Source of the DNA: Candidatus Margulisiibacteriota bacterium
Lineage (GTDB): Bacteria; Margulisbacteria; Marinamargulisbacteria; UBA817
Reading direction: 5' to 3'
Length of the DNA: 60,165 bases
NCBI GenBank assembly: GCA_016779165.1
Contig: JADHOE010000003.1
Location: 1 to 60,165 of the forward strand
The notes beneath the pieces were generated by a model. The model saw only the letters and a program-made list of their open reading frames with translations. It had not been told where the DNA came from and made no database searches. Position 1 is the stretch's first letter. The number at the start of each line of letters is the position of its first letter. This document shows positions 1 through 60,165 of the stretch, in pieces. The position numbers were made by a program, and so were the translations under genes.

Positions 1-751
1 GGTTAAAGGTATGGGAACATTTTAAGCAATACTCAAATGCTGGGAATACAGCATTATTCGCAATGCAATGATTGGCTTCAGCTTCAAATTCATTAAAAAG
101 GGTTAACAATCGATCAACACTGGCAACATTAAAGTTATAGTGGCAATGGGCCACTTCAAAGTTTTTATAAATGTCTGAATACGTTATTGGCACCCCAGCT
201 GGTGACCGTTGCCATTGAATATCCATCACATGGTCCACGTTTTGAATGTACATCGCCAGTCGTTCAAGGCCATATGTAATTTCAACCGATACCGGGTTAC
301 AATCAATGCCACCGCATTGTTGAAAATACGTGAATTGGGTAATTTCCATACCATTCAGCCATACTTCCCAACCCACCCCCCATGCCCCCAACGTTGGGGA
401 CTCCCAATTGTCCTCTACAAAACGAATATCATGGTCTTTTGGGACAATGCCAATGGCTTCAAGGCTTTGTAGGTAGCGCGATTGTATATCCATTGGGGAT
501 GGCTTCATGATTACCTGATATTGAAAATAATGCTGCAAGCGGTTTGGATTTTCTGCATAACGGCCATCCGTTGGCCGACGCGATGGCTCAACATACGCCA
601 CGTTCCACTCATCTGGCCCCAAACACCTTAAGGCTGTATGTGGGCTCATGGTTCCAGCACCTTTTTCGGTATCGTAAGGAAACAGCAGCAAACAACCGTT
701 ATTTGACCAAAATTGATTCAACGATTGAACGATATCTTGAAAAGTTTGCAT
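1..751 (-). CDS. glyQ: Glycine--tRNA ligase alpha subunit (3' end runs off the window; absent from the ORF track)
   Basis: Manual minus-strand translation from ATG at 751 (alternative ATG at 757): [15 protein letters not shown]...[13 protein letters not shown]...[33 protein letters not shown]...[39 protein letters not shown]...[12 protein letters not shown]. These are classic GlyQ motifs, and the frame stays open to position 2. Confidence 0.96.
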
Positions 752-807
752 TGCCATTTATTTTACATGACAACACGTATTAAAAAAACCCTACCTAACG
801 GTAAATC

Positions 808-981
808 TTATTCATTTTTGACCCACCGCCGATACAACGTATGCCATTCATCCATAAACGATACTTTGCCTTGGGTATTAAACCGATTGGGCTTTTCCTC
901 ATCATACATTGGTGCAACATCGGCATTAAACGCCACGTCCAATGTTGGTACCGGTTTTTCCTTTCGCTTTTTTTGTCCCAT
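808..981 (-). CDS. Small hypothetical protein, 57 aa (below the ORF-track cutoff)
   Basis: Manual translation MGQKKRKEKPVPTLDVAFNADVAPMYDEEKPNRFNTQGKVSFMDEWHTLYRRWVKNE*. A GGGGGGA SD-like run lies just upstream of the ATG at 981, and the ORF fills the gap in front of glyQ on the same strand. Confidence 0.55.
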   Translation of the reverse strand: MGQKKRKEKPVPTLDVAFNADVAPMYDEEKPNRFNTQGKVSFMDEWHTLYRRWVKNE

Positions 982-1131
982 TGTGTCCCCCCTTGTTTAT
1001 TGATATTCCCAAACTCACGCATTTTAAACGTATCTGAATGCTTCATTTTATAGAATAGGCTCAAAATTAGCATATTCTTTTTTCTAAATGTTTTTATTAA
1101 ACCATCGATAACTCCAATTGTAGGAGGTATC

Positions 1132-1359
1132 ATGTTTCGACTATTTGACGCTTTGGTTCTAGTAACATCACTTTCCACATTTGGGTTATGCATTTATGTG
1201 TACATCACAAATGGCGTAACCGATGCCTTATTTATTGGTGTATTCGGAATTTTTATTTTGACATTAAGCATTTACGTTAAACTTCTTCGCATTGTTCATT
1301 TTGTGCTATACAAAACTCTTGATCAATACGAAAAAAATGATGGAGACACTTATGGATAA
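1132..1359 (+). CDS. Small membrane protein, 75 aa, two hydrophobic segments
   Basis: Strong SD AGGAGG just upstream of the ATG; two hydrophobic stretches; its 3' end overlaps the next start (ATG 1352). Confidence 0.72.
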   Translation: MFRLFDALVLVTSLSTFGLCIYVYITNGVTDALFIGVFGIFILTLSIYVKLLRIVHFVLYKTLDQYEKNDGDTYG

Positions 1360-1885
1360 AACAGAAATCATTGTTGCCGGTATTTTATTCTTTAGCTTAG
1401 CCATCACTGCCTTTTTACTCACCCTGATTGAATTTGTAAACATGGATAAACACCCCGACAAATATAAAAACCCACGATATAAAAAATCATTAAAAGGAGC
1501 ATTAAAAATGGCAAAAAAAACAAAACCAGTATTGAAAGGAAGCATCGCGGCAAAAAAAACAACCACCAAAAAAACGGTAGCCCCTAAAAAGGCAGCGCCT
1601 AAAAAAACCGTCGCCGCTAAAAAAGCAAGCACCAAAAAAACGGTAACCCCTAAAAAGGCAGCGCCTAAAAAAACCGTCGCCGCTAAAAAAGCAAGCACCA
1701 AAAAAACGGTAACAGCTAAAAAGGCAGCGCCTAAAAAAACCGTCGCTGCTAAAAAAGCAAGCACCAAAAAAACGGTAACAGCTAAAAAGGCAGTGGCTAA
1801 AAAAACCGTCGCCGCTAAAAAAAGCGTAACCAAAAAAACAGTAACACCCAAGCGGGCTGTGGGCCGATCAGCCAAACGAAAATAA
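1352..1885 (+). CDS. Histone H1-like Lys/Ala/Thr-rich repeat protein with an in-frame N-terminal transmembrane segment; second start at 1508
   Basis: ATG 1352 (GGAG at 1342-1345) gives MDKTEIIVAGILFFSLAITAFLLTLIEF...; the in-frame ATG 1508 (AGGAG at 1495-1499) gives MAKKTKPV... followed by KKTVAPKKAAPKKTVAAKKAST repeats. The composition resembles chlamydial Hc2 / AlgP-type histone-like proteins. Confidence 0.8.
   Translation: MDKTEIIVAGILFFSLAITAFLLTLIEFVNMDKHPDKYKNPRYKKSLKGALKMAKKTKPVLKGSIAAKKTTTKKTVAPKKAAPKKTVAAKKASTKKTVTPKKAAPKKTVAAKKASTKKTVTAKKAAPKKTVAAKKASTKKTVTAKKAVAKKTVAAKKSVTKKTVTPKRAVGRSAKRK
1568..1849 (+). repeat. Coding tandem repeat, 66-nt (22-aa) unit, four full copies plus a partial fifth
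   Basis: Units start at 1568, 1634, 1700, 1766 and 1832; consensus KKTV(T/A)(P/A)KKAAPKKTVAAKKAST; near-identical at the DNA level. Confidence 0.95.
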
Positions 1886-1886
1886 T

Positions 1887-2255
1887 CTACTTAGGTGTGG
1901 GGTAATAGGTTGCGCAATTGGTGGGGTTTTCCCACAACATCACCTTCTTTAATACAGCATTGGCTGGCACTTTCGGTGCCAGCTTGTCGTAAAAATACTT
2001 GGCCAACAACTCGGCAGTGGTATTAAAATCCACCACATCATTTAATACTTGGTGATCCAAGGTATCAACTAAGGCATTCAATGCCTTTTTCATGTCTTTA
2101 AAATCCATCAACATCCCCACTTTTTCATCCAACATTTCACCAGCCACGCAAATTTGAACCTTATAGGTGTGGCCATGCATCCTGGCACAATCCCCATCGT
2201 AATGCTCCAAGTAATGGGCAGAATCAAATGTTTTTTCAACGGTTAATTCATACAT
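1887..2255 (-). CDS. queD: 6-carboxytetrahydropterin synthase
   Basis: FDSAH...CARMHGHTY...DFKDMKK...LDHQVLND...TTAELLA...LWEN motifs of the PTPS/QueD family. Confidence 0.93.
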   Translation of the reverse strand: MYELTVEKTFDSAHYLEHYDGDCARMHGHTYKVQICVAGEMLDEKVGMLMDFKDMKKALNALVDTLDHQVLNDVVDFNTTAELLAKYFYDKLAPKVPANAVLKKVMLWENPTNCATYYPTPK

Positions 2256-2281
2256 GTTGTCAGTTTAACACAATGCGTCAC

Positions 2282-3445
2282 TCATGAACATTCACCCGCA
2301 TATCGGCATGCCAAATCAAGCACCATGGCCCCAACAAACATGGTGGCATCATCGGCATAAAAATCAGGGGTATGCACGGGTATAAACGGCCCCCCTGCTT
2401 GTTTTGCTCCAAACCTAAAAAACCATGCTGGAAAATGCTGGGCATACACCCCAAAGTCTTCAGACGCCATGTTGGGTGCAACCAACCCCACGTCACCATT
2501 GGGGCCAAGCGCATCGTGAATCGCCCGTCGGGCAACTTGTTCAAGTTGTGGATCATTTTTAATGGCTGGGGATACGGGCTCTATATCAACATCAACCGAA
2601 CTAATGGTTGCCAACCCACTCAATGCACCATGAATGGCCAGCCGTTTTTCAGCACTCAAACATCGAATTGTTCCTTCCAAAACACCGGTATCTGGAATAA
2701 TATTATGGCGATCGCCGCTGTGCAGTTGGGTCACCGTTATCAAATTGGTGGCATCGCCTAATTGGTTGTTTATTGCATCTATAGCCAAACATCGCTCAGC
2801 GAGCGTTGGAATGGGGTTATGGCCTTCTTTTGGGCGGGCAGCATGGGCCGATTTGCCATGCACGATTAATTTAAACCGGTCTGAAAACGATGATATCACC
2901 CCGGGGTGAAGCACCACCTGCCCAACATCGTAACGTCGGTCCACATGCCCACCAAAGATTGCTGTCACATTGTTTGGCAACAATCCCGATGCCATGATCA
3001 TCTTAGCCCCTACACCCAATTCTTCAGCTGGTTGAAACACCAATAGCACATCGCTTGGTGGCGGTGATTGGGACAGCAATCGTGCCGCCCCAATGGCCCA
3101 GGCCATGTGAACATCGTGGCCACACGCATGCATCACCCCAGCATTCACCGACGCATGGGGCAAGCCTGTTGCTTCCTGAATCGGAAGCGCGTCCATGTCT
3201 GCCCGAAGGGCAACTGGCGGCAGATTGGAATCTTGCCCAATCAGTCGAGCAACAATCCCTGTGCCCACCCGTTCAATCCATCGGGTATTGCAGTGTTTAA
3301 GAGCAGCAAGCAAACGCGCCTGCGTCTGTAATTCATTATGAGATAGCTCTGGATGCCTATGAAGGTCACGTTGCAAGTCAATCAATTGCCGCTGAAGCAT
3401 GTCCGAAAAACAATCACCAATTATTTTTTTTAACTTGGAAGGCAT
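2282..3445 (-). CDS. M20D family amidohydrolase
   Basis: HRHPELSHNE, ALRADMDALP, MHACGHD, FQPAEE and SEDF motifs. Confidence 0.93.
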   Translation of the reverse strand: MPSKLKKIIGDCFSDMLQRQLIDLQRDLHRHPELSHNELQTQARLLAALKHCNTRWIERVGTGIVARLIGQDSNLPPVALRADMDALPIQEATGLPHASVNAGVMHACGHDVHMAWAIGAARLLSQSPPPSDVLLVFQPAEELGVGAKMIMASGLLPNNVTAIFGGHVDRRYDVGQVVLHPGVISSFSDRFKLIVHGKSAHAARPKEGHNPIPTLAERCLAIDAINNQLGDATNLITVTQLHSGDRHNIIPDTGVLEGTIRCLSAEKRLAIHGALSGLATISSVDVDIEPVSPAIKNDPQLEQVARRAIHDALGPNGDVGLVAPNMASEDFGVYAQHFPAWFFRFGAKQAGGPFIPVHTPDFYADDATMFVGAMVLDLACRYAGECS

Positions 3446-3567
3446 GCATTAAGTATAACAAAGCACCAGCGGCCCTGCCGAGAACTATGCCGCAATTGAA
3501 AAATGAAATATAAAAAACTAAACAATCGATAATAAGTAAATAATTTTTCAGCGATGTTTCAACCGGA

Positions 3568-4377
3568 GTGGGTTCTCAAAGTTTAAACGCCTCACCTTCG
3601 AAGGTGAGGGTCGGCTTAAGCCCCTTTAATGCTGTCAGTGGCACGGTGGATATCGCCTCCATTGACCCAGTGCTTGGTACTTATGACTACGAAACAATAA
3701 GCGACGATTCAAATGAATCCGGTGTCAACATTCGTTTTTACAAGGTTAATACGGAATCCGAAACAAATAAGAGATATGTTACATTTAAATCGGTTGACCA
3801 CAACTTTGAATGCGGATCTGCTACGGAATCTTCAGATTGCGAAACAGATGAAATAACAGGGTACATATGGAATCAAGTGATAAACATAAATAATAATACA
3901 ATCAATGGAAAAATTAATCATTCAAGCATTGTTTCGTCTTACATATTAGATCCCACACAAGAGCTTGAATATAGAAGTTCCGACGCACTTAAGGTTAAGA
4001 ACCATGATGACTCATATGCAAACGGGCTATCCAGCATCACCCTTGGTACGAATCGAAATCAGTGTAACTATTCTTTTACCAAAAGTGACTCAGATTCAGG
4101 TAATGGTGTGATCCAGTTTACATCCTGCCCATTGACCATTACTGGCTACAGCTCATCCAATGAAAAACAAAGGTTTAATGGGGCAATAAATGATGTATCA
4201 ATTACATTTAACATCACTGATTTTGATAATGAAGAAAACTTAAAAAATGACCCACGCTTTACAATTGAACGACGATTGTACAGTAGCACTGGCTATCACA
4301 TTGGTTATTTTAAACTCAACATTGTAAATGGGGGATTTTCAGTTGTTGATTTAAATAAAAACCCATTTACAAACTAA
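3568..4377 (+). CDS. Hypothetical Ser/Asn/Thr-rich protein, possibly 5'-truncated, AT-rich
   Basis: 269-codon open frame with a GTG start; in-frame stop at 3541-3543 just upstream; no recognisable family motif. Confidence 0.6.
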   Translation: MGSQSLNASPSKVRVGLSPFNAVSGTVDIASIDPVLGTYDYETISDDSNESGVNIRFYKVNTESETNKRYVTFKSVDHNFECGSATESSDCETDEITGYIWNQVININNNTINGKINHSSIVSSYILDPTQELEYRSSDALKVKNHDDSYANGLSSITLGTNRNQCNYSFTKSDSDSGNGVIQFTSCPLTITGYSSSNEKQRFNGAINDVSITFNITDFDNEENLKNDPRFTIERRLYSSTGYHIGYFKLNIVNGGFSVVDLNKNPFTN

Positions 4378-4579
4378 TCTCAAAAAATTTATTTCAATTC
4401 TAAAAGCCCGCCAAATAAAATATCCATTGCCCACGCTTTGATGGCAATACAAAAAAAACAGATTCATTTGGCCATGCCACACAGATCATAAAATAAGTTT
4501 TTCAAATTGCACATTCTTTAACAAGCTAATGCAACCCCATCCGTTTGCAGAATCCTTGAATATTCGATACCATGGCATT

Positions 4580-5050
4580 ATGTTGAAATTTGAACCTAGA
4601 ACATCTATTGAACAAGTTGAAGAAAGCAATAGTTTTGCCCCTAAGTTTGATGAGCATGGGTTAATTCCAGTAATCACTACTGATTTTGAATCCGGTGAAG
4701 TGTTAATGCAAGGTTACATGAACCGCGACGCCCTGCGATCCACCATTGCCCTTGGCGAAGCTGTTTATTTTTCTAGAAGCCGACAAACCCTATGGCACAA
4801 AGGAAAAACCAGCGGCCTGGTTCAAACCATCAAGGAAATTCGCATTGACGATGATCAAGATTGCATATGGTTACGCGTAAGCGTCAATGGTGGTGCCAGT
4901 TGCCACGTGGGCTACAGATCCTGCTTCTATCGCAGTATTCCTTTTGGCAACCCCAATGCCGAACAACTTGAACTTTCGTTCACCGAATCTGAAAAAGTGT
5001 TCGACCCTGCCGAGGTATATGGGGATGCACCCAACCCAACCCAATTGTAA
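4580..5050 (+). CDS. hisI: Phosphoribosyl-AMP cyclohydrolase
   Basis: [40 protein letters not shown] and [13 protein letters not shown] motifs; start placed at ATG 4580. Confidence 0.95.
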
Positions 5051-5112
5051 ATCGCCCTCATTTTCAACGTTTATGTCATTATCAATCAATCATCCAACAG
5101 TATCATAATTTT

Positions 5113-5544
5113 ATGGGCATTTTATTTATTCATGCTTGCGTTACTTTTTTGTTAACTGGGTTAATTTGGGTCATTCAATTGGTCCACTACCCCATGTTTC
5201 AGTTTTTAGGGCCACAAACATATTCAAGGGCCATGACATTTCATCAACATCGAATTTCAATTCTCGTGGTTCCCCTCATGCTTTTTGAACTTTTATCTGG
5301 CGTGTATTTGGCCCATACACAGTGGGCATCGCTTGCCAGATTTCACGGCATAAACATTGCACTTATTGTGATTATTTGGGTTCACACCTTCGGAATTATG
5401 GTACCTTTCCATAAGCGCATATCCATTCAGCTTAATCAATCATTGCTTCAAAAAACACTTAGGCATCATTGGATTCGAACATTCGCTTGGACCATCAAGT
5501 CAATGTTATGGGCATCCGTTTTATGGCATTTACTCCCAACCTAA
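5113..5544 (+). CDS. Hypothetical membrane protein (about 4 TM)
   Basis: Hydrophobic segments with LIWVIQLVHYP and H..RISILVVPLMLFEL motifs; co-oriented and overlapping with the next gene. Confidence 0.8.
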   Translation: MGILFIHACVTFLLTGLIWVIQLVHYPMFQFLGPQTYSRAMTFHQHRISILVVPLMLFELLSGVYLAHTQWASLARFHGINIALIVIIWVHTFGIMVPFHKRISIQLNQSLLQKTLRHHWIRTFAWTIKSMLWASVLWHLLPT

Positions 5545-6149
5545 TTCAACCCGATCAGATTCAATCACCCCAAGACCTTTTCAATTTTTGTCGTGATGAA
5601 TTGATTATTGGCGTAAAAAAATCAAAGCACCCATTTCATTTGTGTACTCTTTGCACAGTTATGGATGGGCGCCCCTTTGCTCGTACCGTTGTTTCTCGTG
5701 GGGTGAACCCAAATCTTACACAATGCCGGATCCACTCCGATAAGCGGTCTCAAAAAAACAATCATATAATGCAATCACCAAATGTGGCCTTGGTGTACTA
5801 TTCACCAATTCAAAAACTACAAGTACGTGTTGAAGGCATTGCCCAAATGGTTAGTAATACTAACGATGCAGACTATTTTTTTGACACATCATCGCCGCAT
5901 TCACAACTATGTTATGCGTTTCCTAAGCCTCCTGGAACTGTTATTGAAGAAAAAACCAAGGAACGGCGTTATCCTGATATCTCCATTCATGATATTGATG
6001 CCCACCGAGATCATGCTCGAAAAAACTTTTCCGCCATTTTCATTACCATTCAGTCTATGGATGCGTTATGGTTGTCAAAGTCGGAACACATTCGCATGCA
6101 TGGGCAGTGCATTAACAATGCGTGGGACTTAAAATTTATAATTGCTTAA
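5523..6149 (+). CDS. Pyridoxamine 5'-phosphate oxidase-like FMN-binding protein
   Basis: LCTV.DGRPFARTVVSRG, HSDKRSQK and SPIQKLQVRVEG motifs; start probably ATG 5523. Confidence 0.85.
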   Translation: MAFTPNLIQPDQIQSPQDLFNFCRDELIIGVKKSKHPFHLCTLCTVMDGRPFARTVVSRGVNPNLTQCRIHSDKRSQKNNHIMQSPNVALVYYSPIQKLQVRVEGIAQMVSNTNDADYFFDTSSPHSQLCYAFPKPPGTVIEEKTKERRYPDISIHDIDAHRDHARKNFSAIFITIQSMDALWLSKSEHIRMHGQCINNAWDLKFIIA

Positions 6150-6200
6150 CCCATTAACTAGTGATTAAAATAGTTCTATACTCAATTTTCGGAGGAAACC

Positions 6201-6533
6201 ATCGAACACAACACGCTTTTATTGGCCTTAAAGATCATTTTATCAGCATCCATCTTTTTTGTTTGGGTGGTTCGGTACGATAACATCATTAAGGAATTTA
6301 ATGAGTATAATATGCCCTGCTGGTTCAGGGACTTGGTTGGCATTTGCAAATTAACGTTTTGTGGCATTCTACTGTCCAACAATAATGATTTAATTCTTTA
6401 TGCATCTGGCGCCATGGTAACGTTAATGTTTGCTGCATTCTTAACCCACATCAAGTTTAAACACACCATTGATAAAATGCTCCCCTCGTTAAGTTTGCTA
6501 ATTATTTGCTCAATTCTGCTTGTTAACAGTTAA
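6201..6533 (+). CDS. DoxX-like small membrane protein (possible ATC start at 6201; TTG at 6222 is the alternative)
   Basis: VWVVRY...EF..Y..P.WFRDLVGICKL and LMFAAFLTHIKFK patterns typical of DoxX-like proteins; SD GGAGG at 6191-6195. Confidence 0.78.
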   Translation: MEHNTLLLALKIILSASIFFVWVVRYDNIIKEFNEYNMPCWFRDLVGICKLTFCGILLSNNNDLILYASGAMVTLMFAAFLTHIKFKHTIDKMLPSLSLLIICSILLVNS

Positions 6534-7791
6534 GCCACTTTTGAACGTAATTATTGCCAGGATCATATTTTTTTTGCTGATTTTGAATATTAAATATTCG
6601 CTTAGTCGCACTATTTCCACATCCGGCAATGTACATCCAGTTTCCAATATTGCTGGCCACATCGTAATCAACAAGATAATGTTCAAATACCTCTGCACCC
6701 CGTCGCCAGTCTTGATTGCAGTCATGAATCAAGTAGCTGGCCACCACCTGCCTACCACGGTTTGACATATAGCCCGTCTGGCGAAGTTCATTCATATGCC
6801 CATTCACAAAGGGTTCATTGGTTTTACCATTCACCCATGACTCAAACACATACTGGTTATACGTTGGGGGCGCGTCAGCCAAGCCCTGAAGGCCACCAAA
6901 CGCATACCATTGCATGCCATATCGCTGGCATTGAAATTGAAAAAAATCGCGCCATAACAATTCAAATAACACCCAATACGTCGATTCATTTCGTTTGACC
7001 TTTCGCTCGAACAATCGAACCTCATGGGCGATGGTTCGTGGCGATAAAACACCAGTGGATAACCATACCGAACATTTGGTTGACACATTTGGCCCAATGC
7101 TTAAATTTCGGGTATTTTTGTAATGCAAAATGGCCTTGGATTCCCAAATGTAGTGGGTTAGGTGGGCCATTGCAGCTGCTTCACCGCCAGTGCCTTGGCT
7201 GGCCACATCGGCGGCAGGCACTTGAAACACTTGCTCAACCGACAACGGTGGTTGCACACGTGAGTACTGAATGGATGGTACCGCGACTGGCGGTTCAATG
7301 GGCAATGCCTCGCATTGTTTTCTAAATTTAGAGAACGATCGTGGCGCGTTATCGATTGAAAACGGCAGTTGGCTTGGATGAAGCAGCGTGTGATCCCACA
7401 CCCACTCAACCAAAATGCTGCTTTGATTAGCCATTTGCTCAATCTCTTGTTGCATTTGCTGTTCATACGCCCCAACCCCATGGGTGCCAATAATACGAAC
7501 CACATTCACTGTCACCATTAAATGTTTAAGCGACGCCCCTACTGATTGATTGGATGCCCATAACGTGCCGCCAACTTCGTTTAATTGCTGCTCCAAGCTA
7601 AGCATTGCCCGATGAAGCACCGATTGCCTATGGGGCCCCATGGATGGGTACTCAAACCATGTTTTTTTCCAAAGCGATTCTGGAAATATGACCAATGGCA
7701 ACACAGGCTCTTTAAATCCTGATGCCTTGGCCAATGCCTTATTGTCGTTCAGGCGCAAGGCCCCATTCATCACTACAACCGTAACGTTCAT
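6523..7791 (-). CDS. DASH-family cryptochrome
   Basis: LRLNDN, YKNTRN, STKCSVWLSTGVLSPR, FELLWRDFF and GYMSNRGRQVVASYL...DYDVASNIGNWMYIAG motifs. Confidence 0.92.
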   Translation of the reverse strand: MNVTVVVMNGALRLNDNKALAKASGFKEPVLPLVIFPESLWKKTWFEYPSMGPHRQSVLHRAMLSLEQQLNEVGGTLWASNQSVGASLKHLMVTVNVVRIIGTHGVGAYEQQMQQEIEQMANQSSILVEWVWDHTLLHPSQLPFSIDNAPRSFSKFRKQCEALPIEPPVAVPSIQYSRVQPPLSVEQVFQVPAADVASQGTGGEAAAMAHLTHYIWESKAILHYKNTRNLSIGPNVSTKCSVWLSTGVLSPRTIAHEVRLFERKVKRNESTYWVLFELLWRDFFQFQCQRYGMQWYAFGGLQGLADAPPTYNQYVFESWVNGKTNEPFVNGHMNELRQTGYMSNRGRQVVASYLIHDCNQDWRRGAEVFEHYLVDYDVASNIGNWMYIAGCGNSATKRIFNIQNQQKKYDPGNNYVQKWLNC

Positions 7792-9263
7792 GACTCAGTT
7801 ACCCGATCAATAAAAGCATCGGCCGCACGATTCAAGCGCTGCTGTTTTTCAGATGGCATTTTGGCCAAAGTGCTCACCGCCATTCGCATGCGATAATTTT
7901 TCTCAAAAAATGATCGGTGCTTGCCAATGAATCGCCAATACAAGCCATCGGCAATATCGCACCACTCACCGTTGCCATAATGGCTCATTTTTCGAATGTA
8001 ATTCGATCCACATAAATAGGGTTTTGTAGCAAAAATACCCCCATCGCTAAACTGGCTCATGCCATACACATTGGGCCCCATCACCCATTCAGCACCATCC
8101 ACAAAACATTCCATAAACCATTGATAAGCTTGGTTGGGGTGAACATCACAACACATCATGGTGGACCCCAGTACCATCAGACGGCCAATATGGTGTTGAT
8201 ACGCATGCGTCATGGTGCCATTAATGGCATCATCCAAGGGTAAGTGCCCGGTATCTCCTTTGTACCACGATTGATTCAACAAGCGCGTCGCACCCCAAAA
8301 GTTTGCATTGGATTGTTCGTCATTGTAGTGGTCATAAATCCCACGAATGAATTCGCGCCAGCCCATGACTTGCCGAACAAACCCTTCCAATGCGTTGATA
8401 GGCACAGTGTCCAAGCACACAATGGCATCATCAATCACTTCATTGGGGGTCAGTAGACCAATGTTTAACAGGGCCGATATGCCACTGTGAAACAACCATG
8501 GATCTCGGGTATCGATGGCATCTTCATAATCACCAAAGTTATTAAAATAATCCTGTTTAAACTGATGCCACCACGCCAAGGCTTGCCCGCGGGTAACGGG
8601 CAGCCACAAGTCATTGGCATCGCCAATGTGTTCCTTAAAACAATCATTCACCATGCCAATAACATCTAAGGTTATGGCATCACGCTCGGGCAACTGCCTC
8701 TTCGGAATTAATACCGTTAATGGGCACTTTTTACGATTATCCGCATCATAGCTCCATTGACCACCTATGGGGCCACCATTTGAATCCAATAAAATGTTAA
8801 ATCGTTTTCTGGATGCCTCATAAAATGTTTTCATGAAGGGCTTTTTAGTAGCGGCCAAATAGTCTGAAACGTCAGATGTCGTATTCAAAAACATTGGGGT
8901 GGCCAAGCAATCAAGCTGAATGCCTTCATTCATACAAAATGTGTCAATCACTCTGCGAAATGACGCATCAACAATATGGCGCACCACCAAGGTGTTTATT
9001 CCAGGCGCATTGGCTTTCAAGACCTCTGTAAAGGAGCGGTTTTCCTGAGAATCAAACGGTATATAGCATACATTGAATCCTACCTGAATCAGTGCGTCAC
9101 GATAATGCCGCATGGCCGAAAAAAAGAATGCAATTTTTAGTTTATGATAACGAATATTGGCGCATAAATCTCGGTGTTCAATCATTATAATTGGGCAATG
9201 TTTATCCATGGTTTCCAATGGATAAAACAACTGATCACCTAAAATTAACCGAAATGTGGTCAT
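7788..9263 (-). CDS. Bacterial (6-4) photolyase / CryPro family protein, apparently of the FeS-less subtype
   Basis: LILGDQL, MKTFYE, GGQWSYDADNRK, LFHSGISALLNIGLL, EGFVRQVMGWRE, YQHHIGRLMV and VMGPNVYGMSQFSDGG.FATKPY motifs. Confidence 0.9.
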   Translation of the reverse strand: MTTFRLILGDQLFYPLETMDKHCPIIMIEHRDLCANIRYHKLKIAFFFSAMRHYRDALIQVGFNVCYIPFDSQENRSFTEVLKANAPGINTLVVRHIVDASFRRVIDTFCMNEGIQLDCLATPMFLNTTSDVSDYLAATKKPFMKTFYEASRKRFNILLDSNGGPIGGQWSYDADNRKKCPLTVLIPKRQLPERDAITLDVIGMVNDCFKEHIGDANDLWLPVTRGQALAWWHQFKQDYFNNFGDYEDAIDTRDPWLFHSGISALLNIGLLTPNEVIDDAIVCLDTVPINALEGFVRQVMGWREFIRGIYDHYNDEQSNANFWGATRLLNQSWYKGDTGHLPLDDAINGTMTHAYQHHIGRLMVLGSTMMCCDVHPNQAYQWFMECFVDGAEWVMGPNVYGMSQFSDGGIFATKPYLCGSNYIRKMSHYGNGEWCDIADGLYWRFIGKHRSFFEKNYRMRMAVSTLAKMPSEKQQRLNRAADAFIDRVTES

Positions 9264-9352
9264 GCTTGTATTGTACCGTGTTTATTCATACGGTGTCATT
9301 CAAGCGAATTTTGCTTTACAAAGCATGCGTTCCCACATACTATATGACTATT

Positions 9353-9580
9353 ATGGCTAGACAAGATGAAATCACAAAGAAAAAGAAACGAGTTGCAAAC
9401 AACGTTTCTCACTCCAATCGTAAAACAAAACGTACTCAAAAAATCAATTTGCAAACCAAACGTTTTTTTATAGCGGAAGAAAACCGGTGGGTAAAATTAA
9501 AAGTAACCACCCGATCCATGCGCAGTATTGCTAAAATGGGTATTTTGGCATTTGCTAAAAAGCACGCCTTCTCGTTATAA
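9353..9580 (+). CDS. rpmB: 50S ribosomal protein L28
   Basis: MARQDEIT...ANNVSHSNRKTKR...NLQTKRFF..EENRWVKLKV; true start ATG 9353 lies inside the longer listed ORF. Confidence 0.93.
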   Translation: MARQDEITKKKKRVANNVSHSNRKTKRTQKINLQTKRFFIAEENRWVKLKVTTRSMRSIAKMGILAFAKKHAFSL

Positions 9581-9617
9581 ATTATCATTAATCCTCTCTA
9601 AATCATTGGTTGAGGGG

Positions 9618-11348
9618 TTATTTTTTAGGCAAGTGAATGGTAAAAGTCGTTCCTACACCAACGGTTGATTTAACGCTTGCTCTTCCACCGTGGGCAATGG
9701 CAATGTGTTTAACAATGGCAAGGCCAAGGCCTGTACCACCCATTTCACGACTTCTTGCCGTATCTACCCTATAAAACCGTTGAAATAACTTATCAATATG
9801 GGCATCAGCAATCCCTGGGCCTTCATCTTGCACATGAATCATATCCCCGTCATCTGACCTTGTGCTAAAAATTGTGACGGTTGTCTCATTTTTTGAGTAT
9901 TTAATTGCATTTTCCAGCAAGTTTTTTAAGGCTTGTTCCAACAACCGCTGATTGGCATGAATGATTACATCATTATGGTTTAATCGAATATGAATTTGTT
10001 TTTGATCAGCCATCGTATGGCAGTGGTTAACCACCTCTCCAATTAATTGCTCAAGACTTACATCGTATTTTTCTATGGCTCCCCCGCTTGTTTCAAGTTT
10101 GGACAATTGCAATAAATCATCAATAATTTGGGTCAATCGATCCGAATGGAGCACCCCTTTTTTGATCATGGACAATTGAACATCCAGCTGTTTTTCTTTT
10201 GCAATAATGAGCGTTTCAAACATGGACCTTATAAACGTAATGGGAGTCTTTAATTCATGGGACACATTAGCGACAAAGGCCTGGCGCGTGGACTCCAATC
10301 GTTTTAACTTGGTGATATCTTGGGCAATTAAAATGCCCCGAGGCTCTGTTCCATCGGAATAAATTGAACCTGAAATTAATATGGTTTTTCCATTGCCATG
10401 GTCGATCTCAATCGGGTCCACATCTTTCGTTTTAAGAATATCCTGCGCAAATGAAAACAATTCAGGATAATCACTCAAATGCATGGTTGCATTGCTTTGG
10501 CTTGCATTAAAAAACAACCCAAATGCAGCCTTATTCATTAACACAATGCCCATATGCGAGTCGTAAATAATAAGGCCATTGATCATGTTATTCAAAATCA
10601 AATCTTTCTTTTCTTTTTCTTTTGATTGCTTTGCAATAAAGCGGCTAATGTTGTTAGCCACATCCACCAACGATTGGTTTAAATTATTAATTTCACGAAT
10701 AAACGATTTTTTTGGAGACATTGCATAAAACTCACGGTTCTTTATGGCATTTAAGACAACAATGCTTTGTTGAATGGGGGATGCAATCCAATGCGACATA
10801 ACAAAGGTTAACAACAAACAAAACACAAACACAATAATGCTGTAAATAATGATTTTTTGTTGGACACGGCCCCACTCATGCCGCAAACTCTCAAGGGGTA
10901 CTGCCACGCGGTAAAAATGCCCATTACTGGCCAATTTGGCCACATAAACCAGTGGCTTACTTAATGTTTTAGATTCCCTTAAGGCAACACCAAATGGCGA
11001 GGTACTGGCCATTCGTATTTCTGGCCGATTAAGATGATTATCCATACCATCAGCGGGTTGATTTGAATCAAATATCACGTGGCCATTCGTTTTAATCACT
11101 GTCAACCGGTGCTGTCTATGATTAATAATAAATGCACGTAACCATTCATCATTGAATGCCAAATTAGGGCGCTGCTGGAAAACCCGTTCAATTATTGTTA
11201 ATTGGTTGGACAAATTCTGAATGGTTTGATCTTGAATATACTGTTTTGCAACGGACGTGGACACCCAAAAGAACCCTGTAATTGCCACCACCAACAACAC
11301 CATGTACGACCAAAACAGCTGAGAAAAATACCGTATATTAAGCGTCAA
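9618..11348 (-). CDS. phoR: PhoR-like sensor histidine kinase
   Basis: Two TM segments, HAMP/PAS-like linker, FVANVSHELKTP H-box, NLLENAIKY, DEGPGI, FYRVDTARSR..GGTGLGLAIVKH; TTG start at 11348 overlapping the phoB stop is inferred. Confidence 0.88.
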   Translation of the reverse strand: MTLNIRYFSQLFWSYMVLLVVAITGFFWVSTSVAKQYIQDQTIQNLSNQLTIIERVFQQRPNLAFNDEWLRAFIINHRQHRLTVIKTNGHVIFDSNQPADGMDNHLNRPEIRMASTSPFGVALRESKTLSKPLVYVAKLASNGHFYRVAVPLESLRHEWGRVQQKIIIYSIIVFVFCLLLTFVMSHWIASPIQQSIVVLNAIKNREFYAMSPKKSFIREINNLNQSLVDVANNISRFIAKQSKEKEKKDLILNNMINGLIIYDSHMGIVLMNKAAFGLFFNASQSNATMHLSDYPELFSFAQDILKTKDVDPIEIDHGNGKTILISGSIYSDGTEPRGILIAQDITKLKRLESTRQAFVANVSHELKTPITFIRSMFETLIIAKEKQLDVQLSMIKKGVLHSDRLTQIIDDLLQLSKLETSGGAIEKYDVSLEQLIGEVVNHCHTMADQKQIHIRLNHNDVIIHANQRLLEQALKNLLENAIKYSKNETTVTIFSTRSDDGDMIHVQDEGPGIADAHIDKLFQRFYRVDTARSREMGGTGLGLAIVKHIAIAHGGRASVKSTVGVGTTFTIHLPKK

Positions 11349-12042
11349 TGGTTTTGAATCGGTACCCCATACCTCGAACAGTTTCAATGCATGTCGCAGA
11401 TGCACCCAGTTTTTTTCGGATGGATACCATTAATACATCAATGGATCGGGCCGTGGATAATTGATCGTACGATTGGCATGCATCCATTAAATTTTGTCGG
11501 GTTAATACCCACCCAGGTTGATTCATTAACGCACGTAAAATATGAAACTCAGTGGCGTTTAACAAAATTGTTTCGCCATCCACTTGCACGCGCATGGTGG
11601 TAGTATCTAAACTTACCCCCCCAGCAGTAATGGCATCTGGGGTTACGCGTTTATCTTCTGATCGCCTGAGAATGGCTTTCATCTTTGAAATTAAAATGGG
11701 AATACTAAACGGCTTTGAAATATAATCGTCAGCACCTATTTCCAAGCCAGCAATCACATTGTGCTCCAGGGACTTCGCCGTTAAAAAAACAACAGGAATA
11801 TGGGATGTTTTGGGTTCGCTTTTAAGCTCTCGACACACCTGAAACCCGTCTTTGCCAGGAATCATAACATCAAGCAAAATAATTTCTGGCTGATGCCGTG
11901 TAGCAAATTCGAGTACCGAGTCACCAGAAAAAAGGGCATTCACATGAAAGCCATCGGCCGTTAAATTAAACGAAATCAATTCCGATATATCGGCTTCATC
12001 TTCAACAATTAGCACATGGATTGCCTTGGATTTATTGCTCAT
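11338..12042 (-). CDS. phoB: PhoB/OmpR-family response regulator
   Basis: IVEDE, ILLDVMIPGKDG, FLTAK, GADDYISKPF and IETVRGMGY motifs; coupled to a PhoR-like kinase. PhoB specificity is inferred from the neighbours. Confidence 0.85.
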   Translation of the reverse strand: MSNKSKAIHVLIVEDEADISELISFNLTADGFHVNALFSGDSVLEFATRHQPEIILLDVMIPGKDGFQVCRELKSEPKTSHIPVVFLTAKSLEHNVIAGLEIGADDYISKPFSIPILISKMKAILRRSEDKRVTPDAITAGGVSLDTTTMRVQVDGETILLNATEFHILRALMNQPGWVLTRQNLMDACQSYDQLSTARSIDVLMVSIRKKLGASATCIETVRGMGYRFKTIDA

Positions 12043-12101
12043 TTTGAATTTACCAGAAATACAATCGTCATTTTACCAATATGGTACGATTATTTAAAAT
12101 T

Positions 12102-12121
12102 ATTGAAAAGAGCTTTTCAAT
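12102..12121. promoter_or_regulatory. Perfect inverted repeat in the divergent phoB / transporter promoter region
   Basis: ATTGAAAAG-AG-CTTTTCAAT (9-2-9). Confidence 0.5.
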
Positions 12122-12180
12122 TTTAAAAGCCTTGGTTAGTATTGAGTCGTGAATTCAGCAAAAATGCGTGAGTTAAATTG

Positions 12181-13245
12181 ATGACATTAACAAAAACTCT
12201 TTTTCAGTTTGTTCAAAAAGAACGAATTTTTTTAATGATTATCGGCTTGCTTTTTATGGCATCGTTCATTGCCCCAATTCCAAATTTAGCCAGATGGCTT
12301 GGGTTTTTAATTGCTGGCTATGCGGCCGTTGCCAATGATTCCATTCAAACCATTGGAACATTTATTGCGTCCAATCGTCACCGGCCATGGTGGTTGTTGT
12401 GGGCATTTATTGGTGGAATTTTCATTGTTACCACAGCCTATTCGTGGGTTGCTTATAGTGGGGATGTTTCATATGGCCGATTGGCCTCCAAAGGCTTTAG
12501 CGAAACACCTGCAGCATTTTCATACCTGCAAATAGCAGCCCCCATATTTTTACTTATTTTAACGCGGCTAAAAATGCCCGTTTCAACCACATTTTTAATT
12601 TTAACAGCCTTTTCCACCAGCTCAAAAAGTGTAGCCAATGTGCTTATAAAAAGCCTAACGGGTTATGGATTGGCCTTTGTTATCGCCTTTGTTTCATGGC
12701 TATTGGTTAGTCGATTGATTCAACGATTTAGCAAAAACACCCCCCACCCCTATTGGTTTGTGGCTCAGTGGTTAAGTACTGGCGTATTGTGGTCGGTTTG
12801 GCTGATGCAAGATGCAGCAAATATTGCCGTTTATCTGCCCAGGCAATTAAGCGCGTCTGAATTTTTATTTTTTGCCATTCCAATTGTATTGGGGCTTGGG
12901 TTTATGCTCTTTAAAGGCGGGGCAAAAATTCAACAAGTGGTGGAGGAAAAATCCAGGGTATCCGATGTTCGCTCAGCCACATTGGTGGATTTTATTTATG
13001 CGATTATTTTATTTTACTTCAAGCTTCATTCAAAAATTCCCATGAGCACCACCTGGGTATTTTTGGGTTTATTGGCCGGCCGAGAAATTGCCATGAGCAT
13101 TAAAAAAACATCCAATCAAAGCATGGAATCTGCCATTCGCATGTCATTAAAAGATGCCATCATGGCCCTTATTGGTCTGGCCGTTTCTTTTGGCATTGCC
13201 ATTGGGTGCAATGATGCCATGCGTCAAGCACTGCTTGGCTCATAA
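12181..13245 (+). CDS. PiT/PHO4-like inorganic anion (phosphate) permease
   Basis: Multi-pass membrane protein; ANDSIQTIGT resembles the PiT GANDxAN motif; two PVSTT/PMSTT repeats; divergent from phoBR. Confidence 0.65.
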   Translation: MTLTKTLFQFVQKERIFLMIIGLLFMASFIAPIPNLARWLGFLIAGYAAVANDSIQTIGTFIASNRHRPWWLLWAFIGGIFIVTTAYSWVAYSGDVSYGRLASKGFSETPAAFSYLQIAAPIFLLILTRLKMPVSTTFLILTAFSTSSKSVANVLIKSLTGYGLAFVIAFVSWLLVSRLIQRFSKNTPHPYWFVAQWLSTGVLWSVWLMQDAANIAVYLPRQLSASEFLFFAIPIVLGLGFMLFKGGAKIQQVVEEKSRVSDVRSATLVDFIYAIILFYFKLHSKIPMSTTWVFLGLLAGREIAMSIKKTSNQSMESAIRMSLKDAIMALIGLAVSFGIAIGCNDAMRQALLGS

Positions 13246-13246
13246 C

Positions 13247-14725
13247 TTACTCAAAGTAATAATTGATAAACTCTTTAACCAAAATGCCACCATCATCCAC
13301 TAAATTAAACTGATTAATGGTCGCATCACCTTTCCAGCTAAACGAAAAATTTAACTGGCCTTCGGGACTTTTTTTAACACCATCAAGCACAAACGATGCC
13401 GCACTAAATGTTCCTCCATCGTTAATTCGCCAAATGCTTTCGCCATCCATGCTAAAAACAGCGGCATAATCAGAAAACATAAATCGCTCCTTTTGTTTCA
13501 CTACAATGGTTCCCAGGTGGTCTTTTCCATTGGGTCGAAACATGGCCACAAACACTTGCCCATCATCTCCAAATTTGGCGATGCGCCACAAATTAAGCAA
13601 CCGGCGCTTCTTTTTGATTTCTATTTTGTTAATAATTCGAATGTCCGTAACAACCGTACGTTCATTTTTAAAATCAATGGTGTCAAACAATGCCGTCTCA
13701 TCAGCGATTTCAGAATCAGCAAGTTCAGGGTCACTCTGCGAAGCATCCAGAACCAAGTCGTCATCAATCGGTGTATCTGCAGAAGATGCGTCATCCGCAT
13801 TATCAATGGTTACAGCCACTTGATCATCGGTATCTGTTGATCGAAATATATCCTTAATTGGTGCAATTGCAACCCCAATTGCCCGCCAAATCTTTTGTTT
13901 AAAAAGCGTCACCAAAGTCATGTAACGTGGCACCATAATGGTGTCATTGGCTTTAAAGACATCAATAATACGCTGGGGAATGTAAGGGTAAACAAAATCA
14001 TTTTGTACATAGGCATGGTACGCTAAATAGGGGTTATCCCTGACCTCTTTTGGTAGCTCTAGATACAATAACCCATTGTGCATAATGAACTTTTTTCGTT
14101 GGTGTTCCGACAATGTATGCTGAATTGCCATGTGCTTGTAAATATCATCGTAGGTGGGTTTGGCATCAAATAGCGCTTGGGTAATGGCTGGGTGACGTTT
14201 ATACCGAAGCGTAATGTCATTAAACACAATGGGGCGCTTCTTTACCAAGGCCACCGAAATACGCAAATAATCAGGGTGGGAATCTGGGATTGCGGCCATA
14301 ATTTTTGGGTGGTAGCGTGCCACATGCATAATAAATTCAGGGTGATAAATAACATCGCGTATCATGCGATTTTTGGTAGTGGCCTCTGCTGTAAGTTGCC
14401 GGGCATAGACCAATTTTTCCATTAATACATTGCCTTTCGGTTGATTTAACCATGAACACGCCATAATGTTTTTGGCATCCTCATGCCCCATTACCTTTTC
14501 AAAAATGCCAGGCTTAAAAAACTCCTTATGCAGTGCGCTCAATAATGCCTGGTTGCACCTGACCTTTTTCTTAAACTGAATCAACCCATCATTTTGACGC
14601 TCTTGAATGATTGAGTCTCTTAAATAGGGCCCATACAAATAATTATTTAGTGTCGAATTGTCCATATCCATGGCAAAACCAACGCCCCCCATCAAAGCTA
14701 AAAATATAATAATAATAAAAGACAT
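13247..14725 (-). CDS. Exported hypothetical protein with DUF4116-like repeats and an acidic linker
   Basis: Signal-like MSFIIIIFLALMGGVGFA at 14725 (longer listed start 14902); repeats such as HNGLLYLELPKEVRDNPYLAYHAYVQN; D/E-rich linker. The DUF call is tentative. Confidence 0.7.
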   Translation of the reverse strand: MSFIIIIFLALMGGVGFAMDMDNSTLNNYLYGPYLRDSIIQERQNDGLIQFKKKVRCNQALLSALHKEFFKPGIFEKVMGHEDAKNIMACSWLNQPKGNVLMEKLVYARQLTAEATTKNRMIRDVIYHPEFIMHVARYHPKIMAAIPDSHPDYLRISVALVKKRPIVFNDITLRYKRHPAITQALFDAKPTYDDIYKHMAIQHTLSEHQRKKFIMHNGLLYLELPKEVRDNPYLAYHAYVQNDFVYPYIPQRIIDVFKANDTIMVPRYMTLVTLFKQKIWRAIGVAIAPIKDIFRSTDTDDQVAVTIDNADDASSADTPIDDDLVLDASQSDPELADSEIADETALFDTIDFKNERTVVTDIRIINKIEIKKKRRLLNLWRIAKFGDDGQVFVAMFRPNGKDHLGTIVVKQKERFMFSDYAAVFSMDGESIWRINDGGTFSAASFVLDGVKKSPEGQLNFSFSWKGDATINQFNLVDDGGILVKEFINYYFE

Positions 14726-14920
14726 GGATAATTTGTTATGCCCATGTTCAGAAAATTTAAACATCAATTTCAACCAAAAGTGTACACCAAATCCACAAAA
14801 CCTCCCATATTCTAGTCGCCAATCGCTCTGGCAACGCATTATTAAAATAACACCTTGAATGCTGGAGTGATATTTTTTAAAATAGAGCCAGCCTGATAAC
14901 ACAATGGTTAGGAGACCTTT

Positions 14921-16027
14921 ATGACAAATACCAATCGAATCATTAACTTTAGCGCTGGTCCAGCGGCAATTCCAGAATCTGTGTTACTCGAAGCTCAAAG
15001 CAACCTATTTAATTACAAAGGTCTGGGCCTATCTGTTATGGAAATGTCCCATCGATCTAAGGCTTACGATGCCATTCATAACGACGCAATTAACGATTTA
15101 AAAACCCTACTTAACGTGCCAGATAATTATCGAATTTTATTTCTTCAAGGTGGTGCATCCATGCAATTTGCCATGTTACCCATGAACTTTGCGCAGCATC
15201 AACCCGTGGATGTGATTCATACCGGTAGTTGGACCAAAAAAGCAATTGATGAACTCAAAAAAGGGTACCAATACCGGGTGGTTGCAAGCAGTGAAGACCA
15301 AAAATTTTTAGGCTTGCCTGATGCATCCAAGATTTCATTTAATGATGATGCGGCCTACACCTACATGTGCTCAAATAACACCATTTTCGGTACCCAATTC
15401 AAAACATTTCCCACCCATAGTAAACGGCCATTGGTGGTGGATATGTCATCAGATATTTTATCTCGGCCACTAAATGTATCGGACTTTGGCATTATTTTTG
15501 CCGGTGCACAAAAGAACATTGGGCCATCTGGGGTTACGGTTGTCATTATAAAAGACGAGTTATTGGACACCTGCCACCCCGACGCACCAGTGTTTTTTAA
15601 TTACACATCCCATGCATCCGCGAACTCCTTGTACAACACCCCACCCACCTTTGGGATTTACATTGCACATTTGGTATTCAAACGCTTGCTCGAGTTGGGT
15701 GGGTTAAAGGAGCAAGAAAAACAAAACACACTTAAAGCCAATTGCTTGTACCAGGCCATTGATGAAAGTTCACAGTTTTATTGTCCCGTGCCAAAAGAGG
15801 ATCGTTCACCAATGAATGTGGTATTTCGTCATCAAGATCACAATGAATCCATTGAATCTGCATTTATTTCAGAAGCAAAAGCGGCAGGTTTTGATGGGCT
15901 AAAAGGCCACCGAAGCGTGGGCGGCCTTCGCGCATCCATTTACAACGCACAAGAACTGGCCCAGATTGAACAGTTTTCGACGTTTATTCGAGAATTTTCA
16001 AAAAAGGCACTCGTCCATTCGCACTGA
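14921..16027 (+). CDS. serC: Phosphoserine aminotransferase
   Basis: INFSAGPA, SVMEMSHRS, FLQGGA, DMSSDI, FAGAQKNIGPSG, NTPPTF and GHRSVGGLRASIYNA motifs. Confidence 0.97.
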   Translation: MTNTNRIINFSAGPAAIPESVLLEAQSNLFNYKGLGLSVMEMSHRSKAYDAIHNDAINDLKTLLNVPDNYRILFLQGGASMQFAMLPMNFAQHQPVDVIHTGSWTKKAIDELKKGYQYRVVASSEDQKFLGLPDASKISFNDDAAYTYMCSNNTIFGTQFKTFPTHSKRPLVVDMSSDILSRPLNVSDFGIIFAGAQKNIGPSGVTVVIIKDELLDTCHPDAPVFFNYTSHASANSLYNTPPTFGIYIAHLVFKRLLELGGLKEQEKQNTLKANCLYQAIDESSQFYCPVPKEDRSPMNVVFRHQDHNESIESAFISEAKAAGFDGLKGHRSVGGLRASIYNAQELAQIEQFSTFIREFSKKALVHSH

Positions 16028-16032
16028 CGTAG

Positions 16033-17400
16033 TTAAACACAGCCAAGAGTAAAGCACACTACCAATTGGTGCCGCTGTTTCAGTGTTTGTAAAGCTGACT
16101 TATTGGTATGCACGAGCAACAATTCAACGGGGTTATTTGAAAGCACCACCTTGGTGGTTGCTTGAATTGGCAATTGCACCAATGGGGATATGTCCCATAC
16201 CTCGTTTTGATTAAACGATGCATGCATCAATTGCGGGCATGATGCAATGGCATCAATATCGTCGATTGAATTATGATCCAAAAATAACCACTGCAATTGG
16301 TTAAGCCCCTGCAATGGGGCAATAGAACCAATGCGATTATGATTGGCGGACAACCATTCAATATTCTTTAAATGCTGAATGCCATTCAGGCTTCGAATCT
16401 GGTTTCTTCCAATATTCAGGTGCCTTAATTCCAACAACCCAGACAGGGCGTCAATGGTTGAGATGTGATTCCCTGCCAAATTCAATTGCCTTAAATGCTT
16501 CAATTCTGCCAATGGGGCAATGTCACGAATTGTATTATGAGACAAATTCAAATACCGAAGGTGTTTCAAGTAGCTTAATGGTGAAATGCTGGAAATCTCA
16601 TGGTTTTTTTCTAAATTTAAATGGCGAAGATTCGTTAACACCTTGAATTCACTCAGATCTGAGATACTGTTTCCAGGTATATCAAGGCGAGTTAATTGAG
16701 GCAGCCATTGAAGCGCCGCTAATCCATCGACCTTATTGCCATAAATACCCAATGATACCAAGCCCGTCATTTGACGCAGCACTGTTAGCTCCTCAAGGTT
16801 AATGTGTCGGACATGAATATCCAGCTTTTTTATGCTCGTAAATAATCCCAACATCCGATTAATATCAGCGGCTGACAGTTCAGTATCAGATTGACTGTCT
16901 TTAATGCATAGGTTTTGTACCGATGCCAAATCATTTATGGTGATTTGGGGCAAGGGTTTATTCAGGTAGTTTGGCAAGGAAATGCAAGATTCACCATTGT
17001 TTACCATGAGTGACTCAGACCTGTAATCGTCACCAATGTGAACATAATGAGATGAGAGTGGCCGATTGCCATTGGATGCTGATGTTACCCGATACCGGTA
17101 ATTGTGGCCAACCTGAATGTCATCATCCTGCCATTCATTAACATTACTAGTGTAGACTTTAAAAAATTTGGACTGACCCACGGCCTTTTGAACCACCATG
17201 ATATCCGCACCAAACCTGGTCGGTTGCTTCCAAGTCAAATGAACCTTGCCATTAATCACTGACACCTTTGTCCCAATGTGATTGGGGCCAACACTGTATG
17301 TTTTTGCCGAGTAAAAAGGGGATTGTGCGTGGCACAAGGTAACAAATACCGCAAGTAAAATAGCAAGAAATAGTCCGTTCAAATGATAAATAAATCCCAT
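16033..17400 (-). CDS. Exported internalin-like leucine-rich-repeat protein with an N-terminal FN3-like segment
   Basis: Signal peptide; LTW...Y...W.D...G.NY.YRV segment; about 9 repeats of 22 aa of type L..L.L..N.I.DI..L; SD AAGGAG. Confidence 0.88.
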   Translation of the reverse strand: MGFIYHLNGLFLAILLAVFVTLCHAQSPFYSAKTYSVGPNHIGTKVSVINGKVHLTWKQPTRFGADIMVVQKAVGQSKFFKVYTSNVNEWQDDDIQVGHNYRYRVTSASNGNRPLSSHYVHIGDDYRSESLMVNNGESCISLPNYLNKPLPQITINDLASVQNLCIKDSQSDTELSAADINRMLGLFTSIKKLDIHVRHINLEELTVLRQMTGLVSLGIYGNKVDGLAALQWLPQLTRLDIPGNSISDLSEFKVLTNLRHLNLEKNHEISSISPLSYLKHLRYLNLSHNTIRDIAPLAELKHLRQLNLAGNHISTIDALSGLLELRHLNIGRNQIRSLNGIQHLKNIEWLSANHNRIGSIAPLQGLNQLQWLFLDHNSIDDIDAIASCPQLMHASFNQNEVWDISPLVQLPIQATTKVVLSNNPVELLLVHTNKSALQTLKQRHQLVVCFTLGCV

Positions 17401-17524
17401 GGTTCATGCTCCTTATCTTAAACCAAAGGCACGCAACAATTCATTGCCAGTGGTGTGACCCTATGTCGTACTAAATATCGTCACTAAGGCGCCAACGGTT
17501 TCATAGGCTCAGTGATGCACAACA

Positions 17525-18220
17525 CTATGACAAAAAAAGAGATCTTACAAAGGGCATCGATCGGCATGATCGAATCACGCAATGCCACCAATCATGACGA
17601 TTAAATGCAAACGTCCCAATCGTGCTTGGCACCCCCATCTGGGCATGGCAAGGCCGATTGGGCAACGGCATGCAAAACATGTTCTTAACCCGATTAAAGC
17701 GCTTGATATACGCCCGTTCATTTTTAGTAAACTCTTTGGGATAATACATGATGAGCCCCTCACTTTGGCACTCTGTAATCACGTCATAAAACTCCGGCAA
17801 GGCATCCAGGTTCAATTGTTTGGCCATTAACACCACAGTTTTTTTGCATTTAAACCTACACAGCTGTTGTTTAAATTCGTCAAAATAATCCTCATTGCAT
17901 GCATCATTAAACAATTGTTTATGGGGGCCTGGGCACCACACAAACACTGCATCATCTGGAGTTAACCCTGTTGGATCAAGCCCACTAAATTTATGGTTAA
18001 CCCAAATGCGTGCGGCTGATTTTTTTAAATGTATTTGATCAAGAAGCGTTGGGATGCAAGTGTCGTTTGACGGGGCAATGATATTAATAATATTTGGCAA
18101 CGACTCAAGGTCTAGGTCTAAAAATTTGGTATTGTTTAATGTAGGGCACACCAAACAATGGGGGTCACATGCCATGCCAACCTTAATGGTATGTTGATAA
18201 AATCGGTTCAAATGAAACAC
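17525..18220 (-). CDS. Hypothetical protein with an N-terminal CX3CX2C (radical-SAM-like) motif
   Basis: ACDPHCLVC near the N-terminus; 231 aa; no other family motif recognised. Confidence 0.65.
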   Translation of the reverse strand: MFHLNRFYQHTIKVGMACDPHCLVCPTLNNTKFLDLDLESLPNIINIIAPSNDTCIPTLLDQIHLKKSAARIWVNHKFSGLDPTGLTPDDAVFVWCPGPHKQLFNDACNEDYFDEFKQQLCRFKCKKTVVLMAKQLNLDALPEFYDVITECQSEGLIMYYPKEFTKNERAYIKRFNRVKNMFCMPLPNRPCHAQMGVPSTIGTFAFNRHDWWHCVIRSCRSMPFVRSLFLS

Positions 18221-18362
18221 GTCTTATTCTACCTAGACTTTATTTTTACTTGCAACCATAATCAGGCCTGACCATGCCCAGAACCAAGGGACCCCAATTA
18301 TTACGGGGTTGGGGCTGGTGGAATGTGTAGAATTTTAAAGCGGCATCGTTTATACTATCACT

Positions 18363-20186
18363 ATGAAATTTTCATGGAACAACCGAACCCAGTGTGGGGA
18401 GTGTGGCGAAGATTATGTTAGTAAAACGGTTTGCGTTGCAGGTTGGGTTGATACCACCAGGGACCATGGCCAGCTGTTGTTCATTCACTTAAGGGATCGC
18501 TCAGGGACCTTGCAAGTTGTCTGTGATGAAAATCAAAATCAGGGGCTATACAAAGCATCTAAAAAGCTTCGTTCAGAATTTGTAATTAAGGTATCAGGCA
18601 CCATTCAAATGCGAACGCCTGCCACCATCAATCGTGCCATGAATTCTGGTACCATTGAGCTTATTGCGACTGACCTTGAGGTATTAAGTGACGCAAAAAC
18701 ACCCCCATTTATGGTTTCTGAAAAAGCGTCCGAAAAAATGGACCTTTCCGTTGATGAAGACCTACGGCTTACATACAGATACTTGGACATGCGTCGCCCT
18801 GAAATGCAGCGCAATATTATCGGCCGATCCACCATTATATCCGCATTAAGGCAGGCCCTTGACTCCGCGGGATTTCTTGATATCGAAACCCCGTTTCTAA
18901 CCAAAAGCACGCCTGAAGGTGCTCGTGATTATTTGGTTCCATCTCGAACCCATCCCAATAAGTGTTTTGCATTGCCTCAGTCTCCACAGTTATTTAAACA
19001 ACTGCTAATGATGAGTGGGTTTGAACGGTACTATCAGGTTGCGCGCTGTTTTAGGGACGAAGACCTTCGACCTAATCGCCAACCTGAGTTTACCCAATTG
19101 GATTTGGAAGCATCGTTTGTAAATGAAAGTGACATTATGCGCGTCACTGAAGCTGCGATTCAATCGGCATTTCAATCCATGGGCATAACCTTAGATGCGC
19201 CATTTGAATCATTACGTTATGACGATGCAATGAATCTTTATGGATCAGATGCACCCGATTTACGATACAACATGGCCTTTGGTGATGTAACCGACATTTT
19301 TAAGGCATGCGGCTATAACATCTTTAAATCGTTGGCAAACAAAGGGGGGCGAATCAAAGGATTTGCTATCCCGGGGCTAGCGAGTAGCATTAGCAAAAAT
19401 GTATTGCAAAACGATTTGGCCAGCAAAAGTATTCAAGCGTGTGGCGGTAAAGGGCTCACCTGGATTAAATGCTTGGATGGCAATCAATTTGAATCCAATG
19501 TGGCACAGTTTTTTAGCCAAGACGAATTAATCCAAGCCGCCCATGCGGTTCACGCCTCGCCTGGCGACATTATGGTGTTTGTTGCGGATCAGTCGTTGGA
19601 TGTTGTGAACACCGTACTGGGGCGTTTTCGTGTGATGATTGCCGAACGCTTTAACCTAATACCGGAGGGTATATTTCGCGCATGCTGGATCACAGATTTC
19701 CCATTATTTGAAATAAACAATGGTCAATTAACCAGCTTGCACCACCCTTTTACCCAAGCATCATCCCCACTGTCAGAGTCGATGGACACCACTGCCCTAC
19801 TGGCCTTAAAAGCACGCGCCTATGATGTGGTAATTAATGGGCAGGAAGTGGGCGGGGGAAGCATTAGAATCCATCACCCAAAGGAACAAGCCTTGGTATT
19901 TAAAGCATTAAACCTTACCGAAGATGAGATAAATCAAAAGTTTGGTTTTTTTGTAGAGGCCCTTTCATATGGCGCCCCACCCCATGGCGGGTTGGCGATT
20001 GGCATTGATCGACTGGCGTCCATTATCCTCAATACGCCATCCATTCGCGATGTCATTGCATTCCCAAAAAATCGCGTTGCGTATTGCCCACTGACCAATG
20101 CCCCAAGCGTTGTTGAACAATCCCAATTGGATGACTTAAACTTGGCGTATCAATCAACCCCTGAATCTGTAACAACCCCTGAATGA
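18363..20186 (+). CDS. aspS: Aspartate--tRNA ligase, probably the non-discriminating (Asp/Asn) type
   Basis: [59 protein letters not shown] and [14 protein letters not shown] motifs; His in RDHG is the residue associated with ND-AspRS. Confidence 0.97.
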
Positions 20187-21958
20187 GACACCGTGCACTG
20201 ATTTCATTTTCATGGGCCCTTCGCCCATATCGGGCATCGTTTATCATTGGCATTACCAGCAGTATTTGCAACAAAGTATTGGACCTAATGCCCCCATTAC
20301 TGGTGGCATGGGTCATTGACACAGTACAGGGTGCACCCCCACATTGGATTTCAACCCTATTCCCCACGCAGTCACCTTGGGGAATGGCCATATTTTTATC
20401 GGCTTTAGGGGCCCTTATTTTTTGTTTTGAAAGCATTACGCAATGGGTTTACCAGCGCCAATTTCAAATCACAGCACAACACGTTCAGCATGACATTCGT
20501 TGCCACACCTACAAACACTTGCAAACCCAAGACATGTCTTTCTTTGAAAACATGCGCTTGGGCCAATTGATCGCCATTGTGAACGATGACATTAATCAAC
20601 TTGAACGCTTTTTAAACACCATATTTAATGAGCTAATGCAATTGGTGGTATTGTGTGCCTTTGCATTGTTGGTGATGGGAAACACGTGCTGGCAATTGGC
20701 ATTGTTTTCGTTGGTACCCATACCATTTGTGGTAATGGGCAGCTTGTTTTATCAGCGCTTTATATCGCCGTATTACCAATTAACTCGAGAAGCCGTTGGT
20801 GAACTGGTCGCACGACTTGAAAACAACTGCTCTGGCATTGCTGTTATAAAAAGCTTTACGGCGGAAACATTTGAACTTGCCAGAGTTGCCCATGCATCGG
20901 CAAGCTACAAAACAGCAAAAATAGCTGCAATTCATATCAGCTCGTTGTACGTGCCAATCATTCGTGTGGTGATTGCCTTTGGTTTTTCAGGGGTTTTGCT
21001 CTTGGGAAGCTACTGGGTACTCACCGATGCTGGCATTATTACCATTGGGGAGCTGGTGTTGTTTTCCATGATGATTCAGCGGCTGTTGTGGCCCCTGACA
21101 CGCCTTGGTGACGTATTTGATGAGGTTGAAAAAGCCAATGTAAGTGCCATGCGAATTCAAGCACTACTCAACCAAGAACCATTGGTGTTAAACCCATCGT
21201 CCCCAAAAGCAATATCAACATCATCTGTTGGCATTGAATTTAAGGATGTGAACTTTTCGTACGATAACCAATGCCCAGTTCTAAATAACATTAGCTTTAC
21301 CATCAATGCCGGACAAACCATTGGCATTGCTGGGTACACAGGGTCTGGGAAATCTACCATTATTAAATGTTTGCTTCGCTTATACGATATTCAATCCGGT
21401 AACATTACCCTTAACAACGAGCCCATCAATGCCATTGATATCCAAACCTTACGCCAATCCATGGCATTGGTTAGCCAAGATATATACCTATTTCATGGCA
21501 GTATTAAAGAAAACATTGCCTATGCTCAAGAGAACAATGTCAGTAAAGACGATATCATTAATGCGGCAAAAATGGCCCAACTTCATGATTTTATTGAATC
21601 GCTGCCAAAGGGCTACGATAGTTTTATTGGTGAAAAAGGGATTAAATTATCAGGTGGGCAGCGCCAAAGGCTCAGCATTGCTCGGGCAATTTTAAAAAAT
21701 GCACCTGTGATGATTTTTGATGAAGCAACAAGTGCAGTGGATACAGAAACAGAACGGGCCATAAAACAACATTTGGCAACACTAACCAAAGAAAAAACAG
21801 CATTAATTATTGCCCACCGGTTATCTACCATTCAACATGCGGATCAAATATTGGTAATCAATAAAGGTAAAATTACTGAAAGTGGCACCCATGACACGTT
21901 AATGGCTGCGCGTGGGGACTACCATGATTTGTGGACGATTCAATCAGGGCCCAGCTAA
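20183..21958 (+). CDS. ABC transporter, fused permease / ATP-binding protein (exporter type)
   Basis: TM domain plus Walker [28 protein letters not shown] and IIAHRLST. Confidence 0.95.
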
Positions 21959-23610
21959 GGCGATACGCCATTCCAAAATGGGCCACGGTATTCAGGCCAT
22001 GGCAGTGAGTGTGGAACACGGGCTTTTTTTTCTGTGCTGTAGCGTGTTATAAAGTGATAACTGGGTACAATAATATCCAAATGCCCATCGGAATCAATGT
22101 CTGAAATTGCTGGGGTGGCAAAGCTGCCCGATGGCAATGGTTCAGAAAAAATTTGGTCAAATGCATTGTTTAAAACAATAAGACGTGGTTCGTGATTGGT
22201 GCAGGTAACCAAAACAATGTCATCATGCGTATCATCATCAATATCTGCAATTAATGGAGACGATGCCCCATGGCAATACCCAATTTTTTTACGAAAAATA
22301 ATATCGCCATTTCGTCCATCAAATACAAACAACGAAGACGAATCATAATTTGGAAAAACCCCAAAAGAAAACACGCTTACAATATCGGAATATGATTTAT
22401 CCTTGTTTTTAATAATGGCGACAGATGAGTATGTTTCATACTCAGGCCCGACTGTTGCTGCCCAAACCACAGCACCCGTGGCTGCATCAATTTTATAGAC
22501 TTCACCATCCATGGTAGCTGCGACGACTGCTTGCCGTCCGTTTTCCGCATACAATAACGGAGACGATAATACGCCCTTTTTTTTGGTTGGAATTGACCAA
22601 TGAATCGCACCATCGTCTAGATTTTGAGAATGAAGAAACCCATTGTGCCGCTCGCCGCCAGACCCATAAATCAATAGCCGCTGGCCATTGATTGTTGTAA
22701 AAATTGGGGAGCTCCAACTTTCCCTATCTTTAGGAACCGCATAATTAGCTAAAACCTTGCCTGAACGAGATGACACAACAAACAGTCGCCCGCCAGGCCC
22801 CTCTTGATCTAAAAACAGTTCTTTTTGAATTTCGTTAAATGAATAATATTTAATCATATCTCGATGCAATGTCTTAATTTCACACTCAATGTGATTACAG
22901 ACCCGAAATGTAAACGATGCAGCATCATTGTGTTTAACCAAACCCATTAGCACTTTCTCAATCTGATTTTTATCGTTTGATTCAACCAGCAACGCATTGG
23001 TTTCTGGGTCATACATTTTGAAAGTGGATGCCTGATTGGCCAACCCACCTTGAACTACTGCAAAATCAGCAACCCCATCATTATCAAGGTCAGGTAGAAT
23101 TGATGGCGAGTTAAAGTTGCAAGGCAGCAAGTCAATATCAGGATTTTGTTTTGATAATTGCCATAAAATATCACCATTGGCACCATTCAACATTAATACG
23201 TCTGAAAATCGACCAGACGCTGTTGCATCCAATATTCCATCCCCATTTACATCCACTAAAATAGGAGTGGCATATGCAGCTTCAGGAACAATTGATCGCC
23301 ATAGTCTATCGCCAGTTTTACCATCAATAGCCATTAATGATGAGTCTCCCGATTCACTCCACTCAAACCCTGCCCCTAGTATAATATCAACAACGCCATC
23401 GTTATTAATGTCTGTTAATCGAGGTGATCCCACGCCAACTTCAGACGCTTGAACTTGCCAGGTCTTTTTTAATAAACGGGCGGTTTTTTTTGGAGCACTC
23501 AGATATATCCCAACCAAAGAAAGCAGTATAATAATCGCAAGAATAACGTTACGATTAATACCATCAAAAAAAGAGGATTTATCGGCTAAGTTTTTGTTTA
23601 GTATACTCAC
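21955..23610 (-). CDS. Membrane-anchored FG-GAP / PQQ-like beta-propeller protein
   Basis: One N-terminal TM segment; repeated DxNxDG motifs ([45 protein letters not shown]); AIDGKTG..LW repeats. Confidence 0.85.
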
Positions 23611-24331
23611 GGTTCATGCGTGCAATGTTTTCAACCTTTATTTGTTTTGGGCAAGCAGCTTCGCATTGGTACGCATTGGAACACCCGCCAAAGCCTTCAG
23701 CATCCATTTGATCAACCATGTTCAGCACACGCTTTCTTTCTGTACTTCCCTGTGGCAATAATGCCAGGTGAGATACCTTTGCAGCGACAAACAACGATGC
23801 CGATGCATTTGGGCATGCTGCAACACAGGCAGAACAGCCAATGCACGCAGCAGCATCGAATGCTGAATCTGAATTTGTTTTTTTAATGGGCGTATCGTTT
23901 GCTTCGGGAGCGCTGCCTGTTTTAACAGAAATGTAACCGCCCTTTGCAATAATTCGATCAAAGGCCGTTCGGTCAATCACTAAATCTTGAATGATTGGAA
24001 GTGACTTTGCTCGAAAGGGCTCAATAACAATGGTGTCGCCATCTGAAAAAGACCGCATATGAAGTTGGCAAAGGGTAACCGCAGATACTGGGCCATGGGC
24101 AACCCCATTGACCATTGCACCACAAGACCCACAGATGCCTTCCCTACAGTCATGATCAAAGGCAATGGGCATTTGATTGTTCAAGGTTAAGGTATCATTA
24201 ACAACATCCAACATTTCTAAAAATGACATATTAACGTTAATGTCTTTGGCTTTATAAATTTCAAAGTGGCCCGCGTCATCAGCACTTCGTTGACGCCATA
24301 CTTTTAAGGTTAATGTAATTGTATCTGACAT
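23579..24331 (-). CDS. sdhB: Succinate dehydrogenase / fumarate reductase iron-sulfur subunit
   Basis: [20 protein letters not shown] and [12 protein letters not shown] Fe-S motifs. Confidence 0.96.
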
Positions 24332-26238
24332 TATTTGTAACTCCTTTGCGATAATGGAACATCCTTAAAGGTTAAATCTTCTGTATTCAGCTTTGGCTTT
24401 TTGCCTTCGTTATACTCCCATGCGGATACAAAACAAAAATCTTCATCATTTCGAAGCGCTTCACCCTCTTTGGTTTGATGTTCTGTTCTAAAGTGACCAC
24501 CACACGATTCTTCACGGTGCAATGCATCAAAACACATCAATTCACCGAACTCCAGGAAGTCAGCGACACGAAGCGCTTTTTCTAGGGTTTGATTGAAGGC
24601 AGCGTCACCAGGAATGCTTACATTGTCCCAAAATTCAGCACGAATATCAGGAATGCGTTTGAGCGCTTCTTCCAACCCCTTCTTGTCTCTGGCCATGCCA
24701 CATTTATCCCATACTAATAAGCCAAGCTCACGATGATAATGGTCCACCGTCTTGGAGCCCTTAATGCCAACCAAGGTGTCAATTTTTTGCTGAATGGCCT
24801 GTAAAGATTCCTCAAACTCTGGCGCATCGGTTGTCACTTTTTCTAAAGAATTTGAGCCAAAATAATGACCAATGGTATTGGGTATTACAAAATACCCATC
24901 AGACAACCCCTGCATTAAGGCCGATGCACCAAGTCTGTTCGCACCATGATCGGAAAAGTTGGCTTCACCCAACACATGCAACCCAGGAATACTACTTTGA
25001 AGGTTGTAATCGACCCATAAGCCTCCCATGGTATAATGCACGGCAGGGTAAATCATCATTGGCGATTCGTAAGGGTTTGTGCCTGTAATTTGTTGGTACA
25101 TATCAAATAAATTTCCATACCTGGCTTCAATGGTTTCACGACCCAGTTGGTTAATTGCGTCAGCAAAATCCAGGTAAACCGCTAATCCACCGTTAATGCC
25201 TTTTCCCATGTCTGTTTGCTCTTTTGCGTTTCTAGATGCCAAATCTCTTGGAACCAAATTGCCAAAACTTGGGTATTTACGTTCCAAATAGTAATCGCGC
25301 TTATCCTCTGGTATCTGATCCGGTGAGCGATGATCCCCAACATCTTTGGGCACCCATACCCGGCCATCGTTCCGAAGACTCTCGCTCATTAATGTCAGCT
25401 TTGATTGATAGTCGCCCTTTACAGGAATGCACGTTGGGTGAATTTGTGTATAACAAGGGTTAGCAAAATAGGCGCCCTTCTTGTGGGCTTTCCAAGTGGC
25501 CGTTACATTGCATGCCATGGCATTGGTTGACAGATAGAACACGTTGCCATAGCCGCCGGTTGCCAAAATAACCGCATCCGCAGCATGTTTTTCAAGCTGA
25601 CCGGTTAAAAGGTTTCGGACAATGATTCCTCGTGCTTTGCCATTAACAATAACAACGTCCATCATCTCACACCGGGTGTGAAGGGTGACTCGTTTTCGCT
25701 CAACTTCTTTCATCATGGCCTGATACGCGCCCAATAATAATTGCTGACCGGTTTGGCCTTTAGCATAAAATGTTCGCGATACCTGTGCGCCGCCAAATGA
25801 ACGGTTGTCCAATAATCCAGCATATTCTCTGGCAAATGGAACACCTTGAGCCACACAGTGGTCAATAATTTTTACTGAATTCTCTGCCAAACGGTGCACA
25901 TTTGACTCACGTGCTCTAAAGTCGCCACCCTTTACGGTATCGTAAAACAACCGCTGAACACTATCACCATCGTTGCAGTAGTTTTTGGCAGCATTAATGC
26001 CACCTTGTGCTGCAATGCTGTGTGCACGTCGACCCGATTCATGGTAAGTAAATGTATGAACGTTATACCCTAGCTCAGCCAAACTTGCAGATGCAGATGC
26101 ACCAGCCAAACCAGTACCCACCACAATAATTTTTAGTTTCTTTTTGTTGGATGGGTTGACCAACTTCATGTCGAACATATGCTTTTGCCATTTTTCATCA
26201 ACTGGGCCTGATGGTTCGTGAGAGTTTAATTTTGCCAT
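24331..26238 (-). CDS. sdhA: Succinate dehydrogenase / fumarate reductase flavoprotein subunit
   Basis: [46 protein letters not shown] and [10 protein letters not shown] motifs. Confidence 0.97.
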
Positions 26239-26247
26239 GGTTTCCTC

Positions 26248-26892
26248 CTAAAAGTTAAATAAAATGTACACTGGAATGGAACTAAACCCTAAGGTTATTG
26301 CAATGCCCAAAAGCTGACTGGCCATTGTAATTTGATGTTGATTGCGTTCAGACATGATACCGAGGGTTTGAAACACACTTTGGAACGCATGAAACATGTG
26401 GAGGCCAACGCAAATCATGGCAATAATGTAAAACGCTGCGTGAATGGGGTTCCCAAGCACATTGACAACCAAGCCAAACAACCCGTAATCAATGCCCTCT
26501 ATAACGCCAACTTTTTCTGCCAATGTAAAGTCAAGCAAATGAAAGATGATGTAAATAAAAATAATGGTCCCTGTTAATGGCATTAATTGTGTGGCCAACG
26601 AACTTGAGGAACGGTGATTTTTATATTTATAATAACGAGCATTTCTCGCTTTTTTATTGGCAATGACCAATTGAATGGTAAAAAAAATGTGCAATAAAAA
26701 CGAACCTAAAATACCAATCCTCATTACCCACAACAGGCCACCTAAATCATGAAGAAACTTCGCATACGCATTGAATGCTTCTGGGCCTTTGAAAATTAAA
26801 AAATTGCCGGACAAGTGGGCCAATACAAACCCCACCATCGCTAGGCCGGTGATTCCCACAATTTGTTTTTTTTGAATGGTGGATATTTTCAT
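26248..26892 (-). CDS. sdhC: Succinate dehydrogenase cytochrome b558 subunit
   Basis: Five TM segments with heme-ligand His residues (FVLAHL, FLLH, IIFHL, GLHMFH); immediately upstream of sdhA. Confidence 0.93.
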   Translation of the reverse strand: MKISTIQKKQIVGITGLAMVGFVLAHLSGNFLIFKGPEAFNAYAKFLHDLGGLLWVMRIGILGSFLLHIFFTIQLVIANKKARNARYYKYKNHRSSSSLATQLMPLTGTIIFIYIIFHLLDFTLAEKVGVIEGIDYGLFGLVVNVLGNPIHAAFYIIAMICVGLHMFHAFQSVFQTLGIMSERNQHQITMASQLLGIAITLGFSSIPVYILFNF

Positions 26893-26904
26893 ATGATTAA
26901 TCTC

Positions 26905-27840
26905 CTATACTGTTGCTAGAATTTTATCACACAACGCTTTAACACCGTTAGCCGATTCATTTAATGCGCGCTGACTTTCATCTCTCAATTCAATTTCAAC
27001 GATTTTTTGGACCCCATGTTTGTTAAGAATAACTGGCACACCACAATAAACATCCTGAAGCCCATATTCTCCATTCATGTAAGCACAAGCGGGAATAAGA
27101 CGATTGGAATCCAACAATATCGCCTCGGCCATGGCAACAGCCGATGCTGACGGGGCGTAGTAAGCAGACCCAGTTTTTAAGTATTTAACAATTTCAGCAC
27201 CACCATGCTTGGTGCGCTCGTTAATTTTTTCAATGGTTTGGGCATCTAAAACTTGCTCAATGGGAATACCATTAACCGTTGAATATTCTGGTACAGGTAC
27301 CATAGAATCACCATGCCCACCCAAGACCATGGCGCGAACGTCTTTAATGGAGCACTTGGCCTCTTCTGCAATGAAGCATGCATAACGACTAGAATCCAAC
27401 ACACCGGCCATGCCAACAACACGCTCCGATGGCAATCCGGATTTTTTCCATGCCAAAAATGTCATGGCGTCTAGTGGGTTTGATACAATCACGTAAATGG
27501 CATTGGGTGATAATGCAACAGTTTGCTCAACAACACTGCTCACAATTTTAGCGTTGGTGGCCACCAAATCATCACGGCTCATTCCAGGTTTTCTGGCAAT
27601 GCCAGCAGTGACGATAATCACATCAGAATTATGGGTTTGATCGTAATTATCAGAGCCAATAATTTGGGTATCAAATCCTTCTGTCGCAGCGGATTGCATC
27701 ATATCTAAAGCCTTCCCTTGAGCAAGCCCTTCAACAATGTCCACCAACACCACATCTGCCAATTGTTTTTCTACAATGCGCTGAGCAGCAGTTGCACCCA
27801 CGTGCCCTGCACCAACAACGGTTACTTTTTGTCGTGCCAT
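26905..27840 (-). CDS. mdh: Malate dehydrogenase (LDH-like type)
   Basis: VVGAGHVG, TAGIARKPGMSRDDL, VSNPLDAM, GMAGVLDSSR, LGGHGD and GSAYYAP motifs; start ATG 27840. Confidence 0.96.
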   Translation of the reverse strand: MARQKVTVVGAGHVGATAAQRIVEKQLADVVLVDIVEGLAQGKALDMMQSAATEGFDTQIIGSDNYDQTHNSDVIIVTAGIARKPGMSRDDLVATNAKIVSSVVEQTVALSPNAIYVIVSNPLDAMTFLAWKKSGLPSERVVGMAGVLDSSRYACFIAEEAKCSIKDVRAMVLGGHGDSMVPVPEYSTVNGIPIEQVLDAQTIEKINERTKHGGAEIVKYLKTGSAYYAPSASAVAMAEAILLDSNRLIPACAYMNGEYGLQDVYCGVPVILNKHGVQKIVEIELRDESQRALNESANGVKALCDKILATV

Positions 27841-27958
27841 ATCGAATCTCCTTAAAATTAAATGTATGTACACGTATAGTATCTAAAAACCATGGGTTCT
27901 GCAATTAAGGCAACCAATGGGGTGGCTTTTTCTATGGTTTTTTGATTATGATGTTTAT

Positions 27959-28549
27959 ATGGCTATTTTAATTTTATTTGCCTTGCTTTTTTCAGGCCCA
28001 GCATTGGGGCATTCAGGCGACTTTGAGAATGTTGAGCGGGCAATTTCAGGGTTTGGATTCGTGCAGGGGCTATTGCATCCAATTCAAGGGATGGACCATT
28101 TGTTGGCCATGCTCTGCGTGGGGTTGATCAGTTCCAAAATTGGCAAACGTGCCATTTGGCAGGTGCCGGCATGCTTTGTTGTGGTAATGGCCATTGGTTG
28201 TGTTTTTGGTTTTTTTGGTAGTGCCAGCGCATTCATTGAACCCATGATTGCTGCCTCTGTTATTGTTTTTGGGTTGTTGTTGGTGCTGCCATTTCAAATG
28301 AAATTCTGGCTGACATTGCTAACCGTGGGGCTTTTTGCAGCTGTTCATGGTTATGCACACGGCAAAGAAATGCCATTATTTGTGCTACCTGAAGTTTATA
28401 TCATTGGATTCATGACGGCCACCACAGTGGTTCATGTCGTAGGCGTTGGTATTGGAGAGGTAACCAATCGACTTCGGTTTTCAGCCACTCTATACCGAAT
28501 CACAGGGATTGCGCTTGTGATTTCTGGCATTTACTTTATAGTCGCTTAA
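27959..28549 (+). CDS. HupE/UreJ family metal (Ni/Co) permease-like protein
   Basis: ALGHSG, GLLHPIQGMDHLLAM, EPMIAASV and FAAVHGYAHG.E motifs. Confidence 0.92.
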   Translation: MAILILFALLFSGPALGHSGDFENVERAISGFGFVQGLLHPIQGMDHLLAMLCVGLISSKIGKRAIWQVPACFVVVMAIGCVFGFFGSASAFIEPMIAASVIVFGLLLVLPFQMKFWLTLLTVGLFAAVHGYAHGKEMPLFVLPEVYIIGFMTATTVVHVVGVGIGEVTNRLRFSATLYRITGIALVISGIYFIVA

Positions 28550-28881
28550 AGCAGCGTTAACACCTGTTCTGGTGGGCGCCCGATGACGGCACGATCATCT
28601 GTAACCGCAATGGGGCGTTGCAGTAATATTGGGTGGCGTTCAATGATATCGGCCCACTCTTCAATTGAAAATTCATCGGTTCCAAGCGCTTTATATTCAG
28701 GCTCATTTTTTCGAACAAATTCGCTCGGGTGCAACCCTAGTTTTTTGGTTAATTCCACAACTTCATCAGCATCGATGCCATCGGTTAAATAGAGCCTCAC
28801 GTCCACAAACACTTCCCGTTGTTGCAATAACAACAATGCGGTTCGACTCTTACTGCAACGAGGATTATGGTAAAGTTTCAT
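28546..28881 (-). CDS. arsC: ArsC-family (glutaredoxin-dependent arsenate reductase-like) protein
   Basis: YHNPRCSKSR and HPILLQRPI...AVIGRPPE motifs. Confidence 0.88.
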   Translation of the reverse strand: MKLYHNPRCSKSRTALLLLQQREVFVDVRLYLTDGIDADEVVELTKKLGLHPSEFVRKNEPEYKALGTDEFSIEEWADIIERHPILLQRPIAVTDDRAVIGRPPEQVLTLL

Positions 28882-28980
28882 ACCTTAATATTACCCTTAT
28901 TTTTAAACAGATAAAACGATGCATTGTAACCGTGGTCGTATTTTAGATAAACTTAAACTATCAATATATTGGAGGATACA

Positions 28981-29412
28981 ATGTCACATCACGCAAGCGC
29001 TGTCTGGAAGGGCACATTAAAAGCAGGGGCTGGGAACCTGACCTTACCAAAAGCCAACATTCAAACATCATATGATTTTCAATCACGATTTGAAACTGGA
29101 ACCACCACCACCCCTGAAGAATTACTGGCGGGGGCCATATCCAGCTGTTTTTCCATGTACTTAAGTGCCTTATTTAGCAATGAAAACCTTGAAAATACCC
29201 AAGTGAAGACCGTGGCCAAGGTTAGCTTGGATGCCAGCCAAAAGCCGCCAAAAATCACAGCCATTGATTTAGCTGTCGAGGCCCATGCACCAACACTATC
29301 CAACGACCGGTTTAATGAACTGGTTCAACAAACCGAATCAGAATGCCCCGTTGCGAATTTGTTTACTGGCGCGACAGTGACCACTTCATCTGCCATTCTA
29401 ACTGCCGTTTAA
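28981..29412 (+). CDS. osmC: OsmC family peroxiredoxin
   Basis: W.GTLKAGAG, SRFE...TTPEELLAGAISSCFSM and ECPV motifs; SD GGAGG; start ATG 28981 (or TTG 28969). Confidence 0.92.
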   Translation: MSHHASAVWKGTLKAGAGNLTLPKANIQTSYDFQSRFETGTTTTPEELLAGAISSCFSMYLSALFSNENLENTQVKTVAKVSLDASQKPPKITAIDLAVEAHAPTLSNDRFNELVQQTESECPVANLFTGATVTTSSAILTAV

Positions 29413-29424
29413 TTTTAAGTTTTG

Positions 29425-29660
29425 GGGGGAATGTTCACCAGGTGGGGCCTTAAGGCCCACCAACCTAGTGGGGAGCACGCATCAGCGAGTTATTTACTTA
29501 TCTTCATCACCCGTTCGTGTGGGTTTTGGATGGGGTGTGATTCCTAATAAACTATTTCAAACGCCACCATTCAAATGGTTACGCTTTACCCAATGAGTGG
29601 ATTCAAATGCACCGTTTTTGTACCCCGGATGGAGATTCGCGATTTAGATTATGATGAGCA
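29425..29660. ncRNA. Candidate structured non-coding RNA between convergent osmC and rhodanese genes; family not identified
   Basis: Hairpin GGTGGGGCC-TTAA-GGCCCACC (29441-29461). Nested long-range pairings: 29480-84 with 29652-56, 29485-88 with 29637-40, 29500-08 with 29628-36, 29532-38 with 29620-26 (G-U pairs favour the plus strand). Confidence 0.35.
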
Positions 29661-29716
29661 CATGAAGATTTGAGGTAAATTAATCGGTGATAGCGTTAAC
29701 CGTACCGACAAATCAC

Positions 29717-30034
29717 CTAATACTTGCGTAATGATGAATCAATCTCATCAATCCAAGTGATAATTCCTCCCACTAAATTTTTAACGTTCGTAAAACCAGC
29801 CGATTGCATGTGGGCCACCGCCTGAGCGGATCGGCCGCCCATTTTACAATGCACCACATAATGGGCATTGGGATCCAAGTCTGGTAATCGTGCGGGTAAC
29901 TCACCCAGTGGAATTAACATTCCATTTAAGTTGCATGTGTCATACTCATCTTTTTCGCGAACATCAATTAAGATAATATCGTCATTTGCGTCTTGTTTTT
30001 TCTTTAGTTCATGAACGGTTATTTCTGGAATCAT
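29717..30034 (-). CDS. Single-domain rhodanese-like protein
   Basis: LIDVRE..EY, LIPLGEL, VVHCKMGGRS (active-site Cys) and NLVGGI..W motifs. Confidence 0.92.
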   Translation of the reverse strand: MIPEITVHELKKKQDANDDIILIDVREKDEYDTCNLNGMLIPLGELPARLPDLDPNAHYVVHCKMGGRSAQAVAHMQSAGFTNVKNLVGGIITWIDEIDSSLRKY

Positions 30035-30155
30035 TGGACAAGGCTCCTTTTTTTATTGCACATTACTGATGATAATCAATGCCACAGTTAAAAGTAAACC
30101 ATTCGTGTTTACAGGCTCAATGTTCAATTCAAATAAAATAAGTTACAATTCAAAC

Positions 30156-31247
30156 ATGAACAAAAAACGGGTGATTGTTGGCATGAGTGGTGGTGTGGAT
30201 TCATCGGTAACTGCAGCCATACTAAAACAACGTGGCTACGATGTGATTGGCATTACCATGCAATTGCTGCCGTTTGAGGAACAAAAACAATCGGCATGCT
30301 GCAACCTTGGGGCTGTATCAGATGCCCGTCGGGTATGTGAAACATTGGGCATTCCCCACTACGTTATTAATTCTCGGGACACATTTAAACAGCACGTGAT
30401 TGACCCATTTATTAAAAGCTACACGCAAGGCCAAACCCCTAATCCTTGTGTGGAGTGTAACCGGTTTATCAAATTTGATGAACTGATTAAACGGGCAGAC
30501 ATATTGGATGCGCATTATATTGCGACTGGCCATTATTGCAAAATAACCAAATCCAGAAACAGCAACCAATTTTACATTAAAGCAGCAAATGATGAAGGCA
30601 AAGACCAATCCTACTTTTTATACATGATCAACCAAGCAACGCTGCAACGCCTGCTGTTTCCTTTGGGTAGGTACACCAAAGCTGAAATCAGAGAAAAAGC
30701 CGAATCCTTGGGCCTGCTAAATGCCAATCGTCCTGACAGCCAAGAAATTTGCTTTGTTTCACAAAAAAGCTACCGGTCGTTTGTTGAATCTCGATTGTCT
30801 AGCGATCAACTAAAACCTGGTCCAATCATGCATATCGATGGGCGACGTTTGGGACAGCACACGGGCATTCACAACTTTACGATTGGGCAACGCAAAGGAT
30901 TAAATATTTCATTTCCAACCCCCTTGTATGTGCATCGGATTGACGAAAATAGCAACACGGTGTTTGTTGGTGAAAAAGATGCACTAAAACAGCATCAAAT
31001 TTCATTGCATACATTTAGTTCAGTCAGTGGAGAACCCATTAAGAATGAAGTGGTTGACGTTAAACTACGGTACTTAATGAAGCCCATTCGGGCCAAAGTG
31101 AACCAAACGTCCCATGAGTCGGCAATATTAACCCTGCATTCCTCACACTCATTTATTACTCCTGGGCAATCCTGTGTCATTTATAAGGGGGATCGAATTT
31201 TGGGTGGTGGCATAATTGAACCTCAAACCATCTCACTAAATAATTAA
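30156..31247 (+). CDS. mnmA: tRNA-specific 2-thiouridylase
   Basis: VGMSGGVDSS, TPNPCVECN, IATGHY, KDQSYFL, PDSQEIC, FTIGQRKGL and TPGQS motifs; start ATG 30156. Confidence 0.97.
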   Translation: MNKKRVIVGMSGGVDSSVTAAILKQRGYDVIGITMQLLPFEEQKQSACCNLGAVSDARRVCETLGIPHYVINSRDTFKQHVIDPFIKSYTQGQTPNPCVECNRFIKFDELIKRADILDAHYIATGHYCKITKSRNSNQFYIKAANDEGKDQSYFLYMINQATLQRLLFPLGRYTKAEIREKAESLGLLNANRPDSQEICFVSQKSYRSFVESRLSSDQLKPGPIMHIDGRRLGQHTGIHNFTIGQRKGLNISFPTPLYVHRIDENSNTVFVGEKDALKQHQISLHTFSSVSGEPIKNEVVDVKLRYLMKPIRAKVNQTSHESAILTLHSSHSFITPGQSCVIYKGDRILGGGIIEPQTISLNN

Positions 31248-33289
31248 TGGGGTTGGGCTAGCGTCAATATCGCCTCTAGCCAATCGTAAAACTCGTGCAA
31301 GCCGTCCATGTTATTGAATAGGCGATGTTTGTTGGCTTGTATTAACGACTTAAATCGAGGCTTGCTTTTAGAGTCGTTCGCCAATTGAATGGCCAATGCC
31401 ACATAGGCCTCTGGTGAATCGCATATGTAGTTTGTTGCACCTATCCAGCGATAGAACCCCGCCCCAAATGAACCTTTTAACTGGGAGCCATTCAATGTCA
31501 CCAATGGGGTGCCTGCCGCCATGGCTTGCAATACTGTGTTTCCACCACCAAAAGGGAACGGTTCAAGCACCACATCAGCCCCTTTTAACAGGGCATAGTA
31601 ATCGTTGGTTTTGTAGGGCATTTTAAACAATATTTGTGACATTTCTTCCTTGGTTAAAGCTTGGTTTAAGCGATAATTGATAATATTTTCAATGCGATTG
31701 AAGCAGATAAGCACCACCACATTATTTGGGCTTTGCTTTACAATCGATTGAATAACATAATCAAACTCTGGCTGTATTTTAAAAAGGAGCACAGGTAAGG
31801 CAAACACTTTTTTTTGATTGCAGGAAATACCTAGGTCGGCCAATGGTGTTTGAATGGTATCAATGTCTTCTGGGTAATCGTAACATACAGGAAAATTTTT
31901 CAACTGAATGAGGGTTTCCGTGAATTGTGATTGAGCATTTTTGTTGTGAAAATTTTTCCAACTGATGTAATAATCAATGGCGGCACTGCCAGATGTTTCT
32001 GGGTGACCAACCCATATCATTTGCACCGGGGCCAAACGCAACATGGCCAAAAAGTAAATGCAAGGGGACAACCCGACCTCGGGATAAATAATTGCATCCA
32101 CCCCTAACCCATGAATAAATGGGCATAATTCCTCGTGCTTGTTGGATGTTTGATAGTACTCATCCGCACGCTTTTTTATTTGCTTGGTATGGGCATCAAT
32201 GGTTGATGGTTCAACATTTATAATAATGACATGAAAAGACGAAGAAAAATTCACAATGGTTTTAAAATAAAAATCCATGACAGAGTGCTTGTAAAAATAC
32301 TGAGAGATAATGGCCACCCGTGGCTTGTGTTTTCTGGGTTCAGTAGTGGTTGGCTTTAGAGCAGGTGGGGTTAATAACCCACGGCTAAATACTATTGAAA
32401 CTTTTTCTAAAATCTCTTTGTTTTCTTGAGGGTGATACGACAAATAAAATGGTGTGGTTCCAAATGTTTTGTCGGGTCGTTTTGGAACATGGTTATTGGT
32501 GATGGCCGCATTTAAAATATCAAGGACATTGCGTCGCTGATTGTCGCGATCTTCGATGGATGGGTAGGCTGATAGGGTTAAAAATGCCGGGCGCAAGGGC
32601 ACATCTGGGCAATTAGAGGCCGTTAATAATCGGAATGTTTGGTCTAACTTTGCCTGATCCGCTTTTGCAACATAGATGGTTAACAACTGCCAAATGTAGG
32701 GCACGTGCCCCGGCTTATGTTTTAAAAACCCTGTAATTAGCACTTCATTTTTTGAGAGCCGTTGGGTTCGTGAATACAGGTAAACCAACCGATCGCAAAT
32801 CAGCTGATTATTTGGGTAATGCTTGAGCAAGTGCAATAAATCCGCCTCAGATTCAGCCCCCTGATTGTAATACAATCGAACAATGCTGCGGTTAATTTCA
32901 ATGGGGATGGACGATATTTTTTTTTTATCCGCTTGCTTTAGGATATTTTTTGCGCGTTGAAACTGGCCCAGTTTAATGGACAATTCAAGGTTAATTTCAA
33001 CCTGCATAACAGAATCGCACGATTGCTTAATTATCGCCTTGGCTTGGTTGAATTTATTAAGGCGAAGTTTAGTAAGGGCCATATATGTTTGGTAGTCCGG
33101 CAACGCGGCCTGGCCCGATTTGCATCGATTAAACGCATCTTCTGCCACATTAAACGCATCGCAAAACAAATAGGCCACGCCCGCTAGATAATGCACGATT
33201 GGCTCAATGGGCCCATCAGAATTTTCATACACCTCCACCACCCCTTGGTAATCTTGCTCATGAAACCGATGAAATACAATGCGTTTCAT
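31244..33289 (-). CDS. TPR-containing GT41-family protein glycosyltransferase (SPINDLY/OGT/HMW1C-like)
   Basis: Helical TPR-like N-terminal third; catalytic-half motifs FYLSYH, KHSV, YPEVGLSP, MLRLAPVQ, VGHPETSG...IDYY, LFKIQPEFD and EPFPFGGGNT...G.P.VT. Confidence 0.88.
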   Translation of the reverse strand: MKRIVFHRFHEQDYQGVVEVYENSDGPIEPIVHYLAGVAYLFCDAFNVAEDAFNRCKSGQAALPDYQTYMALTKLRLNKFNQAKAIIKQSCDSVMQVEINLELSIKLGQFQRAKNILKQADKKKISSIPIEINRSIVRLYYNQGAESEADLLHLLKHYPNNQLICDRLVYLYSRTQRLSKNEVLITGFLKHKPGHVPYIWQLLTIYVAKADQAKLDQTFRLLTASNCPDVPLRPAFLTLSAYPSIEDRDNQRRNVLDILNAAITNNHVPKRPDKTFGTTPFYLSYHPQENKEILEKVSIVFSRGLLTPPALKPTTTEPRKHKPRVAIISQYFYKHSVMDFYFKTIVNFSSSFHVIIINVEPSTIDAHTKQIKKRADEYYQTSNKHEELCPFIHGLGVDAIIYPEVGLSPCIYFLAMLRLAPVQMIWVGHPETSGSAAIDYYISWKNFHNKNAQSQFTETLIQLKNFPVCYDYPEDIDTIQTPLADLGISCNQKKVFALPVLLFKIQPEFDYVIQSIVKQSPNNVVVLICFNRIENIINYRLNQALTKEEMSQILFKMPYKTNDYYALLKGADVVLEPFPFGGGNTVLQAMAAGTPLVTLNGSQLKGSFGAGFYRWIGATNYICDSPEAYVALAIQLANDSKSKPRFKSLIQANKHRLFNNMDGLHEFYDWLEAILTLAQPH

Positions 33290-33464
33290 TTTTTAACTAT
33301 ACCATAAAGACACCCCAAAATTCCTTAAAAAGCCAGGCCAAATTTACCGATAGTTGATCTGCTTAAAAAAGCACATGATTGTATGTTTAATTTGAGGTAA
33401 AACAGGGAATAACAAAAAGACACCATAGCAATGATTTTTTATTAAACAAAACTTGGGACAATTT

Positions 33465-36400
33465 ATGACTACACGTTTAACCGTATTTTTATTGATGATA
33501 TTATGTTCAACTTGGTTGGCTGCCGCTGTGGCCACCGACCAGACGAGGCAATTGTTGGTGCAAGCCACACTCAATAGCCACTCGTTAACGAAAGGCAACA
33601 TTGAACTGACCATTGGGATTTATAAAGAAACTGATGATAATGAACCTTTATTTTCAGAGCATTTTAAATCCATACCCATTAGCAATGGGCACATTACAGT
33701 TAGCCTTGGGACAAACCCAGAAAACCCAATAGAGTCATCTGTTTTTGAAGATGACAACCTTCGGATTGGGTTTAAAGTTGGCAATAGTGAAGACCTAGAA
33801 TTTATAGAGTTAAGTGCGGTACCCTATGCGTTTCATAGCGAGGTTTCCGATGCCGCGCAACGGTTACAAAATGAAGAATTAATGAAGTTTGACTTTATTA
33901 ACAACCGCATTGGGGTGAACAATACTAGCCCGCAAACCACATTGGATGTTGGAGGCACAGTGAAAGCAACCGCTTTTTCTGGGGATGGCTCACAACTCAC
34001 CAATTTATCGATATCTGATGACAGACTGGTGTGGCTAAAAAACTCTGAAACCCCGACGAATATTTACTACACGAACGGCAATGTAGGAATTAGTACCGAA
34101 ACCCCTGGGGCAACGTTGGATATTTTGGGCAACGCCATTGTTAGCGGAAACCTTACGGTTCGGGGGTTACTCCAAGCAGATCAACTAAAAGGTGATGGGT
34201 CTGGAATTACAAACATTAATGCTTCACAAATTAATGCTGGGGTTATTAATGCCAAGCATGTTGTTGGTGACTACCCAGGTATTACGGGCGTTGGAATATT
34301 AACATCTGGCACATGGAATGCAACTGAAATAGCAGATCAGTACATTGCCAATCAACTGACCCTTAACGACGCCACAATATCGGGTACAAATACCATTTCG
34401 GGAGAATTTAGTTTAACCGGCCATAGCAGCATTAGTGGGGATCACAAATTTAGCATTTCATCAAAGGGGTGGGCAATTACACCCACAGGTGGGCTTACGG
34501 TTCAATCTGTAACCCTAAACACCAACATTTTAATTTCAAATAATGCCATTGAGGTACTTGGTAGTAACGGCCTTGAACTATCGCCACCAGACACCCCAGG
34601 CCTGTATATTTCCCCAACTGGGTCGGTTGGAGTGAATACCATAACGCCAGCCAGCGAGTTTCATGTAAATGGGGGCATCACCCTGGGATTTAGTCCCAAT
34701 GGCCAACCCGGGATGATTCGGTTTAATCCTGAAGATAACACATTTGAAGGCTATCGCAATGACACCAGTGGAAATGGCACATGGATACAACTCGATTACA
34801 ATTCATCCTTTGATTCCCATGCCTTGCATGCCGAAGGGGATGCCATTAAAAATTTAATCTATATTAATTCCGATGGGCATGTAGGCATTGGGGGCATTCC
34901 AGACGACGAGATTACCGACCATTTGGTTGTTAGCGGAAACGTTGTTTTTAAAGGATCGTCCATTATTCACTCAAGCAATGACTTGAATATAAAAGGGGCA
35001 GGCACCCGCATGATGTGGGTCCCCAAAAAAGCAGCGTTCCGTTCGGGTTATGTTGAAGGCACCCAATGGGACTATGACACCATTGGGGAACACAGTGTGG
35101 TATTTGGCAATTCAGGGAATGCCAGCGGTGACAACACAGTAATCGTGGGTGGCATAAATAGCACAAACAGTGGGGATGGCAGTGTTGTTGTCGGCGGAAT
35201 CAACAACCACATTGACAGTTCTTCATACAGCGTAATTGTGGGGGGTGGGTCAGCCATAGCGGGTGAAGAAAACCAAATTTTAAATAGTACCCTTAGCACC
35301 ATCGTTGGTGGAAAAAACAACAAGATTACGAATGCCATTCAGTCCACGATTATTGGTGGAGGAGACAATACAGTTAACGGTAATTATAGCGTTGCCATGG
35401 GAAAAAACATTACCATAAACCACAATAGCTCCTTTGTTTTTTCTGATGGCATAGCACCACGAGAAACCGGCGCAAATAATCAATTTTTAATTTTTGCGTC
35501 TGGTGGGGTAGGTATTGGCCAAGCACCCGAACCTGGCTATGATTTATCGGTTGCTGGGGGCATTAAGGCAATGTTCTTTGAAGGTGATGGCAGTGGCCTA
35601 ACCGATATTTCAGCCAGCAGGTTGGGTGGCTTTGCAGCAGAAACAACGGCATCAAGAAATAGCATTTATATTAGCGATGACAATGGATTTTTGCCAGCTG
35701 ACACAGTATCTGGGCTATCAATTATTGATGGGTCAATTACCGGAAACGATATACAGGCAAATAGCATTACTGGTGACAAAATTGAACGATTTTCAATTAC
35801 TGGTGATAAAATTGAATCTGGAACAATTTCAAGTGATCAAATTGCTGACAATTCCATAACTGCCGATAAAATACAACCTAAGGCTATTTCTGGCGAACAT
35901 ATTCAGGCTGAAAGCATTACAAAGGAAAACATTGCCCCAAACGCCATTCAAACACACCATATTGCCGACGGGCAGGTAACCAACGGCAAGATTGCTCCCG
36001 ACACCATTGATTCTTCTCGAATTGCAGACCAAAGCATAACGTCACAAGACATTGGGTTGAAAGCCATATCGTCCATCAATATTGCCGATGATGCCATTCA
36101 AGCACGCCATATCGCTTATGCAACCGTTGTGTCGGATAATATTGCGGAAGACGCTATTCAAGCTCAGCATATCAATGATTTGGTGGTATCGAGTCGCGTT
36201 ATTCAAGATAACGCCATATTAACCAACCACATTAAAGACAACGCTATTCTACAACGTCACATTGCAGATAACGCCATTCAAGGCATTCATATTGCCGACG
36301 CCGTTATTATTAATGAACGAATAAAGGATAACAGCATTGAATCAAATAAAATTGCCCCCAATGCCATTTTAGGGATTCATTTACCAGATAATGTCATTAT

Positions 36401-38420
36401 TTCACGGCACATTGCGGACCGGACAATATTAGAGCAGCATATTTCTGATGTTGCCATCGGGGAAGATAAAATTGACGATAATGCCATTGTATCAAGAAAC
36501 ATTCAAAATGGTGCCGTAACCAGCGATAAACTTGCCCCAAATTCGGTTGAAAGCATCCACATTTTGGATGGCACCATCACAAGCAAAGATATCCAAGAAA
36601 TGGGATTTTTGCCGAACGAAATGATTGCAGAAGGTGCCATTGCATCCATTAATATTGCCGATAATGCCATTGGGGGAAATCATATTAAGGATGGGCAAAT
36701 TGAATCCCTCCATATTCTAGACTTCTCTATTGTAAGCCGCGACATAAAAGATGAAACCATCGATGCCACACGTGTTTTGGCTAATGGAACAATAACCGCA
36801 GAGCTTATTGCTGAAAATGCCATTCAAGAGCACCATTTGGCTGACAATTCAGTAACATCAAGAAATTTAGCTGATGCATCAATTCCTTGGGAAAAAATAA
36901 CCATGGATCCCATTCCCGAAGCATCAATTGCAGACTTATCAATTCCAGGATCAAAAATAAAAGATGGCAGTATTCCAGGTTCAAAAATCGAACCCAATTC
37001 AATCACATCCGACAAACTTGCTGACAACTCCATTTCAACAAATGCATTAATTGGTACGCTGAGCGTTGAAAAAGGCGGTACTGGGCTTACGCAAAATCAA
37101 ATTGACTTGCTTAAAGGAAGTGTTCTTTACGCCAGCGGTGAGCCCGCTCGAATGGCCGGCAACAAAAACCATATCTCTTGGGACGAAGTCAACATGCGCA
37201 TGGGCATTAATACAGCAGCACCTGAAGCGGCATTGCATGTGGACGGCAGTTTACTCACCACCCAGGGGGTATTTTTTGGTAACATGGAAAACTCCATTAG
37301 CTTTGGGGTTGATGGTGATGGTGAAAGCTTTATTATTATTGGGCCTGAAAGCCCCGCCCAATTGAATACTGACGGTGAATCAGAAGAGTCTGGCAATGTA
37401 GAGCCCCTGGGGACCTTAAAAACCAGTCAGCTGTATGTTAAAGAAAAGGTTGGCATTGGCATTTCCGACCCTGTAAATGCATTGGATGTAAAGGGCACCA
37501 TGGCCATTGGGCAAACCTTTGCAGGTGTTCAAGCACCCGCCAATGGCTTAATTGTTGAGGGTAATGTTGGGATTGGCACCACCACCCCAGCACATGCATT
37601 GGATGTAAATGGTGCCATTCAAGCCAAAAGCATTATTGGAAAAAGCGAATCAGATTCAACCCCAGGCATTGGCATCCAGGGCATTGGCGGTGAGATCGGC
37701 ATCAAATCAGTTGGATCAAAGGTGGGCATTGAAGTAGACGCCAAAGAGCAAGGGATTGTGGTAACCTCTGAGGGAAGTGAGGGTGTGGGCGTCCTCATAA
37801 AAAATGCGAGCAACAGCTCAGCAATTGGTGTTCAGGCCATCATTAAAAACAGCTCTGGGCAGAACCTAGTTACGGGAGAACTAGCAAAAAGAACATCTGA
37901 TTATTCGGCTGGGGTTTATGGTTGGGCACGATCACAGGTAGGGGCCAATCACTGGGCAGGGTACTTCGATGGACCAGTTCACATATCTGGCAATTTGGGA
38001 TTGGGGGAATTTTTAACTGGAGATTTGCCTGATGCACCCTTGCATGTAAAGGGAACGTCACTCTTTGAATCAACGGTTCATGTCATGAATGAAGGGACAT
38101 CCGATGACTTAGGCACATCCATTGATTGGTCAAGCGGGTCAGTTCAAACCCACACCTGCAATGACGACAGTACAATTTCGTTTATAGATTCTGAATTAAC
38201 CCAAGGTGGTGTTTATATTTTAACCTTAATTTTAAATGCGCAAAGTGGATGTAGCATAGGCAATACCACATTTAGCGGAATAAAGTGGGCCCAAGGTCAA
38301 ACAACCGTACGGCATGTGGAAAATGGCGATACCATTATCTACTCGTTCTTTCTAGATAAAACCACAAACACACCCGTTTACTATGGCATTGATGTGGGGT
38401 ATTCAAGTGGCGGAGGATAA
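33465..38420 (+). CDS. Giant exported fibre-like protein 1 (phage-tail-fibre-like motifs)
   Basis: Signal peptide (MTTRLTVFLLMILCSTWLAAA); repeated (V/I)GI.T..P...L.V.G motifs; FxGDGSxLTxx motifs; 45 decamer repeats; LSVEKGGTG; C-terminal IDWSSG...IKW...YYG domain. TTG at 33453 is an alternative start. Confidence 0.85.
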   Translation: MTTRLTVFLLMILCSTWLAAAVATDQTRQLLVQATLNSHSLTKGNIELTIGIYKETDDNEPLFSEHFKSIPISNGHITVSLGTNPENPIESSVFEDDNLRIGFKVGNSEDLEFIELSAVPYAFHSEVSDAAQRLQNEELMKFDFINNRIGVNNTSPQTTLDVGGTVKATAFSGDGSQLTNLSISDDRLVWLKNSETPTNIYYTNGNVGISTETPGATLDILGNAIVSGNLTVRGLLQADQLKGDGSGITNINASQINAGVINAKHVVGDYPGITGVGILTSGTWNATEIADQYIANQLTLNDATISGTNTISGEFSLTGHSSISGDHKFSISSKGWAITPTGGLTVQSVTLNTNILISNNAIEVLGSNGLELSPPDTPGLYISPTGSVGVNTITPASEFHVNGGITLGFSPNGQPGMIRFNPEDNTFEGYRNDTSGNGTWIQLDYNSSFDSHALHAEGDAIKNLIYINSDGHVGIGGIPDDEITDHLVVSGNVVFKGSSIIHSSNDLNIKGAGTRMMWVPKKAAFRSGYVEGTQWDYDTIGEHSVVFGNSGNASGDNTVIVGGINSTNSGDGSVVVGGINNHIDSSSYSVIVGGGSAIAGEENQILNSTLSTIVGGKNNKITNAIQSTIIGGGDNTVNGNYSVAMGKNITINHNSSFVFSDGIAPRETGANNQFLIFASGGVGIGQAPEPGYDLSVAGGIKAMFFEGDGSGLTDISASRLGGFAAETTASRNSIYISDDNGFLPADTVSGLSIIDGSITGNDIQANSITGDKIERFSITGDKIESGTISSDQIADNSITADKIQPKAISGEHIQAESITKENIAPNAIQTHHIADGQVTNGKIAPDTIDSSRIADQSITSQDIGLKAISSINIADDAIQARHIAYATVVSDNIAEDAIQAQHINDLVVSSRVIQDNAILTNHIKDNAILQRHIADNAIQGIHIADAVIINERIKDNSIESNKIAPNAILGIHLPDNVIISRHIADRTILEQHISDVAIGEDKIDDNAIVSRNIQNGAVTSDKLAPNSVESIHILDGTITSKDIQEMGFLPNEMIAEGAIASINIADNAIGGNHIKDGQIESLHILDFSIVSRDIKDETIDATRVLANGTITAELIAENAIQEHHLADNSVTSRNLADASIPWEKITMDPIPEASIADLSIPGSKIKDGSIPGSKIEPNSITSDKLADNSISTNALIGTLSVEKGGTGLTQNQIDLLKGSVLYASGEPARMAGNKNHISWDEVNMRMGINTAAPEAALHVDGSLLTTQGVFFGNMENSISFGVDGDGESFIIIGPESPAQLNTDGESEESGNVEPLGTLKTSQLYVKEKVGIGISDPVNALDVKGTMAIGQTFAGVQAPANGLIVEGNVGIGTTTPAHALDVNGAIQAKSIIGKSESDSTPGIGIQGIGGEIGIKSVGSKVGIEVDAKEQGIVVTSEGSEGVGVLIKNASNSSAIGVQAIIKNSSGQNLVTGELAKRTSDYSAGVYGWARSQVGANHWAGYFDGPVHISGNLGLGEFLTGDLPDAPLHVKGTSLFESTVHVMNEGTSDDLGTSIDWSSGSVQTHTCNDDSTISFIDSELTQGGVYILTLILNAQSGCSIGNTTFSGIKWAQGQTTVRHVENGDTIIYSFFLDKTTNTPVYYGIDVGYSSGGG
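35703..37058 (+). repeat. 45 consecutive ~10-aa repeats (consensus xIxxxxIxDx) in fibre protein 1
   Basis: Counted by hand from TVSGLSIIDG to SISTNALIGT: 452 aa with only two 1-aa register slips. The repeat is at the protein level; the DNA is diverged. Confidence 0.92.
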
Positions 38421-38432
38421 CTGGGGGGCGCT

Positions 38433-41400
38433 ATGAATCGCATTCAATGGGTTGGCATATGGTTGTTTTTATTTATTTCTTCATCATTTGCTTTGGCCAA
38501 AATGCCCGCAACCTTTGGCATCGATGTATTTGTATCAAAAACAGCTGAGGATGGCCGTCGGTACCCATTAAATGGGGGCTATCATATTACCTTAGAGTTA
38601 ATTCAAAATGACTCAGCGCAATTTACAAAGTCATTCACAACATTCATAACGGAAGGAATTTTAACGATTGAAATTAACAATGAGGATGGGCTTGACACCT
38701 CACTATTCAGAGTCGCACCCACTAAATTGCGACTAAGCATCTCTGCCCATCAAACTCAATATTCATCAATAACTAATACGGGCATTTCATCATTTTCAGA
38801 GGGCACTGAAGTATTTGAGCTGCCACTTTATTATGTGACCCATGCCAAGCGAAGTGTGTCAACAAACCGAGCAAAAACATTTAATTCTTTACGTAATTTA
38901 AACTTAATACAGTTGGACCCAACCCATTTGACGGTTGCAATAGGAACAACCAATGCCGAATCAAAAATGCTTAACGACGATGAATCCGTAAAACTGCGCA
39001 TGTTGATTGATGGCACAGTACTAGCCAATGCATTTATTGGAGACGGCAGTCAACTGCTCAATTTAGATGTGATTCGTTGGAAAAGAATTTTAAATCCTGA
39101 ACGCATTCACTACACCAAAGGGTTTGTTGGTATTGGCATTGAGTCGCCAACAGAAAACCTGCATGTCAGCGGCAATATGCGCCTATCAGAAGATGAAAAT
39201 ATAGCCTTTACTGACCTTGCAGGCGATGCAGACGACCCATTGCTGACCATTCGGGACACGCTGCAAACAACCTTTAAGGGTGAGGCCCCGCTTATCTCTT
39301 CATTAAATGCATCAAATATTGCCATTGGAGCGTTACCCGAAGGAAGGCTTGACTTAGATTACCATCACATCACTGGCCTTGGGGAAATTTCCAGTGCCAA
39401 ATGGAATTCGACCAGTCAAATACAAGACCCTTATATCGCCAATAATTTAACCATTAATGAAACCTCAACTTTCACAAATGGGTCTTTAAGTGGCCGTATT
39501 GAATTGAACGGCAACTTCCATGTGGGATCAAATGCCTATGACATGGCCATAAAATCAAGCCATTGGGACTTGAATAATGCCAGCCAATTTAATGCAATTC
39601 ATGTTGGCGACATTCACATGGAAGACCAACACATTCGTTACGCAGACACCTTGCAGATTAACAACAAAAAACAGCCTGTTTTAAGCATCCACAATAACGG
39701 GGCACTGAGTCAAAAAAACAGCGAAATCACATCCATGTTTAATCCAGAAAACTCCATTCAGATAGGAAACTCCACCAATGACGCCTTGGGCACATTGCGA
39801 TTGAGTAATTATTTTGAAGGTTACACATCAAGCGGCTGGACGCGGCTTGACCAAAGCGGCACATTTACTGGTTACTCGTTGTTTCCAAAAGACAACTTCA
39901 GCGCCCCAGTCATTGAAATTGTTAAGCAAGACAATACGGCCAATATTGGGGTCAATGAATCCCGCCCAAGGGATCACCTTACGGTATCGGGAAATGTGAT
40001 TTTTATGGGCAATACAATGGCTGAAGAATTATCACAACTTTCGGGTGGAAGCTATTGGTTATGGGCCGCAAATACTGGGTCGCTTCGAATTGGGCAATCA
40101 AATCTACCAGAAGTCAATGACAGCATGTTTAATCCAGATCGAATGGGAAATTACTCTGTGGCCATTGGTAAAAATGCAATTGCCCAAGGCGATGGGTCCA
40201 TTAATGTATCCTTTTCAACCGATGAATTGGGGCCAACCAGTGTTAAAGGAAGCTACGGTATTGCTCTTGGCGCCCAAGGGCTTGAATTCAGCAATGCGCA
40301 TGGCATTGTTGTTGCATCACAACGTTTAACAACCATTCACCCCAATGCGTTATCGTCCATTATCTTTAGTTCAGATGAAATAACAGATACCACTGACTTC
40401 ACTGGTGAATCATCCATTGTATTAAACGGAAACAACCCAACGACACAATTTAACAACACCATCATGGGCGGACAAAACCTTGCTGCCCCATTGGGTAATA
40501 ACAGCTTTTTTTGGGGCAGCAATCGGCGCTCGCAAGGCATTCAATCAGAGTCATCTGAACCCATCGATGGCACATTTCAACTATCAATGTTTGTAAAAAT
40601 GGGAATTAACACAACCTTTAATCAGAATGAGCCGTCCGACTTGGTGGTGGGTGATAAAATTATTGCCTCCAATTTTGTTGGCAACGGCAGTCGATTAACT
40701 GGTGACCTTCAAACCAACCATTTAACGGTTAAGATTGGCGAAGAAATCAAGCGAATAGAAACTGCCAGCAAAAAGGAGCCGCAATCCATTTACGTATCGA
40801 ATAACTCTAAGGCATTACCAAAGGACACTGTTTCGAATCAATCAATCAAAGATGGGAGCTTGGTTGCATTAGACTTTAGAGAAGGAAGCATAGGAAAAAA
40901 TGCATTCCAGGCTGGGTCCATTCAAGGGGACCGACTTGAACAAAACGCACTAACTGGCGATTCACTGGAAGGGCAATCACTACAGTCCCGACTGTTCTCA
41001 GGAATTACTGGGACAAATTTTGAAGATGATGCCATTACCAGTGTTGCACTTGCAGAACCCAGCATATACACAAATCACATCACCAACTCTGCCGTTACTG
41101 GCAACCATATTCTAGAAAATCAAGTGAATGCGCCAATCAATAATATTGCACGTCATGCCATAACCGCTGATGATATTTTTGTCGAAGAACTGACGAGTTC
41201 ACCATTTGATTACTTCAATAATGGCGCGGCTACAGGTGAAACCATTGCGCATGGGGCACTATCAACCACATTATTCGATGATGGCGCCATTGAATCGTCG
41301 TATTTTGTGTATGAAACCACAGCTACCCCACCCCAGCCCAACCCACAAATTCAAGAGCATCACCTAAATGCAGCTGCCGTTCGATCCAACCATATTCAAG

Positions 41401-43796
41401 AGGATGCCCTTGAATCTCGGCACTTTTCAGACCAAAGCATTCACACCAACGACCTTACCCGAAATGCCGTAGAGTCATTCCCATTTAGCGAAGATGACCC
41501 CAAAATTATTGCAACCAACCGAACCATTGCAGAGGGACCATTGTTTAGCAGCCGGCATTTGTCAGATAACGCCCTTACCACAGATAAATTTCATGACAAT
41601 TGCAGTAGCTGTGAGTCGCAAACTGAACGGTTTCAGTTGCAGGGCGATCAAATTGCCGACAATGCCATAGCATTTGACGATGATGATTTAGACGGGACTG
41701 AAGGCGATGAATTGGCCGACAAAAGCATTGAATTACGGCACATTACACCAAATGCCATTATTGGACGACACTTAAAAACCGATACTATTAAAACCAGGCA
41801 TTTTTTAAACGATACGATTGTTAGTAGAAATTTAGAGGAGCAATCCGTTTCATCGAGCAATATTGTCGATGGAACACTAACAATATCCAGCAATGATTCA
41901 CTTGGAGACTTTGCACTAAAGTCATTTTATGGCCGTCATTTGGTTCCAAAGCTAATTAACGCTACCCATGTATCAGACAATGCGGTGTTGAGCAAAAACA
42001 TCGCCAATAACAGTATTACATCCAATCATATCGTTGATTTTTCGCTGGAAATGGATGATTTTCAGCCCGGTGCATTTACCACAGAAAAATTTAAAACCAG
42101 CACCGTGACATCAGAAAATCTAGCGGAATCTATTTTTGAAGAAAAGCATTTTGGAGAATTTGACATTCCTTACACTAAAATTCTCGATCACTCTGTATCG
42201 TGGGACAACTTTATTCCACCACCAGATGGCGAATTTCCAGTGGACCGATTCTCTGATAACTCCCTGGCCTTTTATACACCTGATGGTGTCGGGCAAGCCT
42301 TTGAAAATGACATTCTTTTGGATGCTAGCGAAATGATAACCAAAAACAGTATTCCATACGATGCATTCACCTTTAACACCGATGACTCAGGGTACCCATT
42401 ATCAAAACTAATGACCCCACTTTCAGTGGACCATGGCGGCACTGGTATTTCATCTTTTTTAAAGGATGCTATTGTTTTTTCAAATGATCACCCCACCAAT
42501 TCAAAGCTCAGTCAGGACCCGTTATTCAAATATAACGATGGCATTTTTTTTATTGGGCAACCCAGAATTCCAAGGGGCTTTAAGGGTCTATTGACCACTG
42601 GAAATGTGCTCATTTCAAATGGCGCCCTCATCCTTAAAAAATATTCTGATAACGAATTTACCTTTGCCACATACAATACAGCGGATAATGCCATCCAATT
42701 TACCCACCGAAACCCCTTGGATTCAAATGAGTATAATATGATGCTAAAAACCAACAGACTTTATTCAAAAGACGCATTGGTATTGGGGGATGCTGGCCAG
42801 GCCAATATGATCGATTTGCCATCTGGATTCACATTTGGAACGACTTACCGCAATTCTGCTCCTCCAGAAAACGGCATGATTGTTGAGGGGTCCATTCAAA
42901 TTGGCGGCGAACGAGATCAAGATTTCTCATTATTACCTGAAGGGGTGCTATTGAAAGCAGATAATGGGACCATACACGCAACGTCAAGCAACATCGGAAT
43001 TTTGGTTACAGAATCAACGCCACCCCACCCCAGTCCAATTCTAAGTGAAGGAAGAAGCATTAAGGCCAAAGGAGACACCGGCATCAATATTATCAGCTCG
43101 GATTCAAATTCAATTCCGATCAAGGTTGAGCTGGATGCCGATGGCATAGACGAGGTTGTGATCGGCATATCATCCTCATTGGAGCTTCCTATCTTGCCAA
43201 CGCTAAACGCATCAGCCATTCAGGTCACGCTAAATGCTCAACAAACCCACGTACACACCGGTAGCATTGGCAAAGTCAACACCGAGGCGCCTGTGTTTTA
43301 TGCCGGCATTTACGGTTCAAGGTCTGGTGAAACATCAACGGATTATGCTGGTGTATTTGACTCGTTATCAACCCAAAAACCACCAACCTTTATGGGAAGC
43401 CTAACCAACAAAATCATGCAACAGTCCAGCCATTTGCACATCACATCATTTAAAGCAGAAGGGCCAATTGTGTATCAGCCTCAAACAAATATCATATCTT
43501 CCATCGATTGGAGAAAAGGAAACATTGCTGTGGTGGATGTTGATAACAACGATCGAACCATTACATTTCAAACACCTCCAGATAGATCAGCCAAATTACT
43601 AATACATGTAACTCACAGCGGGGTCGGCAAACTCAGTTTTCAAACCGCGGGAATAGAAACCATTCGTTGGAAAGATGATTATGAACCAGAACTCACCGCA
43701 ACCGAGGGAAGTGTGGATTTTGTATCATTGTTTTACGACCACCAAACCAATACCTACTATGGATCGGCTGCCTATAACTTTATCGACCAAAATTAG
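38433..43796 (+). CDS. Giant exported fibre-like protein 2, paralog of protein 1
   Basis: Signal peptide; same domain order; FIGDGSQLLNL; ITGLGEISSAKWN...YIANNLT; interrupted decamer shaft; LSVDHGGTG; C-terminal IDWRKG...IRW...YYG domain. Starts 12 nt after the protein 1 stop, with a GGGGG SD-like run. Confidence 0.85.
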   Translation: MNRIQWVGIWLFLFISSSFALAKMPATFGIDVFVSKTAEDGRRYPLNGGYHITLELIQNDSAQFTKSFTTFITEGILTIEINNEDGLDTSLFRVAPTKLRLSISAHQTQYSSITNTGISSFSEGTEVFELPLYYVTHAKRSVSTNRAKTFNSLRNLNLIQLDPTHLTVAIGTTNAESKMLNDDESVKLRMLIDGTVLANAFIGDGSQLLNLDVIRWKRILNPERIHYTKGFVGIGIESPTENLHVSGNMRLSEDENIAFTDLAGDADDPLLTIRDTLQTTFKGEAPLISSLNASNIAIGALPEGRLDLDYHHITGLGEISSAKWNSTSQIQDPYIANNLTINETSTFTNGSLSGRIELNGNFHVGSNAYDMAIKSSHWDLNNASQFNAIHVGDIHMEDQHIRYADTLQINNKKQPVLSIHNNGALSQKNSEITSMFNPENSIQIGNSTNDALGTLRLSNYFEGYTSSGWTRLDQSGTFTGYSLFPKDNFSAPVIEIVKQDNTANIGVNESRPRDHLTVSGNVIFMGNTMAEELSQLSGGSYWLWAANTGSLRIGQSNLPEVNDSMFNPDRMGNYSVAIGKNAIAQGDGSINVSFSTDELGPTSVKGSYGIALGAQGLEFSNAHGIVVASQRLTTIHPNALSSIIFSSDEITDTTDFTGESSIVLNGNNPTTQFNNTIMGGQNLAAPLGNNSFFWGSNRRSQGIQSESSEPIDGTFQLSMFVKMGINTTFNQNEPSDLVVGDKIIASNFVGNGSRLTGDLQTNHLTVKIGEEIKRIETASKKEPQSIYVSNNSKALPKDTVSNQSIKDGSLVALDFREGSIGKNAFQAGSIQGDRLEQNALTGDSLEGQSLQSRLFSGITGTNFEDDAITSVALAEPSIYTNHITNSAVTGNHILENQVNAPINNIARHAITADDIFVEELTSSPFDYFNNGAATGETIAHGALSTTLFDDGAIESSYFVYETTATPPQPNPQIQEHHLNAAAVRSNHIQEDALESRHFSDQSIHTNDLTRNAVESFPFSEDDPKIIATNRTIAEGPLFSSRHLSDNALTTDKFHDNCSSCESQTERFQLQGDQIADNAIAFDDDDLDGTEGDELADKSIELRHITPNAIIGRHLKTDTIKTRHFLNDTIVSRNLEEQSVSSSNIVDGTLTISSNDSLGDFALKSFYGRHLVPKLINATHVSDNAVLSKNIANNSITSNHIVDFSLEMDDFQPGAFTTEKFKTSTVTSENLAESIFEEKHFGEFDIPYTKILDHSVSWDNFIPPPDGEFPVDRFSDNSLAFYTPDGVGQAFENDILLDASEMITKNSIPYDAFTFNTDDSGYPLSKLMTPLSVDHGGTGISSFLKDAIVFSNDHPTNSKLSQDPLFKYNDGIFFIGQPRIPRGFKGLLTTGNVLISNGALILKKYSDNEFTFATYNTADNAIQFTHRNPLDSNEYNMMLKTNRLYSKDALVLGDAGQANMIDLPSGFTFGTTYRNSAPPENGMIVEGSIQIGGERDQDFSLLPEGVLLKADNGTIHATSSNIGILVTESTPPHPSPILSEGRSIKAKGDTGINIISSDSNSIPIKVELDADGIDEVVIGISSSLELPILPTLNASAIQVTLNAQQTHVHTGSIGKVNTEAPVFYAGIYGSRSGETSTDYAGVFDSLSTQKPPTFMGSLTNKIMQQSSHLHITSFKAEGPIVYQPQTNIISSIDWRKGNIAVVDVDNNDRTITFQTPPDRSAKLLIHVTHSGVGKLSFQTAGIETIRWKDDYEPELTATEGSVDFVSLFYDHQTNTYYGSAAYNFIDQN
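40827..42420 (+). repeat. Degenerate, insertion-interrupted decamer repeat region in fibre protein 2
   Basis: TVSNQSIKDG / AITSVALAEP / AVRSNHIQED / AIIGRHLKTD / SITSNHIVDF type units separated by acidic inserts. Confidence 0.8.
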
Positions 43797-43863
43797 AAAC
43801 ACTACCCCATCAAGGACACACATTTACTAGACGATCATTCAAAACATTGGTTAGAATGATTCA

Positions 43864-45156
43864 ATGATATCACGATACTCAAGACCCGATATGGCAAAAG
43901 TGTGGGACCCCACGAACAAATTTCAACGGTGGCTAGATGTTGAGCTAGCCGCATGCAAAGCGCATGTTGAATTGGGAAATATTCCAAAATCAGCGTACGA
44001 TACCATCAAAGCAAAGGCATCCTTTAATGTAAAACGAATCGATGAAATTGAAGCCGATATTCACCATGATGTGATTGCTTTTTTAACCTGCTTGGCTGAA
44101 TCCATTGGCGATGAGTCACGCTTTGTTCATTTGGGGCTTACCAGTTCGGATGTCGTTGACACTGCATTTAGTTTGCTTATCCAAGATGCTGGCAACCTGC
44201 TGTTGGCCGACATCGATACACTAATGGCGGCCCTTAAGGAAAAGGCAAAAAAATACAAGTACACCCTCACCATGGGCCGAACCCATGGGGTCCATGCGGA
44301 ACCCACCACAGTGGGTTTAAAACTAACCATATGGTTTGAGGAAATGAAGCGAAACAAGCAACGCCTGACCCAAGCACTTGCTGCAACTAATGTCGGTAAA
44401 ATTTCTGGTGCGGTTGGAAATTATGCCCATATGCCCCCAAAATTGGAGGCCTTGGTTTGCTCCGAATTGGGGCTTCAAATTGCGCCAGTATCCACGCAAG
44501 TCTTGCAGAGAGACCGTCACGCTGAGTTCATGGCCACACTTGCCATCATTGCTGGCAGTTTAGAAAAAATGGCGGTTGAAATCCGTGGACTTCAAAAAAC
44601 AGAATTTAACGAAATTTTAGAACCATTCTCAAAAAATCAAAAAGGGTCATCGGCCATGCCACACAAAAAGAACCCCATTATTTGCGAGCGGGTGACAGGG
44701 CTATCTCGGGTAATCCGTGGTTATGCAATTACAGCATTTGAAAATCAAGCGCTTTGGCATGAGCGTGACATCTCGCACTCGTCGTCAGAACGCATAATTT
44801 TTCCCGATGCCACCATTTGCCTGGATTACATGTTTGGGTTAATGACCAAAGTCATTGATGGAATGACCGTTAATGAGCAGCAAATGAAATTAAACATCGG
44901 CAAATCATACAACGTATTTTTTTCGCAACAATTGTTGTTAAAAATGGTTCAAAAAGGAATGTTAAGAGAAGATGCCTACCGAATTGTCCAAAAAAATGCC
45001 CATGAAGCCTTTGATGAGCAAGTATTGTTTGACGAAAAAATCAAAGCCGACCCATCCATTAAAACATTGTTATCTGATGAAGAACTTAAAGCCATTTTTA
45101 ACTTTGATTCATATTCACGGCATGCCGATGAAATATTTGATCGGGTATACAAATAA
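43864..45156 (+). CDS. purB: Adenylosuccinate lyase
   Basis: MISRYSRP, HDVIAF, HLGLTSSD, GRTHGVHAEPT, GSSAMPHKKNP and WHERDISHSS motifs. Confidence 0.97.
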   Translation: MISRYSRPDMAKVWDPTNKFQRWLDVELAACKAHVELGNIPKSAYDTIKAKASFNVKRIDEIEADIHHDVIAFLTCLAESIGDESRFVHLGLTSSDVVDTAFSLLIQDAGNLLLADIDTLMAALKEKAKKYKYTLTMGRTHGVHAEPTTVGLKLTIWFEEMKRNKQRLTQALAATNVGKISGAVGNYAHMPPKLEALVCSELGLQIAPVSTQVLQRDRHAEFMATLAIIAGSLEKMAVEIRGLQKTEFNEILEPFSKNQKGSSAMPHKKNPIICERVTGLSRVIRGYAITAFENQALWHERDISHSSSERIIFPDATICLDYMFGLMTKVIDGMTVNEQQMKLNIGKSYNVFFSQQLLLKMVQKGMLREDAYRIVQKNAHEAFDEQVLFDEKIKADPSIKTLLSDEELKAIFNFDSYSRHADEIFDRVYK

Positions 45157-45223
45157 AAGCCACCGCCTAGTATGTTGAAACCAATTCAAACCAAGGGTCG
45201 ATAATATTAAGGAGAGTTTACAT

Positions 45224-47080
45224 ATGAAAGAAAATAAACAAGAAACAAAATCAACGAAACCAAGAGTTAATGCGTGCGATGTCACTATCAAACAAAGCAC
45301 ACCGGCATCGCAATCATTTACCAGCCGATTGCTGTCGGCCATTAAACAACCTGCATTTTTAATTTTTATCGGGTTTTCGATATTGGCCTTTACAATTGGC
45401 CAAAACATGGCCCCAAAATACGCTGTTCAAAAGATAGCCATCGAGGCCCAACAAAATAGCGACGACCAACTCTTTTATACCTACAAAGGCAAACCGATTG
45501 TAATTGATAGCGTAACGCCGATTGAATCCGCAACATTAACCAAAGAAAATATAAACACATTACAACGTCAGGGATTGCCCATTCCAAGCGCTGAATTTGT
45601 TAGTGAAGCAACAGTAGTAGATGGGCAAGAAACCACGTTAATCTACCAATTAAATACAAAAAAGCACTGGGGCATATGGTCCTTGTTGCCAGCCATCGTT
45701 GCAATTGCGTTGTGTTGGATTACACGTGAACCCATTACATCCCTTTTTTCTGGCATTGTGGTTGGGGCATTATTGCTAACACAATACGACATTATTGATT
45801 CGATCTTGCTTCAATCCATGGCCACTAAAAGTGCTGCCGGGATTATGTTATTGTACTTATGGCTATTGGGTGGGTTAATGGGCATTTGGTCGAGAACCGG
45901 CGCAGCAAAATCCTTTGCTAGCTTAATGACCAAACACATCGTTCGTGGCCCTAAATCTGCCAAGTTTGTTGCATGGATGCTTGGGGTAATCTTCTTTCAA
46001 GGGGGCACCATGAGCACGGTATTGGTTGGATCAACCGTAAAGCCAATTGCAGATGAAGAAAACATCAGCCATGAAGAGTTGTCTTACATTGTTGATTCTA
46101 CTGCATCTCCCATTGCATGCTTGTTGGCCTTCAATGCGTGGCCAAGCTATGTTCAATCGTTCATGATGGTATCTGGGGTTGGCTTTCTTGCAACTGAAAC
46201 CGACAGAATCAAATTCTTTTTTGCCAGCGTGCCCTTCAGTTTTTATGCCATTTTTGCTGTGCTTGGCACCCTACTGCTGTCATTTGATAAAGCCCCTTTT
46301 CTTGGAAAACAAATGAAAGCCGCCATCAAACGAGCCAGAACTACTGGAGAGCTAAACTCAAAACATGCCAAACCGTTATCGGCAAAAGAGTTGGAATCCA
46401 GCCATGTTCCAGCGAATTACACCCCAAATGTTATTGATTTCTTTTTGCCATTGGCATTGTTAATTGGGGTTACCATTGGCACTTTTGTACTCATGGGCTC
46501 CCCCAATGTTCGTTGGGGCTTTGGCTTGGCATTTGCCGCCGCTTTCTTTTTAGCATTGGGTCGAGGCATGAATTTAACCGATCTAATGGACGGCATTGGC
46601 GATGGATTAAAAGGGGTGGTATTGGGGTCTGTAATTTTAATATTGGCCATTACCATTGGTGCCATTGCCAAGGAAGCTGGCGGAGGCATCTATTTGGTAG
46701 AAATGTTGGGTAACGCCATTCCATTTTATGCATTGCCTGCCATTTTAATGGCACTCACGGTTGTTATAGCGTTTTCAACTGGCACCAGTTGGGGCACTTA
46801 TGCCGTGGCATTTCCACTGGCCATGCCACTTGCATGGAGTGTTGCCATGAATGCTGGCATTCAACACCCAAAAATTTTTTTAATGATTTGTTTTGCTACT
46901 GTATTGAATGGGAGTGTTATGGGCGACCAATGCTCCCCAATATCAGACACCACCATTTTAAGCTCAATGTGTACAGGCTGTGATTTAATGGACCATGTTA
47001 AAACTCAAATCATTCCCGCAGCATACGCGGCAACCGCTGCCCTGGCCTGTTGGACCATTGCAACATTCATTATTGCTTAA
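45224..47080 (+). CDS. NhaC-family Na+/H+ antiporter-like transporter
   Basis: WSLLPAIVAI, LSYIVDSTASP, FSTGTSWGT and GSVMGDQCSPISDTTILSS...DHVKTQ motifs; SD AAGGAG. Confidence 0.9.
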   Translation: MKENKQETKSTKPRVNACDVTIKQSTPASQSFTSRLLSAIKQPAFLIFIGFSILAFTIGQNMAPKYAVQKIAIEAQQNSDDQLFYTYKGKPIVIDSVTPIESATLTKENINTLQRQGLPIPSAEFVSEATVVDGQETTLIYQLNTKKHWGIWSLLPAIVAIALCWITREPITSLFSGIVVGALLLTQYDIIDSILLQSMATKSAAGIMLLYLWLLGGLMGIWSRTGAAKSFASLMTKHIVRGPKSAKFVAWMLGVIFFQGGTMSTVLVGSTVKPIADEENISHEELSYIVDSTASPIACLLAFNAWPSYVQSFMMVSGVGFLATETDRIKFFFASVPFSFYAIFAVLGTLLLSFDKAPFLGKQMKAAIKRARTTGELNSKHAKPLSAKELESSHVPANYTPNVIDFFLPLALLIGVTIGTFVLMGSPNVRWGFGLAFAAAFFLALGRGMNLTDLMDGIGDGLKGVVLGSVILILAITIGAIAKEAGGGIYLVEMLGNAIPFYALPAILMALTVVIAFSTGTSWGTYAVAFPLAMPLAWSVAMNAGIQHPKIFLMICFATVLNGSVMGDQCSPISDTTILSSMCTGCDLMDHVKTQIIPAAYAATAALACWTIATFIIA

Positions 47081-47090
47081 CCAACGATAA

Positions 47091-47116
47091 CCTGTCCCCA
47101 AATGCGTGGGGGCAGG
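47091..47116 (+). terminator. GC-rich hairpin after the NhaC-family gene (possible terminator, no clear U-tract)
   Basis: CCTGTCCCCA-AATGCG-TGGGGGCAGG, a 10-bp stem with one U-G pair. Confidence 0.5.
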
Positions 47117-47283
47117 TGCTACATCCCCTGTAAAAACACCCCATATGAATATCATGTTTCACCCTCTTAAACTTATGGTTCGATGACAATGCATAAATCG
47201 CTGCGCACCCCCTAAGCACTACTCCATTTGGTTCATTTGAAACGGTCACCTGCAATGGGCGACTAATCAACTCAACGCGAGTA

Positions 47284-48672
47284 TTATTGCGTGTTTAATC
47301 GTGCTAATTTGGGTTGCACATATCGGTTCCAAGCCGCCCTATTTTTTGTAGGCACTTTGTGCAAATACGGAAAATGTTCAAAAACATCCAGATGCTGATG
47401 CATGGTCAAATGGGGGGCCATCTTCACCCATTGTCCCAACGAAATGGGGCGCATGTGTGGCAACATCGTTGCGACCACTTGGTCTTTCGTTTTTGGTGGT
47501 AGCGATTCAAATGACGGGTATTCCGATGATCGAAACAATAACCCTTTCTTGTAAAAGTATGGGGACACCTTTTTTTTATTACGCTGAATGCCATCTGTAA
47601 TGGGGCTTAGTGTGGTTAGATCGCCACGAAACTGTTTTGGCAATGTGGTTAAGATATCATAAGGCCGAGCCAAGCCCTCATCGCAATTTAAGGATTGTTT
47701 TTTTGCAGCCGACCAAATCCAATTCGAAAAGCGCTCATCCTGTATTTTATTACCAAAGGTATCCATCACATACTGAACATCCGAAATGGTCCAATTGATA
47801 GGTACCGATAACAAAAAGTCTTGCTGCTCCTGTTTAAAAAAATTAAAGTAACGAATCACATTAAAAAATACAGCCGTATCGCTGGACAAAAACAACGCCT
47901 TTGCCTCATCAAAACGGTTAAATGCCACAAAATAATACCCTTGCAAGGATGCATTCACCGCATTGTCGTCAGGGGATGCCTTACCGTTACCATTAAGCAA
48001 ATGATTTAATAATTGAAATGATGCTTGATGCGCATTGGTATCCCTGGGCGCCAATAACTGCTTATCCCAAAATTCAACCAGCGAATCAAATTTATTTGGA
48101 AACAATATTCGCGCATGATAGGCCAATACCATTTGATCAAATAATGGCCAGAATTTATACACATGGGCATGCCGACGTTTAAATGCTCTAAGCGTACCCT
48201 TATCACCAGGAATCAATTGTTGGGCCATGGTTATTTTTTCTGCAGGGCTAAAAAAATTAAATATTTCTTTGAGTTCTGAATCCATAAATGGTGGTAGGGG
48301 TTTGTAAAACAAGTGTTGTAATGTTTGTATTCGAATAAAAGGTGTTGCATGTCGCATGGTATCTAATGTTGAAATTAACAAGTCCCAACGTTTGTTTTCA
48401 AGCATGTAGTCAAGCAACAATGGGTGTGCCACGTGCTTCGATATGGCCAATGGAATTAAGGCCAAAATGGCGTCTGATTCAGACTGAATATAATCATCCG
48501 TAGACAACCCATTTACTTTGACAATGCCACACGCCCTTAGATCAGCCGGAAAAACAAACCCCGATGGCGACACCGACTGATACAGTTCCAACTCTTTCTT
48601 AATGATGTCACAATCTGGTGACATGGCCCATACGATGTGGCATAGGCATACCAATAACCCAATGAATCTCAT
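47284..48672 (-). CDS. Exported hypothetical protein
   Basis: 462-codon ORF with signal-like MRFIGLLVCLCHIVWA; ATGA overlap with the nadE stop. Confidence 0.75.
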   Translation of the reverse strand: MRFIGLLVCLCHIVWAMSPDCDIIKKELELYQSVSPSGFVFPADLRACGIVKVNGLSTDDYIQSESDAILALIPLAISKHVAHPLLLDYMLENKRWDLLISTLDTMRHATPFIRIQTLQHLFYKPLPPFMDSELKEIFNFFSPAEKITMAQQLIPGDKGTLRAFKRRHAHVYKFWPLFDQMVLAYHARILFPNKFDSLVEFWDKQLLAPRDTNAHQASFQLLNHLLNGNGKASPDDNAVNASLQGYYFVAFNRFDEAKALFLSSDTAVFFNVIRYFNFFKQEQQDFLLSVPINWTISDVQYVMDTFGNKIQDERFSNWIWSAAKKQSLNCDEGLARPYDILTTLPKQFRGDLTTLSPITDGIQRNKKKVSPYFYKKGLLFRSSEYPSFESLPPKTKDQVVATMLPHMRPISLGQWVKMAPHLTMHQHLDVFEHFPYLHKVPTKNRAAWNRYVQPKLARLNTQ

Positions 48673-50240
48673 CGAATCAAAGGGTGTTGCCAGCCACGAC
48701 CAAACGATTGCCCTGACACTTTGATAATGGGGGGCGACTGAAATCGCTTGAATTCATTTATTTTTAACCGATTTAATACAAAATCCACATCTGATTTATC
48801 GTTCATTTTATACAATTCATAATCTGTAGCATTATGAATCATGACTTGGTTTAAAATGGCATCAAGAATAGGGTATGGAGGCAAAGTATCCTCATCATGT
48901 TGGTTGTATGCCAACTCAGCCGATGGGGCCCGGTCAATGATTCGATGCGGGATCCAATTCGTATTGTCATTAATGTGATTTGCCAATGCCACGACATCTG
49001 TTTTGAACACATCGCCAATCGGGTTCAATGCACCGCACATGTCCCCATACAATGTTGCGTACCCCATTGCCAACTCACTTTTATTGCCAGTGGTCAGCAG
49101 CAATGCGCCTTGCTGATTCGATAATGCCATGAGCATCAGCCCCCTTAATCTTGCCTGCAAATTTTGCTTGGTAAGCTCACTTGGTGGCCCCACATGGTCG
49201 TTTAGGTGGGTATCAAGCGCTACCCTAAGGTTTTCAATGGGGCAATTGATATAATGTGCACCCAACCGTCTGGCCAATTCCTTGGCGTCCGCTTTGGTAT
49301 CCTCACCATTGTACTTTGTAGGCAGTGCCACCAATGTAACACGATCGCAACCCAACGCGCGAACAGCCAATGCGGCAACAACGGCAGAATCAATGCCCCC
49401 AGATATCCCCAGCAATACCTCACCGCCTGGCCCGTTGGTACGAGTTACATACTCCCGAATTCCGTAGACAATGGCCATTGTCAGCTCTTGCAAGGGCAGG
49501 CATGGCTCGGCCGGTTCAATCGTATCCACCATGCATTCCTTAAAGGCCGGGTAACGGGCGAACTCGCCATTGGGCTCCATCACCATGCTTTGTCCATCAA
49601 ATATAATATCCGCAAACCCGCCCACTTGATTCACACTTGCAACAGTGGCACCTGTTTCATTAACCACCCGCATTAACCGTTGCTGTCTCGCTGCCATCTT
49701 ACCTTGTTCATACGGAGATGCGGCAATGTGCACAATTAAGTCCACCCCCATGCCGTTCAACTGACGAACAGGATCAATCCCGTATGGTCGGTCGCTGGCC
49801 CAGATATCTTCACAAATTAATAATGCAATGGTTTTCTCCTGCCATTCAAACCCAGCGACAGTGTCGCCTGGTGCAAAGTACCTGGAATCATTAAATACAT
49901 CATAATTTGGCAAACAACATTTAAAATAACGATGCAAAATCAAGCCATTGGAAATAGCAATAGCGGCATTTTTCCAACCATCATCGGTCCAAAACGGGGT
50001 ACCCATTACAATTAAGGAGTCCCTGCCCTCGCTTGCCTTTTTCAATTTAGAAATGGCATTATCTATTCGTTTTTTTGGATGATTTCGCAGCCATTCATCT
50101 GTTGGCGGGTATCCAATTAAAAATAACTCGGAAAAACATATCACCGAAGCATCCAATCCGTGGATCGCATCAATGGCTCGATCAACGTTGCCTTCAATAT
50201 CACCCAACGTTGGTCGCAGTTGGCAACAGCTTATGCGCAA
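48669..50240 (-). CDS. nadE: Glutamine-dependent NAD+ synthetase
   Basis: Nitrilase-like domain (FSELFLIGY, KCCLPNYDVFNDSRYF, ICEDIW) plus LGISGGIDS, QNLQARLRG, TGNKSE...GYATLYGD and PSAEL. Confidence 0.96.
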   Translation of the reverse strand: MRISCCQLRPTLGDIEGNVDRAIDAIHGLDASVICFSELFLIGYPPTDEWLRNHPKKRIDNAISKLKKASEGRDSLIVMGTPFWTDDGWKNAAIAISNGLILHRYFKCCLPNYDVFNDSRYFAPGDTVAGFEWQEKTIALLICEDIWASDRPYGIDPVRQLNGMGVDLIVHIAASPYEQGKMAARQQRLMRVVNETGATVASVNQVGGFADIIFDGQSMVMEPNGEFARYPAFKECMVDTIEPAEPCLPLQELTMAIVYGIREYVTRTNGPGGEVLLGISGGIDSAVVAALAVRALGCDRVTLVALPTKYNGEDTKADAKELARRLGAHYINCPIENLRVALDTHLNDHVGPPSELTKQNLQARLRGLMLMALSNQQGALLLTTGNKSELAMGYATLYGDMCGALNPIGDVFKTDVVALANHINDNTNWIPHRIIDRAPSAELAYNQHDEDTLPPYPILDAILNQVMIHNATDYELYKMNDKSDVDFVLNRLKINEFKRFQSPPIIKVSGQSFGRGWQHPLIR

Positions 50241-51394
50241 CGTACAAGGTTCCCACTGGACTGAATGCCCGTCACCCCTTTGGGTAACATTAAGGGCACA
50301 AATGGAGAAATGCGTTCGACGCTTCCCCCATCCAAATCCACACAGTCGTCAAGCACAAACTCCCGGGTTGTCCCATCTGGATTCCAACAAGTGACAACAG
50401 TGCCTTTGTCGATTTCAACAAAAAATTCAATCAACAATGCATCATCTTTTTTTACCGATAATACCCGCCCAATCTTATCATTCTGTTTTGGAACGTCATG
50501 ATCACGCCAATCCACATCTGTTTGGTTGGACAAAAAGAACCCCGGCTTTTGCGGCACATTGGATAAGGCCTCCAACTGTCGCACCCCATCGTCAATCGTG
50601 GCATCATCGGCTGTTGCTAGGTTCGCATACAAATTAATGGCAACTTTGGCATAATCCTCCGATACCCCCCGTGCATCAATCAACCATGGCATGCTCCCAA
50701 GTGCGATCACTTTTTTTTTGGACCTGGCCAAACATCGGTGAAATTGGGCAAACATAAAATGTCCAAATGCCGTATTCAAAAACGTAAAGGTTCGATGCGG
50801 CAATTCTGGATCTTCGGCTGTTAAACGAATGGGCAGATTTGGATCAAACTGATACAAATCAGATAAAAACCGACGCCGAGAATATTGAATACAAATCGGG
50901 CCTTGAACAAACAATTCCAATGCAGGTTGAGGCAATGCGTCTTGAAAGCGCTGTATCGTCGAACATGGGGTTTCATGATTCAATGTCATTATGGCAGCAC
51001 CTCTGGTGAATGCACTTGAAATGGCGGCGGTGTTCTGAAACCCTGTTTCGGGGTTAAACTGAATGGCGATATCCGGAAATTTGGCCCTTGCCCACACCAT
51101 CATCCCAGGGTCTTGCACTCGAAATGCATTAAACACCTTATCCAAGGCTCGTGCCCTTATGGTGCTTTCTATCACCTGCAATTCATGCGATGAATACAAC
51201 CCATCTAAATTGAGCGCCATAAATAAAGGCCGGCATTTGTCCTGAACATCCTCTATTTCATCATTGCCCCAATCATACCTGTCATGGGAACGAACCGAGC
51301 AAAATGGGCAGTCAATGATTAACGTATGAATATCGTATGATTTCAACCAATGGGCATGATTTGGGTGTGTGACATACGTGGATAACATTGTCAT
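50231..51394 (-). CDS. Divergent peptidase-U32-family protein (YrrN/TrhP1-like partner subunit)
   Basis: VQDPG, FNPETGFQN, LELFVQGPICIQYSRRRFL (cf. U32 HG..C...S.R); coupled to the adjacent U32 gene. Confidence 0.7.
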   Translation of the reverse strand: MTMLSTYVTHPNHAHWLKSYDIHTLIIDCPFCSVRSHDRYDWGNDEIEDVQDKCRPLFMALNLDGLYSSHELQVIESTIRARALDKVFNAFRVQDPGMMVWARAKFPDIAIQFNPETGFQNTAAISSAFTRGAAIMTLNHETPCSTIQRFQDALPQPALELFVQGPICIQYSRRRFLSDLYQFDPNLPIRLTAEDPELPHRTFTFLNTAFGHFMFAQFHRCLARSKKKVIALGSMPWLIDARGVSEDYAKVAINLYANLATADDATIDDGVRQLEALSNVPQKPGFFLSNQTDVDWRDHDVPKQNDKIGRVLSVKKDDALLIEFFVEIDKGTVVTCWNPDGTTREFVLDDCVDLDGGSVERISPFVPLMLPKGVTGIQSSGNLVRCA

Positions 51395-52548
51395 TGAACC
51401 AATAAACTATGCGCTGGCAGCGCGCCATCAATCCACACCCACTGATTAGGACTCGCTTGGCTCAATGGGTGCCCAAGCAATGATTGCAGTTGAACAGTAT
51501 GCGAACATAAGTCCGCATTGTTTGGTTGAATATACGATACGACCTCACCATGTTTGAGTGGTTGCTTGGTAGAAACAAGTGATTTCCCGCCCTGAGATTG
51601 AACAACAATCCCCATAAATTGGTGGGACGACGAATACCCATTCCAATCATAAGAAATGGATGATTCGTTGGCCGGGCGTGCCAGACTTGCCTGCGTAAAC
51701 CCTCGGTTCGACACACGGGACAATTGCTGCTTTAAGGCGTCTTTTTTTTCGTAGAATAAGCCAGGATCATCCGCAAAGGCATCAATCGCCAATCGGTATT
51801 GCTGGCACGCGTTGGCAACATAAAGTGCCGACTTCATTCGACCTTCAATTTTGACGGCATCCACCCGGTATTTAAAATAATCTGGAACCAGCCCAAGGCC
51901 CATTAAGTCCTTGGAATTCATAATATACGTTACATCCCCGTTTGATAATTGATACGAATGACGACAAGACTGAATGCACCCGCCACGATTGGAGTCTCGG
52001 CCCGATGCCACATTTGATATGGTGCATTTCCCAGAAAAACTGCTGCACATGGCACCATGAATAAACACCTCGGTTTCAACCCCTACCGCGGTTTTGATGG
52101 CCATTGATTCTGCCAAGCTGGTCTCTCGTGCCAAAACAACACGTGTTGCCCCCATGGATGACCACAATGCAGCACTGTACTCATTCATAATGCTGGCCTG
52201 AGTGGATGCATGAATGGGAATGGTTGTATGCTCACTCGCCAATGCACACACCCCCAAATCTGAAATAATTAACGCATCAATGCCCAATCCCTGGATGGAG
52301 GCAAGAAATGGAATCGCACGATCAATATCGGATTGATGAAAAAAAATATTTAAGGCCAAGTAGACCTTTTTTTTTCGTGCATGGGCAATCTCGCATAACG
52401 ACTCAAGCTCTGCTAATGTAAAGTTACTGGCTGACTTTCGCAGGCTAAATTGGTTGGTTGCTACGTAAACCGCATCAGCACCATAATTAAGTGCAATAAT
52501 TGCCTTTTCATAACTGCCCCCCGGGGCCACAATTAAGGGCTTGGTCAT
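51391..52548 (-). CDS. Peptidase-U32-family Fe-S hydroxylase (TrhP/YrrO-like)
   Basis: GADAVY, PIHASTQ, RVVLARE, HGAMCSSFSGKC...NRGGCIQSCR (four Cys) and KIEGRMKS motifs. Confidence 0.9.
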   Translation of the reverse strand: MTKPLIVAPGGSYEKAIIALNYGADAVYVATNQFSLRKSASNFTLAELESLCEIAHARKKKVYLALNIFFHQSDIDRAIPFLASIQGLGIDALIISDLGVCALASEHTTIPIHASTQASIMNEYSAALWSSMGATRVVLARETSLAESMAIKTAVGVETEVFIHGAMCSSFSGKCTISNVASGRDSNRGGCIQSCRHSYQLSNGDVTYIMNSKDLMGLGLVPDYFKYRVDAVKIEGRMKSALYVANACQQYRLAIDAFADDPGLFYEKKDALKQQLSRVSNRGFTQASLARPANESSISYDWNGYSSSHQFMGIVVQSQGGKSLVSTKQPLKHGEVVSYIQPNNADLCSHTVQLQSLLGHPLSQASPNQWVWIDGALPAHSLLVQ

Positions 52549-53042
52549 TTAGATTTTTTTTTTGATACAAAAAAAACAATCAACAACGAAATCACTACCC
52601 CCATGGCAACCAACGACGTGCCAATGGTTTTTGTAATCACTGAAAACACAATGCCTGTCAGCAATACAATGGGAATTTCGTTGAATACACGGCACCACTG
52701 TGAGGTGCGTTGAAAAGTCTGCTTAACCAACTGCTTGGCAAATTTGGACGCCACATGCTGGTACCCAAAGAGTGCCACAAGAAGCGCAAGCTTCAAATGA
52801 AACCACCCCTGTGAAAATGATTGAGACATCCCAGCCAAATGAAGCCCAATCAGCAATGAAATAATGGCAGAGGGTAACATGATGTATCGGCTTAACCGAA
52901 TGGCCATGGTACCCAAGGTTTGCTTAACAGACGTATCCGTTGATTCAGCGTAGTAAACAAAAATGCGCCCAATGTAAAAAAGTCCCGCACTCCACGCAAG
53001 AACCGCCAGTAAATGTATTGATTTAAAAATTGAGTAATCCAT
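52545..53042 (-). CDS. hemJ: Protoporphyrinogen IX oxidase HemJ (CopD-like)
   Basis: KSIHLLAVLAWSAGLFYIGRIFVY, WFHLKL and RVFNEIP motifs; start ATG 53042. Confidence 0.9.
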   Translation of the reverse strand: MDYSIFKSIHLLAVLAWSAGLFYIGRIFVYYAESTDTSVKQTLGTMAIRLSRYIMLPSAIISLLIGLHLAGMSQSFSQGWFHLKLALLVALFGYQHVASKFAKQLVKQTFQRTSQWCRVFNEIPIVLLTGIVFSVITKTIGTSLVAMGVVISLLIVFFVSKKKSK

Positions 53043-53129
53043 AAGGAAATTGTAGCCCATATTGAACGTGCATTCAATCATCAAATCATTTATGGTGAAT
53101 GATAGATTCATGCTATAATAGGAACTTAT

Positions 53130-53762
53130 ATGGCCATAATTTTTAGCCTCATTATATGGATATCTATCGCAGCAAACGCCATCAACCTTTACCCGCTACC
53201 GGCATGGGTTACAAATGACTTTCGCATTCAGACCAGCTATGGAATGCATCAATTCAAATCATTGTCTGATTCAAACTTAGACTTAGACCTGCATAAAATT
53301 ATTGACGTTGGGTTTAAATGGGGCGATCCTTTCCAAGGATTATCATTTGGCATGCAATTCTTCAATCAAGCAGTAACCACACCAATTAATGGCGACATTA
53401 ACCAAATCATTTGGGCATTAAATACCTTTAAAGTTCGCTGGCTTCACCCCATTATCGACGGAGAATTTAGCAGCATGTCTGGCTTTGTGTCTTTTGGATC
53501 TTTTTTGGGAGCAACAACATCCAAAACTTTTTCTGAAACCACGGGCATTACCGCGTACAAAGAACGAAGTGTCTCTGGCTATTTGGCAGATATTGGGGTG
53601 GTTTTTGGCTACGAAATGAATCCTGACTGGCATTTGTTTATTCAAACAATGCTTCAAGTCAGCTTTAGTGAAACCTCTCAGTCCTTGATTGGTATTTCGT
53701 CACCGGACATTGTTGATTTTTCAGGTGCCCAAGCCGCAATTGGTACCATTTTAAAGTTGTAA
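53130..53762 (+). CDS. Exported hypothetical protein, possibly a small outer-membrane beta-barrel
   Basis: Signal peptide; alternating hydrophobic/Gly strands (YLADIGVVFGYEM); stop overlaps the lpxB start (TAATG). Confidence 0.6.
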   Translation: MAIIFSLIIWISIAANAINLYPLPAWVTNDFRIQTSYGMHQFKSLSDSNLDLDLHKIIDVGFKWGDPFQGLSFGMQFFNQAVTTPINGDINQIIWALNTFKVRWLHPIIDGEFSSMSGFVSFGSFLGATTSKTFSETTGITAYKERSVSGYLADIGVVFGYEMNPDWHLFIQTMLQVSFSETSQSLIGISSPDIVDFSGAQAAIGTILKL

Positions 53763-54901
53763 TGCCCATCTTTATCTCAGTTGGTGAATCATCCGGCGAC
53801 ATGCACGCGGCACATGTCATTCAAGCCATAAAACACCTTAACCCGACCACCACCATATATGGCAATGGGGGCAAAAAAATGGCCGATGCTGGGTGCACCA
53901 TTATTCACAACGTTGTTAATAAAAGCAGCATTGGATTTCTTGAGGGCCTTGTTAAGGCGCCCTATTTTCTTGGTGTTTTTAAACGAACCAAAGCGTTTAT
54001 TTTAACCCATAATATTGATACAGTTCTTGTGATTGATCACCAAGGGTTTAATATCCCCCTGGCAAAATGGTGCCATCAACGTAATATCCGAATCATTAGC
54101 TTTATTTCCCCCCAGTTTTGGATGTGGGGAAAAAAAAGGTCAGCCATTCAATTCACATCCTATTGCCATAAAATAATTTGCATTTTTAAAGAAGAATTCG
54201 AATACTATTCTACTATTGCCCCCGAAAAAGCACGATTTTATGGGCATCCATTGGGGGCCATACTTCCCCCACCATCACCAATAAAAAAAGACATCCTTGG
54301 CTTATTCCCTGGGTCAAGGGAGCAGGAAATAGACCATTGCCTACCGGTCATGTTAACAGCCGCCCGGCAAATCATCGCCGATAATCCCAGATTGGAATGT
54401 CACATTGCCGTAACATCCTCGCAGGCAGAAACTCACATCAAAGCGATGAGCACGGCCATGGACTGTCCAGTTGTGATTCGACATGACTCTCATGCACTCA
54501 TCAACGACGTCCAAGCATCTTTAGTGGCATCTGGAACTGTATCATTGGAACATGCCATTTTAGGGGTACCCTGTGTCGTACTCTACAAATTTTCATGGCT
54601 GTCCCACGCCATTTTAAAGGCATTTATTTGGCCAAAAATTAAAACCCATTGCAGTGGGTTTGTTGCGCTACCCAATATTTTATCAAAAAAACAAGTTTGC
54701 CAAGAACTGTTGCAAAACGATGCATCTTCAAGTGCACTGCAGCAAGCGATTCTTCCATTGCTTGTTGACTCACCCGAACGTACAAGATTAGTTCAGCAGT
54801 TCAATCGTGTTCGCCAATTATGTCAACCAGAACCCGGCATTTTTGAGGCCATTGCCAAGGATATCATGGATTCCCCCACCACCAGCCATCCCTCAGGATA
54901 A
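53762..54901 (+). CDS. lpxB: Lipid-A-disaccharide synthase
   Basis: GESSGD, SPQFWMWG, GHPL, LFPGSR.QEI, ASGTVSLE and ALPNIL motifs. Confidence 0.94.
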   Translation: MPIFISVGESSGDMHAAHVIQAIKHLNPTTTIYGNGGKKMADAGCTIIHNVVNKSSIGFLEGLVKAPYFLGVFKRTKAFILTHNIDTVLVIDHQGFNIPLAKWCHQRNIRIISFISPQFWMWGKKRSAIQFTSYCHKIICIFKEEFEYYSTIAPEKARFYGHPLGAILPPPSPIKKDILGLFPGSREQEIDHCLPVMLTAARQIIADNPRLECHIAVTSSQAETHIKAMSTAMDCPVVIRHDSHALINDVQASLVASGTVSLEHAILGVPCVVLYKFSWLSHAILKAFIWPKIKTHCSGFVALPNILSKKQVCQELLQNDASSSALQQAILPLLVDSPERTRLVQQFNRVRQLCQPEPGIFEAIAKDIMDSPTTSHPSG

Positions 54902-54950
54902 CTCCGCCCCATCACTTTTCAAAAGCAGCGATGGCCCGTATTATGAAAGT

Positions 54951-55475
54951 ATGAATTCAATCATTGAGCTTGGCCACAAAACCCTTCGAAAAAAAGCATC
55001 GCCAGTTGCCGATGTTTTTTCACCAGAAATTGCATCGTTAATTGATCACATGGTCGAAGAACTCCAGAAAAAAAAAGGAATTGGCATCGCTGCGCCACAA
55101 ATTGGTGTATCAAAGCAGGTGTTTATTGTGGCCCCCGAGGGTTTATCCGCACCCTATGATTCATTGGACAATGGGCTCGTGGTCATTAACCCCACCATAA
55201 TATGCAGAACTGAAACGGTTACCTATGAATGGGAAGGCTGTTTAAGCATTCCTGGCATTCGAGGGTACATTCCTCGGCAATGTGACATTACCATTACCTA
55301 TACCAATTGCCATGGAGAGCTTAAAAAAGAGCATTACTCTGATTTCACTGCCAGAATATTTTTACATGAGTACGATCATCTCATGGGGGTTATGTTTATA
55401 GATCACATTGAGAATATTCAAACGGACCTGATTACCGATGGGTTTTATAAAATGTTAAGTGAGGACGACGCATGA
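54951..55475 (+). CDS. def: Peptide deformylase
   Basis: [18 protein letters not shown] and HEYDHL motifs; start ATG 54951. Confidence 0.96.
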
Positions 55476-56014
55476 TATTATCTGACAAAACCATTCGATC
55501 ACTCATCAAAAAAAAGGAGTTGCATGTATCCCCTTTGACTGATGAACAAATTCAGCCCGCATCGCTTGACTGCACATTGGGGGACCACTTTCTTCGGATT
55601 GAGGACGCTGAAAAAACCCACCTGGATTTTGATCATCCCATCGAATACAAAGAAATTGTATCCACACAAATCGTCATTCCCCCACAATCATTTTTGCTCG
55701 CCACAACCAATGAATATATCGCATTGCCAAACCACCTTACAGCGTTTGTTGAAGGTCGAAGCTCCATTGGACGAATGGGGTTATTTATTCAAAATGCTGG
55801 CTGGGTAGACGCTGGTTTTGAAGGAAAAATCACCCTTGAATTATTCAATGCAAATTCACTACCCATTGTATTAAGCTCTGGCAGACGCATCTGCCAATTG
55901 GTATTTTGCCAAATGGACCAAGCGTCTGAGCACCCTTACCGAGGAAAATATTACAAGCAAGCACAATCCATGGGCAGTTTTATTGAAAAAGATTATGAAC
56001 GCACGGAAAAATGA
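55472..56014 (+). CDS. dcd: dCTP deaminase
   Basis: [37 protein letters not shown] and ICQLVF motifs. Confidence 0.95.
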
Positions 56015-56946
56015 CACGTGTCGCCAGCTGCCCTAGTTGCAATTCATATCAAAGCATTCGTTTAAACGAAAGTCAGTTGTCGTGCATAAAATGTAAAAAA
56101 AAATGGGGCATCCTATGCATTCACTGCAATATTGGCCAGCTGGTTAAAAAAAACACACAGTTGGAGTGTACCCATTGCTCAAAACCCCAGTCCCCGTCTC
56201 AGCTCACGTACATTATTAAGAATCGCTTGCATGTGGATGCGACAAATCGTTGCCAATATTGCAACAGCCCAACATTATCAAAAAAAAGTTCAAATATCAC
56301 ATCCCGATGCTTTGATCACCCCAACTGTGCCAACCAAGCCCATTTATTCGATGCCCCAAAAAAGCAAGACCCATTGGTTTTCTTAGACTTTGAAACCACG
56401 GGATTGGACATTGGCCAAGAATGCATTATTGAAATTGGGGCATGCAAGGTAGATGAAGATGGCAAAGAGTATTTTTTTCAAGAGTTGGTAAAACCCACGG
56501 GCCCTATAAAACCAATCATTTCAAAAATCACAGGCATCGACGATTCAATGCTCACCCATGCACCAAAATTGCACTACGTATTGGATGATTTCTTAGCATT
56601 TTGTGGGGATGCCAATATTGTGGCCCATAATGCCCAGTTCGATGTTCCTTGGTTGCTGGTCAGCATTTTACGCCATCAATTTAAGGTTAACTTTTCCAAG
56701 GTATTGTGCACCTTAAAATGGGCAAAACAAATAGAACCAGGTAAACGGTCATTGGGCGCACTAAGTAAAAAGTACAATATCGGCCATGAAAATGCCCACC
56801 GCGCCCTTGCCGATGCGGTGGTTACAAAATCCTTATACGATATTTATGTTGGGTCAAACGAAACCGTCCCCTTTGAACCTGTGGACCGCTACCTGGCCAT
56901 GTCAGAAAAAATTGTGGCGCAGTGTTCTGATTTTACGCAACCTTAA
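56011..56946 (+). CDS. DEDDh (DnaQ/PolC-type) 3'-5' exonuclease with a Cys-rich N-terminal extension
   Basis: [23 protein letters not shown] and AHRALADA motifs; N-terminus has CPSC, CIKC, CIHC, CTHC, CQYC and CFDHPNC. Confidence 0.9.
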
Positions 56947-57051
56947 CTTAGAATTTTAAGCGATTCCCCCAGTATTGGACCGCATTTTACCGCTAAATTG
57001 ACCCGTTATTACCACGAGTCGTTGAATGACCTTCTTTTTTGAGATTAACCG

Positions 57052-57068
57052 TTATGAATCATTCATAA
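57052..57068. promoter_or_regulatory. Perfect 8-1-8 palindrome upstream of the PorV-like gene
   Basis: TTATGAAT-C-ATTCATAA, 74 nt before the ATG at 57143. Confidence 0.55.
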
Positions 57069-57142
57069 TTTAATTAAATTTAATGTTTAAAGCACTTAAA
57101 AAATGGGTATAGAACCATTAGATACCAAAAGGGTGAGGGAGT

Positions 57143-58084
57143 ATGCAAATAAAAAATAATGACAGAATGTTAGGTTGGGCAATTGGGTTAATGGCATTGT
57201 TGCTCGTTGCGCCACGCGTGGAGGCGGCATCTTACCTAATGCTTACCGATTTAGGGTCGTCCGCTGAAATGATTCGTCGAGGAAACATTGAGGGGTTTAG
57301 CAAAGGGTCAAATGCCATATTTGAAAACCCTGCAGGCTTGCACCATGTGAATGTCATATCAACATCTGTATTTGCATCAGAAATCATGAAAGAAGTCAGT
57401 TACAGAAACGTTTCTGTGGCCATTGATTCCAGCATTGGGGCATTTGGAATTGGCTACATGGATGCAGGGGTAGACGACATTCCAAACACACGAAAAAATG
57501 GCAACATTATTGAAGCCATTGGTGTATTTTCTTACAAAAACAGAATTGTAAAAGTAGGCTACCAAGCCTCTATTACTGAACAGCTTCACCTGGGGTTGAG
57601 TGCCGTCGGATACATGAATGAAATTCACACCTACACAGGCAGTGGATACAATCTGGATGCTGGCTTACTGTATTCATTTTCAGAATTAAATGTATCGTTA
57701 TTTGCTCGAAATTTAATCCCAACCACCATTCAATACAAAGATACAGAAGACCCTACATATACCGGTGAGGAGGAGTTGCCGCTGCAAGTCATTTTGGGAG
57801 CATCTTACCCTTTTGGTGACATTGATTTAATGGGGCAATTTAAGTTTGATGGGATCAACACATTAATGTCTGCTGGCATGGATTACACCCCCGGGTTTTT
57901 ATTTAACATGCTTACCATATCGGGTGGCTACAAAGAGTTTTCCGTCATGGACACCTTGGCAAGCACCGTTACTATGGGTGTTGGGCTTAACTTATTTGGC
58001 TTATCCCTCGATTATGCGTATGAAAAAAGTGATCACTTCGAGTATGACGCAAACACATTTGCATCCGTTGGGTTCGATTTTTAG
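57143..58084 (+). CDS. Outer-membrane beta-barrel, PorV/PorQ-like (FadL-related)
   Basis: Signal peptide; GSSAEMIRRGN and AIFENPAGL plug motifs; alternating strands; C-terminal ...VGFDF with terminal Phe. Confidence 0.7.
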   Translation: MQIKNNDRMLGWAIGLMALLLVAPRVEAASYLMLTDLGSSAEMIRRGNIEGFSKGSNAIFENPAGLHHVNVISTSVFASEIMKEVSYRNVSVAIDSSIGAFGIGYMDAGVDDIPNTRKNGNIIEAIGVFSYKNRIVKVGYQASITEQLHLGLSAVGYMNEIHTYTGSGYNLDAGLLYSFSELNVSLFARNLIPTTIQYKDTEDPTYTGEEELPLQVILGASYPFGDIDLMGQFKFDGINTLMSAGMDYTPGFLFNMLTISGGYKEFSVMDTLASTVTMGVGLNLFGLSLDYAYEKSDHFEYDANTFASVGFDF

Positions 58085-58091
58085 TCCACAA

Positions 58092-58769
58092 TCATAAGTG
58101 AAAATTGGAATAACGGTTAAATTTACGCTTACGACAAAATCCGAACACCGTTATATTCTCCTTAACCAATGCCGATAATGCCGATGCCGTTATTGCAGAC
58201 TGGCAAATAAGAACTGCAGGCCTGAGTTTTAAAATCAATGGGACCTGGCTCATCATCAAGCGATGCGACAAAAGAAGCACTGGGTAATACGCCGTTTGAT
58301 TTTTTAACAAACGGCCAAGCATCTTGTATATTGCTGAGGGGGTGTCAATGCACTCAATCGTATGAATCTGCTTGTTTTGCAAACAAACACCAACAGAATG
58401 AGTGGCACCCGTTTGGCGATACAATGACTGTCCGTCTCGAAACATTCCTACCCAATTAACCACATGGTCATGCTGAAGCTGCAACGGGTGAATATCCAAG
58501 GGGTTCAGCGACAATACTACCTCAGGCGATGGATCCACACGGTACACCCCATCAATATTCTCAATGCGACATTGACGATTGCACCCCACCTTATCGTACA
58601 AAAAACCTTGAATTAAATCCTCACTGCACTGGGCAATGCCTTGAATGGCATACTCATTACCATCAACCATCAATCGATGATTTTTTTCAATCAGCAATAC
58701 ATCGTTATTCGATGATACCTTTTTACTTAAAACATCAAGCTGGTTAATTTTTATATGCTGATTCAGCAT
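58092..58769 (-). CDS. Degenerate FdhD/NarQ-like protein
   Basis: EDLIQGFL, LYRQTGATHSVG and NITVFGFCR...FNRY match the FdhD outline, but CGxC and EDVGRHNA are missing; TGATG overlap with the upstream phosphatase. Confidence 0.7.
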   Translation of the reverse strand: MLNQHIKINQLDVLSKKVSSNNDVLLIEKNHRLMVDGNEYAIQGIAQCSEDLIQGFLYDKVGCNRQCRIENIDGVYRVDPSPEVVLSLNPLDIHPLQLQHDHVVNWVGMFRDGQSLYRQTGATHSVGVCLQNKQIHTIECIDTPSAIYKMLGRLLKNQTAYYPVLLLSHRLMMSQVPLILKLRPAVLICQSAITASALSALVKENITVFGFCRKRKFNRYSNFHL

Positions 58770-59773
58770 CAATTTAACTCTAAAATAACCAACGAACGAT
58801 CATCCGTTGCTTTTTGATATTGGGTATACAAGTCCACTTCATCAAATAATTGGTGGAGCACGGTCCCAATGGGTTCATGATGAAAGGTTTGTATGGACTG
58901 AATCAAACGATCTTGACCAAAAAGGTCACCATTGGGCCCCTTAGCTTCGGTAATCCCATCGGTATAAAAGTACAACCGGTCTCCTTTTTCCAACTGAATG
59001 GTGTTCTCAACAAATTCCAAATCATCAAACATTCCCAAGAAGGCACCATCCGATTCTAGCTCCATAACGGTTGTTGAGTCGCGTTGAAGCAATGTGTTTG
59101 GATGACCTGCCTTGCAATAATGAAACTCATAGGTGTTAATATTTAACATGCCGTAAAATGCAGTCACATGCGTTACCTGTGAGTTTTCTATGTAACGAAT
59201 TAGGTCACAATTTGCAGCCTGAAGTACTTTTTTTGGTGATGAGTATCGCTTACCAATTTCTGAAAAAAGCCCCGCGCTTAGGGCCATAATCAAAGCGGAT
59301 GAAACGCCATGCCCAGCGACGTCCCCAATAACAATCCCCAAATATTGACTTTCACTTTGAATATATTTCACAATACCAGGCGACCGGTGTTCTGCGGACA
59401 TTTGCTCAAAATCTTTGCAAATAAACGAATAAAAATCGCCACCAATGTTATCGGCCGGAATGCATTTTTTTGCAATGTTTATGCCTTCAATGCTGGGGCT
59501 TTCAACCATTAGCAACGCTTGTTGCACGCGTTTGGCCATTTTCAACTCATTAATCAAACGTGTTTTGGGCAAACTTTCAAGAAAGTTCGCATTAATTTCC
59601 TCGGTTACTTTCTCTTCTTGTTCTTGCAACGACACAATGTACCTGTATATAAAAACAATAAAGAAAAGAAACGTTGCCACTGGGTAAGCAATATTTGGCA
59701 CCCCAATTAATAAAAATGCGATATTTATAATAAAAAAAGCAACAACAACACCAATAATTGAGATCATAATCAA
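58769..59773 (-). CDS. Membrane-anchored SpoIIE/RsbU-family PP2C phosphatase
   Basis: Two TM segments; ELKMAKRVQQALL, IGGDFY, IGDVAGHGVSSAL, FYTDGITEA and DDRSLVIL motifs. Confidence 0.92.
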   Translation of the reverse strand: MIMISIIGVVVAFFIINIAFLLIGVPNIAYPVATFLFFIVFIYRYIVSLQEQEEKVTEEINANFLESLPKTRLINELKMAKRVQQALLMVESPSIEGINIAKKCIPADNIGGDFYSFICKDFEQMSAEHRSPGIVKYIQSESQYLGIVIGDVAGHGVSSALIMALSAGLFSEIGKRYSSPKKVLQAANCDLIRYIENSQVTHVTAFYGMLNINTYEFHYCKAGHPNTLLQRDSTTVMELESDGAFLGMFDDLEFVENTIQLEKGDRLYFYTDGITEAKGPNGDLFGQDRLIQSIQTFHHEPIGTVLHQLFDEVDLYTQYQKATDDRSLVILELN

Positions 59774-59822
59774 AAGTATACCAAATGCTGGTGAAGTTTG
59801 AGTGATGTTTTTATGCGTTTAT

Positions 59823-59842
59823 AAAAATGTGATTAATCACAT
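59823..59842 (-). terminator. Probable intrinsic terminator after tRNA-Cys
   Basis: Perfect 16-bp palindrome ATGTGATTAATCACAT (59827-59842), followed on the minus strand by TTTT. Confidence 0.5.
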
Positions 59843-59848
59843 GCATAT

Positions 59849-59922
<74 letters not shown>

Positions 59923-60047
59923 ATGTGTTTTATTTTAAATTGTTTAGTAAAGTCTTACAATAGGCGCCAAATGAATGCCAATTGGCAATACAAGACATCT
60001 TTTGATTCAACCAAATTCAACCTCACCCTGGGGGCATTCACCGCCAA

Positions 60048-60165
60048 CTACACCTGAAAAATCCGCAGTTTGGCTGACTTTTCCCTAGGATTTTTCTTGC
60101 ATTCTGCATAGGTTGATTGAAGCGGCTTTTTTGTGATTTTGGTTAATTGATTCGCTTTTACAAAT
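60048..60165 (-). CDS. rsmH: C-terminal end of 16S rRNA m4C1402 methyltransferase (partial; absent from the ORF track)
   Basis: Manual translation FVKANQLTKITKKPLQSTYAECKKNPREKSAKLRIFQV* matches the RsmH/MraW C-terminal ITKKP...E...NPR.RSAKLR pattern. Confidence 0.85.
   Translation of the reverse strand, partial: FVKANQLTKITKKPLQSTYAECKKNPREKSAKLRIFQV

Follow-up and report, generated by a model that had tools for sequence, protein, structure and literature searches.

An uncultured marine bacterium of the Marinamargulisbacteria carries a gene in which the transmembrane (TM) anchor of a small membrane peptide continues, in one open reading frame, into a long tail that resembles histone H1. To judge from the sequence comparisons, this fusion is genuine, conserved in the genus and under purifying selection, and its anchor is not an arbitrary TM segment, but belongs to a family of small peptides that in distant bacteria are encoded within cytochrome oxidase operons. 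As to function, we consider it fairly probable that the locus specifies a membrane-anchored H1-like DNA tether, with the product of the adjoining gene A as its partner and with a soluble isoform that would probably arise from an internal translation start.

Organization of the locus

The window, that is, the whole stretch of DNA that was analysed, comprises 60,165 nt of contig JADHOE010000003.1 (assembly GCA_016779165.1), from a genome that is 71% complete. Gene A (1132-1359, plus strand; ATG 1132, TAA 1359) encodes 75 aa with two hydrophobic segments, predicted to form two TM helices, and is preceded by the Shine-Dalgarno (SD) sequence AGGAGG at 1122-1127, 4 nt 5' of the start. Its C-terminal motif K-L-x-R-I-V-H-F-V-L-Y is invariant, and 9 of the 55 genomes in the class have the gene; G004, a genome of the same genus that is 89% complete, showed no gene A and no gene B. 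The stop of gene A overlaps the start of gene B by 8 nt (ATGGATAA, 1352-1359), and this overlap (ATGNNTAA) is conserved in relatives, the same arrangement being present in G002, G003, L040 and L044.

Divergent from gene A lies a conserved small gene of 57 aa on the minus strand (808-981), the product of which ends in LYRRWVKNE. Wherever the upstream region was read in the tailed gene B lineage (G001-G003, L040, L041, L056 and L047), this gene was found together with the A/B pair, also in L047, in which the basic tail of gene B has just 26 aa, and it still adjoins gene A in G002, although glyQ is not adjacent there. In the window, glyQ, queD and an M20 amidohydrolase gene are the neighbours of the cassette. 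Neither the gene A protein nor the gene B anchor nor the 57-aa product could be assigned to a Pfam or NCBIfam family, even when E values up to 10 were admitted.

Gene B starts at ATG 1352, with GGAG 6 nt upstream, and runs without a stop until 1885 (plus strand), giving a fusion protein of 177 aa with a pI of 11.0 and 55 Lys and Arg versus 5 Asp and Glu residues; every relative in the genus keeps this frame open. A TM helix at residues 6-26 (IIVAGILFFSLAITAFLLTLI; 1367-1429) is indicated by hydropathy, by AlphaFold2 and by the concentration of substitutions at third codon positions. Residues 6-29 form a strongly hydrophobic stretch (Kyte-Doolittle maximum 2.56 over 19 residues), and AlphaFold2 places a helix at residues 4-33 (block-mean pLDDT 78-90), the remainder being coil with a pLDDT of about 50. 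Directly after the helix comes the basic flank NMDKHPDKYKNPRYKK, and the conserved juxtamembrane motif E-F-V-N-M-D-K-x-P-D-x-Y-x-N-P-R-Y-K-K (1430-1486), recognized from invariant alignment columns, is predicted to be cytoplasmic; it is at this motif (NPRYKKK followed by a stop) that the stand-alone peptides of other families end. The N-terminal flank MDKTE has a net charge of about -1 over its side chains, whereas the C-terminal flank has 6-7 Lys or Arg in 16 residues, followed by 43 more Lys. A cytoplasmic tail would be the sole topology that fits this charge distribution. The sequence thus bears out what the first-pass annotation had described here, namely a small membrane gene that overlaps the start at 1352, a hydrophobic segment that runs stop-free into Lys/Ala/Thr/Pro repeats, and repeats that the positive-inside rule would keep in the cytoplasm.

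Conservation and origin of the fusion

The relatives compared were the species genomes G001-G003 and the metagenome sequences P0002-P0006, L040 and L041, together with L044, the sister of G000. Three independent assemblies of the species agree exactly on the junction between anchor and tail (NPRYKKSLKGALKMAKK), namely the window, contig JAPOLZ010000363.1 of GCA_029976745.1 (111 aa) and an ENA contig (133 aa), and the latter two depart from the window in nothing but the number of complete 22-aa units. The frame is also open in at least 10 further relatives (three species genomes and seven metagenome sequences), of which the diverged ones have linkers that differ in length and sequence, yet stay open; no stop between anchor and tail was found in any member of the genus that was examined. 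Retention of the fusion in relatives, put forward earlier as a check on its authenticity, is thus what was found throughout the genus, with agreement among the assemblies of the same species.

Between G000 and L044, at a dS of about 0.88, dN/dS is 0.02 for the TM region and 0.33 for the tail, the C-terminal 22 residues of which are conserved. Among seven orthologues, the differences in the TM region number 144, 66 and 410 at the first, second and third codon positions of the sense frame.

In other families of the class, the homologues stand alone, as peptides of about 50 aa that end after NPRYKKK or at an equivalent position. An exhaustive search of 1.84 billion proteins with the gene B profile yielded 26 family members, nearly all of 41-60 aa, and long tails were found only near the genus of the window. 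Six gene B sequences share 17 invariant columns, and a single TM segment followed by the signature E-F-x-x-M-D-K-x-P-x-x-Y is present. In a tree of gene A plus the TM part of gene B, the fused forms constitute one clade (support 98/97) of single origin. A counterpart in the sister genus (G005) is a 307-aa protein, the gene for which adjoins the same M20 amidohydrolase gene; its N-terminal TM segment is homologous to the gene B anchor (92%, E 7e-7, by hhalign with the gene B profile), and its Lys/Pro/Thr tail bears three KRPVGRPKK motifs, 65 aa apart, in which GRPKK is AT-hook-like.

Putative internal translation start

In frame with ATG 1352, and 52 codons further 3', lies ATG 1508, which is preceded at 8 nt by the putative ribosome-binding site (RBS) AAGGAG at 1494-1499 (complete site 1494-1510, plus strand). 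Translation from this codon would give an H1-like isoform of 125 aa, beginning with MAKKTKP (1508-1885, plus strand), possibly soluble and equal to the disordered polycationic tail of the long form. The first-pass annotation had noted this ATG and its good SD, both of which are there; its wider claim that the protein has its own internal start is supported for G000, L044 and G001, in which the RBS is convincing, but not for G002, in which it is degenerate, nor for at least five fused relatives that lack it (G003, L040, L041, P0003 and P0005).

The uneven distribution is what could be expected if the internal AAGGAG-N8-ATG were left over from a once separate H1-like cistron, or had arisen by chance from codons for Lys, Gly and Glu, only the anchored form being made, a reading that we regard as quite possible, though somewhat doubtful on balance. 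The tree demands two gains or several losses of the site, and in the 21 nt before the ATG G000 and L044 have 2 differences as compared to about 2.6 expected, which is not significantly above the conservation of the TM region. Tails of intermediate length, moreover, suggest that the basic tail of gene B grew gradually, rather than by fusion with a cistron. Against chance stands the rarity of such sites: AAGGAG at 4-11 nt before an internal in-frame ATG is found for just 10 of 6795 cases (0.15%) in the long open reading frames of the window's genome, and the internal site thus goes beyond chance expectation. It has been kept in L044, at a dS of about 0.9 from G000, and G001 has AAGGAG-N9-ATG in an otherwise unalignable linker, with different residues (KGA versus KE) and in another codon phase, which points to constraint at the nucleotide level. 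In addition, the site lies in A-rich RNA that is predicted to be unstructured (MFE -4 kcal/mol, z +1.5), a context favourable for initiation, and in bacteria a strong, exposed SD followed by ATG normally initiates. No plus-strand promoter-like site from which a separate transcript for the short form could start was found inside the gene.

In L040, where the internal RBS is absent, a separate H1-like gene with TAAGGAG-N8-ATG lies directly downstream of the fusion. Since the internal RBS is missing in several fused relatives, the membrane-anchored H1-like protein would be the conserved product of the locus; the soluble isoform is at best lineage-specific.

The histone H1-like tail

The tail is encoded by a tandem array of 66-bp repeats (1545-1848, plus strand; 4.6 copies, 92% matches) that specifies five 22-aa units of the type AAKKASTKKTVT(P/A)KKAAPKKTV, with a composition of 34% Lys, 22% Ala and 17% Thr. 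AlphaFold2 predicts no secondary structure for it, at a pLDDT of about 50. The number of repeats varies between assemblies of the window's species, with versions of 111, 133 and 177 aa, and in the lineage as a whole tail lengths range from 26 to about 190 aa (about 60-190 aa in the genus), with intermediates of 71 and 92 aa. In view of these rapid changes in length and sequence, little beyond charge may be under selection.

Lys/Ala-rich tandem repeats and a very basic pI, as in Hc2, are both present. The profile scores stay below the curated cut-offs: Pfam HC2 (PF07382) gives 28.6 bits with the full protein and 27.8 bits with the tail at a cut-off of 40, NCBIfam NF038052 gives 19.8 and 21.3 bits, respectively, at a cut-off of 135, and hist_H1_lk_Burk (NF038053) gives 24.7 and 31.2 bits at an equivalog cut-off of 80. 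These matches to Hc2 and H1-like models, although sub-threshold, appear to be specific; the likeness of such a low-complexity tail to H1 families may be compositional only. A reading of the repeats as an amphipathic 11-residue helix that binds lipid was dropped after reasoning by hand, lysines covering most of the helical surface.

Free-standing H1-like genes occur elsewhere in the class, an example being the gene for a 98-aa protein of G036 that begins with MATTVKKPAAKK. In the 71% complete genome of the window no second H1-like open reading frame was found, the only other match being ribosomal protein S9 with a Lys-rich N-terminal extension. Searches of the class with the tail alone or with the H1-like protein of L040 gave almost nothing and missed known orthologous tails as well, due to composition-bias correction, and they are thus unusable as proof that H1-like genes are absent. 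A genome search with PF07382 likewise missed the tails of G001-G003, and two DNA patterns for KK-spaced repeats recovered those of G000 and G002 only. With HU present in the genus (G001), there is no need for the fusion protein in the role of main nucleoid protein.

Oxidase-operon homologues and possible ligands of the tail

Distant homologues of the A/B pair (L045, L054 and L055) are found directly after COX2, at the end of three cytochrome c oxidase operons, in the order A, B. The N-terminal 45 residues of gene B connect the gene B profile to these peptides (hmmsearch E 1.6e-5 to 6e-4), and the gene A profile does so with an hhalign E of 1e-12. In family f19 of the Marinamargulisbacteria the pair adjoins heme A synthase. 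Together, genes A and B would represent an unnamed pair of families of small membrane proteins that are tied to cytochrome oxidase operons. The oxidase-operon versions have 57-59 aa and acidic or mixed tails, whereas the version in the window has an H1-like tail and lies beside glyQ and queD. The cassette is not near an oxidase gene in the window's genus, COX1 being on another contig (C37); the presence of COX1 as such does not discriminate, as 45 of the 55 genomes of the class have it. A natural fusion of a B-like TM segment with an A-like hairpin occurs in COX operons and, like the conserved 8-nt overlap, speaks for a link between A and B; its AlphaFold2 model (pLDDT 67, pTM 0.44) is too weak to support helix packing.

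With a net charge of about +50, the tail would bind any polyanion, be it rRNA, mRNA, polyphosphate or acidic lipid. It is conceivable, though in our view unlikely, that the anchored polycation serves a ligand other than DNA: ribosomes or mRNA, as with Oxa1/Alb3 and some YidC tails, polyphosphate, or acidic phospholipids. Basic insertase tails bind ribosomes (PMC8733628), and AlgP, which is H1-like, was found associated with polyphosphate granules (PMC9239181). The positions after COX2 and beside heme A synthase fit such a role, as does a disordered tail of variable length that is mainly selected for charge; the acidic tails of the relatives in COX operons suggest that the tail is an exchangeable accessory. 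However, the 22-aa units resemble H1 and Hc2 models rather than insertase tails, no oxidase gene is near the cassette in the window's genus, free H1-like genes occur in the class, with one right behind the fused gene in L040, and the AT-hook-like motifs with a GRP core in the sister-genus counterpart are characteristic of proteins that bind in the DNA minor groove, though RNA can be bound by extended AT-hooks as well.

Ribosome docking, which the basic C-terminal tails of Oxa1/Alb3 and some YidC proteins perform for co-translational insertion, would suit an accessory peptide of cytochrome oxidase.

Reading frame, topology and coding strand

It is very improbable that the fusion arose from faulty assembly or sequencing, or from a neutral stop loss that recently joined two independent genes. 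In favour of such a view, this part of the sequence is rich in A and homopolymer errors are easily made in it, the H1-like gene downstream in L040, from a long-read assembly, seems to be frameshifted within a poly-A run, the assemblies disagree on the number of repeats, and the stand-alone peptide does exist in other families. Against it stand a junction that is shared by three assemblies and open in 10 or more diverged relatives, the monophyly of the fused forms, and a tail with a dN/dS of 0.33 and a conserved C-terminus. Several relatives are without an internal start, so that their tail can be made only as a fusion.

Similarly improbable is a cleaved signal peptide, or an anchor in N-in orientation, at the hydrophobic segment, by which the basic tail would be exported and act in the periplasm or at the surface; the outer membrane, peptidoglycan or extracellular DNA were envisaged as ligands of such an exported tail. 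The segment is indeed N-terminal, and Lys/Ala/Pro-rich repeats are known in some surface proteins. As a Sec-type cleaved signal peptide it was rejected, however, as its n-region, MDKTE, is not positively charged on balance, its hydrophobic core, at about 24 residues, exceeds the 7-15 of a Sec h-region, and an AxA-type cleavage site is absent. The 6-7 Lys or Arg right after the segment, and the 55 in the protein overall, would make export very unfavourable by the positive-inside rule.

That the real gene is the antisense open reading frame at 1306-1875 (minus strand, 189 aa, with FLAATVFL repeats), which is open in every relative and was called as a gene on L040 by one automatic caller, has a negligible probability and was rejected, since substitutions concentrate on third positions of the sense frame, which has the conserved SD and start, is coupled to gene A and continues the stand-alone peptide family, and an open antisense frame is an expected by-product of AAA, GCN and ACN codons.

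Proposed function

Being real and conserved, the gene probably serves to keep DNA or another polyanion against the membrane, and the DNA tether is the version of this that we prefer. The locus would produce two translationally coupled small proteins of the inner membrane, the product of gene A being a hairpin of two TM helices and that of gene B crossing the membrane once, so that about 5 residues lie outside and the C-terminus is cytoplasmic. The gene B product of the window's genus has acquired a disordered polycationic tail resembling histone H1 and Hc2, which most likely binds DNA non-specifically through its S/T/A-PKK and AKK repeats. The tail would thereby hold nucleoid DNA to the membrane from the cytoplasmic side, and the protein probably forms a complex with that of gene A. 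In the window and at least two relatives, the internal AAGGAG-N8/9-ATG probably yields the tail alone, as the soluble protein of 125 aa. The comparisons show the sequence features, the conservation and single origin of the fusion, purifying selection, synteny and the rarity of the RBS; that the protein inserts into the membrane in this orientation, pairs with the gene A product and tethers the nucleoid by binding DNA, and that the internal start is used, we infer from them.

Comparison with known systems

The anchored H1-like architecture has a precedent in Rv3852 of M. tuberculosis, a nucleoid-associated protein annotated as 'H-NS', which has H1-like KAAK/PAAK repeats and is held at the membrane by a TM anchor (PMC8233713). 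The statement in the first-pass annotation that repeat proteins of the Hc2/AlgP type are soluble DNA compactors is thus too general. Like the window protein, Rv3852 unites H1-like Lys/Ala/Pro repeats, a polycationic tract for DNA binding, and a TM helix in one polypeptide; its repeats are N-terminal and its anchor C-terminal, whereas the anchor of the window protein is N-terminal (residues 6-26), and the two are likened by architecture, no homology being expected. Rv3852 was reported only from slow-growing mycobacteria, and the account in PMC8233713 mentions no partner gene with two TM helices, no link to peptides of oxidase operons and no internal start. Hc2 of Chlamydia, AlgP of Pseudomonas and the H1-like proteins of Burkholderia and Bordetella share with the window protein the Lys/Ala-rich repeats, the disorder and a very basic pI (above 11 in their case), and the best profile matches of the tail, all below curated cut-offs, are to Hc2 and Burkholderia H1-like models; those proteins have no TM segment, and the unit in the window is a 22-mer rich in Thr and Val. 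In the phasins PhaF and PhaM, and in AlgP, an H1-like tail links another structure to DNA or polyphosphate (PMC7590123, PMC9239181). The other end of these proteins binds PHA or polyphosphate granules, whereas that of the window protein is an integral membrane helix.

Membrane-attached DNA binders that bring DNA to the membrane include Noc of Bacillus subtilis, regulators of the ToxR/CadC type and the plastid proteins PEND and MFP1. These have folded, mostly sequence-specific DNA-binding domains and none is related in sequence to the window protein; Noc, moreover, attaches by an amphipathic helix instead of a TM helix. Explanations of how bacterial chromosomes are placed relative to the membrane mostly invoke indirect effects, of which transertion is one, or dedicated proteins, among them Noc and RacA. 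To our knowledge, membrane-anchored histone-like proteins have barely been studied, and Rv3852 is the main example.

Implications

A more far-reaching and rather speculative idea, which we think has only a modest chance of being correct, is that an accessory peptide of the oxidase has become a connector between chromosome and membrane, one gene providing tethered and free forms, while elsewhere a separate H1-like gene compensates. If so, nucleoid DNA or nascent transcripts would be coupled to respiratory membrane sites, the internal RBS would have been retained from the fusion or selected after it, and a lack of the internal start would be offset by a separate H1-like gene, L040 being a case in point. 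How much of the nucleoid is at the membrane would then be set by the ratio of tethered to free protein.

The locus also draws attention to an unannotated pair of small membrane proteins that is linked to cytochrome oxidase operons, and such genes can escape gene callers or be called on the wrong strand. In closely related uncultured marine bacteria, the same peptide occurs without a tail, with a short basic tail, with a long H1-like tail and with an AT-hook-like tail, which amounts to a natural experiment, and some of these relatives are predicted to have a built-in soluble isoform as well.

Structure and reality of the fused gene

The window, which is contig C27 of a genome that is 71% complete at 1.15 Mb, carries two small overlapping genes on the forward strand. 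Gene A (ATG 1132 to TAA 1359) encodes a 75-aa protein containing two hydrophobic segments, and has AGGAGG 4 nt 5' of its start; its stop overlaps the start of gene B in ATGGATAA. Gene B (ATG 1352 to 1885; GGAG 6 nt upstream) is open over 177 aa, in which a strongly hydrophobic helix (residues 6-26) is followed by NMDKHPDKYKNPRYKK and, from residue 53 onward, by a sequence of 34% K, 22% A and 17% T. This tail consists of five 22-aa units, AAKKASTKKTVT(P/A)KKAAPKKTV, encoded by a 66-bp tandem repeat (4.6 copies, 92% matches). AlphaFold2, run on a 10-sequence alignment, predicted a single helix at residues 4-33 (block-mean pLDDT 78-90) and a tail without secondary structure (pLDDT about 50). The first-pass annotation had described the hydrophobic segment opened by ATG 1352, its open frame into lysine-rich repeats, the overlapping small membrane gene and an in-frame ATG 1508 with a Shine-Dalgarno sequence 8 nt upstream, all of which is correct; the full motif, AAGGAG, occupies 1494-1499. 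Ribosomal protein S9 of the same genome (C28:6999-7586, reverse strand) has about 65 additional, lysine-rich residues at its N-terminus (DKKPKKSVAVKKAATKK...).

Identical junctions, open frames in relatives, codon-position bias and dN/dS practically exclude misassembly and the recent neutral loss of a stop codon as explanations of the fusion. Two further assemblies of the species (NCBI GCA_029976745.1, contig JAPOLZ010000363.1, and one ENA contig) encode gene B versions of 111 and 133 aa that share the junction NPRYKKSLKGALKMAKK with the window; the versions differ by whole 22-aa units only. As to whether relatives keep the fusion, a check that had been proposed earlier, the frame from anchor to tail is open in three other species of the genus (G001, G002, G003) and in the metagenome relatives L044/P0002 (the sister species), L040, L041, P0003, P0004, P0005 and P0006, with linkers that are completely different in length and sequence. 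Over the first 45 codons, pairwise differences among seven orthologues number 144, 66 and 410 at codon positions 1, 2 and 3, which shows that selection acts on the sense frame; the antisense ORF, likewise open and annotated on L040 by one gene caller, is rejected as a real gene on these grounds. Between the window's genome and L044 (dS about 0.88), the anchor has a dN/dS of 0.02 and the aligned part of the tail one of 0.33, and the last 22 residues are conserved. Gene B very probably encodes a genuine, selected, membrane-anchored polycationic protein. On the public L040 contig, the automatic gene call (2687-3187, reverse strand) follows the hydrophobic FLxxxVFL frame of the antisense strand and not the K-rich sense frame; databases are likely to miss or mis-annotate such genes.

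Divergent from gene A lies a conserved 57-aa gene (808-981, reverse strand) with the C-terminus F-x-D-E-(W/F)-x-T-L-Y-R-R-W-V-K-N-E and without a family match. All relatives of the tailed lineage for which upstream sequence was read have this gene, and G002 keeps it beside gene A without an adjacent glyQ. It is possibly a third component of the A/B module. Also 5' of gene A, SCGC AG-343-D04 has a sequence in three tandem copies, spaced by about 181 bp (L017 2185-2723, forward strand), each opening the same ORF, with identical 48-aa products from copies 1 and 2.

Origin of the anchor and its oxidase context

Other families of the class have the anchor peptide as a separate protein of about 50 aa, encoded after gene A and ending in ...NPRYKKK* in G039 and G043 and in ...GPISKKKK* in the more diverged G042; G033 and G024 have gene A without gene B. 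Pfam and NCBIfam contain no family that matches gene A or the anchor, and a 45-residue anchor profile searched against 1.84 billion representative proteins yielded a family of only 26 members, nearly all of 41-60 aa, sharing E-F-x-K-M-D-K-x-P-x-x-Y and having tails that are short and basic, or acidic. Complete genes whose tails are of intermediate length were found in L047 (71 aa, a 26-aa basic tail, same three-gene arrangement) and P0006 (92 aa). In a tree of gene A plus anchor, the long-tailed forms constitute one clade (98/97), separate from the stand-alone forms. The tail possibly arose by repeat amplification of gene B's own basic end, as copy number is still variable within the species, or possibly by fusion to a downstream H1-like cistron, since free-standing H1-like genes occur in the class, such as that for a 98-aa protein of G036 starting with MATTVKKPAAKK.

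The stand-alone gene B of G039 has an apparent ATT start 7 nt after AAGGAG (L005 1630-1645, reverse strand; taaggagaaagaaaATTaaccca) and no suitably placed ATG, GTG or TTG, and the likely start in G001 is TTG. In the 67-aa library fragment P0026, the C-terminus of gene A runs directly into gene B (…NGEDNGKVQTIIAGILFF…), which may represent either a natural fusion by read-through or a misassembly of 1 nt where the genes overlap in ATGNNTAA.

On three distant, higher-GC contigs, COX2 is directly followed by an A-like gene, a gene for an 87-88-aa protein and a B-like gene (L045 2512-3180, L054 222-891, L055 469-1340), and in L045 the entire COX1-COX3-COX4 operon lies upstream. The 87-88-aa protein is a natural fusion of a B-like transmembrane segment and an A-like hairpin (hhalign: B profile, E 1.5e-4; A profile, E 1e-12). 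These homologues look like an unannotated set of small heme-copper oxidase accessory proteins. Furthermore, the A/B pair adjoins heme A synthase in the Marinamargulisbacteria family f19 and lies just 3' of an NDH-2-like gene in G042. An A-type heme-copper oxidase, thought to be laterally acquired, has been described in Marinamargulisbacteria (PMC6349859), and COX1 is present in 45 of the 55 genomes of the class, this one included. That A and B act together at the cytoplasmic membrane face is suggested by their natural fusion, by the conservation of the 8-nt overlap between start and stop, and by an invariant cytoplasmic motif in each protein (KLxRIVHFVLY in gene A, EFVNMDKxPDxYxNPRY in gene B); an AlphaFold2 model of the fusion (pLDDT 67) is too weak to support this.

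Possible internal start and soluble isoform

The proposal that gene B has its own internal start is supported in part of the lineage. Among 6795 internal in-frame ATGs in long ORFs of this genome, only 10 (0.15%) are preceded by AAGGAG at 4-11 nt. The site, around which the RNA is unstructured, is kept in L044 and, as AAGGAG-N9-ATG, in the much more distant G001, where it stands in another codon phase with other encoded residues in an otherwise unalignable linker. In G002 the ATG is kept with a degenerate Shine-Dalgarno sequence, the G003 linker has no in-frame ATG, GTG or TTG, and L040, L041, P0003 and P0005 lack a methionine at this position. L040 instead has a separate H1-like gene (TAAGGAG-N8-ATG; 3279-4099, forward strand) directly after the stop of the fused gene. 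A 1-nt shift within a poly-A run (GCTAAAAATCCTCTCCT versus GCTAAAAAGTCCTCTGCT in the following repeat) interrupts this separate gene and probably reflects a homopolymer error in an assembly that, judging from the contig name, was pilon-polished and probably based on long reads. The conserved product is the membrane form. A soluble isoform is plausible in the window's species, L044 and G001, with an even or slightly better chance for the window itself, and is not a trait of the whole family.

Predicted topology and ligand of the tail

The helix is preceded by MDKTE and followed by 6-7 K/R and then 43 more K. This charge distribution argues against a cleaved signal peptide and fits only the cytoplasmic location of the repeats that had been predicted. 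The best profile matches of the tail are Hc2 and a Burkholderia H1-like protein, both under curated cut-offs; the tail is H1-like by composition and repeat style and is not a member of these families.

The strongest, if indirect, support for DNA as the putative ligand comes from the sister genus (G005), in which a 307-aa protein (L039 3743-4666, reverse strand) is encoded beside the same M20 amidohydrolase gene as in the window's genus. Its N-terminal transmembrane segment aligns with the gene B profile (hhalign 92%, E 7e-7) and has an identical hexapeptide, ILFFSL, and its K/P/T-rich tail carries three AT-hook-like KRPVGRPKK motifs with a GRP core, exactly 65 aa apart; gene A was not found in this genome. 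Binding of another polyanion is a less probable but serious alternative: ribosomes or mRNA, by parallel with the basic tails of Alb3/Oxa1/YidC (PMC8733628), polyphosphate, by parallel with AlgP (PMC9239181), or acidic lipids.

Rv3852 of M. tuberculosis is likewise a membrane-tethered histone-like protein, with KAAK/PAAK repeats and a C-terminal anchor (PMC8233713), and the H1-like tails of PhaF, PhaM and AlgP link granules to the nucleoid (PMC7590123, PMC9239181). New features here are the N-terminal anchor, which reverses the architecture of Rv3852, the recruitment as anchor of a small oxidase-operon peptide with a two-helix membrane partner, the graded range of forms from tailless to long-tailed, the sister genus's parallel form with AT-hook-like motifs, and the internal ribosome-binding site. 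Of the membrane-tethered nucleoid protein proposed in the first-pass annotation, the selected, anchored polycation stands and a soluble isoform would at most be a feature of some lineages; the mechanism as a whole, including tethering of DNA to the membrane, is moderately probable. Since HU is present in the genus, the gene B protein would be an extra nucleoid-associated protein and not the main one.

What the first reader, a model, noticed from the sequence alone, without database searches (positions are those of the whole stretch)
31244..43796. Candidate new system: GT41 protein glycosyltransferase paired with two giant exported phage-fibre-like proteins
Seen: a 681-aa TPR+GT41 gene and two tandem genes of 1655 and 1787 aa share a ~175-nt divergent promoter. 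The block sits between housekeeping mnmA and purB, with no integrase, capsid, terminase or baseplate genes. Both giants have Sec-type signal peptides and tail-fibre-like motifs (VGIxTxxP..L.V.G, FxGDGSxL, LSVxxGGTG). Established: in Haemophilus the GT41 enzyme HMW1C is encoded beside, and glycosylates, the HMW1 adhesin; SPINDLY-type bacterial GT41s mostly have unknown substrates. Inference: a domesticated tail-fibre scaffold is used as a cell-surface filament and glycosylated in the cytoplasm by a dedicated GT41 before export. N-x-S/T sequons are present (e.g. NTS, NLS, NAT, NGT, NYS, NIT), but I cannot show they are enriched.
Basis: partly seen in the sequence, partly recalled or inferred. 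Interest (0 to 1): 0.85.

Follow-up and report, generated by a model that had tools for sequence, protein, structure and literature searches.

The report
Sugar transferase beside two surface-fibre genes
An uncultured marine bacterium (Marinamargulisbacteria) encodes two giant exported fibre proteins, built like the adhesive fibres of the predator Bdellovibrio, next to an OGT-type protein sugar transferase that may decorate them before export, but that link is only partly conserved and untested.

Summary
A 681-aa TPR+GT41 gene (31244-33289, -) lies back-to-back with two tandem giant genes (33465-38420 and 38433-43796, +), between mnmA and purB, with no phage genes nearby.

The giants are not a new kind. 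They are two of 13 paralogs in this genome. All have a signal peptide followed by a shared ~105-aa N-terminal domain, which is found in more than 14,000 protein clusters elsewhere. Their best solved-structure matches include the Bdellovibrio MAT fibres (Bd2133, Bd3182) and the UspA1 head. Only the central shaft resembles phage tail proteins.

The GT41 is OGT/SPINDLY-like, so O-linked, and not an HMW1C-type N-glycosyltransferase. N-x-S/T sequons are not enriched (z = -0.4 and +0.4).

Fibre-GT41 adjacency is kept in three of the four families of the order and is absent from at least five loci or lineages. GT41-mnmA adjacency is kept at least as well. Most fibre-bearing relatives have no GT41.

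A precedent exists: cyanobacterial Ogt glycosylates the pilin PilA and often lies beside pilin genes. This genome also has pilins.

Verdict: these are MAT-like surface fibres (about 0.8). The GT41 glycosylating them is plausible (about 0.4). This is a new variant of a known kind, of moderate interest.

The parts
31244..33289 (-). TPR + GT41 protein glycosyltransferase of the OGT/SPINDLY type, 681 aa, with no signal peptide. TPR-like half ~1-270; GT-B catalytic half ~310-660.
   Evidence: Pfam PF13844, E 5.8e-17, 61.6 bits against a cut-off of 25. The family profile matches SPINDLY at 1.5e-41 over positions 22-643, human OGT at 6e-41, TtOGT at 1.6e-32 and NGT/HMW1C at 1e-26. K504, the equivalent of OGT K842, is invariant, as is the FPFGGGNT motif. 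It is single-copy in all 9 genomes of the order.
33290..33464 (.). Divergent intergenic region shared by the GT41 gene and giant A (175 nt to the ATG at 33465; 163 nt to the TTG at 33453).
   Evidence: Sequence read. The consensus promoter scan finds nothing above the shuffled expectation (27 sites against 31.9 +/- 5.1), so the promoters are inferred only.
33465..38420 (+). Giant fibre A (1651 aa from the ATG). In order: signal peptide; ~105-aa N-terminal beta domain (~30-140); beta-helix segments with capping-loop motifs (150-460); TAA-head-like beta-roll (~480-690); ~45 decamer repeats forming the shaft (~740-1200); a GGTG motif (1208); further capping-loop segments (1250-1400); a variable C-terminal region ending in a ~92-aa beta domain (~1555-1650).
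   Evidence: Profile against the PDB: UspA1 head 2.6e-11 (548-647), DotG and pentapeptide-repeat proteins 9e-6 (943-1130), MYRF 5e-5 (188-242). Segment 366-451: Bd2133 at 2e-4 and Bd3182 at 4.6e-3.
38433..43796 (+). Giant fibre B (1787 aa), a co-linear but diverged paralog of A (25-32% identity in blocks). It has the same signal peptide, N-terminal domain, shaft, GGTG motif and ~92-aa C-terminal domain.
   Evidence: Searches show block-wise similarity to A. The N-terminal domain matches profile A4 at 2.1e-20. The C-terminal domain is 25% identical to that of A, E 3e-5.
30069..31247 (+). mnmA (tRNA 2-thiouridylase). It converges on the GT41 gene with a 4-nt overlap. It is listed because its adjacency to the GT41 is conserved at least as well as the fibre-GT41 adjacency.
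   Evidence: Pfam PF03054, PF20259 and PF20258. mnmA sits beside the GT41 in G001-G003, G006, G007, G008, L102-L109, L122 and L133.

Best explanation
The two giants are Sec-exported surface fibres, probably trimeric, of the mosaic adhesive trimer (MAT)-like kind. A conserved N-terminal domain holds them at the cell surface. A long beta-helical, repeat-built shaft projects a fast-evolving C-terminal tip, which binds a partner surface such as a host, prey or particle. They are 2 of 13 such genes in this reduced Marinamargulisbacteria genome.

The neighbouring gene is the order's single-copy cytoplasmic OGT/SPINDLY-type TPR-GT41. Its most likely role is to add simple sugars to Ser/Thr of exported surface-filament proteins before Sec translocation. 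The adjacent fibres A and B are the leading candidate substrates, reached through the TPR domain and possibly co-regulated from the shared 175-nt divergent region.

Shown here: gene anatomy, family memberships, the extent of synteny, and the lack of sequon enrichment.

Inferred: surface display, trimerisation, adhesion, and every step of glycosylation.

My odds: MAT-like surface fibres about 0.8; GT41 acting on A/B about 0.4. The stated confidence is for the whole statement.
For: Fibres:
- Signal peptides are present.
- A shared N-terminal domain directly follows the signal peptide in 13 genes of this genome and in 32 of 41 class genomes. It occurs in 14,349 clusters at large, almost always starting near residue 25-30.
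- The best PDB hits for segment 366-451 are the Bdellovibrio MAT fibres Bd2133 and Bd3182, aligned on the capping-loop motif (PMC10769870).
- There is a UspA1-head-like roll, E 2.6e-11.
- The shaft matches phage tail proteins.
- The termini are the least conserved parts, 21-35% against 50-65% for the shaft.
- Fimbriae-like structures link the Marinamargulisbacteria symbiont R. eludens to its host vacuole membrane (PMC6784892).

GT41:
- The GT41 fold is intact, with the invariant catalytic Lys.
- The divergent fibre-GT41 arrangement is found in G000-G004, G007, G008, L102, L103, L105 and L109. In G007 the surrounding 26 kb shares no other window gene.
- Precedents for a cytoplasmic GT41 beside its exported filament substrate are Ogt-PilA (PMC9306852) and HMW1C-HMW1 (PMC3012730).
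- Unchecked earlier scan notes report OGT-type GT41 genes beside phage-fibre-like proteins in CPR genomes.
Against: - Adjacency is not universal. The P0016 contig runs mnmA straight into fibre A. L097 has an unrelated 526-aa ORF in the GT41's place. The G005/L099/L100 type has other ORFs upstream, and G005's single GT41 lies beside ilvD at a contig end.
- G006 and L108 keep GT41-mnmA with no fibre.
- mnmA-GT41 adjacency has no evident functional meaning, yet it is conserved at least as well. Conserved adjacency in this clade is therefore weak evidence of coupling.
- The other four fibre clusters of this genome (contigs C13, C31, C5, C11) have no glycosyltransferase beside them. Of the 32 fibre-bearing class genomes, 24 lack the GT41.
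- No outgroup GT41 locus has a fibre neighbour.
- Sequons are not enriched.
- Both AlphaFold models were of low confidence (pLDDT 44 and 47), so neither the trimer nor the fold is shown.
Confidence: 0.4

Rival explanations
1. The GT41 is the Marinamargulisbacteria counterpart of cyanobacterial Ogt and acts on type IV pilins or on other cytoplasmic or exported proteins. Its position beside the fibres is inherited gene order with no enzyme-substrate relation. The fibres are unmodified MAT-like adhesins.
For: - Cyanobacterial Ogt glycosylates PilA (PMC9306852).
- This genome has PilB (C14:15825-16973), PilT (contig C9) and two prepilin genes on contig C14.
- The GT41 is a single-copy core gene of all 9 genomes of the order. 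That includes G006, where no fibre-family gene was found.
- GT41-mnmA adjacency is as conserved as GT41-fibre adjacency.
- Fibres persist without an adjacent GT41 in at least 3 lineages and without any GT41 in most of the class.
- Cyanobacteriota and Sericytochromatia GT41s branch near the base of the clade opposite the Marinamargulisbacteria clade in the midpoint-rooted tree.
Against: - No pilin gene lies near the GT41 here (genome-wide motif scan), nor in the relatives' loci. Among all loci scanned, only L095, a Pirellulaceae locus, had one.
- The fibre-GT41 divergent pair survives in G007, where the rest of the neighbourhood is scrambled.
- G006 is only 65% complete, so its lack of fibres is weak evidence.
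Confidence: 0.35
2. The GT41 is an HMW1C-like N-glycosyltransferase that puts hexoses on Asn in N-x-S/T sequons of the fibres before export.
For: - GT41 NGTs do glycosylate large adhesins in the cytoplasm (PMC3012730, PMC10507012).
- P0001 hits NGT structures at 5.6e-17 to 2.3e-15.
- A and B carry 20 and 27 sequons.
Against: - The NGT equivalog model NF049992 scores 67.8 bits against a cut-off of 1000.
- The N-terminal half is TPR, aligned end to end with SPINDLY and OGT, not the all-alpha domain of NGTs.
- Sequon counts equal the composition expectation (z = -0.42 and +0.37). Their raised density (1.2-1.5 per 100 aa against 0.69 for the proteome) follows from the N/S/T-rich composition and is shared by fibre paralogs elsewhere in the genome.
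- No two-partner-secretion transporter is among the flanking genes scanned.
Confidence: 0.07
3. The block is a decayed prophage, gene transfer agent or contractile-injection-system remnant, and the giants are leftover tail fibres without a cellular role.
For: There are PHROG tail-fibre hits and tblastn hits to phage tail proteins. Another fibre-cluster gene, on contig C5, has a phage tail Collar domain.
Against: - There is no integrase, capsid, terminase, sheath, tube or baseplate domain in the flanks, and GC content is uniform.
- The same mnmA-GT41-A-B-purB order recurs across species of the genus. All genes are intact there, and the proteins are 39-56% identical to the window's.
- Signal peptides and a cellular N-terminal domain are present in all 13 paralogs.
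- Phage similarity covers only the shaft, at most 36% of the protein, and the tip has no phage match.
Confidence: 0.02

Closest known systems
Bdellovibrio bacteriovorus MAT (mosaic adhesive trimer) fibres, non-S74 subgroup (Caulton et al. 2024, PMC10769870)
   Same: - A signal peptide is followed directly by a conserved beta-rich N-terminal domain, ~105 aa here against ~130 aa in MATs.
- Both have a long beta-helical fibre carrying the capping-loop motif (VG[IV][GN]TxxPxxxLHV here).
- Both have variable C-terminal tips.
- Both form large paralog families (13 here, 21 in HD100) and are chromosomal, not prophage.
- Both resemble phage fibres and MYRF.
- Bd2133 and Bd3182 are the best PDB hits for A residues 366-451.
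   Different: - These proteins are larger (1650-1790 aa against ~600-1100).
- They carry a TAA-head-like roll and a ~45-unit decamer shaft.
- The organism is a small-genome Marinamargulisbacteria, not a predator.
- No glycosylation or adjacent GT41 is reported for MATs ('glycos' occurs 0 times in the paper).
- I could not test whether the N-terminal domains are homologous, because no Bdellovibrio full-length sequence was within reach. Two Bdellovibrionota MAGs gave no hit.
Cyanobacterial Ogt/OgtA (TPR-GT41) with the pilin PilA (Synechococcus elongatus Synpcc7942_0051; Nostoc punctiforme OgtA; PMC9306852)
   Same: - Both are cytoplasmic TPR+GT41 enzymes with the conserved catalytic Lys.
- Both are encoded beside genes for an exported surface-filament protein.
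- The sister-phylum relationship fits. Cyanobacteriota and Sericytochromatia homologs are among the closest outgroups (30-32% identity).
   Different: - The neighbour here is a pair of 1650-1790-aa fibre proteins, not a ~14-kDa pilin.
- The pilin genes of this genome lie on another contig.
- No biochemical data exist for this enzyme.
- Orthology to Synpcc7942_0051 itself was not tested.
HMW1C-HMW1 of Haemophilus influenzae and the related NGTs (ApNGT, AaNGT, EtpC-EtpA)
   Same: A GT41-fold cytoplasmic enzyme is encoded beside a very large exported adhesin, which it modifies before Sec export.
   Different: - NGTs have an all-alpha N-domain, not TPR, and make N-linked hexose at N-x-S/T.
- Their substrates are two-partner-secretion or autotransporter adhesins.
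- Here the NGT model scores far below its cut-off, sequons are not enriched, and no TpsB-like transporter is adjacent.
Trimeric autotransporter adhesins (YadA, UspA1)
   Same: Residues ~548-647 match the UspA1 head beta-roll (E 2.6e-11). YadA_head matches weakly in 2 orthologs. Both have an overall fibre-with-head logic.
   Different: There is no C-terminal YadA-type membrane anchor (no Pfam hit). The protein is anchored, if at all, through an N-terminal domain, so the polarity is opposite.
Phage tail fibres and host-specificity proteins (phrog_892; 'WIAG tail domain', minor tail proteins)
   Same: The decamer-repeat shaft (~735-1278) is 25-36% identical to phage tail proteins of cyanophages, pelagiphage, Marinitoga, Arthrobacter and other phages.
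   Different: Only the shaft matches, at most 36% coverage. The N-terminal domain, the head-like roll and the tip are not found in phage records. The genes have signal peptides and sit among housekeeping genes.

Membership tests
CAZy GT41 / Pfam Glyco_transf_41 | Significant match to the GT41 catalytic (GT-B) domain above the curated threshold | tested here: met
   PF13844 at 61.6 bits against a cut-off of 25, E 5.8e-17. The genome search gives the same result.
CAZy GT41 / Pfam Glyco_transf_41 | Conserved UDP-phosphate-binding Lys (human OGT K842; S. elongatus Ogt K445) | tested here: met
   F503-K504 is invariant in 8 Marinamargulisbacteria homologs and aligns with the 'KI.P' motif of SPY and OGT. 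The His equivalent to OGT H498 is H in genus g1 and in G006, but Q or N in G007, G008 and G005.
OGT/SPINDLY-type GT41 (TPR + catalytic domain) | N-terminal TPR superhelix fused to the GT41 domain | tested here: met
   Profile A1 aligns over positions 22-643 with SPINDLY (1.5e-41) and hits consensus TPR proteins at 4e-34 over positions 13-224.
OGT/SPINDLY-type GT41 (TPR + catalytic domain) | O-linked transfer of GlcNAc or Fuc to Ser/Thr of protein substrates | not testable with these tools
   Needs enzyme assays and glycopeptide mass spectrometry.
HMW1C-like N-glycosyltransferase (NGT) | Match to the NGT equivalog model above its cut-off | tested here: not met
   NF049992 at 67.8 bits against a cut-off of 1000.
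HMW1C-like N-glycosyltransferase (NGT) | All-alpha N-terminal domain (no TPR), with a substrate rich in used N-x-S/T sequons | tested here: not met
   The N-terminal half is TPR. Sequon counts equal the shuffle expectation, z = -0.42 and +0.37.
Cyanobacterial Ogt-PilA pairing | The ogt gene lies next to a type IV pilin gene | tested here: not met
   A prepilin motif scan of the whole genome finds only two genes, both on contig C14. None was found in the related loci except L095, a Pirellulaceae locus.
MAT (mosaic adhesive trimer) fibre superfamily | Signal peptide followed directly by a conserved beta-rich N-terminal domain of ~130 aa | tested here: inconclusive
   A signal peptide plus a ~105-aa domain is shared by 13 paralogs and 14,349 clusters. 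Homology of this domain to the Bdellovibrio one could not be tested: it has no PDB structure, and two Bdellovibrionota MAGs gave no hit.
MAT (mosaic adhesive trimer) fibre superfamily | Beta-helical fibre with the capping-loop motif (V-G-G/N-pi-x-x-P-x-x-x-L) and similarity to solved MAT fragments | tested here: met
   The motif occurs six times in A and twice in B. Bd2133 (8OND, 2e-4) and Bd3182 (8OJN, 4.6e-3) are the top PDB hits, aligned on that motif. The MYRF hit at 5e-5 parallels the paper's own motif search. The scores are modest.
MAT (mosaic adhesive trimer) fibre superfamily | Intertwined homotrimer | not testable with these tools
   Only monomer AlphaFold2 was available, and both models were of low confidence (pLDDT 43.8 and 47.3). 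That is usual for obligate trimers but proves nothing.
MAT (mosaic adhesive trimer) fibre superfamily | Variable C-terminal tip on a conserved scaffold; many paralogs per genome | tested here: met
   The last ~200 residues are 28-35% conserved among orthologs against 50-65% for the shaft. The A and B tips share only a ~92-aa domain at 25% identity. There are 13 paralogs in G000.
Trimeric autotransporter adhesin | C-terminal YadA-type beta-barrel anchor | tested here: not met
   Pfam finds no family in A or B at E <= 0.01. Only the head-like roll matches (UspA1).
Prophage / GTA / eCIS locus | Neighbouring capsid, terminase, sheath, tube, baseplate or integrase genes | tested here: not met
   Pfam scan of the nine flanking ORFs returned housekeeping domains for eight and none for the 462-aa ORF at 47284-48672. 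The same order recurs in related species.
Pentapeptide-repeat (Rfr) beta-helix | Tandem A(D/N)LXX repeats folding as a right-handed quadrilateral beta-helix | tested here: inconclusive
   The profile hits DotG and designed pentapeptide-repeat proteins at 9e-6 to 1e-4 over positions 943-1134. There is no Pfam pentapeptide hit. AlphaFold2 gave only a low-confidence strand-turn ladder.

The most novel reading that the evidence does not exclude
In Marinamargulisbacteria, an OGT/SPINDLY-type TPR-GT41 has been recruited to O-glycosylate a dedicated pair of MAT-like, phage-fibre-derived surface fibres in the cytoplasm before Sec export. That would make these fibres the first large natural substrates of a bacterial OGT-type enzyme outside pilins. 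Taken with the unchecked notes of GT41 genes beside fibre-like proteins in CPR genomes, it would be one instance of a recurrent, cross-phylum 'glycosylated domesticated fibre' module used by small-genome, partner-dependent bacteria for attachment.
Probability: 0.3. Interest if true: 0.65.

Novelty: new variant of a known kind. Interest (0 to 1): 0.45.

Why it matters
Natural substrates of bacterial OGT-type GT41 enzymes are known for very few cases; pilins in cyanobacteria are one. A conserved enzyme-fibre gene pair names concrete, testable candidate substrates.

The fibre family is also a lead for biology. It takes up about 4% of a reduced genome in a phylum with no cultured member, and one relative lives inside placozoan cells and shows fimbriae-like links to the host membrane. 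The family is therefore a good candidate for how Marinamargulisbacteria attach to partners.

If the glycosylation link is wrong, what remains is an ordinary, if large, expansion of a known fibre superfamily.

Tried and rejected
1. AlphaFold2 of A residues 1225-1655 (8-row alignment) gave mean pLDDT 43.8; only the last ~100 residues reached 65-75. AlphaFold2 of the shaft, residues 735-1225 (6 rows), gave pLDDT 47.3. Both were too poor for a fold search, so none was run.
2. Single-sequence PDB search with P0002 found nothing. Only profiles and a short segment gave hits.
3. Sequon enrichment was tested and rejected.
4. Flagellin as an alternative GT41 substrate, as with FlmG-type enzymes: no Flagellin_N was found in this 71%-complete assembly.
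5. Outgroup GT41 loci (45 from genome contigs, 24 from metagenomes) have no A/B-like neighbour. Some hold other giant ORFs, which I did not follow up.
6. The 526-aa ORF upstream of fibre A in L097 is not a degraded GT41. The 560-aa ORF beside G005's GT41 begins like dihydroxy-acid dehydratase (ilvD), by my reading of its N-terminus, and has no BLAST similarity to the similar-sized ORFs upstream of the fibre loci.
7. The extra ~900-aa ORF between mnmA and the GT41 in G001 and G003 has no Pfam domain.
8. The N-terminal domain profile found nothing in two Bdellovibrionota MAGs. This is uninformative.
9. A metagenome scan with the single protein found nothing. The alignment scan worked.
11. The promoter and terminator consensus scan gave nothing above the shuffles.

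Full report
**What is there**

- The GT41 gene is at 31244-33289 on the minus strand (681 aa, P0001).
- Giant A is at 33453-38420 on the plus strand. It is 1655 aa from a TTG start. The ATG at 33465 gives the 1651-aa form held in the public collection (P0004).
- Giant B is at 38433-43796 on the plus strand (1787 aa).

The divergent gap is 175 nt to the ATG. The flanks are housekeeping genes: mdh, HupE, ArsC-like, OsmC, rhodanese and mnmA on one side; purB and an NhaC-type antiporter on the other. GC content is flat across the window. No phage, integrase or contractile-system domain is present.

**The organism**

The window is contig C27 of a 1.15-Mb, 37-contig assembly that is 71% complete. 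Names attached to the closest related contigs identify the group as Candidatus Marinamargulisbacteria (Margulisiibacteriota). This is an uncultured, small-genome sister lineage of the Cyanobacteria (PMC6349859). One member, R. eludens, lives inside Trichoplax cells and shows fimbriae-like connections to the host vacuole membrane (PMC6784892).

**The enzyme**

P0001 passes the Pfam GT41 threshold (61.6 bits against 25). A profile of eight Marinamargulisbacteria homologs (A1) aligns over nearly its whole length, TPR half and catalytic half together, with these structures:
- Arabidopsis SPINDLY, 1.5e-41
- human OGT, about 6e-41
- Thermobaculum OGT, 1.6e-32
- HMW1C-type N-glycosyltransferases, 1e-26

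NCBI's NGT equivalog model scores 67.8 bits against a cut-off of 1000. The Lys equivalent to OGT K842 (K504) and the FPFGGGNT motif are invariant. The His equivalent to OGT H498 varies: H, Q or N.

So this is an OGT/SPINDLY-type enzyme, presumably O-linking, and not an HMW1C-type one. It has no signal peptide. It is present once in each of the 9 genomes of the order held in the collection, and it is absent from the other 32 class genomes searched, apart from two distant GT41s. In a tree, the Marinamargulisbacteria sequences form one clade (support 100/98), and Sericytochromatia and Cyanobacteriota sequences branch near the base on the other side.

**The giants**

Neither giant has a Pfam or NCBIfam family. 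Their anatomy is nevertheless readable.

- Signal peptide. Both begin with a Sec-type signal peptide. This was read from the sequence.
- N-terminal domain. A ~105-aa beta-rich domain follows the signal peptide. This domain is shared by 13 genes of this genome, in five clusters on contigs C13, C31, C5, C11 and C27. Together these genes make up about 16,200 codons, roughly 4% of the assembled bases. A profile of the domain finds 14,349 clusters among 1.84 billion representatives, almost always starting at residue ~25-30. The named hits are Margulisiibacteriota hypotheticals and a 'tail fiber domain-containing protein' of Ignavibacteriota.
- Capping-loop segments. Next come beta-helix segments carrying V-G-[IV]-[GN]-T-x-x-P-x-x-x-L-H-V motifs, six in A and two in B. 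For A residues 366-451, the two best matches in the whole PDB are the Bdellovibrio MAT fibres Bd2133 (8OND, 2e-4) and Bd3182 (8OJN, 4.6e-3), aligned on exactly this motif. It is the capping-loop motif that defines those fibres (PMC10769870).
- Head-like roll. Residues ~548-647 match the UspA1 head beta-roll (2.6e-11).
- Shaft. Residues ~740-1200 are about 45 decamer repeats with Ile at a 5-residue period. They match phage tail-fibre PHROGs (phrog_892, 2.3e-47) and phage tail proteins by tblastn, at 25-36% identity and never more than 36% of the protein. More weakly, they match DotG and designed pentapeptide-repeat proteins.
- Tip. After a GGTG motif and more capping-loop segments, the protein ends in a ~92-aa domain shared by A and B (25% identity, E 3e-5). 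This domain has no phage match.

Among orthologs the two ends are the least conserved parts, 21-35% against 50-65% for the shaft. That pattern is expected of a receptor-binding tip on a conserved stalk.

A and B are co-linear paralogs. Monomer AlphaFold2 models of the C-terminal 431 residues and of the shaft were of low confidence (pLDDT 43.8 and 47.3). This is common for obligate trimers but shows nothing, and I ran no fold search on them.

**Comparison with what is known: the fibres**

The architecture matches what Caulton et al. described for the 21 MAT fibres of Bdellovibrio: a signal peptide, a conserved N-terminal domain, a mosaic beta-helical fibre with capping loops, a variable tip, many paralogs and a chromosomal location. 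Those fibres are displayed on the cell surface and bind prey surface glycans. Those authors already noted relatives in other bacteria.

The fibres are therefore new, unusually long members of a known kind, not a new system. They are not trimeric autotransporters, because there is no C-terminal anchor. They are not a prophage remnant either.

**The link between enzyme and fibres**

For the link:
- The divergent fibre-GT41 arrangement recurs in the genus (G001-G004), in two further families (G007, G008) and in four metagenome contigs (L102, L103, L105, L109).
- In G007 the GT41 is only 37% identical over its aligned C-terminal part, and the surrounding 26 kb shares no other gene with this window.
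- There are two precedents for a cytoplasmic GT41 encoded beside the exported filament it modifies. One is HMW1C-HMW1. The other, closer, is cyanobacterial Ogt: a TPR-GT41 that is needed for PilA glycosylation and lies beside pilin genes in 38% of 201 genomes (PMC9306852).

Against the link:
- Three fibre loci have lost the neighbour. In the P0016 contig, mnmA runs straight into fibre A. L097 has an unrelated 526-aa ORF in that place. The G005/L099/L100 type has other ORFs upstream, and G005's only GT41 sits beside ilvD at a contig end.
- Two GT41 loci keep mnmA but have no fibre (G006, L108). G006 shows no fibre-family gene at all, though it is only 65% complete.
- mnmA-GT41 adjacency, which has no obvious functional meaning, is conserved at least as well as fibre-GT41 adjacency. 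Conserved neighbourhood in this clade is therefore weak evidence of coupling.
- The other four fibre clusters of this genome have no glycosyltransferase.
- 24 of 32 fibre-bearing class genomes lack the GT41.
- No outgroup GT41 locus has a fibre neighbour.
- N-x-S/T sequons are exactly as frequent as composition predicts. For an O-linking enzyme, though, the test is beside the point.
- The genome also has a type IV pilus system with two prepilin genes on contig C14. These are obvious rival substrates, given the cyanobacterial precedent.

**Verdict**

These are exported, fibre-like, partly phage-like proteins next to a protein glycosyltransferase. But the fibres belong to a known superfamily, and the enzyme is OGT-like rather than HMW1C-like. 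The enzyme-substrate link is plausible and unproven, at about 0.4. The main rival, at about 0.35, is that the GT41 serves pilins or other proteins and the adjacency is historical.

Earlier notes of this scan report OGT-type GT41 genes beside phage-fibre-like proteins in several CPR genomes. They are unchecked. If they are true, they make a recurrent association more likely. I raised my odds only slightly for them.

I rate this as a new variant of a known kind, of moderate interest. Its value is that it names concrete candidate substrates for a bacterial OGT-type enzyme, and a candidate attachment apparatus for an uncultured phylum.

Noticed in passing
window 57143-58084 (+): A 313-aa ORF matches the type IX secretion outer-membrane protein family PorP/SprF (PF11751, E 1.4e-7, 31.8 bits against a cut-off of 22.3). 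That is unexpected outside the Bacteroidota-related groups. A related ORF lies near the fibre locus in G007 (L039, 26% identity).
   Followed up: partly
own genome: G000 C13:4503-27448, C31:4497-14640, C5:16849-27662, C11:18707-21529: Four further clusters of tandem signal-peptide fibre genes share the N-terminal domain of A and B; the family has 13 genes in all, about 4% of the assembly. The contig C13 cluster also holds a 753-aa protein with two SLH domains, and a 1104-aa protein whose C-terminus weakly resembles a FlgD-Ig / T9SS-type sorting domain (E 0.0045).
   Followed up: partly
own genome: G000 C5:17721-20465 (+): A 914-aa protein inside a fibre cluster has a phage tail Collar domain (PF07484, E 8.8e-6), followed by a long, strikingly His-rich C-terminal region (repeated H-x-H and HKH motifs). 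It has no signal peptide.
   Followed up: no
own genome: G000 C2:184-13398 (+): A 4404-aa ORF, the largest in the assembly, has no evident signal peptide at its N-terminus. It is depleted in N-x-S/T sequons (14 observed against 29 expected, z = -3.1).
   Followed up: no
own genome: G000 C14:6411 (+), C14:15798 (-), C14:15825-16973 (-), C9:18201-18977 (+): Type IV pilus or T2SS genes: two prepilin-like ORFs with a G-[FY]-S-[LI]-L-E motif, a PilB-type ATPase and a PilT-type ATPase. These are possible alternative substrates of the GT41 and a possible outer-membrane route.
   Followed up: partly
L034:4900-7632 (G001) and L044:6162-8849 (G003): In two species of the genus, a ~900-aa ORF with no Pfam domain is inserted between mnmA and the GT41 gene. 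It is absent from this window and from G002.
   Followed up: partly
L061, L065, L068, L086, L092 (Sericytochromatia / Blackallbacteria): The closest outgroup loci mostly carry two different GT41 genes (~815 aa and ~650 aa) within about 8 kb, next to ORFs of 1130-1490 aa that have no BLAST similarity to A or B.
   Followed up: no
L111 (metagenome contig Ga0164243_10007623): A distant GT41 (25% identity) lies beside a 2643-aa ORF on the opposite strand. This is another GT41-giant pairing, in an unidentified organism.
   Followed up: no
window 33453-33467: The start of giant A is ambiguous. The TTG at 33453 gives 1655 aa. The ATG at 33465, which opens MTTRL and the signal peptide, gives the 1651-aa form on record. 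No clear Shine-Dalgarno sequence precedes either.
   Followed up: partly
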